A stretch of DNA of 63,021 bases, filler included, from Welwitschia mirabilis (taxonomy: Eukaryota): NCBI GenBank assembly GCA_051453625.1. It is 4 parts of one record of this genome, joined end to end, with 100 filler letters (N's around TTAATTAATTAA, not from the genome) between each part and the next. Parts side by side here need not be neighbours in the genome. Positions count along the whole stretch, not along the records: positions 1 to 15,199 come from JBOZIK010000001.1; 3 more parts are not named here. One strand, given 5' to 3'. The notes under the pieces are model-generated. The model saw only the letters and a program-made list of their open reading frames with translations. It did no database searches and had not been told where the DNA came from. The position numbers and the translations under genes were made by a program. Below, piece after piece: positions 1 to 63,021 of the stretch (position 1 is its first letter; each line of letters begins with the position of its first letter).

Positions 1-960
1 CAAAGAGAATAACCCTAGACTCATTAATAATAATGAAACAATAATTTAGTGAAACCATTCAAGACTATCCTCAACGATGGAGGGTTATTGTCTTACAATT
101 AGAAACCCCCATTGTGGATTCTGATATAGCATACCTCTTCGCTAAGTCGTGCATTTCATATGTCTCAGAACATCTCAAGATGCAAGCGTTCGAAACAATT
201 CAATAAGTAGTCACATTAGCAAAAAGAATCGAAGTCGTAGGTAGAGAAAAGGGGTCATAAAATATGAAAACACATCGCAAAATGAATCAACAAGAAGAGA
301 AAATAATAACAACAACAATAAAATGAATAATACAAAGAATGTATCAGTAGTCGACCAAGCCTCTCAACCTATTCAATCTCCTCAATGAAGCTATCCACCT
401 TAACTAATCATCAATCCAATCATGCAACAAGTACATCCTCAATCTCCTTTTCCTCCACATNNNNNNNNNNCCAGTTGTAGGACAACCTTATTACCCAATT
501 ACTCAACAATTATAGAGCTTCCAAGCACAACCACTGCCTCAACAATGACAATTCCAACCACCTCAACAATAGCACCAAAATCAATAGCAACCTTTTACAA
601 CTCAAGACCAAGACCAAAATTGATCTGAAAAGAAAAATGCAATTCAAGGATCTAGGAGAAACTTCACTAGGTTACAAATTCCATTGACAAAGATCCTTGA
701 AATTTTACTAGAAAAGGGGGCAATCCAACTGCCTCCAATTAGTGAAAAAGATCCTAATGCATTGAGACCCACAAGTTACAATGAGTCAAAATACTGTAAA
801 TATCACAGGATTAGGGGACATCATACTAAAAACTGTTTCAACTTAAAAAACATTATCTAAGACATTATCGAAAACAATAAAGATATTAAATTTAATACGA
901 TCCTCACAGCTACAAATGAACAGCTTGAGATCTATAAGAACCCCTTTCTAACTTAAGCCT
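1..960 (+). pseudogene. gag: Degenerate gag (C-terminal part, CX2HX4HX4C knuckle)
   Basis: Hand translation: LIIMKQ..SETIQDYPQRWRVIVLQLETP and SKYCKYHRIRGHHTKNCF; stops and frameshifts. Confidence 0.75.
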
Positions 961-1399
961 TTACATCATAAATACCACAAAATGTGATGGTTCAAGATGA
1001 TAACACCGTATATGCAATTTAAGTGATTAAAGNNNNNNNNNNATAATCGAAAAATCCATTAGAACAAATCATTTAAGAAAATAAGTAGAAGCTACAACGG
1101 TTAGTCGAGATAGAAGATGCTTGAATTCGACTCACCCCACGACCAAACATTCAGTCATAATCACATGCCTTGAAATTAGAGGAAGCATATCATCATCTCT
1201 TTTTATTAATTTAAAACTCTAAACCTTATAAACAAGCTTTTAAAAAATTATATGAGGAATGTTTAATATCAAAAACACCTCCAAAATAAGAGCCTACTTC
1301 AAACCAAGTAGATGTTTAGAAGAATGACGAGGATCATGAAGTAATTTAATTTTAACTTGAAGAGCTCTCATCCACTTCTTGAAGAATAATAATCATTGA

Positions 1400-1706
1400 A
1401 CCACCCTACATTTTGGTAAACATTAGATCTACTAAAGTAGCTAAAGCCTTTGTCGATTGTGGAGCTGTATTAAATGTCATAGAATCATCTTACTTAGATA
1501 AACTCAACATATAACATTTACTAAATTCAAAGAAGAGTGTGATAATTAGGGGTTTCAATGATTGAGAAGACAAATCCAAAGGAACAGTTACCTTACTAGT
1601 TGAGATAGCTCAAAAGGTTAAAGAAACCACATGTCATGTGATTAACAATGCTACTGCATTTAATTTACTCCTAACTCATCCTTGGATCATGGATATAAGG
1701 GCACTT
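1400..1706 (+). pseudogene. Degenerate retroviral-type aspartic protease
   Basis: KAFVDCGAVLNVI (D-x-G motif) and TAFNLLLTHPWIMDIRAL (Tat/Ogre-type YNLLLGRPWIH motif). Confidence 0.75.
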
Positions 1707-3654
1707 NNNNNNNNNNNNNNNNNNNNNNNNNNNNNNNNNNNNNNNNNNNNNNNNNNNNNNNNNNNNNNNNNNNNNNNNNNNNNNNNNNNNNNNNNNNNNN
1801 NNNNNNNNNNNNNNNNNNNNNNNNNNNNNNNNNNNNNNNNNNNNNNNNNNNNNNNNNNNNNNNNNNNNNNNNNNNNNNNNNNNNNNNNNNNNNNNNNNNN
1901 NNNNNNNNNNNNNNNNNNNNNNNNNNNNNNNNNNNNNNNNNNNNNNNNNNNNNNNNNNNNNNNNNNNNNNNNNNNNNNNNNNNNNNNNNNNNNNNNNNNN
2001 NNNNNNNNNNNNNNNNNNNNNNNNNNNNNNNNNNNNNNNNNNNNNNNNNNNNNNNNNNNNNNNNNNNNNNNNNNNNNNNNNNNNNNNNNNNNNNNNNNNN
2101 NNNNNNNNNNNNNNNNNNNNNNNNNNNNNNNNNNNNNNNNNNNNNNNNNNNNNNNNNNNNNNNNNNNNNNNNNNNNNNNNNNNNNNNNNNNNNNNNNNNN
2201 NNNNNNNNNNNNNNNNNNCAATGGCAAATGAAAAAGCATGATCTAAATCATCTTCCTCATCATCACCTCGAATGCCAGAAAAGAGAATCATTCCATTCTT
2301 ACACTTCGACCATGATCCTGTAGACCCTCATAAATTCAAAGTTTCACAAATCCCTGATACACAACTCTTAGATTCTGGCTAGGTTTCGTTTGTTCTCGAT
2401 AATTTTTCCATAAGTCCATAATCATTTTCTTGCATTCCAAATTTCCAATTTCTTGCACTTATCCTTTTTTATCACAGTAGTTCATTACATTTTCTCATAT
2501 AAATACTCTTTTATGATACCTTCTTTTACAAAACACATCCATCCTTCTACTTGACAACGACATGTTTCATTTACTCGTTTTCTTTTCTTCAATAATTTGT
2601 CATTGAGTTCTTAATTTCTACTTTGCATTCAATCCTTTTTAAACTTGTCAATGATATTTTTTTAGTTAATTCATCTTATTTCATTGCATTATATCTAAGT
2701 ACATCCTTTTACAATAAATTAATTATTAAGTGATCAAAGTCTTATTTTACGGAGTAATGCATTTTGAATGACTTCCTTGAGTTCTCAATTTAGATGCTAA
2801 GAAAAAACTTAGTGTTAATGGATAATAGCTAAGATNNNNNNNNNNNNNNNNNNNNNNNNNNNNNNNNNNNNNNNNNNNNNNNNNNNNNNNNNNNNNNNNN
2901 NNNNNNNNNNNNNNNNNNNNNNNNNNNNNNNNNNNNNNNNNNNNNNNNNNNNNNNNNNNNNNNNNNNNNNNNNNNNNNNNNNNNNNNNNNNNNNNNNNNN
3001 NNNNNNNNNNNNNNNNNNNNNNNNNNNNNNNNNNNNNNNNNNNNNNNNNNNNNNNNNNNNNNNNNNNNNNNNNNNNNNNNNNNNNNNNNNNNNNNNNNNN
3101 NNNNNNNNNNNNNNNNNNNNNNNNNNNNNNNNNNNNNNNNNNNNNNNNNNNNNNNNNNNNNNNNNNNNNNNNNNNNNNNNNNNNNNNNNNNNNNNNNNNN
3201 NNNNNNNNNNNNNNNNNNNNNNNNNNNNNNNNNNNNNNNNNNNNNNNNNNNNNNNNNNNNNNNNNNNNNNNNNNNNNNNNNNNNNNNNNNNNNNNNNNNN
3301 NNNNNNNNNNNNNNNNNNNNNNNNNNNNNNNNNNNNNNNNNNNNNNNNNNNNNNNNNNNNNNNNNNNNNNNNNNNNNNNNNNNNNNNNNNNNNNNNNNNN
3401 NNNNNNNNNNNNNNNNNNNNNNNNNNNNNNNNNNNNNNNNNNNNNNNNNNNNNNNNNNNNNNNNNNNNNNNNNNNNNNNNNNNNNNNNNNNNNNNNNNNN
3501 NNNNNNNNNNNNNNNNNNNNNNNNNNNNNNNNNNNNNNNNNNNNNNNNNNNNNNNNNNNNNNNNNNNNNNNNNNNNNNNNNNNNNNNNNNNNNNNNNNNN
3601 NNNNNNNNNNNNNNNNNNNNNNNNNNNNNNNNNNNNNNNNNNNNNNNNNNNNNN

Positions 3655-3689
<35 letters not shown>

Positions 3690-3697
3690 GTAGTAGT
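3655..3697 (+). repeat. (TAA)n/(TAG)n microsatellite directly upstream of the conserved motif
   Basis: Directly visible. Confidence 0.9.
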
Positions 3698-3863
3698 TAT
3701 GATGTCCTATTATACGCGCACTAGGTAAATATTACTAAGAGGGGCCTTTGGCAGTGTGATATGGTAGCTATAGAAACTCCATCAGGGCATCAGTTGGTCA
3801 CGATTTGGCTTCAGCTTATGGATCCTTATGCTCTTGGCAATGATTGCACTCCCTTCATCATGG
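3698..3863 (+). ncRNA. Putative structured cis-RNA motif, copy 1 (in Tat-like 3' region)
   Basis: Conserved across 7 copies; terminal TATGATG/CATCATG complementarity and internal AGTGTGAT/ATTGCACT pairing. Confidence 0.5.
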
Positions 3864-4793
3864 TAGATGGTGATTTTTGAAAATTCCATTGACTTGATTT
3901 TCCATGACTCTAAGGCTATAGCTTTGAGAGCATTCAAAACATATTGGTTATTGGTTAGTAAGTCGTCAAGGTCTCATTTACTATCAAAATGATGATTGGA
4001 TTAAGTTATAATCCTGACATTACATTAATACTTTGCAGTATGACCATAGACATTATCATAATTACTATTCTAGTCACATAATACTCTATGTTGTTTAGCA
4101 TCAAAACATTATTAATAACATCAAATAATTTCTTGATTCATACTAATAGACATTACTAAGGTAATACTAAGAGATGTTTAACCAATCTTCTTCATGTCTC
4201 TGTTTGTCCATTTTCACCTAGTCTTTTCCTAGTATTTGTAATCGATTATCTCAAAGTCATCTTTCGCATTTACTCTAAATTCATTCAAGACTTTTTTCAC
4301 TCTTTAGTTAATTCATTATCTATTAGTACTCAGGCTCCTTTTATTATATGCTCTTCCTTGATCATCGGTCTTGCTTATTTGCATTCCCATTTGATTACCC
4401 TCCATCTTTCATATACTTATTTTGATTGGTTTCTACTTCATTCATCTATATATTTCCTCACTACTATTTTTTCCATTACCTCATTCATAATCTTTTATCG
4501 TTAGCTAATCATCTACTCATTATCTATTCTATGCATATATTTAGATTTGTTTTGACTTATGTCTTCATCATTTATTTGACTCAAACCTTAATTATCTCAA
4601 TTTGATCATTCATTTTATCAAAGTTTTAACATTATATAAATACTTTCTTTTTTAGTCAAAGGGGTTATTTCCTTGATAAAGAAATAAGTATTANNNNNNN
4701 NNNNNNNNNNNNNNNNNNNNNNNNNNNNNNNNNNNNNNNNNNNNNNNNNNNNNNNNNNNNNNNNNNNNNNNNNNNNNNNNNNNNNNNNNNNNN

Positions 4794-5693
4794 GCTTTAG
4801 CTTATGGATCCTTATGCTCTTAGTAATGGTTGCACTCCCTTCATTATGGTAGATGGTGATTTTTGAAAATTCAATTGACTTGATTTTCTATGACTCCAAG
4901 GCTATAGCTTTGAGAGCATTCAAAACATATTGGTTATTGGTTAGTAAGTCATCAAGATCTCATTTACTGTCATAACTGATGATTGGATTTAGTTATAGTC
5001 CTGACATTACATTAATACTTCATAGTATAATCATAGACATTATCATAATTACTGTTCTAGTTACATAATACTCTATGTTGTTTAGCATAAAAACATTATT
5101 AATAACATTGAATAATTCCATGATTCATACCAATAGACATTACTAAGGTAACACTAAAAGATGTTTAACCAATCTTCTTCATGTCTCTGTTTGTCCATTT
5201 CCACCTAGTCTTTTCCTAGTATTTGCAATTGATTATCTCAAAGTCATCTTTCGCATTTACTCTAAATTCATTCAAGACTTTTTTCACTCTTTAGTTAATT
5301 AATTATCTATTAGTACTCAGGATCCTTTTATTTAATGCTCTTCCTTGATCATCAGTGTTGCTTATTTGCATTCCCATTTGATTACCCTCCATCTTTCATA
5401 TACTTATTTTGATTGGTTTCTACTTAATTCATCTATATATTTCCTCACTACTATTCCTCATTCATAATCTTTTATCATTAGCTAATCATCTATTCATTAT
5501 CTGTTCTATGCATATGTTTAGATTTTCTTTGAGTTGTGTCTTCATCATTTATTTGACTCAAACCTTAATTATCTGAATTCGATCATTCATTTCATCAAAG
5601 TTTTAACATTATATAAATACTTTCTTTTTTAGTCAAAGGGGTTATTTCCTTAATAAAGAAATAAGTATTAGAAAGTACAAATTCCCAATGTAA
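4794..5693 (+). repeat. Near-identical direct duplicate of ~3808-4693 (includes 3' part of the motif)
   Basis: Visual alignment; flanked by N gaps, so it may be an assembly/haplotype overlap. Confidence 0.8.
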
Positions 5694-6650
5694 NNNNNNN
5701 NNNNNNNNNNNNNNNNNNNNNNNNNNNNNNNNNNNNNNNNNNNNNNNNNNNNNNNNNNNNNNNNNNNNNNNNNNNNNNNNNNNNNNNNNNNNNNNNNNNN
5801 NNNNNNNNNNNNNNNNNNNNNNNNNNNNNNNNNNNNNNNNNNNNNNNNNNNNNNNNNNNNNNNNNNNNNNNNNNNNNNNNNNNNNNNNNNNNNNNNNNNN
5901 NNNNNNNNNNNNNNNNNNNNNNNNNNNNNNNNNNNNNNNNNNNNNNNNNNNNNNNNNNNNNNNNNNNNNNNNNNNNNNNNNNNNNNNNNNNNNNNNNNNN
6001 NNNNNNNNNNNNNNNNNNNNNNNNNNNNNNNNNNNNNNNNNNNNNNNNNNNNNNNNNNNNNNNNNNNNNNNNNNNNNNNNNNNNNNNNNNNNNNNNNNNN
6101 NNNNNNNNNNNNNNNNNNNNNNNNNNNNNNNNNNNNNNNNNNNNNNNNNNNNNNNNNNNNNNNNNNNNNNNNNNNNNNNNNNNNNNNNNNNNNNNNNNNN
6201 NNNNNNNNNNNNNNNNNNNNNNNNNNNNNNNNNNNNNNNNNNNNNNNNNNNNNNNNNNNNNNNNNNNNNNNNNNNNNNNNNNNNNNNNNNNNNNNNNNNN
6301 NNNNNNNNNNNNNNNNNNNNNNNNNNNNNNAAGTACAAATTCCCAATGTAAGGTGAATCACTGTCTGTCTAAACTCCTTATCAATCAGGAAGAGACAAAC
6401 TTTCATTTAAATGGCTCATAGCAAATAACATGACTTTAGGAAATCAAGGCAATAATTTATGTTATCAATTAGATACATTTACAAATATCAAGAAAGACAT
6501 CATTTGAAGTTATATTGCTTCCATTTGCCTGAAGGAGATAAGCTTCACATGAAGCAGCCTTGTAAATGGAAGATATTTAAGGTGGAGAGTCAAATATTAA
6601 AATGAAAAAAAAACTTTCTTTTGCATTTAAACTATTCTCTATTAAGCTAA

Positions 6651-7474
6651 TCAGAAATTAGCAGCCAGAAAAGACTGGTTGATAGCAATCTTCTTTCCAA
6701 GTTTAAAAGGTGGAAGTCCCTTATAAGAATAGCTTGCACATCGAAAGGCATCTTCAAGGCCACAATTTCCACAAGTGGATTGTGGGTTCTCCAACTGATC
6801 TATTGTTAACAGCACTTTTTTCTTGGTTCACTTCCATTTTAGCCCTACCACAAGTATAGTTCTTACAAGCTTTTCTAACTATCTTTCGAGCTTCACAATC
6901 ATTGCCTAATAGGACTGAAGGTTTCTTCAAATCCTCTTCTGTTAGGAAATTATCCTTGTTAATAATATCATCCACATCGTCTTCAAACACCAGTAACCCC
7001 TTTCATGTTTGACATCTTTTATATTATTTATAGCAAAAGAAGATCCTACTTCCTATGTAGTTTTTTGAGACCTAATAGCTACTAGTACAAACTGGTCAGT
7101 AACAACATTAACATCTTTCAAAATTATAAATTCTACAAGTAGGATCTTTTGTTTGACAGCAGTTTTCATCTCACTAAGATCCTGATTCAAAGAACTAGCT
7201 TGGTTTATAAAGATAATAGGTACTGCTAGGTAACTCTGAGAACTTCACTAAGCCAAATCTGTGATAGAAAATTCATGATTTCTCGACACAAAGATTAAAA
7301 CATCTAGAGATGAGGATTTTAAATTGAGCTTTACCTCTAGGCGATTCACCTAAGTGATGACATGTAAAGAATCATCTTTGTTTGAAAAAATTTTATAGCC
7401 TAACTAACAAGCCTAGCATGAATTGATGGAGATTCAGAAATAAGTAATGCTGAGGGATGTGAACTCATTTTCAT
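6651..7474 (-). pseudogene. DRE2: Intronless anamorsin (DRE2/CIAPIN1) retrocopy captured in the element
   Basis: N-terminal methyltransferase-like part, DDVDDIINKDNFLTEEDLKKP, DCEARKIVRKACKNYTCGRA, and frameshifted [30 protein letters not shown]...FLAANF*. About 820 nt with no introns; contains stops and frameshifts. Confidence 0.9.
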
Positions 7475-7684
7475 AGCACACTACTTGTTTTGATTTCTTT
7501 CGATTTGCAGTGCGTGAAGAAATAAAAATGAATGTAGAAGGAGCAAAGACAAACACGTCTGAGGCTCAAACTAAAGTAATGATTCAAAGTTGAGAATTTT
7601 CATAGAAAAATAGAACCATTTATTACAGAAATTAAAGCAGAATATCTAGTGGTATCACCAAAACATGAGATCTGATGACAAGGC

Positions 7685-8101
7685 CTAGGAATAAGGAGAA
7701 TCATTAAGAAGATATAGTAAATTATCAGAAATGCATTTCCAATCAGAAATGCAAGATGATAGCTGATTAAAAAAGGCATCAGAGTTAACTTTAAGATCTT
7801 GAAAGCCCTGCATACAAGCATCTACATTAATGACTGCAGTGGTTATGTAAGCCTGGGCATCATTAATACTACTGTGTTTGAACATGCTCCTCTCAATTAC
7901 ATCCACCATCACCTGGTTCATATTATGTTGGTTCCAGAGTACAGAACGGAAAGAGGAATTATGGGGCTTATCACAGCATCTGTGAAGATAGTTTCTTATG
8001 GTAGATGGTCTAATGAAACCAATGATAAGGGTAATGATGATTCCAGTATCATTTGCATCTGAGCTACTTATATTCTTGCCCTGCATGTTCCTATTATTCA
8101 T
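7685..8101 (-). pseudogene. Plant invertase/pectin-methylesterase inhibitor (PMEI) domain gene, captured and internally deleted
   Basis: DAQAYITTAVINVDACMQGF resembles the PMEI DVQTWLSAALTNxxTCxDGF motif; the N-terminal Cx8C is clearer in copy 2; AATAAA at 7624-7619 downstream of the stop. Confidence 0.65.
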
Positions 8102-8189
8102 AGGAGAAAAGGAATAGTCAAAAGATGATGCAAGAATGAATAAGTCTATGATGGCAGGCATTATCATGACTCAGAATTCATTTAGAAAT

Positions 8190-8790
8190 TAGAAGGATCA
8201 CATACAAAATTCTAACTGACAGAAAATATGACATTCTCTCAGTGACTGCTTTTGAAAATAATAAGCACTATTGAACACTTGACACTATAGAGCCCAACGA
8301 AGGTGTAAGAATAGTAATAAGCCATGAAAAGGTGGAAGCCAAATGTCATGAGGGAACATCCATAGAACCACTGAGCAGCAAACTCAAAAAATCCCTTAGT
8401 ACCCAATCCATTGTCTTCGCATTTTCTGAGCAGGGTGATTGGATTCCAAATCAGTTGTTAGTGCTGTCGTAGCCAAACATCATGGGCTCTGGTATGGAAC
8501 GGCTAATGAGGGATGTTATAAGCACTAATGATGTATCAAAAGGAGGGAATGCTCTGAGTTATGAGGACTATACAACACTCTGAAAAATGCAAAGGGTAAA
8601 CCAAAGATTTGAAGCAACATCAGTGCCAATTCTACATAGACTCAGCAAGTTTTGTTTTACTTGAAATCCTCTAAGTTTGAAGCATGACATTGTACCATAC
8701 TAGATGTAATACATTGACTATCTTCTTGTTCTTTTGAAAGATTTACAATCTATGTTAATTAAATAGCCATAACAGATGGCTTCAAATTCA
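8190..8790 (+). pseudogene. Unidentified protein-coding fragment, sense orientation, captured
   Basis: A long, nearly open plus frame (…QGDWIPNQLLVLSxPNIMGSGMERLMRD…EDYTTLxKMQRVNQRF…) is conserved in both units; most stops are explicable by transitions. Family not recognised. Confidence 0.4.
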
Positions 8791-10978
8791 AATATTCTCC
8801 AACTGTCTCTCTTTAATCCAATAAATGCTTCAGAAGCATCCCTAACTGATGGTTTTTCTCTCGACCATTTTTTAGCATCTAAGAACAGAGGAACAGAATA
8901 AAGTAAACAACACAATCAGAAGGAATGTAAAAAGGATGTCACAGATAGATTAAAAAAAAGTTGAAAAACACATTAGAATAGAGAAAATGCATTGCAAAAT
9001 GATACAATAGAACGAGATGGTTGCACATCAAAATGGTGACACAAGAAAGACTACGAGAGAAGAACATAAAGCCAAGACAGGGAAACACATCAAACGCAAT
9101 AGAGAAGTAAAGGAGCATGATAAAAAAGCATAGCAAAATGGAGCAAGCAGCACAAGAAAAGAAAGCATCGACAGCAAAATAGGTTAGAAAACGAGCAGAG
9201 ATAAAGGAATGCTAGAATCAAGGAGACAGCATCATAAGGAGGAAAATCATAGGGGGAGGGCAGTGAAAAAAGAGATCATTCACAAAGAAATGAAATGCAA
9301 TAAAAGAAGGAATAGCAGCCACAGTAAAGGAAATGCAGCAAAGCTACAAACACAGAAAATATCATCAAGGAAAAAAGGAGCAATGAAAAGAAATCCCTGG
9401 AATGCCAGTGGACATCACCAGATACACAGCACAGGATACTAGAATGGCAAAAATTCCAAGGCATAGCATAGAGGCTAGATGTAGGATGGAAAATGGATGC
9501 TAGATGCACTAGTAAAGTAGGGATATCACAAAGAATAACAGAGGTGAAAATGATGACCAGAACATAAGAGGAATGGAGGGACAAAAATCATCAGGCAGGA
9601 AAATTTGCAGATGAGAAAGAAGTGACAGCATGACAAAGAACGCTAAATGCTAGAAAGGAGGAGAAAAACCAAATCAGCAAAGAACACCAAGAAAACTCAA
9701 AGAGCAATACAGAACGACATAGCAAAGAGTGTAAAAAAGTAAATCAGAGGCAACACCAGAATAGCAATACTAGAACAGCAATGAATCACAGATTCAAAAG
9801 AAATAGCACAAACAGATTAGAGATCAGACAACGACGAATGGCAAGCAGGCAGAATGGGGATGTACATCACAATTTTTCTATATTACCTAAAATTATTTTA
9901 GGTTCATTTTGTGTGATCTCTTGAATTGTGAAAGATTTATTTTATGTTTTCAAAATTTAAGATTGTATTTTAGAAGATTTTGCTTTTTAAAAAAAGGGGA
10001 AAGACATTTTTTATATCATAATTATATATTAAATATATTTGACTGATAGACCATTTTATTTTAAAACTAGACTTATGAAATTTGGCTTTTTTTAATTTGA
10101 AATTACATTTTATAAGACTTTGCCTTTAGTTTAAAAAAAAAAAGAAAAATTTTTATGTAATTATATTAAATATTTTGATTGATAGATTATGGGGTTAAAA
10201 GAGAAATTAGATTTGCAAATTTTTTAAAAAAATAATAATTTTAGAAATTTATGAATAAATCCTAAAAATCTCTTCTCTTTTAGGTTTAATCTATAATCAT
10301 TAGTTGTATCTCCATTTCTATGAATATTAGATGAATTCCAAAGTTATTTGATTTAACACTTCCTTGCATTCGATTTATCTCAANNNNNNNNNNNNNNNNN
10401 NNNNNNNNNNNNNNNNNNNNNNNNNNNNNNNNNNNNNNNNNNNNNNNNNNNNNNNNNNNNNNNNNNNNNNNNNNNNNNNNNNNNNNNNNNNNNNNNNNNN
10501 NNNNNNNNNNNNNNNNNNNNNNNNNNNNNNNNNNNNNNNNNNNNNNNNNNNNNNNNNNNNNNNNNNNNNNNNNNNNNNNNNNNNNNNNNNNNNNNNNNNN
10601 NNNNNNNNNNNNNNNNNNNNNNNNNNNNNNNNNNNNNNNNNNNNNNNNNNNNNNNNNNNNNNNNNNNNNNNNNNNNNNNNNNNNNNNNNNNNNNNNNNNN
10701 NNNNNNNNNNNNNNNNNNNNNNNNNNNNNNNNNNNNNNNNNNNNNNNNNNNNNNNNNNNNNNNNNNNNNNNNNNNNNNNNNNNNNNNNNNNNNNNNNNNN
10801 NNNNNNNNNNNNNNNNNNNNNNNNNNNNNNNNNNNNNNNNNNNNNNNNNNNNNNNNNNNNNNNNNNNNNNNNNNNNNNNNNNNACTTCCTTACATTAGAC
10901 TTATTTTAATTTTAAAGGTTAAAAATAAAACCAAAGTCACAAATTTAATATTGCAAAAGAAAAATTTTAACAACAATT

Positions 10979-10995
10979 TAGCACTAGAAGGAGGG
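10979..10995 (+). promoter_or_regulatory. Primer-binding site, tRNA-Asn type
   Basis: TAGCACTAGAAGGAGGG equals TGGCGCTAGAAGGAGGG (complement of the plant tRNA-Asn 3' end) with two G>A changes; starts 4 nt after the LTR end. Confidence 0.75.
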
Positions 10996-11520
10996 CCCCT
11001 TGCGTAGGCCTTTTGTTGTTTTCTCAATTGTTTTTGAATTGCACTCATTTTTCGCTTTATCTTACCTACCACCTTATCGCATTCCATAACAGCCATAATG
11101 TTAATGTTGATCTGCGAGAAAAAAGCTTGCATTTCTAAAGATGAGTATAAGGTACTAATTCAACAACATCTTTTAACCCTCATCTCTTATGAACTCTGTA
11201 TCATGAATGACTATAGGAGTTACTAGGAGGGCTACTTAACCCATACCACCCAAAAAATTTGATACTTAGTAATTTGAAAACTAGTACTTCCAGATGACAA
11301 GAATAAGGTTCTCCCTGAAGACCCTTTCTCCTAAAAACATGACAAAAATATAAAGTTTGTAAATGAATGAGTTCACAGTGAAAAACCCAAAACATCACAC
11401 AAATCTTCAATACAAATCCTAAAGAAAGATTACAATGATGATAGTCTATTTGAATACGAAACCAATGATGACAAACCACTGAAAACTCAACAACCTAAGA
11501 ATGAGAAACCTTCAATTTAA

Positions 11521-12850
11521 TTGATAAAATTCAACATGCTATGGAAGGCCATCAATGACATAAAACGAGGTCTCCAAAGTAAGAAAAACTACCTCAATAT
11601 AGACTTCGATAATACAATGATTTACCCTTCTATCCATCGTAAAGTTATCTCACCTAGTGAAATTCCCAATTTTGAGAAATTTATAAGTGTTGAAAACCCT
11701 ATAATTCATGTTAAAAACTTTAAACACTCCTGTCACATGTACAATATAGAGCGAGACACCACTTGTCATCTAGTTTATCGATATCTCCAATGAAAAGCCC
11801 TCAAATGGTATCATTGCTTACTAACCCATTCCATCACAAGTCTCAAATAACTATTTGAGATGTTTATACAACATAACTCGATAAACATCACAAAGAGAAT
11901 AATCCTAGACTCATTAACAATAATGAAACAAAAATTTAGTGAAATCATTAAAGATTATGCTCAATAATAGAGTGTTATTGCTTTGCAATTAGAAACCCCC
12001 ATTGTGGATTCTGATATGACATATCTCTTTGCCAAGTCATGCATCCCATATGTCTCAGAATATTTCAGGATGCAAGCATCTGAAATATTTGAATAGGTAG
12101 TTACATTAGTAAAGAAAATCAAAGTCATAAGAAGAGAAAAGGATGCTATAAAATATGGAAACACATCACAAAATGAATCAACAAGAAGAGAAAATAACAA
12201 CAACAATAATAAAATGAATAATACAAAGAATGTATCAGTAGTCAACCAAACCTCTCAACCTATTCAATCTTCTCAATGAAGCTATCCATCTCAACCAATT
12301 GCCAGTCCAATCATGCAATAAGTACATCCTTAACCTTATTTTCCTCCACATGCTTTTACATTTCAACTAGTTATGGGATAACCTTATTACCCACCTACTC
12401 AACAATTATAGAGTTTCTAAGCACAATCACTACCTTAATAATGACAATTCCAACCACCTTAATAACAGCTCCAAAATCAATAGCAACTTTTACAACTCAA
12501 AACCAAGACCAAAATCGATCTTAAAAGCAAAACACAATTCAAAGACCTAGAAGAAACTTCACTAGGTTATAAATTCCATTGACAAAGATCTTTGGAATTT
12601 TACTACAAAAGGGGGTAATTCAACTGCCTCCAATTAGTAAAAAATATCCTAATGCATCAAAATCCAAGGGTTACAAGTCGAAATACTATGAATATCACAG
12701 GATTAGGGGACATTATACTAAAAACTATTTTAGCTTAAAATACATTATCTAAGACATTATCAAAAACAAAAAAGATATTAAATTTGATACAATCCTCACA
12801 GCTGTAAATGAACAACTTGAGATCTATAAGAACCCCTTTCTAACTCAAGC
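11521..12850 (+). pseudogene. gag: Degenerate gag, unit 2
   Basis: IPNFEKF..ENPIIHVKNF, KALKWYHCL..HSITS, LTIMKQ..SE, YEYHRIRGHYTKNY; Retrotrans_gag-like. Confidence 0.8.
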
Positions 12851-14691
12851 CTCTACATCACAAACATGTTTGGTGGTTTAAGATGATAACACCTCATATG
12901 CAATTTGGGTGATCAAAGGATAATCGAAAAACCCATTAGAACAAATCATCCAAGAAAACAAGTAGAAGCTACAATGGTTAGTCGAAATAGAAGATGCTCA
13001 AATTCGACTCACCCTACAATCAAACATTCAATCACAATTACATGCCTCTAAAGTAGAGGAAGCATATCATCACCTCTCTTCATTAATTAAAAGTTCAGAA
13101 TCTTACAAACAAGCCTTTGAAAGATTATGTGAGGAATGTTTAACATCAAAGATACCTCCAAAACAACAACCTACTTCAAACCANNNNNNNNNNNNNNNNN
13201 NNNNNNNNNNNNNNNNNNNNNNNNNNNNNNNNNNNNNNNNNNNNNNNNNNNNNNNNNNNNNNNNNNNNNNNNNNNNNNNNNNNNNNNNNNNNNNNNNNNN
13301 NNNNNNNNNNNNNNNNNNNNNNNNNNNNNNNNNNNNNNNNNNNNNTTAAATGTCATAGGATTATCTTGTTTAGATAAACTCAATCTATAACATTTACTAG
13401 ATTTGAAAAAGAGTGTAACAATTAGGTTTTAATGATCAAGAATAAAAATCCAAAGGAATAGTTACGTTACCAATTGAGGTAGCTTAAAAGGTTAACAATG
13501 CTACTATGTTCAATTTACTCCTAAGTCATCCTTGAATCATGGATACAAGGGTAATTATTTAATTATCCCATCAAAAGCTCAAGTTCATTAGATGAAAGAT
13601 CTCAGGGACATTAGAAAGAAATCACATACTGGTAAATGATAAAGCACGATCTCAAGCATCTTTCTCATCATCACCTTAAATTCTAGAAAAGAGAATACTG
13701 TCATTCTTGCACNNNNNNNNNNNNNNNNNNNNNNNNNNNNNNNNNNNNNNNNNNNNNNNNNNNNNNNNNNNNNNNNNNNNNNNNNNNNNNNNNNNNNNNN
13801 NNNNNNNNNNNNNNNNNNNNNNNNNNNNNNNNNNNNNNNNNNNNNNNNNNNNNNNNNNNNNNNCACTTATCCTTTTTGGTTATAGTAGTTCATTACATTT
13901 TCTCATATAAATCCTCTTTTATGCTACCTTCTTTTACAAAAAACATCCATCCATCTACTTGATAACAGCATGTTTCATTTACTCATTCTCTTTCTTTTAA
14001 TAATTTATCATGTAGTTCATAATTTCTACTTTGCATTCAATCTTTTTAAACTTGTCAATGATATTTTTCTTAGTTAATTTATCTTATTTCGTTACATTAT
14101 GTCTGAGTACATGCTTTTATAATAAATTAACTATTAAGTAATCAAAGTCTTATTTTATTTAGTAATGCATTTTAAATAACTTCCTTGAGTTCTCAATTTA
14201 GATGCTAAGAAAGAACTTAGTATTAATGGACAATAGTTGAGATTATATTAATAATCATCATAATACTCTTGACATGATAGAAGCAATTGAGTCATCTTTA
14301 TCTAAATGGATCCTTAGGAGAGTTTCTTAGTTAAAGTCATTTTTTTGTTTGATCACCGATTTTGTTTGGTCATATGTTAAACCACATTTAAGTTTTCATG
14401 AAAGTAGTTTTTCAACTTTGGATATTTACAGTGGTAAGATTGTATTTCACCCAATCTTAAAACATTTACACATCTATGACATTCAATGCCTTATGTTCTT
14501 TTGTCCTAGTATTGATTTGTATAAAATCTGATGTTTGTTCTTAGTACTGAATCTTACGATATACCATCTCAATAATCAATTAATATTCGTTAAAAAAAAG
14601 AAAGAGAAATTCAAGTCAATTGGTAAAATATCAATACCATGCACCAAAAAAAAAGAAAAAAAAAGAAGAATATAATATTATTAATAATAAT

Positions 14692-14858
14692 TATGATGTC
14701 CTACCGCAAGTGCACTAGGGTAAATATTCCTGAAAGGGGCCTTTGGCAGTGCAATATGGTAGCTGTGGAAACTCCACCGGGGCATCAGTTCATCATGATC
14801 TGGCTTTAGCTTGCAGATCCTTATGCTCTTGGTAATGGTTGCACTCCCTTCATTATGT
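14692..14858 (+). ncRNA. Putative structured cis-RNA motif, best-preserved copy
   Basis: GTCCTA/TAGGG stem around CGCAAG; AGTGCAAT(14748-55)/GTTGCACT(14838-45); GTGGA-AAC-TCCAC hairpin (14765-77); closing ATGATG/CATTAT. Confidence 0.5.
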
Positions 14859-15299
14859 TAGATGGTGATTTCTGAAAATTCCATTGATTTGATTTTCCAT
14901 GATTCCAAGGCTATAGCTTTGAGAGCATTTAAAACATATTGGTTATTAGTTAGTAAGTCGTCAAGGTCTCATTTACTATTATAGCTGATGATTGGATTGA
15001 GTTATAGTCCTGACAATTTATTAATACTTCATAGTATAACCATTAGACATTGTCATAATTACTGTCTTAGTCACATAATACTCTATGTTATTTAGCATTA
15101 AATCATAATTAATGACATTAAATAATTTCATAATTCATACCAATAGATATTACTAAGATGACACTTAGAGATGTTTAACCAATCTTCTTCATGTATCTAN
15201 NNNNNNNNNNNNNNNNNNNNNNNNNNNNNNNNNNNNNNNNNNNTTAATTAATTAANNNNNNNNNNNNNNNNNNNNNNNNNNNNNNNNNNNNNNNNNNNN

Positions 15300-15920
15300 A
15301 GTACAATTCTTACAAGCTTTTCTAACTATGTTTTGAGCTTCACAATCATTGCCTAATGGGACTGAAGGTTTCTTCAGATCCTTTTCTATTAGTAAATTAT
15401 CCTTGTCAATAAGATCATCTACATCATCTTGAAACACTGGTAATCCCTTTTCATGTTTGACATTTTTTGTGTTATTTATAGCAAAAGAAAATCCTACTTT
15501 CCAAGTGGTTTTTTGAGACCTAATAGCCGCTAGTACAAACCAGTTGGTAATAAAACCAACATCTTTTGAAATTATAAATCCTACCAGCAGGAGCTTTTGT
15601 TTGATAGCAGTTTTCATCTCATTAAGATCCTGATTTGAAGAAGTGGTTTGGTTTATAAAAACAAAAGTACTGCTAGGTTTCAAAACTCTGAGAACTTCGC
15701 TGAGCCAAATCTGTGATGAAAAATTCATGATTTCTCGACACAAGGATCAAAACATCGAGACATTAGGATTTCAAATTGAGCTTTGCCTCTAGGCGATTTG
15801 CCTAAGTGATGACACGCAAAGAATTAGCTTTATTTGAAAAACATTTTATAGCCCAACTAACCAGCCTAGCATGAATTGATGGGGATTCAGAAATAAGCAA
15901 TGCTGACGGAGTGAGCTCAT
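15300..15920 (-). pseudogene. DRE2: Anamorsin (DRE2) retrocopy, unit 2 (3' end in gap)
   Basis: ORF 15252-15743: EVLRVLKPSS…FQDDVDDLIDKDNLLIEKDLKKP…DCEAQNIVRKACKNCT. Confidence 0.9.
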
Positions 15921-16136
15921 TTCTATAGCACACTGCTTGTTTCGATTTCTTCTAGTTTGCATTGTGTGAAGAAACAAAAATGAATGTAGAAGGAGCAAAG
16001 AAAAACGCGTCTAAGGCTCAAACAAAAGTGATGATTCGAAGACAAGAATTTTTACAGGAAAACAAAACCATTTATTACAAAAATTGAAGCAAAATATCTA
16101 GCAACATCACCAAAACATGAGATCTAATGATAAGGC

Positions 16137-16728
16137 CTAGGAACAAGGAGAATCATTAAGAAGATATAGCAAATTATCAGAAATGCATTTCCAGTTAAAA
16201 ATGCAAGATGATAGCTGATTGAAAAAGGCGTCGGAGTTAACTTTGAGATCCTGAAAGCTCTGCATANNNNNNNNNNNNNNNNNNNNNNNNNNNNNNNNNN
16301 NNNNNNNNNNNNNNNNNNNNNNNNNNNNNNNNNNNNNNNNNNNNNNNNNNNNNNNNNNNNNNNNNNNNNNNNNNNNNNNNNNNNNNNNNAAGAGTCTTCT
16401 ATCTCCTATTAAATGAGGTGTACAAATGCAATGCACACCACAAATTTCAAATTGTATGCCACCTGTCACCACCTCAATGCATGTAGTACACAAATTTAAT
16501 AGGACTAGGAAAGCAGTTTAACTTCTTCGTTATATTATGCTGGTTTTATAGTACAGAGCAGAAATAGGAATTATAGGGCTTATCACAGCGTTGGCTTATC
16601 ACAGCTTCTGTGAGATAGTTTCTTATGGTAGAGGGGCTAATGAAACCAATGATGAGGGTGATGATGATTCCAGTGCCATCTGTATCCAAGCTACTTACAT
16701 TCTTGCCCTACGCGTCTCTATTATTCAT
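16137..16728 (-). pseudogene. PMEI-domain gene, unit 2
   Basis: ISQRCDKPYNSYFCSVL (Cx8C); C-terminus MQSFQDLKVNSDAFFNQLSSCI…ISDNLLYLL matches unit 1. Confidence 0.6.
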
Positions 16729-16835
16729 AGGAGGAAAGGGATAGTCAAAAAACGATGCGAGAGTGCGCAAGTCCGTGATGGCAGGCATCATCATGACTCA
16801 AAATTCATTCAGAAATTAGAAGGATCCCATACAAA

Positions 16836-17400
16836 ATGCTAACTGATAGAAAATACGGCATTCTCTTAGTGACTGCTTTTGAAAACGGCAAGCACTGTCC
16901 AACACTCGACACTGCAGAGCCCAACGAAGGCAGAAGAACAGTAACAAGCCATGAAAAGATGGAAGCCAAATATCACAAGGGAACAGCCACAAAACCACTG
17001 AGCAGCAAAATCAGCAAATCTCTTAGTTCCCAATTCATCGTCTTTGCATTTTCTGAGCAGGGCGATTGGATTCCAAATCAGTTGGTGGTGCTGTCGAAGC
17101 CAAACATGATATGCTCTGGTGTGGAATGGCTAATGAGGGATGTTATAAGCACTAATAGTATGTCAAAAGGAGGGAATTCTTTGAGTTATAAGGACTATAA
17201 AACACTCTGGAAAATGCAGACGGTGAACTAAAGATTTGAAGCAACATCAGTGCCAATTTCACATAGACTTGGCAAGTTCTGTTTCACTTGAAATCCTCCA
17301 AGTTTGAAGCATGGCGTTGTACCATACTAGATGTAATACGTTGACTATCTTCTTGTTCTTCCAAAAGATTTACAATCTATGTTGGTTAAACAGCCATAAC
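16836..17400 (+). pseudogene. Unidentified coding fragment, unit 2
   Basis: 131-aa ORF 16836-17231 continues past point stops (…HGVVPYxMxYVDYLLVLPKDLQSM). Confidence 0.4.
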
Positions 17401-19374
17401 AGACGGGCTTCAAACTCAGATATTTTCCAACTATCTCTCTTTAATCCGATAAACGCTTCAGAAGCATCCCTAGCTGAGGGTTTTTCTTCGGGCCGTTTTT
17501 GAGCATCCAAGAACAGAGGAATAGAACAAAGTAAAAAACGCAATCAAAAGGAACATAAGAAGAACAGCACAGGCGAAAAAAAAAAGTTGAAGAACACACT
17601 AGAACAGAGAAAATGCATCACCAAACAGCACAGCAGAACGAGACGTATGCACACCAGAATGGTGACACAGGAGAAGAACGTAAAGCCAAGACAAGGAAAT
17701 GTGTCAGACGCAACAGAGGAGCAGAGGAGCATGAGAAAAGAGCATAGCAAAATGGAGCAGGTAAAAAGAGAGCATCCGCAATGAAACAGATCAGAAAACA
17801 AGTAGAGACAGAGGAACACCAGAATCAAGGAGACGGCATCAGGAGGAGGAAAATCAGATGGGGAGGACAGTGAAAAAAGAGATCATTCATGAAGAAACGA
17901 AATGCAATAGAAGCAGCAATGGCAGCCATAGTAAAGGCGACATAGCAAAGCTGCAGACGCAGAAAATATCACCAAGCAAAAGAGGAGCAACGAAAAGAAA
18001 ACCCCAGAACACCAGCGGACATCACCAAAGACCCAGCATAGGACATTAGAACGGCAAAAATGACAAGGCACAACACAGAGGCTAGACGCAGGATGAAAAA
18101 CGGACGCTAGACGCACTAGTAAAGCAGGAACATCACAAAGAATAACAGAGGCAAAACAATGACCAGAACACAGGAGGAATAGAGGGACGGAAAGCATTAG
18201 GCAGCAAAATTTGCAGACGAGGAAGGAGCGACAGTGCACAACAAAGAACGCTAAATGCTTGAAAGGAGGAGGAACACCAAATTGGCAGAGAAGGCCAAGA
18301 AACATCAGAGAACGGTACAGAAGGACAACGACGAACGTGATTAGAGATCAGACAATGACGAACGTGAGTAAGCAGAACAAGGACGCACATCACAATTTTT
18401 CTATATCACCTGAAATTATTCCAAGTTCATTTTGTGTTATCTCCTGAATTGTGAAATACTTGTTTTATTTTTTCAAAATTTGAGATTGCACTTTAGAAGA
18501 TTTTACTTTTAAAAAAAAAGGGGGAAAGATATTTTCTTATATCATAATTATATATTAAATATTTTTGACTGATATATTATTTTATTTTAAAATTAGACTT
18601 GCGAAATTAGCCTTTTTTATTTGAAATTACATTTTATAAGACTTTGCCTTTAGTTAAAAAAAAAAGAAAATTTTTCTTTCTGTAATTATATATTAAATAT
18701 TTTGATTGATAGATTATGGGGTTAGAAGAGAAATTAGATTTGCAAATTTTTAAGAAAAAACAATTTCAGAGATTTATGAATAAATCCTAAAAATATCTTC
18801 TCTTTTGGGTTTAATCTATAATCATTAGTTGTATCTCCATTTCTATTAATATTAGATGAATTCAAAGTTATTTGATTTAACACTTCCTTGCATTAGACTC
18901 ATCTCAATTTTAAAGGTTGAAAATAAAACCAAAATTATAAATTTAACATTGCGAATAAAAAAAATTTAGCAACAGTATCAACAAGAGATGTTAGTTGTCC
19001 CCTGAATGAAGGTAAAATTTACTAAACATTTTTTAGCTCCAAACTAACCTATTATGTAAGAATTTCTATTGGGGTGCCTACAAAGTTTATGCTAAGTGGT
19101 TGGATCCAAAATTTCACAAATAAGAATGAATTTATGAAGAGAGAGTTAGTTCTAGTTCATTCTCAGTGTCTAATGATTCTAAAGCATGCAATGATGGAGT
19201 GAAAGGAAATTAGCAGAAGGTAATCCACAACATTCTATGACATCTAGAAATCTCCTTGTATAGGTTATGTGAGATCATCATGATATAAACAACACCTATT
19301 TTTATTTACACAAATATGCTTTACAAAAACAAATATTGGGACTATATTACGTAGAGTATTGTTAGAATACCTAC

Positions 19375-19550
19375 CTGTCTGCAATAATATTTCAATAGTA
19401 CTGACATATCCTCTACATACAGCAGAGTGAAGTGGAGTCCATCCTCCTTCATCTCCACTATCAATGGTGTTTAACATTAGATCACCGTCTGCTAAAATGC
19501 AAACCACGTTGTCGTGCCCTGCAGCAGTGTGCGCTGGAGCTCTTCCATGT
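19375..19550 (-). pseudogene. Ankyrin-repeat exon resembling 26S proteasome regulatory subunit 10 (gankyrin)
   Basis: GRAPAHTAAGHDNVVCIL…IDSGDEGGWTPLHSAVCRGYVSTIEILLQTG followed by donor AG|GTAGGT (19374); possible acceptor TGCAG| at 19519. Confidence 0.65.
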
Positions 19551-20571
19551 GGATGAATGACAGAATCATCCTTGAAGCTCTCTCCTCAGCAATAAGACGC
19601 AGGTAACTTCAAGTCAATGACGACGCAAACTTGAGACTGGAGGAGCTTATTCACCAGAATAACAAACACAGCTCTGCATTCTGGTGGATTCAGTGAAGAT
19701 CCTTCTTCCCATTCTGCTTTGCATTTGAAGCAGAAAAAGCTGATTTTGCAGATGAATTGGAGATCATTCAGAAGGCAGATAAGCTAAGTTCCACCCCGGG
19801 AAGTACACAGAGTCCGGCGCAGACAGAGTTGAACCCTTACTGTTCGAGCACAACCGTTGCCACCATTCTCTGCCACAAAGTCTGTGATACTGTTAACACT
19901 TGGGTGCTGCATGCCACCCAATTGCTACTTAAAAAACAAGGGTGAAGATTGAAAATGCCAAGGCTACCTCATCTTGGATACAGCAATTCCACAAAATAAA
20001 TAAATAATATTATTTTCTAAAATAAGCATAATTATCTATGCACTTTTTTTTTTCATCTTTTCATTTTATTATTAGTGTAAACTTTTGAAACTTGTAATAG
20101 GGCCAATTTTAAAAAATTTATATAATATGACATGGTACTAATAGCATGTAGTCTTTTCTCCTAGTAATTTTTGCATCCATCTTAGATTTGATTTAATAGG
20201 ATTTGATTTAATGGCACTAAAATGTATTACTAAGAACATAATTAAGATATAAGATTTGTGATTATTATGTTTGAGTGAAGTCAATAAACTTGTACTCTAA
20301 GTACAAAGTTATTTTCAAGTATCACAATTAATAATTAAATTCATAAAAAAGAACATACATTTACCTTATAAAGGATGATTAAATAACAAATTCAATATAT
20401 AGAAATAATCTCTTATATTACCCTATCTAAAAGTAAAGGCTATGATGGCATACACCATCTCATTAAGATTTGATAAAGTGATTGGGACAAATTGCCAGTA
20501 GTGAGATACTTAGAAATGTCATGATACCAAGATGACTTAGTAGTAGTGGAAATTAAAGCCTTCACTCTTTC

Positions 20572-20660
20572 ATACTGATTGAAAAAGCAGGATTCTAAGG
20601 CTAGATTACCGAGATGGATATTTATTTTATAAGAGTTTCATCTTAAAATTATGAAAGAAT
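20572..20660 (+). pseudogene. Athila-type RNase H remnant
   Basis: LKKQDSKARLPRWIFILxEFHLKI resembles KKDAKPRLIRWILLLQEFDLEI. Confidence 0.55.
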
Positions 20661-21042
20661 GTCAAAACTGAGATAAAATCATAATAGAAAGGTGTACCAA
20701 ATTTGAAAGAAATCTTACTCACATCCTTAATTCAAATCATCTATTCAACCCATAATATTATAGTAAAGAGAGAAATTAACACTTCATTCTCCACCTACCA
20801 TTCTACATATGACTCTATTCTGAACATAACCTTTTGTGTATCTTGACTACATAACAATATTAGACAACAAAGTGTATCCTTATAGCCATACATAGGTAGA
20901 TAGGCTTTAGGTGAGGTAGTATGGTAAAAGCACTTATGGTTAACCTAGTATAATAAAAGTAGTGTTAGTTATTAAGGATTAATTGCATGAATCACAAAAT
21001 TACTATATGAAAGCTCATCACTCTTACTACAAATTATAAAAG

Positions 21043-22390
21043 TGTTAACAAGTCATTAACAAGGGTATACTATTGATTGTAGCTTTGTAGTGATCCAAAT
21101 TTAAAGCTAAGTTTGCACTTAGTTATCATTCTTTCACAAGGATATATGCGGTAACTTAATCAAAATAAATATGAAAATTCTATCTTATACTAAAAAAATC
21201 AAACAAAAGAAAATGAAAAATTGGAGAGAAGAAGTGATCTCTAATCAGCAACGCAAGGGAATAGCAATGCTTTAAGGATATAGCAATTGTTCGAACTCTC
21301 CTCCTTCATTCCAAGGATTCTTGTATCCTAAAACTTAAAGATCAAGTGATTTGCACCTCAAAATTACTAGTGCCAAATGATTGTGCAATAAGAATGAAAG
21401 AATGAAACACGTTTAAATTAGTCTAATCTAAATATTACTAATGCCAAATTAATATGAAATAATAATGAAAGTATTCAAATCAATTCTAAAACTAGCCCTA
21501 CATAAATATTACTAATGCCAAATTAATGTGAAATAATAATGAAATAGTTTAAACTAGATTTTATATTAAAACTGAAATGAATATACATTATATCAATGAA
21601 GAAGAAGAAGAACTCCTCAACTAGCCTTAAATCATTTTGACCCCCAAGAAAGATGGTCAAAGTGCCATGATGTTCTAGCCTTTAAGTCTTCCCTATGTTA
21701 ACCCACTTAAAAGATGTTTATGATGGGCACTCAAGGCCCTTTTATAGATGAAGGAAGGCTTGGGGAGTTGTGTCATGATTGCATTAGGTGACAGTTACAT
21801 AAGTGGAATTGCTTGAGAGCAGTTACATAAGGAGGAAGTTAGAAACATTTGGCAAGTAGCCATAAGGAAAGATTCTTTGTCTTCTTATACAAACATGGTA
21901 ATGATGTATCCTCTGTTTATTGATTATGCTACTAGTGGATGCCATGTCATGTATCTTCATTGTAATCATTCTTGTTACACCACATGTTGCTATGACATGT
22001 TGTTTTGTACTTCTACCATCTGTTGCTAGAATCAAGATTGAATCTGATTTATTATCCAACTAAGCCCATAAGTACAATGGATTTCTTTCCTCGAAAAGAT
22101 GCAAGAACATGAGTTTTGTAATAGTCTATCTCAAAAGTCTGATAATGCCAGTAGTTCTACTCGGTAGTGTTGGCATTGTGTGTTGGATTCTCATAAGGGT
22201 TTACAAACTTTTACAAATGCCAATAACAAACCTACTAATGTTAAACAAAATTCCATAACAACATGAAAATTAGTAAAAAAAAAAAGGTAGAAAACATTAA
22301 TATATAATAAAGTAATGTGTTTTTAATACTTTTCTTTATGTTAAATTAATCAGTTAAACTTGCTTGTAATTCAATTTTTACATGCAAACA
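21043..22390 (-). mobile_element. Athila-like 3' LTR on the minus strand, with 3'-UTR remnant to ~23000
   Basis: Minus strand reads GGACTAGCAAAATACTGGTTAGAGAGTG|TGTTTGCATGTAAAAATT (PPT/LTR start, similar to the LTR at 54356); TATAAAAGG near 21740; ends …TTAACA at 21043. Confidence 0.55.
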
Positions 22391-23305
22391 CACTCTCTAA
22401 CCAGTATTTTGCTAGTCCTTTAGCAAAACATTAATGGAGAACTGATGACATGAAAAAAATAAACTAACTGAAATGGCAAGTAAGAAAATGATATAAATTT
22501 TTAGAAATTTTTGATCAGTTTTTACTAATTAGGCATCAAAATCAAAAACAAAATTGTAAAAGTGGATGTCATACCCTCTAGCCAAAATTAAAATTTATCC
22601 TTAAAGTTATAAAGCTAGGAAATTTTACTAGGTTTTTGAAAAGAAGTCAATTACATAGTGAGCAACTAATGTTGATGAATGTATTTTAGGGAACATCATA
22701 ATGCGATGCTTAAACTAAAATCCAATTTTCAGAAAACACGAAACATAAAACCTAATGAAAAGAACATTTATCCATGAATTAAAAAGATAGAATACAAAAA
22801 ATGATGATCACATTTATTAAAAATTTCTCAATTTTATGTGTCACATATTATGCAAACAAGATATCTTCTAAGTAAACCTACAAGTCAACAAAAATTAGTT
22901 AAGAAAATCTTTAAGTATATAAGTAAAGGAAAGTAAACATAAAATAGTCTTCCAATTCCACCTTTTTCATTACATTTTAGCTTTTTACAAACATGCATTG
23001 TTTCTTATTTTAATAATTGTGATCTAATTAGGCATTGAGTGTTATGACATCTCCTTCTAATAGAGTTAAGCATACTGATTTATGAAGGAGTCAATGTTGT
23101 ACTACCAATAATCATTTATATCCCCCATGTAGTTGAACATGTCATAAATTAAATCATTATAATTATGTTACCCACAAGTGTTCATAGCCTTAATGTAGTT
23201 AAGTAAACCCATTTTCAATAATCAATAATTAATGTTCTTTTAGAGAGGAGGTATTTGCTTTTTTTAAAATCATTATTCTTATATTCAATAATTTTTAATG
23301 CACAT

Positions 23306-24730
23306 TATTGCGATGCTAATTTGTAGGAATTTTATGGTGTATTTAGAGTACTTTTGTAGGACATTTATATAGGTTTATATACAATTCTGCTGATTATGGA
23401 GAGACGACAAGATGATCATGAAAACATGTAATTTTTAGCATAATTAGAGATATTTCAAGCATGTTCTAATACTTAGCATATTAAAGAAGGACTAAAAGTA
23501 AAGAAGACCAATTTACGCTACTTGAGAAGCTTGGGAAGAGTGTCATCCACACTATTGTCCTATGACAGAGGGGATGACAGCTCACTATCATAGTTACATA
23601 AGAGCAGCACATGGTTAACACTTGGACAGTAGCACATGGTGATAGGGAATCGTCCCCTAGGTCATTTGGATGACATTCAAGATGATAGATGTGAGTACAA
23701 CCATGGGGCTGACAGTAGCATATGGACATGCAATCCAATGCATCATCCCCTCTGTCATGTGAATGATTGACAGGACGACAGCATCAGTAACATGCACGGG
23801 AAATCCAAAGGAGTACATGGCACACAACTAAAGGTGTTAAGGTGACATCATCCCCTCTATCATGTGGACGACAACTATTTTTACACTGTGGTAGTAAATT
23901 TCATTGTAAAGAGTGTCAAATGGGCCATGTGGATGGCTAGGGTTTTCATAAGGAACATCTAAGATTACGGTTCATTGTAAAACTATAAATACCCTTTCTT
24001 CCTTTACTTACAAATCATATTTTGTACTTGATATACTTGTGACAGAAGTNNNNNNNNNNTTTCCTTGGTGTTAGGTTGCGTCTCTTCCATTGAGATGTTG
24101 TTATATTATTGTAAGTAAATGTAAAGTTTTTTTAATTCAATACAAATACTCTTGTCATTTCAATTATGTAAATGTCCCTTATGATTTAAGTTGATTTTAG
24201 TTAGTAACAAGCTTGAATTTATTTAGATCATGAGGGCAACCTTTGTTAAGATTGATCTTAGTTAGTAGTATGTTTACATTACATTTTCATTTCATTCCAT
24301 ACTGGACATTGCATATTATACTTGGTATATCTTATAGTTTATGTTGGTTAAGGACTAGTTAAATACTCTTTTTAATTGATATGAATTATAGAAAAAATAG
24401 TCTTTATGACAGAAAGGCTAGAGGCTAGTTTTTATGATAGAAGGATTAGGATCTAAGTAGAATCTCATTTTTATTTCCATTTACTTGCATTTCATATTCA
24501 TTCATCTTGCATTGCATTTACTTTATTATTTACTTTTAGTTATTAAAGGATAAAAGACTAAAAAAAACTACCTTTGAAAATCAATTCTCTAACTCTAAGC
24601 CTAATGCCTTCGTTGGGATTATGACATTTAAATGAACTCCCATCTATACTAGTGTATATTTTTCTGCAAGATATATAATTTACAAGTTTACCTAAAGAAC
24701 TTTAAAATTGCATAAATTCACACTGCAACA
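23306..24730 (+). repeat. LTR of Athila-like family A (element A1, 5' LTR)
   Basis: TATTGCGATG…CACTGCAACA termini; TATAAATA near 23984; followed by PBS; homologous to 44830-46188. Confidence 0.8.
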
Positions 24731-24733
24731 TTT

Positions 24734-24751
24734 TGGCGCCATTATTGGGGA
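24734..24751 (+). promoter_or_regulatory. PBS, tRNA-Asp (Athila) type
   Basis: TGGCGCCATTATTGGGGA versus canonical TGGCGCCGTTGCCGGGGA. Confidence 0.8.
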
Positions 24752-25545
24752 AGGCCACAAGGAGCTAAGAGGGTTATCATTAACCAGATAAGTACCTTGA
24801 ATCTTTTTGTTCATGGTATTTATTTACATTAATTCTATATTTCTAGTGTAATTTAAGGTAGGTTTATTTTTGCAAAATTTTATTTTCTATAACTTTTAGG
24901 GACCCTGTCATTTTCTCTATAGTCTAGACGACATAGGACACGATAGTTCTGAAATTTTAAATTTAGTTTCTATTTTCACAAATTTTATTCTATTCACAGT
25001 CTAGTAATAAAGTACTGTCATCCTATTTGTCATTTCCACAACAGTAGGGATGACAGTCTAGTTTCTATAATCTTTCTTTTTGTAGTATTTTTTTAGAGTT
25101 CTACAGTTTTTTTAGTTTAATTTTTCTGTGATCATCATCCTCCCTGTCGTCCCCATGACTAGGTGGATGACGATCCATTGCATTTGATTCTGGTTTTTAT
25201 TTACTTTTTGTGCATGCAAGGATACAAGAAATTGTGGCAGAAAAATAAAATATCAACCAGTAAGGAATTGGATTAACAAAAACATCAAGAATTATTTGAC
25301 TTCAAATAAAATCTAAGTATACACAACACAAGTATGCAAATTCTATAATTTCTCTCTTTTCTCTATCTTAGAATTATATTTTCTCTATATAGTTAATTTG
25401 AAATAATGATTTCACATTTTTTGAGTGTTAAGAAATAGTAACCTCAAATGATAAACCATCCAATAAACTTGATTTTCATTATGTACTTATTTTCCTTATC
25501 ATTTTAAATCTAAATTCTCTTATTTTATTCTTCTTTCTTATTTCA

Positions 25546-27250
25546 ATGAATCATAATTAAAAAACCATTATAGAACTTCTTTCTAAAAGGAGAAGAAACT
25601 TGCAAAATGATGAGAACATTGATAAGAAAACACTTCGAGAAATCTTTGCCGAAAGAGGGAGACCATCACAAAACCATGTTAAAAATAGGAATTGGATCCA
25701 TTCTTCTTTTTAACATACTTATTCTTTCTCCTCTTATTTTCAAACCTCATATCAAGATAATGATGAAGATTCACTATGTTTTAGGGATTCCACCTCATTT
25801 AGACACACCTCTTACAATCATCGTTTTCAATCCCAATCATCTTTCATGCTTTACTACCAAGAAAAATCATCTTCTATCAACTATTATGAAGAAGAAAAAG
25901 ATCCATTAAGAGAAATTATAAACACCAATAAAAACTTAGAATGATTAGTTGAAAACTTGTAATAATCTCTTTTANNNNNNNNNNNNNNNNNNNNNNNNNN
26001 NNNNNNNNNNNNNNNNNNNNNNNNNNNNNNNNNNNNNNNNNNNNNNNNNNNNNNNNNNNNNNNNNNNNNNNNNNNNNNNNNNNNNNNNNNNNNNNNNNNN
26101 NNNNNNNNNNNNNNNNNNNNNNNNNNNNNNNNNNNNNNNNNNNNNNNNNNNNNNNNNNNNNNNNNNNNNNNNNNNNNNNNNNNNNNNNNNNNNNNNNNNN
26201 NNNNNNNNNNNNNNNNNNNNNNNNNNNNNNNNNNNNNNNNNNNNNNAATTCCACCTCATTTAGACAAACTTCTTATAATCATCTTTTTCAATCCCAATCA
26301 TCTTCCATGCATTGTAACCAAGAAGAACCATATTCTATCAACTACTATAAAGAATAAAAAGATCCATTAAGATAAATGATAGGTGAAATAATGAAAAAAC
26401 CAAGGAAACACCAATAAGATCTTGGAAAAATTAGTTGAAAACTTGTAACAATCTCTTTTACAGATTCAAGGATCTTTGACAACACAATATCCTTACAACT
26501 ATTTCACTCCATCCTACCTTGATGAAAATAAAGAAAACTTAGAAATTACTAATGATGATGATTATTGCTTTCAACTTGAAGATGTACTTATGAATCAAAC
26601 TTCAACATCCTACTCATTAGAAGATAAGAAAAAGTAGATAATAATAGCACAACTCAACATTTCAACAATTAGGATGAAGATGACCACCTATTAGAGAATT
26701 ATATTGAGATATTAGATTATACTCCTATCATTCATTAACACCTAGATAATCAAGACATGAATCCAATCAAGAGAAAACTGAGAACCGTTTAATCAATGAT
26801 GAAGATAATGCTCTTGTTTCTCTTGATAATCTTTTTGATGAATCCAATCATTTAGAGAGTGAAAGTAATCTTCAACAAAAGAAGGAAGACATAGTCACAA
26901 CCAATGAAGATAAAAATATAATCCAACCACATAATGACATAGATACTAGTAAAAAAATTGAAAGTAATAAAGGATCCTTAGAAATTCATTTCAACTTCAT
27001 AGAGAATAGACTTGTTCATTTCACTCATATTTCTAAATTTTTCCCATCTATGCCTTCATGTTCAATTGCAAATTACATCCTTCCCTCCACCCCCCATTCC
27101 ATTTCTATTTCCACCCTTATAATGATAATCTTTATCCATCCCTTTGAATTACACCTTCATATAATTCTCAAGACCATGTTCCCTTCCTTGACTGTTATAA
27201 CATCCATGACTTTGAAGAGTCTATTTCTCCTTATTTCCATGCTAACTTAA
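25546..27250 (+). pseudogene. Degenerate acidic/Asn-rich internal ORF of A1 (no recognisable gag core or pol)
   Basis: KTLREIFAERG, INYYEEEKDPLREI and QTSTSYSLED motifs are shared with 29090-32200 and 46739-48400. Confidence 0.5.
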
Positions 27251-27670
27251 GTGTATTTGATAGGGTATTTTGAGTTGTTTTGCAGATAAACTAACAAATA
27301 AATGCCTAGTTCCTATGACANNNNNNNNNNNNNNNNNNNNNNNNNNNNNNNNNNNNNNNNNNNNNNNNNNNNNNNNNNNNNNNNNNNNNNNNNNNNNNNN
27401 NNNNNNNNNNNNNNNNNNNNTCTTCAGACATTCATATATCTATGAACTTCATTTTGAAGGAAGATATCTTGATTTTTTTTTTCTTTCAATGGTGTGAGTA
27501 ATAAGTTGTTTTAGCATGTTCTTCCTTGTTATTTATCTCTTCACTTCAATTTTATCCTTATGAGTATTTGGTCATGTGGAATTTATGTATCAAAAGAAAA
27601 AAAAAGAAAAGAAAAGAAAAGAAAATAATTTAGGCCATACTCTTTCATGTTATATCTTAAACCATGGCCC

Positions 27671-27801
27671 TCATGATGTCCTATCACAAGCACACTGGAG
27701 CAAATATTTCTGAGACAGGCCTTTGGCAGTGTGATCTGATAGCTATGGAAACTTCACTAGGGGGGTCAATTGGCCATGCTATGTGGGTCCTTACTCCTCT
27801 G
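27671..27801 (+). ncRNA. Conserved RNA-like motif copy in A1 (truncated by gap)
   Basis: Aligns to 14692-14858. Confidence 0.5.
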
Positions 27802-29089
27802 NNNNNNNNNNNNNNNNNNNNNNNNNNNNNNNNNNNNNNNNNNNNTTAATTAATTAANNNNNNNNNNNNNNNNNNNNNNNNNNNNNNNNNNNNNNNNNNN
27901 NGAAATCCACATAATAGGAGGTTGAAGGGAAGTAGATACATCTTGAGTATTAGAAAGACGTGCACTTGGTGGAGGGTTACATATCCTCCATTGAGACCTG
28001 ACTATTTTATAACCAAGATGCTTGTTATTCTTTTTTTAATATAAACTTTGTTTTATTTTCATATTTACATATTAGTTTATTTGATAATCTTCATAGTCTA
28101 TGTTGCCCTTGATCTGGCAACAATTTCTTGAGTGATATAGATTATCAAGGGCAGCCTTTATTAAGGCTGAAAGCAAGTAGTAATTAGTTCATTTTGCATT
28201 TGCATTTAGAATAGTTGCATCTTGCATTATGAATTGTACTTTATTTCTTTACATTTATTATTTTTTTCTAGTCCTTATATTCTTTTACAAAGTAACCTAA
28301 GTCTCATCTTATAGACTTCAATATGAATATAGCATTTTTGGTCTACTCTCATTCATACTAGTATGATGTATTATGTAAGATATTTATTTTGGTTATAAAT
28401 GACAGAATTCCTTTAAATGTAAAAACTTGTATAAATACACATTACAACATCTTGGCGCTATTACTAGGGAAGGCTATTGAGGAGTACAAGAGTTGTCATC
28501 ATTCAAGTGAGTATATTAGACCTCTGTTCAGTTATTTGTCTATGCAATATTGTATTTTATTAGGAGCTATAGGTTTTCTGTGTGCAATATTTCATTTTTA
28601 GTTTTCTATAAAAATTTTTGATCATCTTCTCTGTCATCCTCACAACAAAAGAGGATGAAAATTTGTAGTTTTTATTTTTAATTTTATTTTTGAATTTTGA
28701 TTTTTCTATAACAAATTAGTTTTCATCCTCTCTTGTGATGTCTGAACAATCATGTGGATGACAATCCTGTTTTTTGTATTTTTTTCTTTCTATTTTAGTT
28801 ATGGTTCTATTTTTGTTTTTGTATTTTCTGTGTGTGTGTGTCATTCCATCTCTCATTCCCATGACATATAGGATAATAGTGTTCTTTGATTTATTTTTTG
28901 GTGTTTTTTATTTGCAAGTATTATGACATCGTCGATCTAGAAAAAGGCTTATTAGAGAAAAAAGGGCTACTGGTAGAAGAAAGTATTAGAGAAGAATAGG
29001 AACATAAACTCATTTTATTTTTAAAACTTGATCATCTCTAAGAACCTACCTTTATCTTGAACTAAGATTCTATTTTTTCCATTCTTCTT

Positions 29090-32000
29090 AAAAATGAATA
29101 GTAATAGAAGAACCCGTATAAATAGTTTTTTTAAAAGGTGTAAAAACAAATCTAAGGATAATGGTAATAAAACACTTGGAAAAATTCTTGCTAAAAAAAG
29201 GAGAAAAGAATTTGAGGAGAATGGTAAGAAAACATTTAAAGAGATTTTTACAAAAAAGGGAGGCCAACATTCAAAAATTTTGAGAGTAGGAATAGGGCCT
29301 ATTCCTCTTTTCAATCACGTTATTATTTCCCCTTTCTTTTTCAAAATACATATAGAACTAATGATGAAAATCTTAGAGATTCAACCTCATACAATTATTT
29401 TTACCCATCTCATCCATCTTTAATAAACTACTATGAAGAAGAAAAGGATCCAAAAAAGAAATGATAGAACTATGTAAAAACATAGAAAATACCAATAGAT
29501 GACTAAAAAAATTGATTGAAATCTTTCAATAAAATCTTCTATAAAATCAAGGATCTCTTCTAAATCCTCAAATGTATCCTTCTACATCTGACCTTGAAGA
29601 TAATAAAAATAACTTAGGAATAAATGATTATGATTCTTACTTTTAAGTTAAAAATAAAATTTTAGATCAAACTTCATCATTTTACTCATTAGAAGATGAA
29701 CAAAGTGGAGACAATGATAATTCAACTATAACTCGTAAAAATGAAGATGAGGATGGCAATTTAGATGATGATGTTGAGGTATTTAAAAATCATTCATTAA
29801 ATGAAGAATGAATTCATAAACACTCCTAAAATTCTTTAATCTATGATAGAAATGATGATCACATTTCCCCTTCTAATGNNNNNNNNNNNNNNNNNNNNNN
29901 NNNNNNNNNNNNNNNNNNNNNNNNNNNNNNNNNNNNNNNNNNNNNNNNNNNNNNNNNNNNNNNNNNNNNNNNNNNNNNNNNNNNNNNNNNNNNNNNNNNN
30001 NNNNNNNNNNNNNNNNNNNNNNNNNNNNNNNNNNNNNNNNNNNNNNNNNNNNNNNNNNNNNNNNNNNNNNNNNNNNNNNNNNNNNNNNNNNNNNNNNNNN
30101 NNNNNNNNNNNNNNNNNNNNNNNNNNNNNNNNNNNNNNNNNNNNNNNNNNNNNNNNNNNNNNNNNNNNNNNNNNNNNAAACTTCATCATTATACTCACTA
30201 TGAGATGATTAAAGAGGAGACAATAACAATTCAACTATATATTTTAATAATAAAGATGAGGATGACTATTTAGATAATGATGATAAGGTGTTAGAAATGA
30301 TTCATTAGATGAAGAATGCAATCATGAACAATCTAAAAATTCTTTAATTTATTATATAAATGATGATCATATTTCCCCTTCTAATGGAAACAACAACATG
30401 CAACAAGATGATGAGAATAGTGAAGAAGAAGAAGATGATATTGAAATTTTAGATCATATCCCAAACTTTCACATATTTTGTAAGGATGAAGGAGTTTCAC
30501 CAATACTAGAAGCCCAATTTTAAAATTNNNNNNNNNNNNNNNNNNNNNNNNNNNNNNNNNNNNNNNNNNNNNNNNNNNNNNNNNNNNNNNNNNNNNNNNN
30601 NNNNNNNNNNNNNNNNNNNNNNNNNNNNNNNNNNNNNNNNNNNNNNNNNNNNNNNNNNNNNNNNNNNNNNNNNNNNNNNNNNNNNNNNNNNNNNNNNNNN
30701 NNNNNNNNNNNNNNNNNNNNNNNNNNNNNNNNNNNNNNNNNNNNNNNNNNNNNNNNNNNNNNNNNNNNNNNNNNNNNNNNNNNNNNNNNNNNNNNNNNNN
30801 NNNNNNNNNNNNNNNNNNNNNNNNNNNNNNNNNNNNNNNNNNNNNNNNNNNNNNNNNNNNNNNNNNNNNNNNNNNNNNNNNNNNNNNNNNNNNNNNNNNN
30901 NNNNNNNNNNNNNNNNNNNNNNNNNNNNNNNNNNNNNNNNNNNNNNNNNNNNNNNNNNNNNNNNNNNNNNNNNNNNNNNNNNNNNNNNNNNNNNNNNNNN
31001 NNNNNNNNNNNNNNNNNNNNNNNNNNNNNNNNNNNNNNNNNNNNNNNNNNNNNNNNNNNNNNNNNNNNNNNNNNNNNNNNNNNNNNNNNNNNNNNNNNNN
31101 NNNNNNNNNNNNNNNNNNNNNNNNNNNNNNNNNNNNNNNNNNNNNNNNNNNNNNNNNNNNNNNNNNNNNNNNNNNNNNNNNNNNNNNNNNNNNNNNNNNN
31201 NNNNNNNNNAGAGAGGAAGAGGAATCAAGCCAAGAAAAATTAAAATATTTTTCATTAAATAATGAAAACAATGAGATCTTTTCTTTCTACAATCTTTTAA
31301 AAGATCTTTATGAGGAACCCATCAACTTAGAAAGGAACAATGATCCTTAATAAAATAAAACTAAAGAATAAGAAATAATCAATTATAAAAAAGAAAGAGA
31401 TACAATTAATGAAATAATTATCCAAACAAATAGCTCTCCAAATCACATTCTTGTCCTTGCAAGTAATAAACCACATCATCTTAAGGGCTTAAGTTAAGAA
31501 ACCTCCCAACCTCTTCCTTTGAAAACTTCATGTGCAAAAGGTAACGTATTTTTCTCATTTGCAAAGTCAACTATATCATGTGCTTTCATTGATCATTCTT
31601 TTTCAAAACAAAATTTGGAATAACTTGGAACTCTTAATTGGGGAAAGCCATATCTTCTTGATCCCAATCCATGTTTAAAAATAAATGTTAAGGAGCTTCT
31701 TAGGTATGTTAAGCCTATCTTAATCTCTTATCCTAAGAAGTTTTTTATAAATCCTTAGATCTTAAATAAAGCCTCTCATGTTCAATATTAAGCTTTAAAT
31801 GCAATTTATGTTTCAAATCCTTTATATCATGAGTTTGATAAAAGATTTTTTTTCCATAAGTTGCATGAATTTTTTGTCTTTTAAATTAATTCTTATGAAA
31901 ATAAATTCATATTTGCTTATGCAAAATTGAAAAATTCTTATTTTCTTCTTAAGAATCCATGTCTTAAATCTAATGATAGAAAACATTTTAAACATTTTTC

Positions 32001-32200
32001 AAAATCATTTTGGAAAATTTCTTTGAGTCCCATTTCACATGTCTTTTTCAAAGATGCTCAAGCTTCACAAAGTTTTTATAAGAGATTATTTTTCAATAAC
32101 ACTTATCATTTCTTTATCTCTTATTTAAATTCTAAAATCTATGTTATTCAAGTGTTATCTTTTTATTCTCTCTTCTTCTAATTGATTTTACTGAAAAATG
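29090..32200 (+). pseudogene. Degenerate acidic internal ORF of B1 with internal tandem duplications
   Basis: KTLGKILAKKRRKEFEENGKKTFKEIF; LGTLNWGKPYLLDPNPCLKINVKELL is shared with the A2 ORF. Confidence 0.5.
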
Positions 32201-33177
32201 ATCACATACCTTTCATGTTTTATCAATCGGTAAATATTTGATTTGGACCTTATTTTTCTGAAAGAATACAAATATCTTGATACCATATTTATTTTGCTTT
32301 CTCTTTTTCTTTTCAATAAAAGTGTGAGTTAGATTTTTAGGATTTAAATATAGTTTTCTTGCCTTGATATTTCCTTTTGACTTTCTTAATACTTTTGATC
32401 TTGATTTTTAGTTCTTTATTTTAATAGTCTCTATTTTCTATTTTTAGTTTTTGTTTTCTACTTATAATTTAAATTTTCAATTTTTTTCTATCATAATAAT
32501 CTATTATCTCATATGTCATCCTCCTAATAATGAGGACAACAGTCAGTTTTGCTACTTTTCAAGTTTTCTGATATTTTTTTTTTAATTTTCTGTTTTTCTA
32601 TTTTTGTTGTCCTCTTTGTCGTCTGGGTGATAAGTAGGATGATAGTTAATAAAATGTTGATTTTTTTTTCTATTTTGAGAAAATATATTTTTATGGCTTT
32701 GTTAAGATTTATAACTTGATTGCTTAAGAATTGTAGGGAAAAAAAGGGTAAAATTTGAAATTACATGAGCTAACCATTTGAATTTTTTTCTTAGCTTTTT
32801 TCCTTGGAAGATTATTATGGCATTACTTGATTATCTTTAAAACATGCTTTATATATTTATTTCCATGATTAGTCTTTTAACTTGGACATCTATAGTGGTA
32901 AGATTAGATTCATCCAATCTTATAACATTTACACATCCATGAACTTCAGTTTGAAGGAAGATGTTTTATTTTTTATGTTTATCTTAATGGTGAAAAGATC
33001 CTAGATTATTTAACAGTGTTCTTTTCTATCTTAAATCTTCTAACTTTTATCTTTATATTTTGAAATCATTTGATCATGTGAAACATTATTTTATTTTATA
33101 TATATATAAACACATAAAAAAAAAGTGAAATAAAGACTATGATGTTTTATATTTATGCTATCTCAAAAACATGGTCA

Positions 33178-33334
33178 CCATGATATCTTACTGCAAGTAC
33201 ACTAGGGTAAATATTTCTAAGAGGAGCCTTTGGTAGTGTAATATGGTAATTATAGGAACTCCACTTTGAGGTCAATTGGCCATGCTTCATAGATCCTTAC
33301 TTCTCTGATTGTGATTGCACTCTCCTCATTATGG
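33178..33334 (+). ncRNA. Conserved RNA-like motif copy in B1
   Basis: CCATGATA…CATTATGG termini; aligns to the other copies. Confidence 0.5.
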
Positions 33335-36266
33335 ATAATAAAATTGTATTTAAACTTTAAGGCTATGGAATTAGTGGTGTTTCTAGTATCATTAGAAGCA
33401 TTGCTTATTTCCTAGACTCTTAGTCTATCCATATGATTATTTCATTTCTTGAGATTTGGGTGTTTATTTCAAGATGATGGTAGGAGAGTTCATTTTTGAG
33501 CAAGGTCTGATCATTTATTATCTAAAGAATTTTACTCTAGTAGTGTTATAATCACTACCTTATCAAATGAAATTTTTGTACATTAAGTCATGCATTTTCC
33601 ACATCAAATGATGTTATCATTTCTTTCATTGGAGTCTACTAGATTAAAATATTAGATTGGTGAGCTATCTTTTGTTTATGTTATCTTATGTCCAGAATTC
33701 TTGTTTCCTTTTATGGTTTGGTTAGTTATTTTAAAGTCATTACCATATTCTTTGGCATAGTTTTCTTATTTAAGTTTTCAATAAAAGATAATTTCTTTCT
33801 TAAATAAGTGTTCTTTTTAGATTATTTAAGCCTTTAATAAAAGATAATTTCTTTCTTAGATAAGTGTTCTTTTTAGATTTTTAGTGTTGTAAGTGCTGCT
33901 CATGTTATTTTTATGATGAAACATTTGTATTGTTCACTCTTTTTCACTTATCAAAATATTTCATATCTCTATAATTTTCAAATTTGACATTACTCAGATT
34001 TTCACTTCATTTTGGAAAGTTATCCTCTTTTACCTACCTTCTCACTCCCATCCACTTTCTTTGCTTTATTTTCTAATATGGGACATTTTGTTTTTCCTCT
34101 GGGAGGTTAGGCAAAGACCCATTTTCATGGATTATTTTCAAAATTTTTTAACTTAATTCAAATCTTTTATGAGATACAATTTTCAAAATTTATATACATA
34201 TTAAGGATTACTTGTTATTTATTTATGTAATGTGTTTTATAATCCTATTTTATAACTTTAATATTTATCTTTTGAAAAACAAATTAGCTCACAATTATGG
34301 TTTTTCCACTTGATTTTTATTAGGAATTGATAACGACTAAGTAAAGGACTATGTTGCACTATTAATTTGTGTTTATTTAATGGAGTTTTATGAGTTTTTT
34401 TTGCAGGACTTTTACATAGGTTTAAATGCAATTCTCAGGATTTTGAAGATACAAGAGGAAATCTTAGAAATATGTGATTCTTATTCAAATTTGATGTATT
34501 AAAAGCACTTTCTAATTCACTATTGCACAGCTAATTTATGATTATTTGATGGGTTTTATGAATTATTTTACGAAACTTTTATATAGGTTCAAGTGTAATT
34601 CTGATGATGCTGGAGATACAAGAAGAAATCTAAAAAAAGTGTAATTATTATCCAAATTTGATACATTAAAGGCAATTTCTGATGAATAGAGTTTTGAAAA
34701 AGAATTCATAATAGAAATGCTAAGTTCTCTTCAAAGAAATCATTAAAGAAAACCGTTGTCCCCTTCGTTGTTCACACGATAGACATAACGTCAACTGCTA
34801 ATGTGTACTGTTGAGTCGTCCTTTTGAAAATATATTATAATGTACAATCATTCCCCATGTTATCTGAATAACATCCTAGATGATACTAATATGCAACTAT
34901 CACTGATAGATTCCCTTAGCCATTTTGTCCATTTCTGAATCCTTAATAAGCATGCCTAACTACACCTTTTATCTATGCCTTTTATTGTATTTTCCTATAA
35001 ATAAGTCCCCCTTTGACTCTCCTTATAATCTCTGATGCATTAAATATTCTTGTAATAGAAGAGCGAAGGACGCAAGATCTATCTTGAGCATTGTAGAAAA
35101 ACATGCACTTGGTGTAGGCCTATGTATCCTTCATTGAGGCCCAACTATTTTGTAACTGAGACACTTGTTACTTTTTTAATATAAATATTGGTTTTATTTT
35201 CATGTTTGCATGTTAGGTTTTTTTAATAACCCTTATAGTCTAATGTTGCCCTTGATCTAGTGACATTTTCTTAGGTGATATAGATTATCAAAGACATTCT
35301 TTGTTAAGGATAAAAGTAAGTAGGTTTAGGATTATTATTTGCATTGCATGTTAGTTTAGATTGCATTTTGCATCTTACATGATACTTTATTTTCTTATAT
35401 TATTATTTATTTTTGATTTCTAGTTTATTTGCAATACAACCTGAGTCTCATACTCATAGACTTTAACGTGGATACAACATTTTGAGTTAGCTCCCATTAT
35501 ACGAGTGTGATGTATTATGCAAAATATCTATTTTAATTATTAATGACAGGATCTCTTTGAATATAAAAGATTGCATAAATACACATCATAACATTTTAGT
35601 ATCATTACTAGGAAAGGCTATCAAGGAGTACAAGGGTTATCATTATTTAGATAAGTATTTTGACCTCTGTCTGTGTAGTGCTGTATTTTATTAGGAGCTT
35701 TAGGTTTTCTATATGTTGTATTTCAGTTTTATTTTTTTCGATTTATATTTTTTGTAAAAAAGTGTGGTCATCTCCTCTGTCATCCCCATGATAGTCAGAA
35801 CGATAGTCTATTTTTTTATTTTTAGTTTATTTTTAAATTGTGATTTTTTCTATAATAAATTAGTCTTTGTTATCTCTTGTGACCTCCAGACAATCAAGTT
35901 GATGACAAGCCTATTTTTTGTATTTTCTGCTTTATGTTTTAGTTTTGGTTCTGTTTTTATTTTTTTGTTTTCTGTGTGCATCATCTCCTCTGTCATCTGC
36001 ATAATAGACAGGATGATGATCTATTATTTTTTTGATCTATTTTTTATTGTTTACTATTTATAGATGCTATTATATGGTTAACTTAGGAAATAAATATCTA
36101 AAAAAAAGAGTAGCTAATAGAAAAGAACCTCAAAGAAGGACTAGTGGAAATAAAAGATGAATCAGAAAAACAATCTCCAGGTGTACTTAATCCTCTTTTT
36201 GAATTTATTTTTTTTGAATTTAATTTCCTTAATAAAAAACCTATAAAAAAAGAGAACCAAACTACA

Positions 36267-38900
36267 ATGTCGAGTGCTTCTCATAAATAAAAACAAGTAG
36301 TAGGATCTTCTATTAATCTTACCCTTAGAGAATTATTAGCCAATAAAAAAGGTAAATTCAAAAACCTTTTTACCTATCACTAGGAGATGATGTAGAGCTC
36401 AAAAATTTACATGCCTATCTAAATTTTAGTGGAGAAGATGATGAGGATCCCCTTTAACACATTGGTGATATTGAACAACTTATCTTTACCTCGGAAAATG
36501 GGAAGAAAAAAATAATGAATAAAACATATATGATAATCTTCTCCATAACATTAAAGGGTAAGGTAAAACTTTGGCTAAAAACTTTACCTCAAAAAAGCCT
36601 AAAAACATGGGATCAAATCTAGGAAACCTTTATGAAAATATTAATGAGTGAAGAAACTATTAGAAAAAGAAAAAAGGAGATAACAAACTTCCAATAAAAA
36701 CCAAATGATGACTATGCCTCCACATATGAGCGTTTCTTTATAGTAATCCACTCTAATCTAGTAGAGGATTTTTCATCAACAAAACTAATAAACTATTTTT
36801 ATATTGAGCTAACTCTACACATAAAATAAATTGTAGATTTTTTTTTAATGAAGAAAATCTCATGAATCTTACTTTAGAAGAGGGATAAACAAAATTAAAA
36901 GAACTTGTGGAGGTTAGTAAAACTTAATCAATACTTAAAGAAAATCAAACGATAAACCAAATCATCAAGGACTTAAAACAAGTAAAGTAATAAAAATAAG
37001 TAGAAGACAACCCTACAAATTCTATAAGGGAATTTATAACAACCTTAGAGAAATATGTAAAAATGATCTTAGATGCTAANNNNNNNNNNNNNNNNNNNNN
37101 NNNNNNNNNNNNNNNNNNNNNNNNNNNNNNNNNNNNNNNNNNNNNNNNNNNNNNNNNNNNNNNNNNNNNNNNNNNNNNNTCTATGCTATTATTTAATTTT
37201 GATTTTTTAGATTTAATTTTATGTAAAAAAAGTATGATTGTCCCCTCTATCGTCCCCATAACAGACAGGATGATAGCCTGCTATTTTTGTTTTTGGTTTA
37301 TTTTTGGATTGCAATTTTTTCTATAATAAATTATTCTTTACTGTCTCTTCTGATGTTTAGACAACCAGGTGGACGACAGGCTCTCTTTTATGTTTTTTAC
37401 TTTCTATTTTAGTTTCAGTTCTATTTCTATTTTTCTGGTTTTTGTGTTTATCATCTAGATGATAGATAAAATGATGGTCTATTTTTTAATCATTTTCTAT
37501 TATTTACTAGTTATAAGATGTTATGATATGATCAACTTAAAGAAGAAATATTTGACAGAAAAGCAACTTATAGAAAAGAACCTCAAAGAACAACTAGTAA
37601 AAATAGAAGATAAATTGGAAAGACAATCTCCAAGTGCACTCAATTTCCCTTCTAAATTTATTTTTTCTAAATATAATTCCTTTAACAAAAAAAATAGTAG
37701 AAGGAGATAATCAAATCACAATGTCGATTACCTCTCATAAACAAAAACAAGTCATAGGATCTTTTACCTCTAATGAAAACCTTATCCTTAGAGAATGATT
37801 GGCCAATAAGAAATGTAAATTCAAACACCATTTGACCTACCCCTAGGAGATGATGTAGAGCTCAAACATTTACATGCCTACCCAACTTTTAGTGGAGAAG
37901 ATGATGAGGATCCCATAACACATTGTAGAGATGGAACAACTTATCCTCACCTTGGGAAATAGGAAGAAAAAATAATGCATAAAACTTATATGGTAATCTT
38001 TTCCATGATATTAAAAGGTAGGGCAAAACTTTGGCTAAAGAATTTACCCAATAAGATCTTTAAAACATGGGATTAAGTTTGGGAAACTTTTGTGAAAAGA
38101 TTCATAAGTGAATAAACTATAAGAAAGAGAAAAAGAAATATAACAAACTTTCAATAAAAACCAATGAAGACTATGCCTCCATATATGAGCATTTCTTTGT
38201 AACAGTCCATTCTAATCTAGTAAATGCCTTTTCAAGGTAGAACAACTAAACTACTTTTATAGTGGGCTAACTCCACACACAAAAGAACTTACAGATTCTT
38301 CTTGTGGAGGAAATCTCATGAACCTTACACTAGATGATGGCTAGAAAAATTTATAAGAACTTGTAGATGTTAGTAAAACTTAGTTAACTCTAAAGAAAAT
38401 TAAATTATTAGGCCAACTCATTAAGGACTTAAATTAAGTAAAGATACAAAAAGAGGTAGAAGATAACCCTATAAATTCTATGAGGGAATTTATAAAAACC
38501 TTCAAGAAGTATGCAAAAATGATCTTAGATACTAAAACCATAACTGAAAGAAATGTTGTGCCAACTTGTGATTTATGTAAGGACAACTATCATATCATCA
38601 AATATTATCCTCTTTTACCAACTTACAAAGAAAAATTTATGAAGAAGTTTGTACTTTCAATTAACCATCTTAAAACTTTCGAAACCAAAATCAGGCATAA
38701 TCAAGGTTAAACACAAATTTTCAAAACAATCCTCAACCATTAACTGAAAGAAATGTTGTGCCAACTTGTGTTTTAGGTAAGGACAACTATCATATGATTA
38801 AATATTATCCTCTTTTACCAACTTAAAAAGAAAAAATTCATGAAGAAGTTTGTACTTTTAATTAACCATCTTAAAACTTTTGAAACCAAAATCAGGCGCA
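36267..38900 (+). pseudogene. gag: Degenerate Athila-type gag, present twice (36267-37079 and 37721-38900)
   Basis: CLPNFSGEDDEDP, IFSITLKGKVKLWLKTLP…KTWDQ, ITNFQxKPN, knuckle CDLCKDNYH. Confidence 0.8.
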
Positions 38901-39519
38901 ATTCAAAAATGTAAACTACCCACCAAGTTCATCAAACTTTTATTATCTAAATGAGTAACTCATAAACCTTATGGATGAAAATATTTTTCAACAAACAATC
39001 TTAGCAAACTAAAGACCTTAACTAGCTTTACCTACACAACCTTTACCCAACTCAAATGAACTAAAAAGAGATTACAAGGTTATGATAAGAAGTGGATAAT
39101 AAACAAACCCTCTTTCATGTGAACCTTCCATCTTCTAGAATAATGAAGAAAGAGAGGAAGAGGACATTGAAATTTTAGATAATTACAACTTCCCTTCTCT
39201 TGGCAAAAAAAATAAAATAAAATAAAGAAAGAAAAGTGTGTCTACCTCTTTTCTTGATAGGCTTAACAACAATTCAACTTTTAATGATCATTTAAAATTG
39301 TTAATAAAAACATAAGCATAAACTTACCATTTTGGAAAGTTTTACAAGAAAATCCAAGATACTAAAAACTATGGAAATACTTAGTCAGAAGAAAATAAAA
39401 ATGAGTCATCCTTAGTAAGGTATTTCTTACCCAATCCCTTACAAATTTAGTGTTACAAAAATCACCCAAATTTAAAGATCTAGGAGCATAAACGGTAATG
39501 TTACTATAGAGGGAAACAA

Positions 39520-39880
39520 AAAGATAATAAAAGATTTGATTGACATTGGAGTGAGTGTTAACATTATGCCACTCTACACTTATAAGAGACTTGTTTTGGA
39601 GGATAGAATAGAGCCTACCTTGGTTGTCTTAGAATTAGTAGATGCATTAGTTAAGAAAGCATTAAGCGTCATAAAAAATTTAGTAATACGAATTGAAGAG
39701 GCTTGCTATCCAATTAATGTGATTATCATAAACGTTGAGCATAACATAGGATATCCTTTACTTTTGGGTAAAGCCTTTTATACAATAGCCCACTGCATCA
39801 TTGATACAAGAACAGGAACCATGAAATGTCATTTTGGAAATAGAACTTTCACAATTAGAGTCTTTAATGTAGCTGAGAAA
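39520..39880 (+). pseudogene. Aspartic protease domain of B2
   Basis: ORF 39536: IDIGVSVNIMPLYTYKRL…YPINVII…PLLLGKAFYTIAHCIID. Confidence 0.85.
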
Positions 39881-40564
39881 GATTTGGATGATGATGATAT
39901 GAACATTAAAGAGAATGTTAAATCTACTTTATTTTTGCAACATCACCCACTTGAAAAAAGAGAGATGAAACCAAAAGAGCATGTGCTTTGTGCTGATCAA
40001 CTTAAGAATGAAGAAGAAAATAAACCTTTTGAGTATGAGGAAGTCCCACTTGTTAAGAAAAATCATAAGGAATATTGTCCATTTCATAAGCTAAAAATTA
40101 AGAACCATAAATTGAATTTGAAAAAGAAAAATTTTTTTAATGGACCTAAAAATAATTTTTTGGGTAATGTTCCAAATAAAACTCTTGCATTTCATGAAAA
40201 TCTTTCACTTAAATTACTTTTCTCTTCTCTTTGACTTCCAAAATTTGTACTTTGATNNNNNNNNNNNNNNNNNNNNNNNNNNNNNNNNNNNNNNNNNNNN
40301 TTAATTAATTAANNNNNNNNNNNNNNNNNNNNNNNNNNNNNNNNNNNNNNNNNNNNTCAATTGAGGAAAGATGCTTTATTTTTATGTTTTTTTCAATGGT
40401 GAACAGGTCTTAGATTATTTAAGAGTGTTCTTTTCTGTATTAATCTTTTTAACTTTGACCTTTATCTTTAAAGTATTTGGTCATGTGGAATGTTGTTTTA
40501 TTTTCAAAAAAAAAGTGAAATTAAAATCATGATGTTTTATATTTATATCTCAATAATATGGTCA

Positions 40565-40721
40565 CCATGATGTGCTATTGTAGGTATATTAGGGCAAATA
40601 TTTCTAAGAGGAGCCTTTGGCAGTGTAATATGGTAGCTGTGAAAACTCCACTAGGAGGTCAGTTGGCCATGCTTTGTAGGTCCTTACTTCTCTGATAGTG
40701 GTTTCACTCCCTTTATCATAG
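40565..40721 (+). ncRNA. Conserved RNA-like motif copy in B2
   Basis: Aligns to the other copies; ATGGTAGCTG/CAGTTGGCCAT stem is intact. Confidence 0.5.
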
Positions 40722-43670
40722 ATAATAAAGTTTATATTTAAACTTTGAGGCTATGGAATTAGTAATGTTCCTAGTGTCATCAGAGGAATTGCATATTTCC
40801 TAGGCTCTTAGTCTTTCCATATAATCATTTCATTTCTTAAGATTTAGATGTTTATTTTGAGATAATGATAGGAGAGTTCATTTTTTGACCAATTCTTTGG
40901 TCTAATCATCCACTATTTAAAGCATATTACTTTAGCATTGTTATAATCACTGCCTTATTGAATGGATGTTTTGTACATTAATCATGCATTTTTCACATCA
41001 AGTGATGTTATGTTTTCTTTCATGGAAATTTGCTAGTTTAAAATGTTAGATTGGTGAGATCTCTTTTATTTATATTATCTTATGCCCATCCTTCTTGTCT
41101 TCTTTTATGGTTTGGTTAGTTATTTCAAAGTCATTACTATATTTCCTTAGCATGTTTTCCTTGTTTTAGTTTTTAATAAAAAGAGTGCTTTCTTATTTTG
41201 TTTTTGTTTTTTATTTTCTTCAGATTTTTGGTGTTTTAAGTGTTGCTCATGTTTTTTTTGTGATGAAATATTTTTATTGTGTACTCTTCTTATCAGAATA
41301 TTTTATATTCTTATTTTTTTTTCAAATTTGATATTACTCAGCTTTATACTTTGTTTTTTAAGTTGTTCTCATTATTTTTTATTTGTCTTCTTACTCCCAT
41401 CTATTTTCTTTGCTTTATTTTCTAATATAAGATATATGTCTTTTCTTTGTTGGGGGTGGAGGGTTGGAGGTGGGGGATGAGGGGAGGTGGAAGAGGATAA
41501 AGACCCATTTTTATGGCTCATTTTCAAAAATTTTTAAATCTTTCATGACATAAAATTTTCAAAATTTTCATACACATTGTGCATTACTTGTTATCTATCC
41601 ATATAATGTGTTTTATAAGCCTATTTTATGATTTCCAGATTTATCTTTTGAAAATTAAATTGGTTTGTAATTGTAGTTTTTCCACTTGATTTTTGTCAAT
41701 GACTGACAAATACTAAGTGGAGGGCTATGTTGCACTACCAATTTATGGTTATTTGATGGATTTTATGAGTTGTTTTACAGGACTTTTATACAGGTTTAGA
41801 TGCAATTCTAAGGATTTTAGAGATACAAGAAGAAATCTTAGAAAAGTGTAATTATTATCTAAATTCTATACATTAAAGGCACTTTCTGATAACCAGAGCT
41901 TTGAAGAAGAATTCATGACAAAAATGCTAAGTTCTCTTTAAATAAATCATCAAAGAAGACCGTTGTCCCCTTGGTCATCTACATGACAGATAGGACAATG
42001 ACTACTGATGTGGACTACTAAGTCATCCTTTCAAAGATATTTCATGATGTACTATCATCCCCCATATCATTCGAAAGACATCCCGGATGACACTGACATG
42101 TAACTATTATTGATAGATTCCCTTAGCTATTTCATCTATTTCTAAATCCTTAATGAGTGCACCTAACTGCACCTTCTTTCTATCCTTTTCTATTATATTT
42201 TCCTATAAATAAGTTTCCCTTTAACTCTCCTTATGATCTTTGATGCACCAGAGATTCTCATGATAGAAGAGTAAAGGACGAGAGATCTATCTTAAGCATT
42301 ACAAAAAGCATGCCCTTGGTGGATGGCTATGTATCCTTCATTGAGACCTAACTATTTTATAACCAAGATACTTATTACCCTTTTAATATAAATCTTGGTT
42401 TATTTTCATGTTTGCATGTTCTCTTATAACCCTTATAGTCTAATGTTGCCCTTGCTCTAATGATAATTTTTTAGGTGATATAGATTATCAAGGGTAACCT
42501 TTATTAAGGCTGAAAGAAAGTAGGATTAGGATTATTGTTTGCATTACATATTAGTTTAGATTGCATCTTGCATCTTGCATGGTACTTTATTTTCTTGCGC
42601 TGTTATTTATTTCTAGTTCCTAATTTATTTGCAAAGCAACTTGAGTCCCATACTCATAGACTTCAACATGGATATGACATTTCAGATTAACTCTCATTAT
42701 ACTAGTGTGATGTATTGTGTAAAATATCTATTTTGATTATTAATGACAGGATTTTTTTAGACATAAAATCTTGCATAAATACACATCTCAACATTTATAA
42801 AGCTTTAAAGAAGGATTATTAACCAAAATGCTAAGTTCTCTTCAAGAAAATGATCAAAGAAAACCATCATCCCCATAACATGCAAGATGATGACTACTAA
42901 TATGGATTGCTAAATTATCATTCTGAGAATATTTTATAATGTGTTGTCATTCCTCATAGTCCTAATGACACTGAGATGTAACTAACTTTGACAGCGATCT
43001 TTAACTGTTTCATCTGTTTTATTTATGAGTGAACCTAACTAAACTTATCATTTATCTTTTTTTACTATGAGTTATTATAAATAAACCCATTTTTAACTAT
43101 CTTTCTTATTTTATTGCACTGGAAATCCTTGTGATAGGAGGTCAAAGGATGGAAGATCCATCTTGAGTATTATAGAAAGACATGCACTTGGTGGAAGGAT
43201 ATGTATCCTTTATTGAGACCCAGCTATTTTGTAACTAAGATGCTTGTTACTCTTTTTTAAATATAAACTTTATCTTGTTTTCATATTTTCATGTTAGTTT
43301 ATTTGATAATCCTTATAGTCTATGTTGCTCTTGATCTGGTGACAATTTCTTCAGTGATATAGATTACCAAGGGTAGCTTTTGTTAAAGCCAAAAGTAAGT
43401 AGTAATTAGTTTATTTTTCATTTACATTTAGAATAGTTGCATCTTGCATATGCATTGTACATTATTTATTTACATTTTTTGTTTATTTCTAATTCCTATA
43501 TTCTTTTACAAAGCAATCTAAGTTTTATCCTATAGACTTTAATGTGAATATGACATTTTGGATCTACTCTCACTCATGCTAGTATGATGTATTATGTAAG
43601 ATATCTATTTTGGTTATAAATGATAGGATCTCTTTGAATATAAAAACTTGCACAAATACACACCACAACA

Positions 43671-44829
43671 CACATAATAAGTAAGTATGACTTGATCATT
43701 TTGTAATTTTCTAATTGTCTTTTTTTTTTTTACTCATAGTTTTTATTTATAAGGACTATTTATCTTTTAAGCACCTTAAATTAATGCATTCCTTGCACTT
43801 TGATTGATGTATTTCTTTTATTTTATGCTAATGCTTTTTCCATTCTTTTGCTTTTGCTTTTACATACATCCACTGATACAATCTTAAATGCTCATTAATT
43901 TTAAGGCACATTTGAGGAGTTCTCATGAGTATTTATTCCTTCTACTTAGTGCATTTCTTTCTCTTTAAATACCCTTTTTACATAAGTCTCTTTCCACGAT
44001 GGTTATGTTTTTTAGGATATTTCTTTACTTTCTATCTTCTTTCTGCAATTTTTTGTTTTTTGAATGCTTACTTGCTTTTAGACTTTTTTGGATTTTTTCT
44101 ATCTTTCCAAACATCTCATTTGATTACTATTATTCCATGTCTATTGTTACCATGATGAATAGGACGATAAGCATTCTTTTATTCTATTACAATCCAAGAT
44201 GTCTTACTTTACCTGTGGGGGGAGCAGGACATCTTTCTAAGCATTCTTCTGAGATATTGAGTAAAAATTTTAAATTTAAAATAATCATTTTGAGCTTTCA
44301 TGATACATATTTATGATGAGTTATTTGGACATAATTTCATGTTAATTGAATAAATTTTATGAACTTTATTTAATAGGATCATAGTGACACTCTTACGGTG
44401 TTTTCTTGCAACTACGTTTCAGATCATCTAGAAAAAAGAATGCTATGATTACTCTTGTACTTTACCCTTGTAGAATACATTAATGAACTTTTTAGACATT
44501 ATTCTTTAATATTATTACTCCTTAAGCTTTACACATTAGTTTCAATATCACTTTCTCACATTATACATACACATTATTATTTTCTGAGCTATGTCATTTT
44601 ACATTTTATGATTTTTATATGTGTATGATATTCATTCATTCTATTGTAAAGTGTTTAAGTAGGAGGCTTATGAATACATCAGTGGTTGTATCAATTAGTA
44701 TCTTTTTGATGTCTATTCCTACATGCCAAAATTCCATTTTTCTAGTTACTGATTATCTTAGTCAAATTGGCTTGCAATATAGTTAACCACTTACTTTATC
44801 AGGGATTGATAAGGCTAAGGAGGAGGATA
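43671..44829 (+). mobile_element. 3' non-coding region of a family-A element ending in a PPT
   Basis: Homologous to ~49680-50757; ends AAGGAGGAGGATA|TG. Confidence 0.75.
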
Positions 44830-46738
44830 TGTTATGATGCTAATTTATAGGAATTTAATAATGTATTTAGAGTACTTTTGTAGGACATTTATATAGATTT
44901 AGATGCAAATCTAATAATTATGGAGAGTCAATGGGATGATCATGGAAACACATAATTCTTGGCATATTTGAAGGCATTTTAGACATGTTCTGGTACTTAG
45001 TGTGTTGGAGAAAGATTAATAATGAAGAAGGATGATTTGCTTTAGCTAGAGAGCTTTGGAATGTTGTCATTTCTTCTATTTCTTTCATGATAGATAGGAT
45101 GACAACACTGTATTAGCTTATTACAACAACAACTTAGACTAGAGCTTGAAGTCAATTGGCACTGTTTCTAAGGAGGTGTCATTTCCACTGTCATCCCCAC
45201 AACATAAGGGATGATAAAACATTTTAAACTAAATATGAGACCAATTATGGAACCAAAATATAATGAATTATCTATTATTATGGAGCTTCATCCCCACTAT
45301 CATCCCTATGGTGGTCAAGACAATAAGTGATTTGTATAAAAGAGACTAAATTATCTTATAATGAGGTCATGCATCCCACCTGGGCTGTGAGGGTTTCTTC
45401 TCCAACTTCTAGGGCAACAGTTCTAGAACATTTAATGTAAAACTATAAATACCTCCCTTGTCCTTACTTCCAATTCATCTTTTAGATACAATGTTCTTGT
45501 GACATAAGATTTAAGGATAAGAGGTCCATATAGTAGCTACAGAGAGAAGTTACCCTTGGTGTTGAGCTAAGTATCCTCCATTGAGGTGCTGCTACTTTTT
45601 TATAAGTGAATGTAAATGTTTCATGATTAATTTAATTACTCTTTTTACTATAATTGTGTTTATATCTCTTATGGTTTAAGTTAATTACAGTTTAGTGATA
45701 ATTCTATAATTTATTTGGGTCATAAAGATAACCTTTGTTAAGGTTGATTATATTAGTTTAGATTTGCATTGATATTTCATTCTCATTTCACATTGGCATT
45801 TCATATTCTATTTGGCATATCTCATAGTTCATGTTGGTTAGGAATAAGTGATGAACTCTTCTTAATTAATTTGAGTATAGAGAGCTAGTTCTTATGATAG
45901 GAGAATTAGGATCTAAATAGAACCCATATTATTCTCATTTCATCCATTACATTTCATATTCATTCATCATTGCATTGTATTTTTATTATTTGTTTACTCT
46001 CATTAATTAAAAAATAAAAGATAAAAAATACTCTTGGAAATTAATTCTCTAACTTCTAGCCTAGTACCTTCAATGGGTTACAACACTTGGGTTAACTTCT
46101 ATCTGAGCTAGGGTGTGTATCTCTCAAGTATTATAATTTATAGGATTCTCTAAATGAATTAAAGATTGCATAAATTTACATTACAATATTTTGGAACTAT
46201 TACTAGAAAAGGCCACAAGGAGATGGAGGATTATCACTATCTAGATAAGTACACTTAAATTTCAGTTTAGATTTCTTTTTTTGAAATAGTATTGTATCTT
46301 TATTTGTAGTTTAGTAGATTTATTTCTAAAATTTTTTATTTTTTATAGTTTTAATATTGTTATTCCCTTTATTGTCCTCACTGAGAATGATAGTTTCGAT
46401 TTTTGGATTTATCTTTTTTTCTAATTTTTTTCAAGTTCTATGTTTTTGATTTTTATAGCATAATAATACATCATTTCCACTGTCGTTCCCATGACACCTA
46501 GAATGATAGTCTATAATCTATTCTTTGGTTACACAAATTTCCCTTTTTCTATAGTCATTTTGTTAGCTATTTTTATGATAATTAAGATAATAAACATTAC
46601 ACATATTTTGAGTGTTAAGGATCAAATTTTGATAAAACAATAAAACATCAAAGATAATAACTTGATCTTCATTATGTAATTATCTTCCTTACCATATTAA
46701 AATAAAATTCTCTTATTCCATTCTTCTTAATTGCTTCA

Positions 46739-48400
46739 ATGAAAGATGATAGAAGAACTATTGAGGAAATTCTTGTTGAAAGGAAAAGAAACTTGAAAAA
46801 TTTTAAGGATAATAGTAAGAAATCACTTCAAAAAAGTTTTGCAAAAAGATGAAGAACAACATAAAATGATGTTAAGGGTATGAATTAGACCCCTTCCTCT
46901 TTTTAACCTTCTTATTCTTTTTCCTTTTTTTTTTTTTTTCAAACCTCATATAGAAATGACAATGAAGATTTTCCACATTTTAGGTATTCTACCTTATTTA
47001 GATAAACTTCTAACAAACATTTTTGTCAATCCCAACCAACTCCCATGCATTACTATGAAGAAGAAATATCTCTCATGAACTACTACGAGAAAGACAATGA
47101 TCCATAAAAAGAAATATTTTACAAAATGAACAACAACAAAGAAAACATTAACAAGAACCTAGACAATTTAGTTGAAATGTTGTAACAAATATAATTATAA
47201 AGTCAAGGTTCTTTTATAACACAACATTCTCAAAACTATTCTACTTTATTCTACCTTAAGGAAAATGAGGAAAACTTAGAAATAAATGATAATGATTCTT
47301 ACTTTTAAATAGAAGATGAAATTTTGGATCAAACTTCAACATCCTACTCATTAGAAGATGAGAAAAGGGGAGATAACAATAATTTAACTTAATCTTTCAA
47401 CACTTAAAATAAGGATGACCATTCATTAGACAATCATATTAAGGTCTTAGATTATATCCTTATCATCCGTTTATTACTAGATAATCTATATGAAGAATCC
47501 ATTCATGAAGAATCTAAAAATGTTTCAATTAATGATGAAGATGATGCTATTATTTCTTTTGATAATCTATTTGATGAATCCAATAATTTAGACAATGAAA
47601 GAAATATTCAACATGAGAAGGAAGATATAGTTACAAACAATGATGAGGAAAGTGAAGAAACAACCCAACGAAATAATGATAAAGACATTCATGAAGAAAC
47701 TGACCATAATGAAGAACCCATAGAGATTTATTCAAACTTCATAGAGGATAGACTTATTCATTCTACTCATACTTCTACATTCTTTTCACCTATGCCTTCA
47801 TGTATAACTTTAAATCACATCCTTCCTTTCATTTTTACTTCCACTTTTACATTACCTTATGGTCTTAATAATGATAGCCTTCCTCCATCTCTTCCAATTG
47901 AACTTTCATATAATTCTCAAAGACATCTTCCTTTTTTTGACCTTCATGAAACTCATAATTTTGAAGAGTCTATTTCTCCTATATCTCAATTTCTTCCTTT
48001 TAAAAATCCATTTGATCCTTAAAGTAATATTTTTTTTTCTCTATCAAGTCTACTTTATTTTGTGCTTTTGATGATTATCCTTTTTAAAAGTTTTACTTGG
48101 AATTTCTTGGAATTTTAAATTGGGATAAACCTTATCTTCTTGATGATAACCAATTCTTGGAGTTAAATCCTAAGGAGCTTCTCAATCTTATTAAACATTA
48201 TCAAAAGCCCTTAAAAATTTCTTCGATCTACTCTTTGAGTAGAACCTTGAATGTATTATATAATGATACTCATGATTTATAATATTTTAATAAGATATTA
48301 TTTGTTAATGAAATTTATGACTGCTTTATCTCTTATTTGGATTAATAAAATTTGTACTATTAAAGTTTTATCATTTTACTCTCTTTTCCTTTAATTGATT
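46739..48400 (+). pseudogene. Degenerate acidic internal ORF of A2
   Basis: MKDDRRTIEEILVERKR…NYYEKDNDP…QTSTSYSLEDEK…LEFLGILNWDKPYLLDDNQFLELNPKELL. Confidence 0.55.
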
Positions 48401-49098
48401 TTATTTCAAAATTATTGTATACCTTTTATGTTTTATCAATTGATTTCTATTTTATTTGAACCTTATTTTTGTAAAAACATATAATACTTAAGTGCACCTT
48501 TTACATACTAGTTAAACCTCTTAATGGTTAGGTCTTTATCTTTTAGAAAAAGTACATTTTAAAATGGCTCAATTGAAATCTTTAACTTGAACACTTGAAA
48601 AATGTAGAAGTTAATGGATAGAAGGTTAAAAATCATTGAAATATCTATCGATTAAAAGTTGAACATGATAGAATCATTTGTCTTAGATTTTACTCCTGCC
48701 ATTATATCAATATTTCCTTAGCTAATTCTTTTGGTAAATGTTATGTTGTCACTTGAACATCTTTAAATTGACTAATATTTTACTTACGCATTCTAATTAA
48801 TAAGATTGAGTTAAATTAATCTTAAGTCATTCATGTATCTATGAACTTTATTTTGAAGGAAGATGACTTCATTTCTATTGTTCTCTCTCAATGATGTAAT
48901 TCTTTAATTGTTTAGGATATTCTTCCTTATTTTTCATCTCATTACTTCATCCTTATTCTTATAAGTACTTGGTTATGTGGAATTCTGATTTTCACTACCC
49001 CTCTCCAAAAAAAGGGAAAAAAAGAGAAAAAATATAAATAAATAAAAAGAAAGAAATAATAACCATGATCTTTTGTATCTGAACTAAAATCATGATCA

Positions 49099-49254
49099 CC
49101 ATGATGTCCTATTCCAAGCACATTAAGGCAAATTTTATCAAAAAGGGTCTTTAGCAATGTGATATGGTAGCTATAGGAACTTTATTGAAGGGTCAGTTGT
49201 CCATGATACATGGTCCTTACTCCTTTGATAGTGGTTGCACTCCCTTCATCACGA
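49099..49254 (+). ncRNA. Conserved RNA-like motif copy in A2
   Basis: CCATGATG…GGTTGCACTCCCTTCATCACG. Confidence 0.5.
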
Positions 49255-50129
49255 AAAATAGTTTTTACTTAGAGCCTATGGGATTAGTGATGTTCCTAAT
49301 TTCATCAGAGGTCTTACTTGTTTTCTAGACTCATTTTGTAGTACTTCTGCATGATTAATCTACTTTTTTTGGATTCTAGTGTTGTTTTGGGATATAACCA
49401 GGTGAGTTCATTTCTAAACAGCTTTTGATCTTATTATTCCTTAATTAAAAACATTAGATATAATTGGTTTTGTCATAATCATTACTTATTAGAGTGGAAC
49501 TTTATGCATTTTTACATTATATCATGCATCATTATCAAGTAATGATTTCTACCAATGGACTTTGCTAGGATGGAAATATTAATAGGTCAACAATCTTATT
49601 CATGTTTCTAGTTGCTTATTTTCAATGTTTTTCTTAATATTTTGTTTGAAATTTTTAAACTCATTTTTATATCTTTTTTCACATCATAATTAGGACTTAA
49701 TCATTTAGTGGTTTTCTAGTTATCTTTTTATTTTCATTCATAGTTTTTATTTATAAAAGTTATTTTTCTTTTAAGCACTTTAAATTGATGCATTCCTTTT
49801 ACTTTGATTGATGTGTTCCTTTTTTTATGTTAATGTTTTTTTCATTTCTTTGCTTTTGTCTTTGCATACATTCACTTACACAATCTTGAATGCTCATTAA
49901 TTTTAGAACATATTTGAGGAGTTCTTTTAAGCATTACTTCCTTCTACTTAGTACATTTTCTTCTCTTTAGATACCCTTTTTCACATAAGTCTCTTTCTAT
50001 CATGGTCATGTTTTTCAACATATTTTTTCACTTTCTACCTTCTTTCTACTTTTCTGCTACTATTTAACTAGTTGCTTGCTTTCAAAAATTTTCAAATTTT
50101 TCTTAGTTGTCCAAACATCTCATTTGTTA

Positions 50130-50710
50130 TCCCATGTTTATCATCCACATGATAAAAAAGATGATAGTCATCCTTTTTTACTTTGTGCAATTCAGGACAT
50201 CCTCCTTTACTTGGGGGGAAGGGGGTTGAGACACATTTCTGAGCATTCTTATAAGATATTAAGCAAAAATTTATAATTTTAAAAAGGATCATATTTGAGC
50301 TTTCATGATACATATCTATGATGAGTTATGTGGATATGATTTCATGTTACTTAAATAAATTTCATAAACTTTATTTAGCAAGAGCACAGTAGCACTCTTA
50401 CAACATTTTCCTGCAATCCCATGTTTATCATCCACATGATAAAAAAGATGATAGTCATCCTTTTTTACTTTGTGCAATTAAGGATGTCCTCCTTTACTGG
50501 GGGGGGAGGGGGTTGAAACACATTTCTAAGCATTCTTCTAAGATATTAAGTAAAAATTTCTAATTTTAAAAAGGATCATATTTGAGCTTTCATAATACAT
50601 ATCTATGACGAGTTATGTGGATATGATTTCATGTTACTGGAATAAATTTCATAAACTTTATTTAACAAGAGCACAGTAGCACTCTTACAACATTTTCTTG
50701 CAACTATGTT
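50130..50710 (+). repeat. Tandem duplication of a ~290-bp unit
   Basis: CCCATGTTTATCATCCACATGATAAAAAAG starts at ~50131 and again at ~50418. Confidence 0.85.
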
Positions 50711-51248
50711 TTAGAGCATCTAAGGAAAAGAATGATATGATTACTCTTGTACTTTATNNNNNNNNNNNNNNNNNNNNNNNNNNNNNNNNNNNNNNNNNNN
50801 NNNNNNNNNNNNNNNNNNNNNNNNNNNNNNNNNNNNNNNNNNNNNNNNNNNNNNNNNTTCTGTATTCTACTTGGCATATCTCATAGTTCATGTTGGTTAG
50901 GAATAAGTGATAAACTCTTCTTAATTGATTTGAAGTATAGAGAGCTAGTTCTTGTAATAAGAGAATTAGGATCCAAATAAAACTCCTCTCATTTATATTT
51001 CATCCATTTCATTTAATCTTCATTCATCATTGCATTATATTTTAATGTTTATTTATTTTTATTTATTAAAAGATAAAAGACCAAAAATACTCTTAGAAAT
51101 CAATTCTCTAACTTCTAGTCTAGTGCCTTCAATATATTATGACATTATGGTTAACTCTTGTCTATATTAGTATGTGTTTTTCTGTAAGTATTTTGATTTA
51201 TAAGTTTGCCTAAAGGACTTAGAGATTGCATAAATTCACATCACAACA

Positions 51249-54200
51249 ATTATCAAGCATGATTTAAATATAATACATATATATGGAAATGATATTATCT
51301 TTAGTGCTACTAATGATTTCTTATGCAACAAAATTTGCTAAACTTATCCAGGGGAAATTTGAAATGATCATTGTCATGAGATGAATGATTTTTTTAGATT
51401 AAAAGTTATGTAACATGAAGAAGGTATATTTGTTTGAAAATCTAAATATATTAAGATCTTGTAAGAAAAATATAAGCTATAGGATGTAACAAAAAATGAA
51501 GACAAATGAGCTTAAATGTAAAACTAGACAAGGATGTTCTTAGTAAGAAAGTAAACTAAAAGGTATATAAAGGTATGATTTATAATTTACTTCTTATTAC
51601 CTTTAGATCTAACATAATGCTAAGTGTTAGAATATGTGCTTACTATTAGAGTGATCCTAGAAAATCACATCTATTATGACGTACATTAAATAGTTTGTAA
51701 AGATAATAAGAAAAGTATAAGTAAATGCTATTATTACCATGATCAATGCTTATAGCTATAGAGTAGTAAGAAGAAAAATTCCATAACCCTTTCAAATGTA
51801 GAAGTAGAATAGATTTATGTAAGAAGTAGTTATGCCCAACTTTCATGGATGAAATAGAAAATTACAAATCTTGGTGTTATCATAAAGCACATTTTAGTAC
51901 ATTGTAATAACAAAATCATGTTCAACATATCAAAGAATTATATTTAACACCCTTAAACAAATCACATAGATATGCATTACCATTTCCTCAACGATTTTTT
52001 ATAAAGCTAAAACATCAATTTGAAGTATGTTAAAATAAAATATTAATTGACTAATATCTTTGTAAAATCTTTAGAGCAGATTAGATTGTACAATTTATAT
52101 ACAGAATTGGGGATTCATCCATATCTAATTAGATAAGTTAAAGGTATATGATTTATTGTTTACTATAGTGTTTAATTATAGTAGTTTTAAGTTTTCTAGG
52201 CATTATTGACATATTCATTATGCATTTTACAACTTCTTGTAATTTTCTAAGCATTTTCTATGTAACAATTTTTTGTGTCATAAACATCTTATAATTTTCT
52301 AAGATGTAGATGTATTTTATTATAATAGGTGTATCCTATCAAGGTTTTTATGTTTTAAGATAACCTTATTATAAATGTCTCATATGTTATAGGCATTCCT
52401 CAAGCACATTTTTAATGTCTTTAACTTTAAAGATGTCTATAATCTCTTTAAAATAAAAAGGAGATAAAAGAAAATACTTAGGATTAAATTTCTTTTAAAG
52501 TATAAATCCTTATTTGATAAAATTATTTTTTCATCTACATAAGCTACATTTCTTTCTTTCAAGCTTCTTAGACCATTCATCCTAAATATTGGACCACTGC
52601 AAGATGTCTCCTACCTCATCTCTAAAAACATCTACTTACTTATAAGACTTCTTCCTCTTTCAAGTTAAATTTCTAAACTTATTCTTTAGTGTTTTCTTAT
52701 TATCTTTTCTAATGACTTGCATTAAGGATACTTCTAGCTCTAGAAATAATTCTATAATTAAAAAAAAGTAAAAAAACTCGATTTTAAACAAAATAAAAAG
52801 ACATAAATTTGTCATTACTTTAAGTCTCTTGGGTAGTACAAATTCATTGAACTCACATAGAGTATCATTAATCATATAATTCATGAGACCCATTGTAATT
52901 TACATGAAAATGATTTTGCTTTAGACATCTTCAAAATGCAAGTACATGAAAAAAATCCTTCCCATTGCTCCTAAATTTATTAATAATCTTCTTAGGATAG
53001 ATGTAGCAAATGTTTTAAAGCTATATTTTTTTTCAACTTTTAAAAGCATTTTTATATGCAGAGTAGTAAATGTTTCTTATAAAGATCTCACAACTCATAT
53101 TTTTTTTTCTAATGTTGTATATTTATTAATGAATACACTAAATACAAATAAATGATCCTCGATGCTTCCATCTTCAGATTAATGGTATTTTATAATATTC
53201 TTATAAGAAGTAGGAGTTACAATTATTGTATCATAATGAAAACTTTTATGTACTACTTACTAGTTAGTTCTTGTATAGATATTGGATATCTCATTTATAA
53301 AGATATGATCTTGCAATACCACCATGCATAGACTTGTAATCATTCATTTTTAAATACTATGATCATTTCCAATAATGAAATCCTACTTTAAATCTAATTA
53401 TAAATAAAAATTTATTATTAGACTTTAATAAAAAGAAAAAGAATACAAAATTTAGAAGTGTAGGTTCTAACTCATACGAATCAATTCTTAAGCATCCAGA
53501 TTAGTTAGAGCATAAGTTTCATCATTAGTAAAAAAATATCTAAAAGAAATTAATAAAGAAATTTAAAATATGGAATGAAACATCATGCACAGAAATAAAC
53601 ATTAAGATAGGCATCACATTGAGCAACTAGTGGAATGAAGCAAATATTCTACTACGTTAAGTAAGTGTACTAGCTCATATTCAAGAGATTATTCAAGTGG
53701 CAACATCTAACTCCTTTGGTAATTCTATCATATCATTGACATATACTAGGATGTGTTAACATGTTTTATGAAATTCCACTTAAACAAATAACAAATGGTA
53801 GCATCAGCCTGACTATATTTCATAGTAACATACTTTATCATTATATAATACGTATCAAGAATATTTATTAAATAACTATGAATAAATTAATGAAAGTGAT
53901 TAAGATGAGTAATAATACATAGAAGAGTTTGACACAATGCATGTCCTACTAAGTAGTATTTTATGATATCCAAAAATGGGGAGAGTTATAAGTGCATGTT
54001 AGAGCATTAATTTAGGACATATCTTATTACTTGTTATGCATAACATGTGTTGAGAACCATATTACTCATCTTAGATTCTTTGTTTTATTAATATTTTGCA
54101 TTAGAATTATCATAATGAGCATTGTTATTGCATAGTAGTATTGTTATTATCCCATTGTTTTCATTGCACTCTATCTTAATCACTTGCATTATGTATCTAA

Positions 54201-54355
54201 TGCTTTTGCCTTAATGAATGCAATTTTTATTATGGATTACTATTTTAATTTTCCTTCTCAAGATGTAAAGTTTTTCCACTAGTTTATAGTTAGTGTTTCT
54301 AATGAATTTTCTAAATTTTTAGACATCATCAAAAAGGTGAAGATTATTAAACCAT
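51249..54355 (+). mobile_element. Broken SIRE-like copia element with long post-pol region and two PPT-like motifs
   Basis: AAAAATGGGGAGAG (~53972) and CATCATCAAAAAGGTGGAGAAT (~54324-54344), then an LTR start interrupted at 54356. Confidence 0.6.
51250..52125 (+). pseudogene. Ty1/copia (SIRE-like) RT/RNase H remnant
   Basis: IHIYGNDIIFSATN…FAKLIQGKFEM (degenerate YVDDIIFG), KHIDMHYHF, TNIFVKSL…ELGI. Confidence 0.8.
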
Positions 54356-57300
54356 TATTAACATGTAAAAATTATCATTTATTTTAAGTATTTCAGGCTA
54401 ATTTAGCATAGTTCAGATATTACTTTTATTATTTTAATCATAAAAACATGTATCATGTTATTTTTAATGCTATATCTAACTTTATGCTTTACTCCATGAC
54501 ATTTTTAGGTCATTAACCATAGTTTGGAGCACATGCTAGAAGATGAACCTATTGATGTACAAAACACTGGTAGTGTTGGTTGCATGCATGATGGCACTAG
54601 TCTATAAAGGAATATTTCTTTGTAAGTCACATTCTAGGTTTTTCATGATGATGAGCTATTTTCATTTTTAGGCTATTTCATTTGCTACATCTAGATATTT
54701 TTCCATTTGTCATTAAAAAATGATAAAACCTTAGATGTCAAACTCCTAACCCTAATTTTTACTATAAAAGGGCTTATGACTTATTAGTGTCAATCTATCT
54801 TAAAGAGTAGAATATGGTTTGGAGTTAAAGGAGAATTCTATATCTTCTTTTGGGAATGGACTAGCCTTAAAGTTAGAATGACATTTTGCATTTTATTTTA
54901 CATTTAAGCTTAATCATTTTCTTCTATAACATAATGCTTCATTTTATTTATATAATAAAGATTGTTAATTTCATTCCCTCATTTTAAGTTATGATTGCTT
55001 TTATACTTATAATTCTTGAAGTAAATCTACATGCTTGTCAAGTTTATAATATTTCTTGATTAAATCTTCATGTTCATTTTCTAGTTTTATGGTTTGATCT
55101 TATTTTATGATATTTGAATTAAGTTTCCTACTTTTCATGCTTTTGAATATGATATGAAGGATAAATGTGACTTTAGGATATTACCATCAATTATGTGATA
55201 AATGAGCTAATATCAACATATTTGAAATTCATTGATACTTGGCATAAACTAAGGTTTAATGTAGAATAATGCATATATCATGGAATGGAAGTCTTTCATC
55301 TTAGTAAATTAATCATGTTAGTTCTTAATTGTTATGCTCCATTTTGAATCTTTCACTCATTAATTTAAAAAACTTTTCTTTGTACCTTAATTTGAAATAT
55401 TACCTTAATATGTGCTATAATAGTTTTGTGTTGCTTTACTAATATTTCTCTTATATCTATTTCCAAAAGGAAGAATAACACTAGAGATATACTACAAATA
55501 GAAGTCCTAGAATATTTATTGATAAAAGTTTGAGGTTAGCCTCATAAGATTTTAATCCCTAGTGTGATATTATGTTATCATATATCAATATCAAGATATA
55601 AGAATAGCCATATTTTTACCATAAATAAGCTTTCTAATAATGTTTCCAAGGATAGTGATATGATAGCTATAGTGAAGTAAATACAAATTTTATTTTCTCA
55701 CATTTTAGAATTTTAGTATAATTTTATTTTTTACACTTCCTAGTGTGTGTTACTAGTCCTGTTATAACAAAATCCTAAATAGACCTCATTTTTATTTTCT
55801 TAATCTTTTTAACTCTATTAAATTTATTATTACTATATTAATCTTTCATGTAAGGCTAACAAATTTTGCAAGTTTTTCTTACTTGGTTTCTCTCAAATAG
55901 GAGCTAAAAAGTTGAAAAAAAAAAAAAAAAACTTAAACAAAAAGTTAAAAAAAGGAAGAAACTATTTAATCCTCTTTTTTTCCTATAATTTCCATTACTA
56001 CTACTCTTTATTTTTAGTATTTTTTACATTTAGGCTTAGATTTTTAATTTTTGTTAAGTTTTCTACATTTCTAATATTCTAAGGCTTTTTTATAATTCAT
56101 TTTGTACTACATTTAGCATAAATCCTTTTATCCATTATCCCAAACATAATGTGCATATTTTCTTAACCTATTCTATCTAAAAACTAGTGCCATAATAAGA
56201 CCAAATTGTTGCTATTGTTTTTCTATGAATTTCATTTTTAAATTTTGTTGTATTTTTCCTAACTTTTCTTAATCTTTTTAGGTATATTATACCTTTTGAA
56301 ATTTAAAAAAATTACATGCATTAAAAACATAGTCATAATAATTGTTTATATAAGACATCTATTGAACCTTAAATGGATCCTAATAATGATAACGAAGATA
56401 GACCTTTCTCTATGAGTCATTCACATGAGAGATCACAAGAACATCAACATAATACTAAGTAAAATGAATAACCTTCTTTATAGAGTCCTTAGTTTCCTTT
56501 TTCAAATAATCAATATCCATTTTAAAATCCTTAGTTCTTTCAAAACACTCAATCTCATTTTTCAAACCAACCACCTTTTCAAAATGTTAATTTTGATTTT
56601 TTAAATAATTAATCAGAATTAAATTCCTTCCACATAAATGTTTAGGAATACCATTGTAATAATTCATCATCTAGATTCTCAAATATTATATCTTAAACTA
56701 TCCATTACTCAACTTCTTCCACACTTCTATAGATTTGAATCTAAAGATTCCTCCTTAAAAGAATTTGAATGTGTACTTTTAACTATTCCTAAAAATCCAA
56801 TCAAATCTAATGCATTTAGGTTGATATTATTTTTCTTTTTTCTAAAATAAAAAGCTAAATATTTGTTGTATACATTAAAACCTATCTTTATCATGACTTG
56901 GAGAGATTTAAATTGAGCCTTCATTACTAGGTTCTTTCCTAACCATAAAACCAATGCCTTTAAAAGAGAGATAATGAACTTTTAGTAAAAAGATCATGAA
57001 AACTTATAAAAAATAGTAGAAAGATTTAATAATATACTCTTAAAATGTCCATAACATGATTTTGAATAAGGGAGAATAATTGGTTTATTTTATAAAGGAT
57101 TGTTTTCAAATCACAGACAACTAGTAAAAATGATGTGTAGTGGTAGTTTTCTTAACCTTGAAATAGATAAAGTTTAGAATCATTGAGAATTAATTTTTGA
57201 AAGTTTGAAGAACTAGGATCCCATCATGTAATTAAATATACCAGTGTCTTCAAGATTTCCAATGGTTTAATGTTGATAATAAGATAGATGAATTTTTTAA

Positions 57301-60300
57301 AAACTTTGAATCCATTACTTCTTAGTCGAAGCTCGCAACATATAAACTTGAACACTAAATATGCCATGGTAAAACTCATGAGACATCTAAATGTCCTTCT
57401 ATTACTATCTTTTAAAACATAGTAATTGAGTAAGTCAATGTGATAGGATGGCATTAGTAAACTAAAATGATTACAACTCTAAGTGGAGGAATCATCCAAA
57501 TTTTTCATGGAGACAAGATAACAGTAATAATCAAGCTTTAAATAGTCAACCTAAAAACTTATTTCTCTCCTCCTGTCATTTCTCAAGCTAATATTCTTCA
57601 TCATTAAATCACAAACCTTATCACTAAACATGTTGGAAGAAAGACTAAAAAACTTATGAATTCTTAGACTCAAATTAATCATTAAAACTCTTTCATCTTA
57701 CTTAGACTCAAATAAACATTCAACAACTTAACTAAAATCAATATTAATAAAGAACATTTTTTATGATTTCTAAACCTAATCCTAGAAGCATTAAGATTGT
57801 AGAAAAAGTGGAAAATACTTACATCAAGAAGAGCAAAGTCATTCATCTTAGGATTAGAAGAAAAATTAATTAAGATTTAGAATAAAACCAATCTTATAAC
57901 AATACAGCAACAAAGACCAGTGAGAAAAAAGAAATAGTAGAAGAAATTGAAAAATTAATACCAACTTATAGAAAATGTTTACCATTTCACCAATAGTTTA
58001 AAAAGAAAAATATTATAAGAAATAGCTAAAATGCATAAAATTTTTAAGGATGTAAAAAGTTAACATTTCTCACTTAAAAGCTTTAAAACAAGTACCTTCA
58101 TATGTCAAATTCCTTAAAGACATATGTACTATTAAGATATAGATAAATGTTAAGAAAAAGGATTTTTTAGCAAAACAAACTAGTACTATCATATAAAATC
58201 CAATTCCTTCTAAGTACAAAACTTCTATATTTTCAATGATAGCCATTATCATTAGATATTAACAACTTATAACAGTCTTGTTAGGTCTTAAAGTAAGTAT
58301 TAATTTTTTAGCCTATTGTATTTATAAAGAACTCAGCTTGAATTACCTTAAACACACTAAACTTTAGTTGTAATTATGATATTCTTTGCATTTATCACTT
58401 GGAATAGTAGAACATGTGATACTTTAAGTTAATAATTACTAATTTCCTATTGACGTTATAGTTCTAGTAATCGAATTAGTGAAACATCTTGCAGTTCCTA
58501 TTATTTTAGGAAAACCCTTCTTTGCAACTTCTATGCTTTTATTAATTGTAAGAATGGTCTCATGAAAATCTTATTTGGGAATATGATTATGGATTTGAAT
58601 ATCTTCAATACCATAAAACTACTAGGGGATATTAATAAATTTAACTTTATTGATGGGATTAATAATAAGCTCCATATTTTGAATTTTCTCTCTATGAACA
58701 AAATGTTTCATCTGCTCATTTAAGTTTAATTTCAAATCTATTTGTGGATCTAACCCTTCTTTTAATTTGGATTTCCCTAAGAAGGATGTAAAACATATTT
58801 CTTCCGATGTTGGCCCTAGTCATTCTATGATTGTTCATTCATTTACATCTTCATCTAAGAAAGTTGTTTTACAAGAATTGTTGGAAAAACATAAGAAAGC
58901 CATAGGTTAGAATTCTTTTGATTTTGAACATATAAATCCTAATATTTACACTTTCCATATCATTTCTTAATTTTTAAACTCCTATGCAGAGTCTTCCCAT
59001 GAAAAATTTTTCCTTCCTATGCCATCATTTGATTCCCATTCTTTTTAATTTGAGCCTACCAGTCATTACATTTCTATGTTTTCTCCTTCACATTTTAGTG
59101 AACAATCCCTTATTAGAATATCCTATCCTTAGAATAGTTAAAAAATCCACAAGAAACTATATGTGGCATAAGGATGCTTATCTCACAAAAGAGCCTAAGC
59201 ATTATCACCTATTTAACCATCCCAGTAAGCCATTTCATTCATCTGTTCCATTTTTAAATAATTCCATTAAGCTTACAAATCATTTACTCCTCCCATTCAC
59301 TTATGTATTTTTGAGATTCAATGGCCTTGATTAAGGCACTTTGAGATTAATTAATAATAGGTGATCTTTTTATCATTCTAAGTTTTGGTTGAGATTAGGT
59401 GCACTTATGATTTTTAAAGAAAGTTATTTTTGTTTTGAGTTACGTTGTTAAGGTTTACATTCATTTAAGACCTTCAAGTTAGAAACATTGAATGGATGAA
59501 AAGGTTAAATTTATACTTTCATATGGTATTCTTTATTTTTAAGCAATTATGGGGATAAGATCGTTTCTTTATTAATCTAATGAGCTAATGATCCCCCTTA
59601 TGTGCATATAAAAACTTGATGAGAAGGAGCATCTAAAAACAAAAAGAAACTCTTCTGTAAAAGCATAATTTTTATTTTTTGATCAATTTTATTTTGTTTA
59701 ATGAATTACATTGGGACTATGCATGTTTGCTAGCAATGCAAATCTAACAATCTACTTATGCCACATTCAACTGCATTAGGGATATAGATGCTCACAGGAC
59801 ATGCAGCACTGAAATCATCTTGCACAACACACTTAAACTATTGGAAGAAGGTACCATAACATTAGATTCCCAGTAAGATTAATTGTTTAAAACAAAGGTA
59901 CTCATGATTATAGAAGGAAACATTAAAAAGAAAATTAAGGTTAAAATTTAAGATATTGTGTGTTTTTCTTTCTTTAACAATTACACTCAAGACCTTTTTT
60001 TTTTTTTACTACTCTTGGATTTGTGTGAAGTTTATTTTGTAATACCTTCATTATATGATACTTAAATCCACTAGATAAATTTAAATTCAATAAATAAGAT
60101 CATTAGCTTAGACCTTAGTCTCTTTATTCGTAGGCTACAGGGCTAAGTTTTTCATTTTCATTGTAATTTTTCATTTCATAGACATTTATATTAGCATTTT
60201 TACTTCATTCTCATTGTATGACAAAGCATACAAATAAGCACAAATGTTTTTATTTTGAAATGGCACTTCACTTAATGTTTTGATCCAAGTAAAACAAATT

Positions 60301-62044
60301 CAAATTAGTGATAGAATAAGATTGGCTGAAAATTGGAGATAGTGATTTCTCATAAATACTCCATTAGTTAGCTTTTTCCGCCTTCTCCCTTCTTATGCAT
60401 TGTAGCTTATTTTTGCATTACTTTAAACTTTTGTTCTTTCATTTCTTTTAATTATAATTAAATAACATGAAATAAAGCATCTTTCACTTAAATATTTTAT
60501 TAATTTATTCTCAAGCTCTATATTTATTTTTGCATGTTTTCAAACGTTAGGGACAAAGTTCAACTTTGATTGGGGATATGGCATTTGAACTTTAATTCTT
60601 TTTAAATGCTTTATTTTTAATAAAAAAAGAAATGCTAAAATTTTTCAAGTTTTATCAGTTTCACTTAATTCTTGAATGTTTTTACTTAAAAAGTTTTTTA
60701 GGTTTATCATTTTTTATTAACGTGTTACTAAGGGACTAAAAAAATTTTAATTGAGGGATGTGTTAACACACAACAATTGTCATTTATCTCAATTATTTAA
60801 GGTTATTTTATTACAAGCTAAGATATTAAATTTATTATTTTAATCATGAAAATGTCTCTTCTATCCTATTTATGTCAAAGTTAATTTACACTTTTCACCA
60901 TGATGATTTTACATCTTTAGCTACATCTTGAAGCATGCATTAGAAGATGGACCTAATTCTATGCAAAATAATAGTGATGCTAGTGGCATATGGCTATGGC
61001 ATTAGTAAGTGGAGAAATCCTACTCCAAAGCCTACATTATAAACTCATCATGATAATCCATGTTATTTTTTGCTTTGGACCAAGTTAGTTACATTATTTG
61101 GATATTCCACTAGAAAATGACAAAAACTAAAAGATGGAACCCCAACCTCCTCGTCAAATGCTTGGAGATAGAGAATCTAACTACTCTAACCTTAGACTTC
61201 ACTATAAAAAGAGAAAAATTCCTCACTTTATAACATTATTCGCCATTCGAGAGCATTCATTCTTAAAGTGAAGAAGGTTTCTATCATGTCTTTCGAAGTT
61301 CCTCCTTTTAAAAATGAGCTATCTTTAGGGCTAGCATGATGTTTCTTATTGAAGATTGAGTTTTTATTTTCTAATATACTACATTATTTTCTTCTTATAA
61401 TAAAGATTAATAGTCTTGTTTTGTGATTCTAGGTTATGATTTATTTCACACTTTTAATACTTGATATGAATCTATCTATATATATATATAATCCTTCTTG
61501 TTTATGTTCTAGTATTATAATTTAATTTTATTTAATAAATCTTGGAATGTAATTCTAATTTTCATGCTCATGAGTAGGATATAAAGAACCAAAGTAATAG
61601 GAGAACTGATCACTACTCATGTGTTGAATGAGATAATGTCATCATGATTTGAGCTTTATTAAACTTGGCATATTTTAAATTTAAAGTGTAACTTTGTAAT
61701 ATATTTTTAAATAGAAGTATTTTATCTTGTTGAAAAATTTATGTTAGTTATTAAGTACTATGTCCATTTCTAAAATCTTTTTTTTTTTTGAATTTATCCT
61801 TCATTCTCATTTCGACTTTGAAGTTTGTTTGAATATTTTTACTAGAATAATGAGTATTGATTTAATTTTTTTATGTCACATTATCCCTAAGGTAAAAAAT
61901 GATACTAAGATTGTATTTTAACAAAAGTTCTATTTTATTGATAAAAGTTGAATTTGGTCATGCAAAATTTGTATCACTAGGTAATCTTATATATTATCAT
62001 ATATTGATGATAGATACAAGTGTAGCCATATTTCACCATAAATA
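54356..62044 (+). mobile_element. Non-autonomous Athila-like element C (LTRs ~54356-55627 and 60761-62044)
   Basis: Homologous LTRs; eroded PBS TAATAATGTTTCCAAGGA; PPT GAGGGATG|TGTTAACA; gag and protease remnants, no RT. No clear TSD. Confidence 0.7.
56640..58610 (+). pseudogene. Degenerate gag-protease of element C
   Basis: LKLSITQLLPHFYRFE…LKEFE, FITRFFPNHK, KCPxHDF, PIILGKPFFAT, NGLMKILFGNMIMDLNIFN. Confidence 0.7.
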
Positions 62045-62230
62045 AAGATACCTTAAACATCTTCCTCATCTTGGTTTAAGCTAAATGGTAGGCAAAATTT
62101 TATCAAAATAAACATTATTAAAATCTTTTANNNNNNNNNNNNNNNNNNNNNNNNNNNNNNNNNNNNNNNNNNNNNNNNNNNNNNNNNNNNNNNNNNNNNN
62201 NNNNNNNNNNNNNNNNNNNNNNNNNNNNNN

Positions 62231-62339
62231 TTCAAAGATGTACTTTTAAAATTCCCATAACATGATTTTAAATAAGAAAAAAAACCATTAGATTATTTTA
62301 TGAAGGACAATCTTTAAATCATAAATAATTTGTAGAGAT
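62231..62339 (+). pseudogene. Short gag fragment homologous to ~57020-57130
   Basis: FKDVLLKFPxHDF…DYFYEG. Confidence 0.5.
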
Positions 62340-62929
62340 TAAAGGATCTAGAACCCTAGAAAGGGGAGAGGAGTAGGGTAAATAAGATTTAAAAAATAAG
62401 CCAATATATTCACAAACTATCTTCATAAGAAATGAATACTAAAATATTTGTGTAAAAAAAAAATAATTTTAAAGTAGACAATTAAAAGTATAAAAGTACT
62501 AATGAAGATGGACACATAATTTATAATGATTCAAGAAACTCCTTACTCCACTCTCAATAATTAGCTTCTACCTAAGCTTGATCTAGATCTTCTTTAAACA
62601 CTTTCTAGGTATTTTAGGGTCACCTATAACCTTTACAATTAGACTTTTCAAAGGCTTAGTCTCAATCTTTAGAAAGAATGCAATGCGGTAATAATAGTGT
62701 ATCATAATGCACAGGTTCCGCTAGATCTTTAGCTTGAGAATGATATTGCTACACTACTTGAGATGATAGTGCAATCCACGAATGTACAGTAATATCTAAG
62801 CACATGTAAGATTTTAGCTAAACTATCTTTTTTGGGTGCACGTGAAAATTTTCCTAGTTTTTCTATGCATGTTTTAGCTAAACCATCATTTTTCATAAAC
62901 ATGTAAAATTGCTAGGCTTAGCTAGCATT

Positions 62930-62960
<31 letters not shown>

Positions 62961-63021
62961 TCCCCCCCTCCCTCCCTCCCCCCTCCCTTCCTCCATCCCT
63001 CCTTCTCTCTCTCTCTCTCTC
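62340..63021 (-). mobile_element. SIRE-like copia LTR, minus strand, running out of the window
   Basis: CCCTAGAAAGGGGAGAGGAGTAGGGTAAATA resembles the reverse complement of the SIRE U5 TATTCACCCCCCCTCTAG signature. Confidence 0.45.
62935..63021 (+). repeat. (CT)n / pyrimidine-rich microsatellite
   Basis: Directly visible. Confidence 0.9.

What the first reader, a model, noticed from the sequence alone, without database searches (positions are those of the whole stretch)
14692..14858. A ~160-nt structured, possibly pseudoknotted RNA motif shared by Tat-like and Athila-like non-autonomous retroelements
Seen: near-colinear copies at 3698-3863, 4794-4849 (partial), 14692-14858, 27671-27801 (partial), 33178-33334, 40565-40721 and 49099-49254. 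They always lie between the internal ORF and the PPT, and all six copies with a visible 5' flank follow an A/T-rich unstructured tract. The carriers have different LTRs, PBSs (tRNA-Asn vs tRNA-Asp) and gag types. The motif stays GC-rich and alignable while the flanks diverge. Pairings read by eye from the consensus: CCATGATG/CATCATGG closing stem; GTCCTA/TRGGGC stem around a C-GCAA-G tetraloop; ATGGTAGCTG/CAGTTGGCCAT enclosing a GTGGA-AAC-TCCAC hairpin; AGGGGCC/GGTCCTT and AGTGCRAT/RTTGCACT, which cross (a-b…a'-b') and so form a pseudoknot. Inference: a cis-acting RNA domain (packaging/dimerisation signal, ribozyme or translation/stability element) that lets pol-less elements exploit a helper. 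I do not recognise it as a known Rfam family.
Basis: partly seen in the sequence, partly recalled or inferred. Interest (0 to 1): 0.85.

Follow-up and report, generated by a model that had tools for sequence, protein, structure and literature searches.

The report
Conserved RNA-like motif in plant retroelements
A roughly 160-base non-coding segment is the main stretch still shared by otherwise unrelated, very abundant retroelement-like repeats, and it probably folds as an RNA signal, though its job is unknown.

Summary
All seven listed copies are real, all on the + strand, and no others exist in the window. They fall into two repeat groups: A (3698, 4794, 14692) and B (27671, 33178, 40565, 49099). 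Between the groups only the motif and one 100-nt patch align. In DNA runs of two species labels the motif core is about 10-800x deeper than the other bins.

It matches no Rfam family and no tRNA. It shows no coding signal.

The RNA reading is partly supported. The six copies give a consensus fold better than shuffled alignments on the + strand only (z -3.4 to -3.8). Double compensatory changes occur in two helices.

Four points weaken it. Single copies fold no better than shuffles. Subsets of two or three copies are not significant. No copies from outside the window could be obtained.

Carrier classification (Tat/Athila, PBS types) could not be verified. Three artificial scaffold joins cut the contexts.

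Best reading: a new cis-acting 3'-UTR RNA module of pol-less retroelements (confidence about 0.5).

The parts
14692..14858 (+). Motif copy, group A (the finding)
   Evidence: blastn self and cross hits; CM R1 168.3 bits
3698..3863 (+). Motif copy, group A; 1-nt deletion relative to the others
   Evidence: 83.7% identical to 14692 over 166 nt; alignment A5
4794..4849 (+). Partial motif copy (3' third), group A; follows a 100-N gap and lies inside a local duplication of 3808-4693
   Evidence: CM E=0.0026 at 4809-4850
27671..27801 (+). Partial motif copy, group B; cut by an artificial scaffold join
33178..33334 (+). Motif copy, group B
40565..40721 (+). Motif copy, group B; starts 208 nt after an artificial join
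49099..49254 (+). Motif copy, group B (most diverged)
14692..14698 (+). P1 5' strand (UAUGAUG); pairs with 14851-14857 (CAUUAUG) as the closing stem.
   Evidence: 91.4% of cells paired, no double change; kept in the 5-copy consensus fold
14701..14762 (+). 5' domain, a long irregular hairpin: P2 14701-14706/14757-14762, P3 14711-14716/14748-14753, P4 14717-14721/14739-14743
   Evidence: Consensus fold. P3 is 100% paired, with 3 of 6 pairs changed on both sides. The domain is predicted from group B alone and kept in group A.
14765..14777 (+).
   Evidence: 83.3% paired; 2 of 5 pairs have double changes but 5 cells are unpaired
14780..14828 (+). P6, the 3' domain hairpin (14780-14794 with 14816-14828). 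Its loop holds the 11-12-nt indel that separates groups A and B.
   Evidence: 5 of 12 pairs changed on both sides. Predicted from group A alone and kept in group B through GC>AU, CG>GU, AU>GC and UA>CG changes.
14829..14850 (+). Conserved, mostly unpaired 3' tail (..GGUUGCACUCCCUU).
Evidence: Candidate loop-tail helix: 24 of 25 cells paired, 1 double change. I chose it by eye on these same copies.
14646..14670 (+). A-rich purine run upstream of the motif; an equivalent run is present in 5 of 5 copies with readable flank
14386..14485 (+). Second island shared by groups A and B (matches 32855-32948), with inverted repeat TAAGATTG..CAATCTTA
   Evidence: 80% over 100 nt; alignment A6; DNA depth 14,000-21,000 against 1,800-4,600 in neighbouring bins in X1
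37996..38170 (+). gag-like stretch in a group B carrier (approximate coordinates)
   Evidence: Pfam Retrotrans_gag E=6.7e-05, 23.5 bits against cut-off 24.1, residues 269-326 of the frame from 37192
39476..40234 (+). ORF with retroviral aspartyl-protease-like features; separated from motif copy 40565 by an artificial join
   Evidence: No Pfam hit. Atlas feature search gives Asp_protease_2 / RVP_2 Streptophyta clusters at score 0.93-0.94. Join shown.

Best explanation
The motif is a non-coding, sense-strand RNA module in the 3' untranslated part of several families of abundant, pol-less retroelement-like repeats of a plant. It sits downstream of the internal ORFs and about 1 kb upstream of the LTR-like block.

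Fold (inferred). A closing stem P1 encloses a long irregular 5' hairpin (P2-P4), a small GUGGA-AAC-UCCAC hairpin (P5) and a 3' hairpin (P6) whose loop tolerates an 11-12-nt indel. A conserved single-stranded tail follows.

Mechanism (inferred, not shown). It acts in cis on the element's full-length RNA as a handle read by a trans factor, so elements without their own enzymes can still be processed. My estimates are about 0.2-0.25 for a nuclear-export or stability element of the CTE/RTE/MTE type, about 0.15-0.2 for selection for packaging by a helper's Gag, and about 0.1 for another RNA-level role. One such role would be a pause or template-switch point next to the upstream A-rich run.

Shown: conservation as an island, high abundance, absence of coding signal, a strand-specific consensus fold, and some compensatory changes.
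For: 1. Island of conservation. Groups A and B share only the motif and one 100-nt patch at DNA level. At protein level, translated A frames hit B DNA only at that patch.

2. Abundance. In Logan contigs of two species labels, depth in bins 14719-14763 and 14764-14808 is 488,324 and 242,248 (X1) and 282,669 and 126,545 (X2). The other 28 bins are 617-24,911 (X1) and 980-27,891 (X2). Loose ends at 14776-14790 continue in group-B-type sequence.

3. Not coding.
- Variation by codon phase is 0.263, 0.242 and 0.225.
- pN/pS is 0.62, 0.53 and 0.56 in the three frames; the ATGATG frame is not the lowest.
- 0 Pfam hits for 9 frames.
- The profile search of 1.84 billion proteins gave 1 hit, a tandem-repeat protein matched in 8 stretches.
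- The minus-frame profile gave none.

4. Consensus fold.
- + strand: E -21.74 against -12.30+-2.80 for column shuffles, z -3.37, 0 of 300.
- With a shuffle preserving consensus dinucleotides: z -3.80 for 6 copies (0 of 300) and -3.47 for 5 copies.
- - strand: z -0.78 and -1.24; +0.25 and -1.15.
- Eight flank alignments give z between -1.86 and +0.42.

5. Covariation.
- 13 pairs and 21 cells changed on both sides, against 9.5+-2.3 cells in shuffles (0 of 500). Partners slid by 1-3 columns give 3-6 cells.
- The covariance term is 3.52 against 1.12+-0.96 (P=0.003).
- Cross-validated: folding group A alone and scoring group B gives 15 double-compensated cells against 3.65+-2.33 (0 of 400).
- Pair 21-63 of A5 is C-G in 3 copies and U-A in 3 copies, split across both groups.

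6. Indels fall in loops or junctions.

7. Transcription. RNA-seq reads of one species label cover the stretch: 409 reads laid in X14 and 246 in X17, most under 90% alike, so they come from related copies.
Against: - Single copies are not unusually stable: MFE z +0.96 (14692) and -0.15 (40565) against dinucleotide shuffles.
- Subsets are not significant: B only (3 copies) z -1.12, A only -0.47, the 33178/40565 pair +0.27. The signal appears only when A and B are combined, and no flank control of equal depth exists.
- Folding B and scoring A gives 1 double change against 0.34 expected (P=0.21). The B-only fold puts the 3' hairpin in a register that breaks in A.
- All but one of the compensated pairs changed by transitions. 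Transitions dominate the differences in this repeat (counts by kind of change). The 15 cross-validated cells come from only 6 pairs (4 of them in P6), in copies that share ancestry.
- There are only 6 copies in 2 groups. Two metagenome scans and one viral scan found no further copies, so an R-scape-type test was impossible.
- The RNA reads lie about equally in both directions, so the transcribed strand is unknown.
- No autonomous element with the motif was seen.
- Function is wholly inferred.
Confidence: 0.5

Rival explanations
1. A neutral passenger of modular reshuffling. The 3' region was passed between families by recombination or template switching of co-packaged RNAs fairly recently. It looks conserved only because it is younger than the flanks, and the apparent covariation is chance among transition-rich decayed copies.
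For: - A preprint passage describes non-autonomous LTR families as shaped by 'reshuffling and modular evolution'.
- Within group B the motif-bearing 3' region sits behind at least two unrelated upstream contexts: gag/protease-like, and an acidic ORF type.
- Within group A the motif (83.7%) is no better conserved than its flank (85.8%).
- Subsets of copies give no fold signal.
Against: - A and B share two colinear islands (patch and motif) separated by about 200 nt that no longer aligns. Uniform neutral decay after one transfer would not produce that.
- A-B fixed differences in P6 are compensatory at 4 pairs predicted from group A alone.
- The fold signal is strand-specific.
Confidence: 0.2
2. 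A DNA-level element, such as an internal promoter or enhancer, or a binding-site cluster for a host or element protein. It would be conserved as double-stranded DNA rather than as RNA.
For: - Long invariant unpaired stretches, for example CCTTTGG and GGTTGCACTCCCTT.
- RNA-seq reads in both directions.
- Single-copy folding stability is unremarkable.
Against: The consensus fold and covariation appear on the + strand only, and the fold relies on G-U pairs that the other strand cannot form. The promoter/terminator scan was not run, so there is no positive evidence for this reading.
Confidence: 0.1
3. A decayed coding segment: a small ORF starting at the conserved CC-ATG-ATG (M-M-S-Y..GLWQCNMVAVETP..), or part of an antisense extra ORF like those of Retand elements.
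For: - One + frame has few stops. It is open for 39-46 codons in 14692, 40565 and 27671 and runs in one frame throughout in 49099.
Against: - No codon periodicity.
- pN/pS in that frame (0.62) is not below the other frames (0.53, 0.56).
- Stops or frameshifts occur within the motif span in all six copies, and the 11-nt A/B indel breaks the frame.
- No Pfam family in 9 frames.
- No real homologue among 1.84 billion representatives nor for the minus frame.
Confidence: 0.05
4. A captured small-RNA gene or SINE-like module (as with 5S in Cassandra), or a self-cleaving ribozyme as in retrozymes.
For: Its size (about 160 nt), its higher GC than the surroundings and its compact predicted fold. Precedents appeared in the search listing (Cassandra, Helenus/Ajax, retrozymes; titles and abstract starts only).
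Against: - No Rfam family reaches gathering score in the whole window.
- Around 14692 the best E-value is 1.2; around 40565 nothing reaches E<=10.
- ARAGORN finds no tRNA-like gene.
- RNA reads show no pile-up of molecule ends in the stretch (table 6: none).
Confidence: 0.05

Closest known systems
RNA transport elements of simple retroviruses and mouse LTR retroelements (CTE of MPMV, RTE of IAP, MTE of MusD)
   Same: These are structured cis-acting RNAs in the 3' part of the genomic RNA, upstream of the 3' LTR. They are found in unrelated elements. [quoted passage not shown] The CTE's size and position are recalled, not read here.
   Different: No sequence or Rfam match. The host is a plant, where the review states that no direct study of LTR-retrotransposon RNA export exists. 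Factor binding and export activity are untested.
Conserved non-coding internal domains of LARD and TRIM non-autonomous elements
   Same: [quoted passage not shown]
   Different: Those domains are family-specific. Here a 160-nt module is shared by families whose remaining sequence does not align, and at least one carrier keeps gag/protease-like remnants (TR-GAG-like). The original LARD paper was not read.
Lineage-specific conserved non-coding motifs of plant LTR retrotransposons (SIRE motifs; ATHILA LTR-internal junction motifs)
   Same: Short non-coding sequences conserved across families and hosts within a lineage (passages; title and abstract start of PMC2829016 in the listing).
   Different: Those motifs lie at the PBS or PPT junctions or in LTRs and are described as sequence motifs. 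This one is internal, about 1 kb from the LTR-like block, longer, and carries a fold signal.
Packaging (Psi) and dimerisation signals shared by parasite/helper pairs such as BARE-2/BARE-1
   Same: A cis signal that lets a defective element use a partner's proteins (passage on BARE-2 depending on BARE-1 for packaging).
   Different: Such signals usually lie in the 5' leader (recalled). No helper carrying the motif was seen. A palindromic loop hexamer (GUGCAC) is present in 1 of 6 copies only.

Membership tests
Any Rfam 15 family (including hammerhead, twister, HDV and other ribozymes, tRNA, 5S, snRNA, snoRNA) | Covariance-model score at or above the family's gathering score | tested here: not met
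   0 matches in the whole window. Best E=1.2 around 14692. 0 matches at E<=10 around 40565.
tRNA- or 5S-derived retroelement modules (Cassandra-like, SINE-like) | Recognisable tRNA or 5S gene structure | tested here: not met
   ARAGORN finds 0 genes in the window; no Rfam 5S or tRNA hit.
CTE/RTE/MTE-type RNA transport element | Lies in the genomic RNA between the last ORF and the 3' LTR | tested here: inconclusive
   Copy 33178 is about 1.2 kb and copy 40565 about 1.0 kb upstream of the LTR-like block starting at 34523 and 41730. The ORF-to-motif link for 40565 crosses an artificial join, and LTR ends are degraded.
CTE/RTE/MTE-type RNA transport element | Conserved, defined RNA secondary structure | tested here: inconclusive
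   Consensus fold z -3.4 to -3.8 on the + strand only, with compensatory pairs. Single-copy z is about 0 and subsets are not significant.
CTE/RTE/MTE-type RNA transport element | Binds the host export machinery and promotes export of unspliced RNA | not testable with these tools
   Needs reporter and binding assays.
Packaging or dimerisation signal shared with an autonomous helper | The same signal is present in the helper element | not tested
   No pol-bearing element with the motif lies in the window, all 7 copies being in pol-less contexts as far as scanned. The genome is not held.
Packaging or dimerisation signal shared with an autonomous helper | Conserved self-complementary loop for kissing dimerisation | tested here: not met
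   GUGCAC occurs in 14692 only; the other 5 copies have non-palindromic variants at that place.
Protein-coding exon or extra ORF (e.g. antisense TRP28 / Transposase_28 of Retand) | Open frame with a codon-position substitution pattern and protein homologues | tested here: not met
   no periodicity, pN/pS equal across frames; 0 Pfam hits; no homologues.
   0 matches at <=3 mismatches in the window. Decay by transitions may hide it.
LTR retrotransposon (group A carrier) | A pair of long terminal direct repeats | tested here: not met
   No internal direct repeat in either group A copy. The only hit, 10884-10975 ~ 18882-18974, merely extends the copy-to-copy homology. The unit may be cut by the window start and by a join.

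The most novel reading that the evidence does not exclude
This would be the first plant counterpart of the retroviral and retrotransposon RNA transport elements (CTE/RTE/MTE). It would be a portable, roughly 160-nt structured 3'-UTR module that recruits a host or helper factor to full-length retroelement RNA. It would have been exchanged among unrelated non-autonomous families and would account for their joint amplification to very high copy number.
Probability: 0.2. Interest if true: 0.75.

Novelty: new member of a known kind. Interest (0 to 1): 0.5.

Why it matters
How plant LTR-retrotransposon RNAs are exported, stabilised and chosen for packaging is largely unknown. A 2025 review states that direct studies of their nuclear export have not been done. 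How pol-less families reach high copy number is also unclear.

A short module conserved across families would give a concrete, testable handle. It could be moved onto reporters, mutated helix by helix, and used as bait for the binding factor. It would also serve as a sensitive seed for annotating non-autonomous elements that protein-based tools miss.

If the fold signal fails in a genome-wide set, the motif is still a useful marker of modular reshuffling among these families.

Tried and rejected
- Own genome: not held.
- Earlier findings of the scan: nothing for this genome or for two motif copies.
- More copies from outside the window: a 25-nt core pattern gave 0 hits in metagenome and viral contigs. 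A 22-position invariant pattern gave 0 hits in metagenome contigs. So no independent copies were available and no R-scape-type test was possible.
- Sequencing runs: no RNA holder was listed by the index. RNA runs were laid as raw reads instead.
- Splicing: none of the 15 joint rows shown has RNA support; 135 further rows were not shown.
- The 252-aa protease-like ORF against longer proteins: none. Pfam: none.
- Pfam on + frames upstream of 49099, 33178 and 27671: only one weak hit, well below its cut-off (PH_alsin, E 0.017). Group A frames: only one weak, below-cut-off hit.
- Literal sequence strings in the paper library returned only unrelated primers and constructs.
- Ideas considered by eye only, from recalled knowledge, and dropped:
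  - miRNA target or mimic sites. The motif contains 9-10-nt seed-like matches only.
  - An ENE-type triple-helix clamp for the upstream A-rich run. There is no pair of U-rich internal-loop strands, and the run is on the wrong side.
  - A DIS-like GUGCAC palindrome, present in 1 of 6 copies.
It is neither confirmed nor excluded. Its strands compete with P3 and P6, which do covary.
- Tandem repeats in 13864-19000: none.

Full report

Yes. A covariance model built from six of them and run with filters off finds these six at E<=3.7e-28 and the seventh, partial copy at E=0.0026. The next-best match has E=0.59.

Two copies are partial only because N runs cut them. The motif has GC 0.39-0.48 in a window whose 2-kb GC runs from 0.15 to 0.38.

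**2. How independent are the copies?**

Self-comparison shows two groups.
- Group A is one long repeat present twice: 1-10975 and 11891-18974, 82-89% identical over the longer aligned blocks. It carries copies 3698 and 14692. Copy 4794 belongs to a local 93% duplication.
- Group B carries 27671, 33178, 40565 and 49099. Its flanks are homologous to varying extents.

Between A and B only two things align: the motif, and a 100-nt patch about 200-300 nt upstream (14386-14485 ~ 32855-32948). Translated A frames hit B DNA only at that patch.

Five of five readable upstream flanks carry an A-rich purine run.

Three N44-TTAATTAATTAA-N44 blocks at 15200-15299, 27802-27901 and 40257-40356 are artificial scaffold joins. 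One cuts copy 27671. One separates the gag/protease-like ORFs from copy 40565.

**3. Abundance and transcription**

No genome is held, so I laid public runs on 13864-15199 at 80% likeness.
- In contigs of two species labels, the two bins covering 14719-14808 reach 488,324 and 242,248 (X1) and 282,669 and 126,545 (X2).
- The other 28 bins lie at 617-24,911 (X1) and 980-27,891 (X2).
- Contig ends at 14776-14790 continue in group-B-type sequence.

The core is therefore shared by far more copies than group A's own flanks. These depths are sums over contigs, so I draw no copy number from them.

Two RNA-seq runs cover the whole stretch thinly, in both directions: 409 and 246 reads, mostly under 90% alike and hence from related copies. 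None of the joint rows shown has RNA support.

**4. Known RNA or coding?**

- RNA families. No Rfam family reaches its gathering score in the window. Nothing better than E=1.2 appears around 14692, and nothing at E<=10 around 40565. ARAGORN finds no tRNA.
- Open frame. One + frame starting at the conserved ATGATG has few stops.
- Substitution pattern. Variation by codon phase is flat at 0.263, 0.242 and 0.225. pN/pS is 0.62 in that frame against 0.53 and 0.56 in the others. The A/B indel is 11 nt.
- Homologues. Nine frames give no Pfam hit. A profile of the peptides against 1.84 billion representatives gives one hit, a tandem-repeat protein matched in eight stretches. The minus-frame profile gives none.

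Coding is not supported.

**5. Is it a structured RNA?**

The covariation equals the shuffle mean, with 5 double-change cells against 4.8.

A long 5' hairpin (P2-P4) pairs CUAYYG with UGGUAG, YRCACU with AGUGYR, and AGGGY with GCCUU. A 3' hairpin (P6) pairs GGGCAU..CAGUUGG with ..AUCCUUAUGCUC.
- 93.5% of 231 cells pair.
- 13 pairs and 21 cells are changed on both sides, against 9.5+-2.3 in shuffles (0 of 500).
- With slid partners the figure is 3-6 cells.

*Controlling for selection on the same data.* Because that fold was chosen on these sequences, I refolded shuffled alignments.
- Column shuffle, + strand: E -21.74 against -12.30+-2.80, z -3.37, 0 of 300.
- Shuffle preserving consensus dinucleotides: z -3.80 for six copies and -3.47 for five. 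The covariance term is 3.52 against 1.12+-0.96, P=0.003.
- The - strand gives z between -1.24 and +0.25.
- Eight flank alignments give z between -1.86 and +0.42.

*Cross-validation.*
- A fold predicted from group A alone is kept in group B through GC>AU, CG>GU, AU>GC and UA>CG changes in P6. That is 15 double-compensated cells against 3.65+-2.33 (0 of 400).
- A fold from group B alone predicts the 5' domain, which group A keeps.
- The B-only fold misplaces the 3' hairpin, and that direction is not significant: 1 against 0.34.

*Other features.* Pair 21-63 is C-G in three copies and U-A in three, split across both groups. Indels fall in loops or junctions.

**6. What weakens the RNA reading**

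- Single copies fold no better than dinucleotide shuffles: z +0.96 and -0.15.
- Subsets of two or three copies give z between -1.12 and +0.27. The signal exists only when A and B are combined, and no flank control of equal depth can be made.
- All compensated pairs but one changed by transitions, the dominant change in these decayed repeats.
- The cells counted share ancestry.
- Only six copies exist, and three collection scans found no others.

I therefore rate 'conserved + strand RNA structure' as likely, not shown.

A pseudoknot remains possible. The conserved tail ..CACUCCCUU can pair with the GAGGGG of the P4 loop: 24 of 25 cells pair, with one double change. I picked that helix by eye on the same copies.

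**7. The carriers**

- Group B holds a Retrotrans_gag match just under Pfam's cut-off (E=6.7e-05, 23.5 against 24.1 bits).
- It also holds an ORF whose features resemble plant retroviral-type aspartyl proteases (Atlas score 0.93-0.94; no Pfam hit).
- The regions upstream of 33178, 49099 and 27671 instead share an acidic ORF with no Pfam family.
- Group A shows only a zinc-knuckle-like string that I read by eye in the translation, and no LTR pair.
- The Athila PBS 13-mer, taken from a preprint passage, is absent at <=3 mismatches. The same passage says it fits both tRNA-Asn and tRNA-Asp.

The labels 'Tat-like', 'Athila-like' and 'different PBSs' therefore remain unverified. That the motif lies on the sense strand, downstream of the ORFs and about 1 kb upstream of the LTR-like blocks, is supported for group B.

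**8. What it most likely is**

A non-coding, cis-acting RNA module of the 3' untranslated region of pol-less (TR-GAG/LARD-like) retroelements. It was either kept under selection while the rest of the 3' region diverged, or moved between families.

Position, size and portability resemble the RNA transport elements of simple retroviruses and mouse LTR elements. Review passages read here describe RTE and MTE, and state that plant LTR-retrotransposon RNA export has not been studied directly. A packaging signal for a shared helper is the next most likely role. Conserved RNA structure in non-coding internal domains is already reported for LARDs and TRIMs (passage). Modular reshuffling of non-autonomous families is also reported (passage), and it underlies the main rival, a neutral recombined passenger.

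**9. Verdict**

- Observation: confirmed.
- Interpretation: partly supported. The motif is a structured-RNA candidate with a fold different from the one proposed, and its function is unknown.
- Novelty: a new member of a known kind.
- Interest: moderate (0.5). It would rise if a genome-wide covariation test and a reporter assay succeed.

**10. Literature read**

- Abstract and outline of PMC11963269.
- Passages of the ATHILAfinder preprint, PMC12786077, PMC7215508 and the sugar-beet preprint.
- Search listings only for all other titles.
- No paper describing this motif turned up in those four searches. Supplements were closed.

Noticed in passing
15200-15299, 27802-27901, 40257-40356: Three identical N44-TTAATTAATTAA-N44 blocks (a six-frame stop linker). 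They are artificial joins between scaffolds, so adjacency across them is not assured. Other N runs of 10, 100, 500 and further sizes are ordinary gaps.
   Followed up: yes
14386-14485 and 32855-32948 (also about 48795-48870): A second island shared by groups A and B, about 200-300 nt upstream of the motif. It holds a conserved inverted repeat TAAGATTG..CAATCTTA, and DNA depth there is several-fold above the neighbouring bins.
   Followed up: partly
14646-14670, 40506-40530, 49007-49058, 27605-27650, 33105-33130 (approximate): An A-rich purine run (poly(A)- or PPT-like) precedes the motif in 5 of 5 readable copies. It could mark a junction made by template switching onto a polyadenylated short transcript, or it could be an internal purine tract.
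   Followed up: no
15252-15746 (-), 7688-8170 (-) and 16137-16517 (-): Antisense ORFs inside the group A repeat give weak Pfam hits: Anamorsin_N (E 0.0014) and PMEI (E 0.004), both below cut-off. They may be captured host-gene fragments or chance matches.
   Followed up: partly
26750-27250 and 47408-48022 (+): Homologous acidic ORFs (..NDEDDA.ISFDNLFDESN..) lie upstream of motif copies 27671 and 49099, with related sequence upstream of 33178. They have no Pfam family. This internal type differs from the gag/protease-like one.
   Followed up: partly
3808-4693 ~ 4794-5670; 35719-37079 ~ 37190-38535: Two local tandem duplications (93% and 78%), each spanning a 100-N gap. They may be real or may be assembly artefacts.
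   Followed up: no
34440-34620 and 41730-41900: The start of the LTR-like block contains roughly 150-nt tandemly repeated units. A purine-rich string AAGTGGAGGG lies just before 41729.
   Followed up: no
16500-18450 and 8900-9920: A purine-rich, GC-richer stretch (GC 0.36-0.38, AT skew about +0.3) gives long K/E/R-rich pseudo-ORFs on the + strand of both group A copies.
   Followed up: no
19268-19585 (-): An ORF whose translation looks ankyrin-repeat-like (..GWTPLHSAV..G....IEILL..G). This was read by eye only.
   Followed up: no
14711-14716 and 14840-14845: The hexamer UGCACU occurs twice in the motif.
   Followed up: partly
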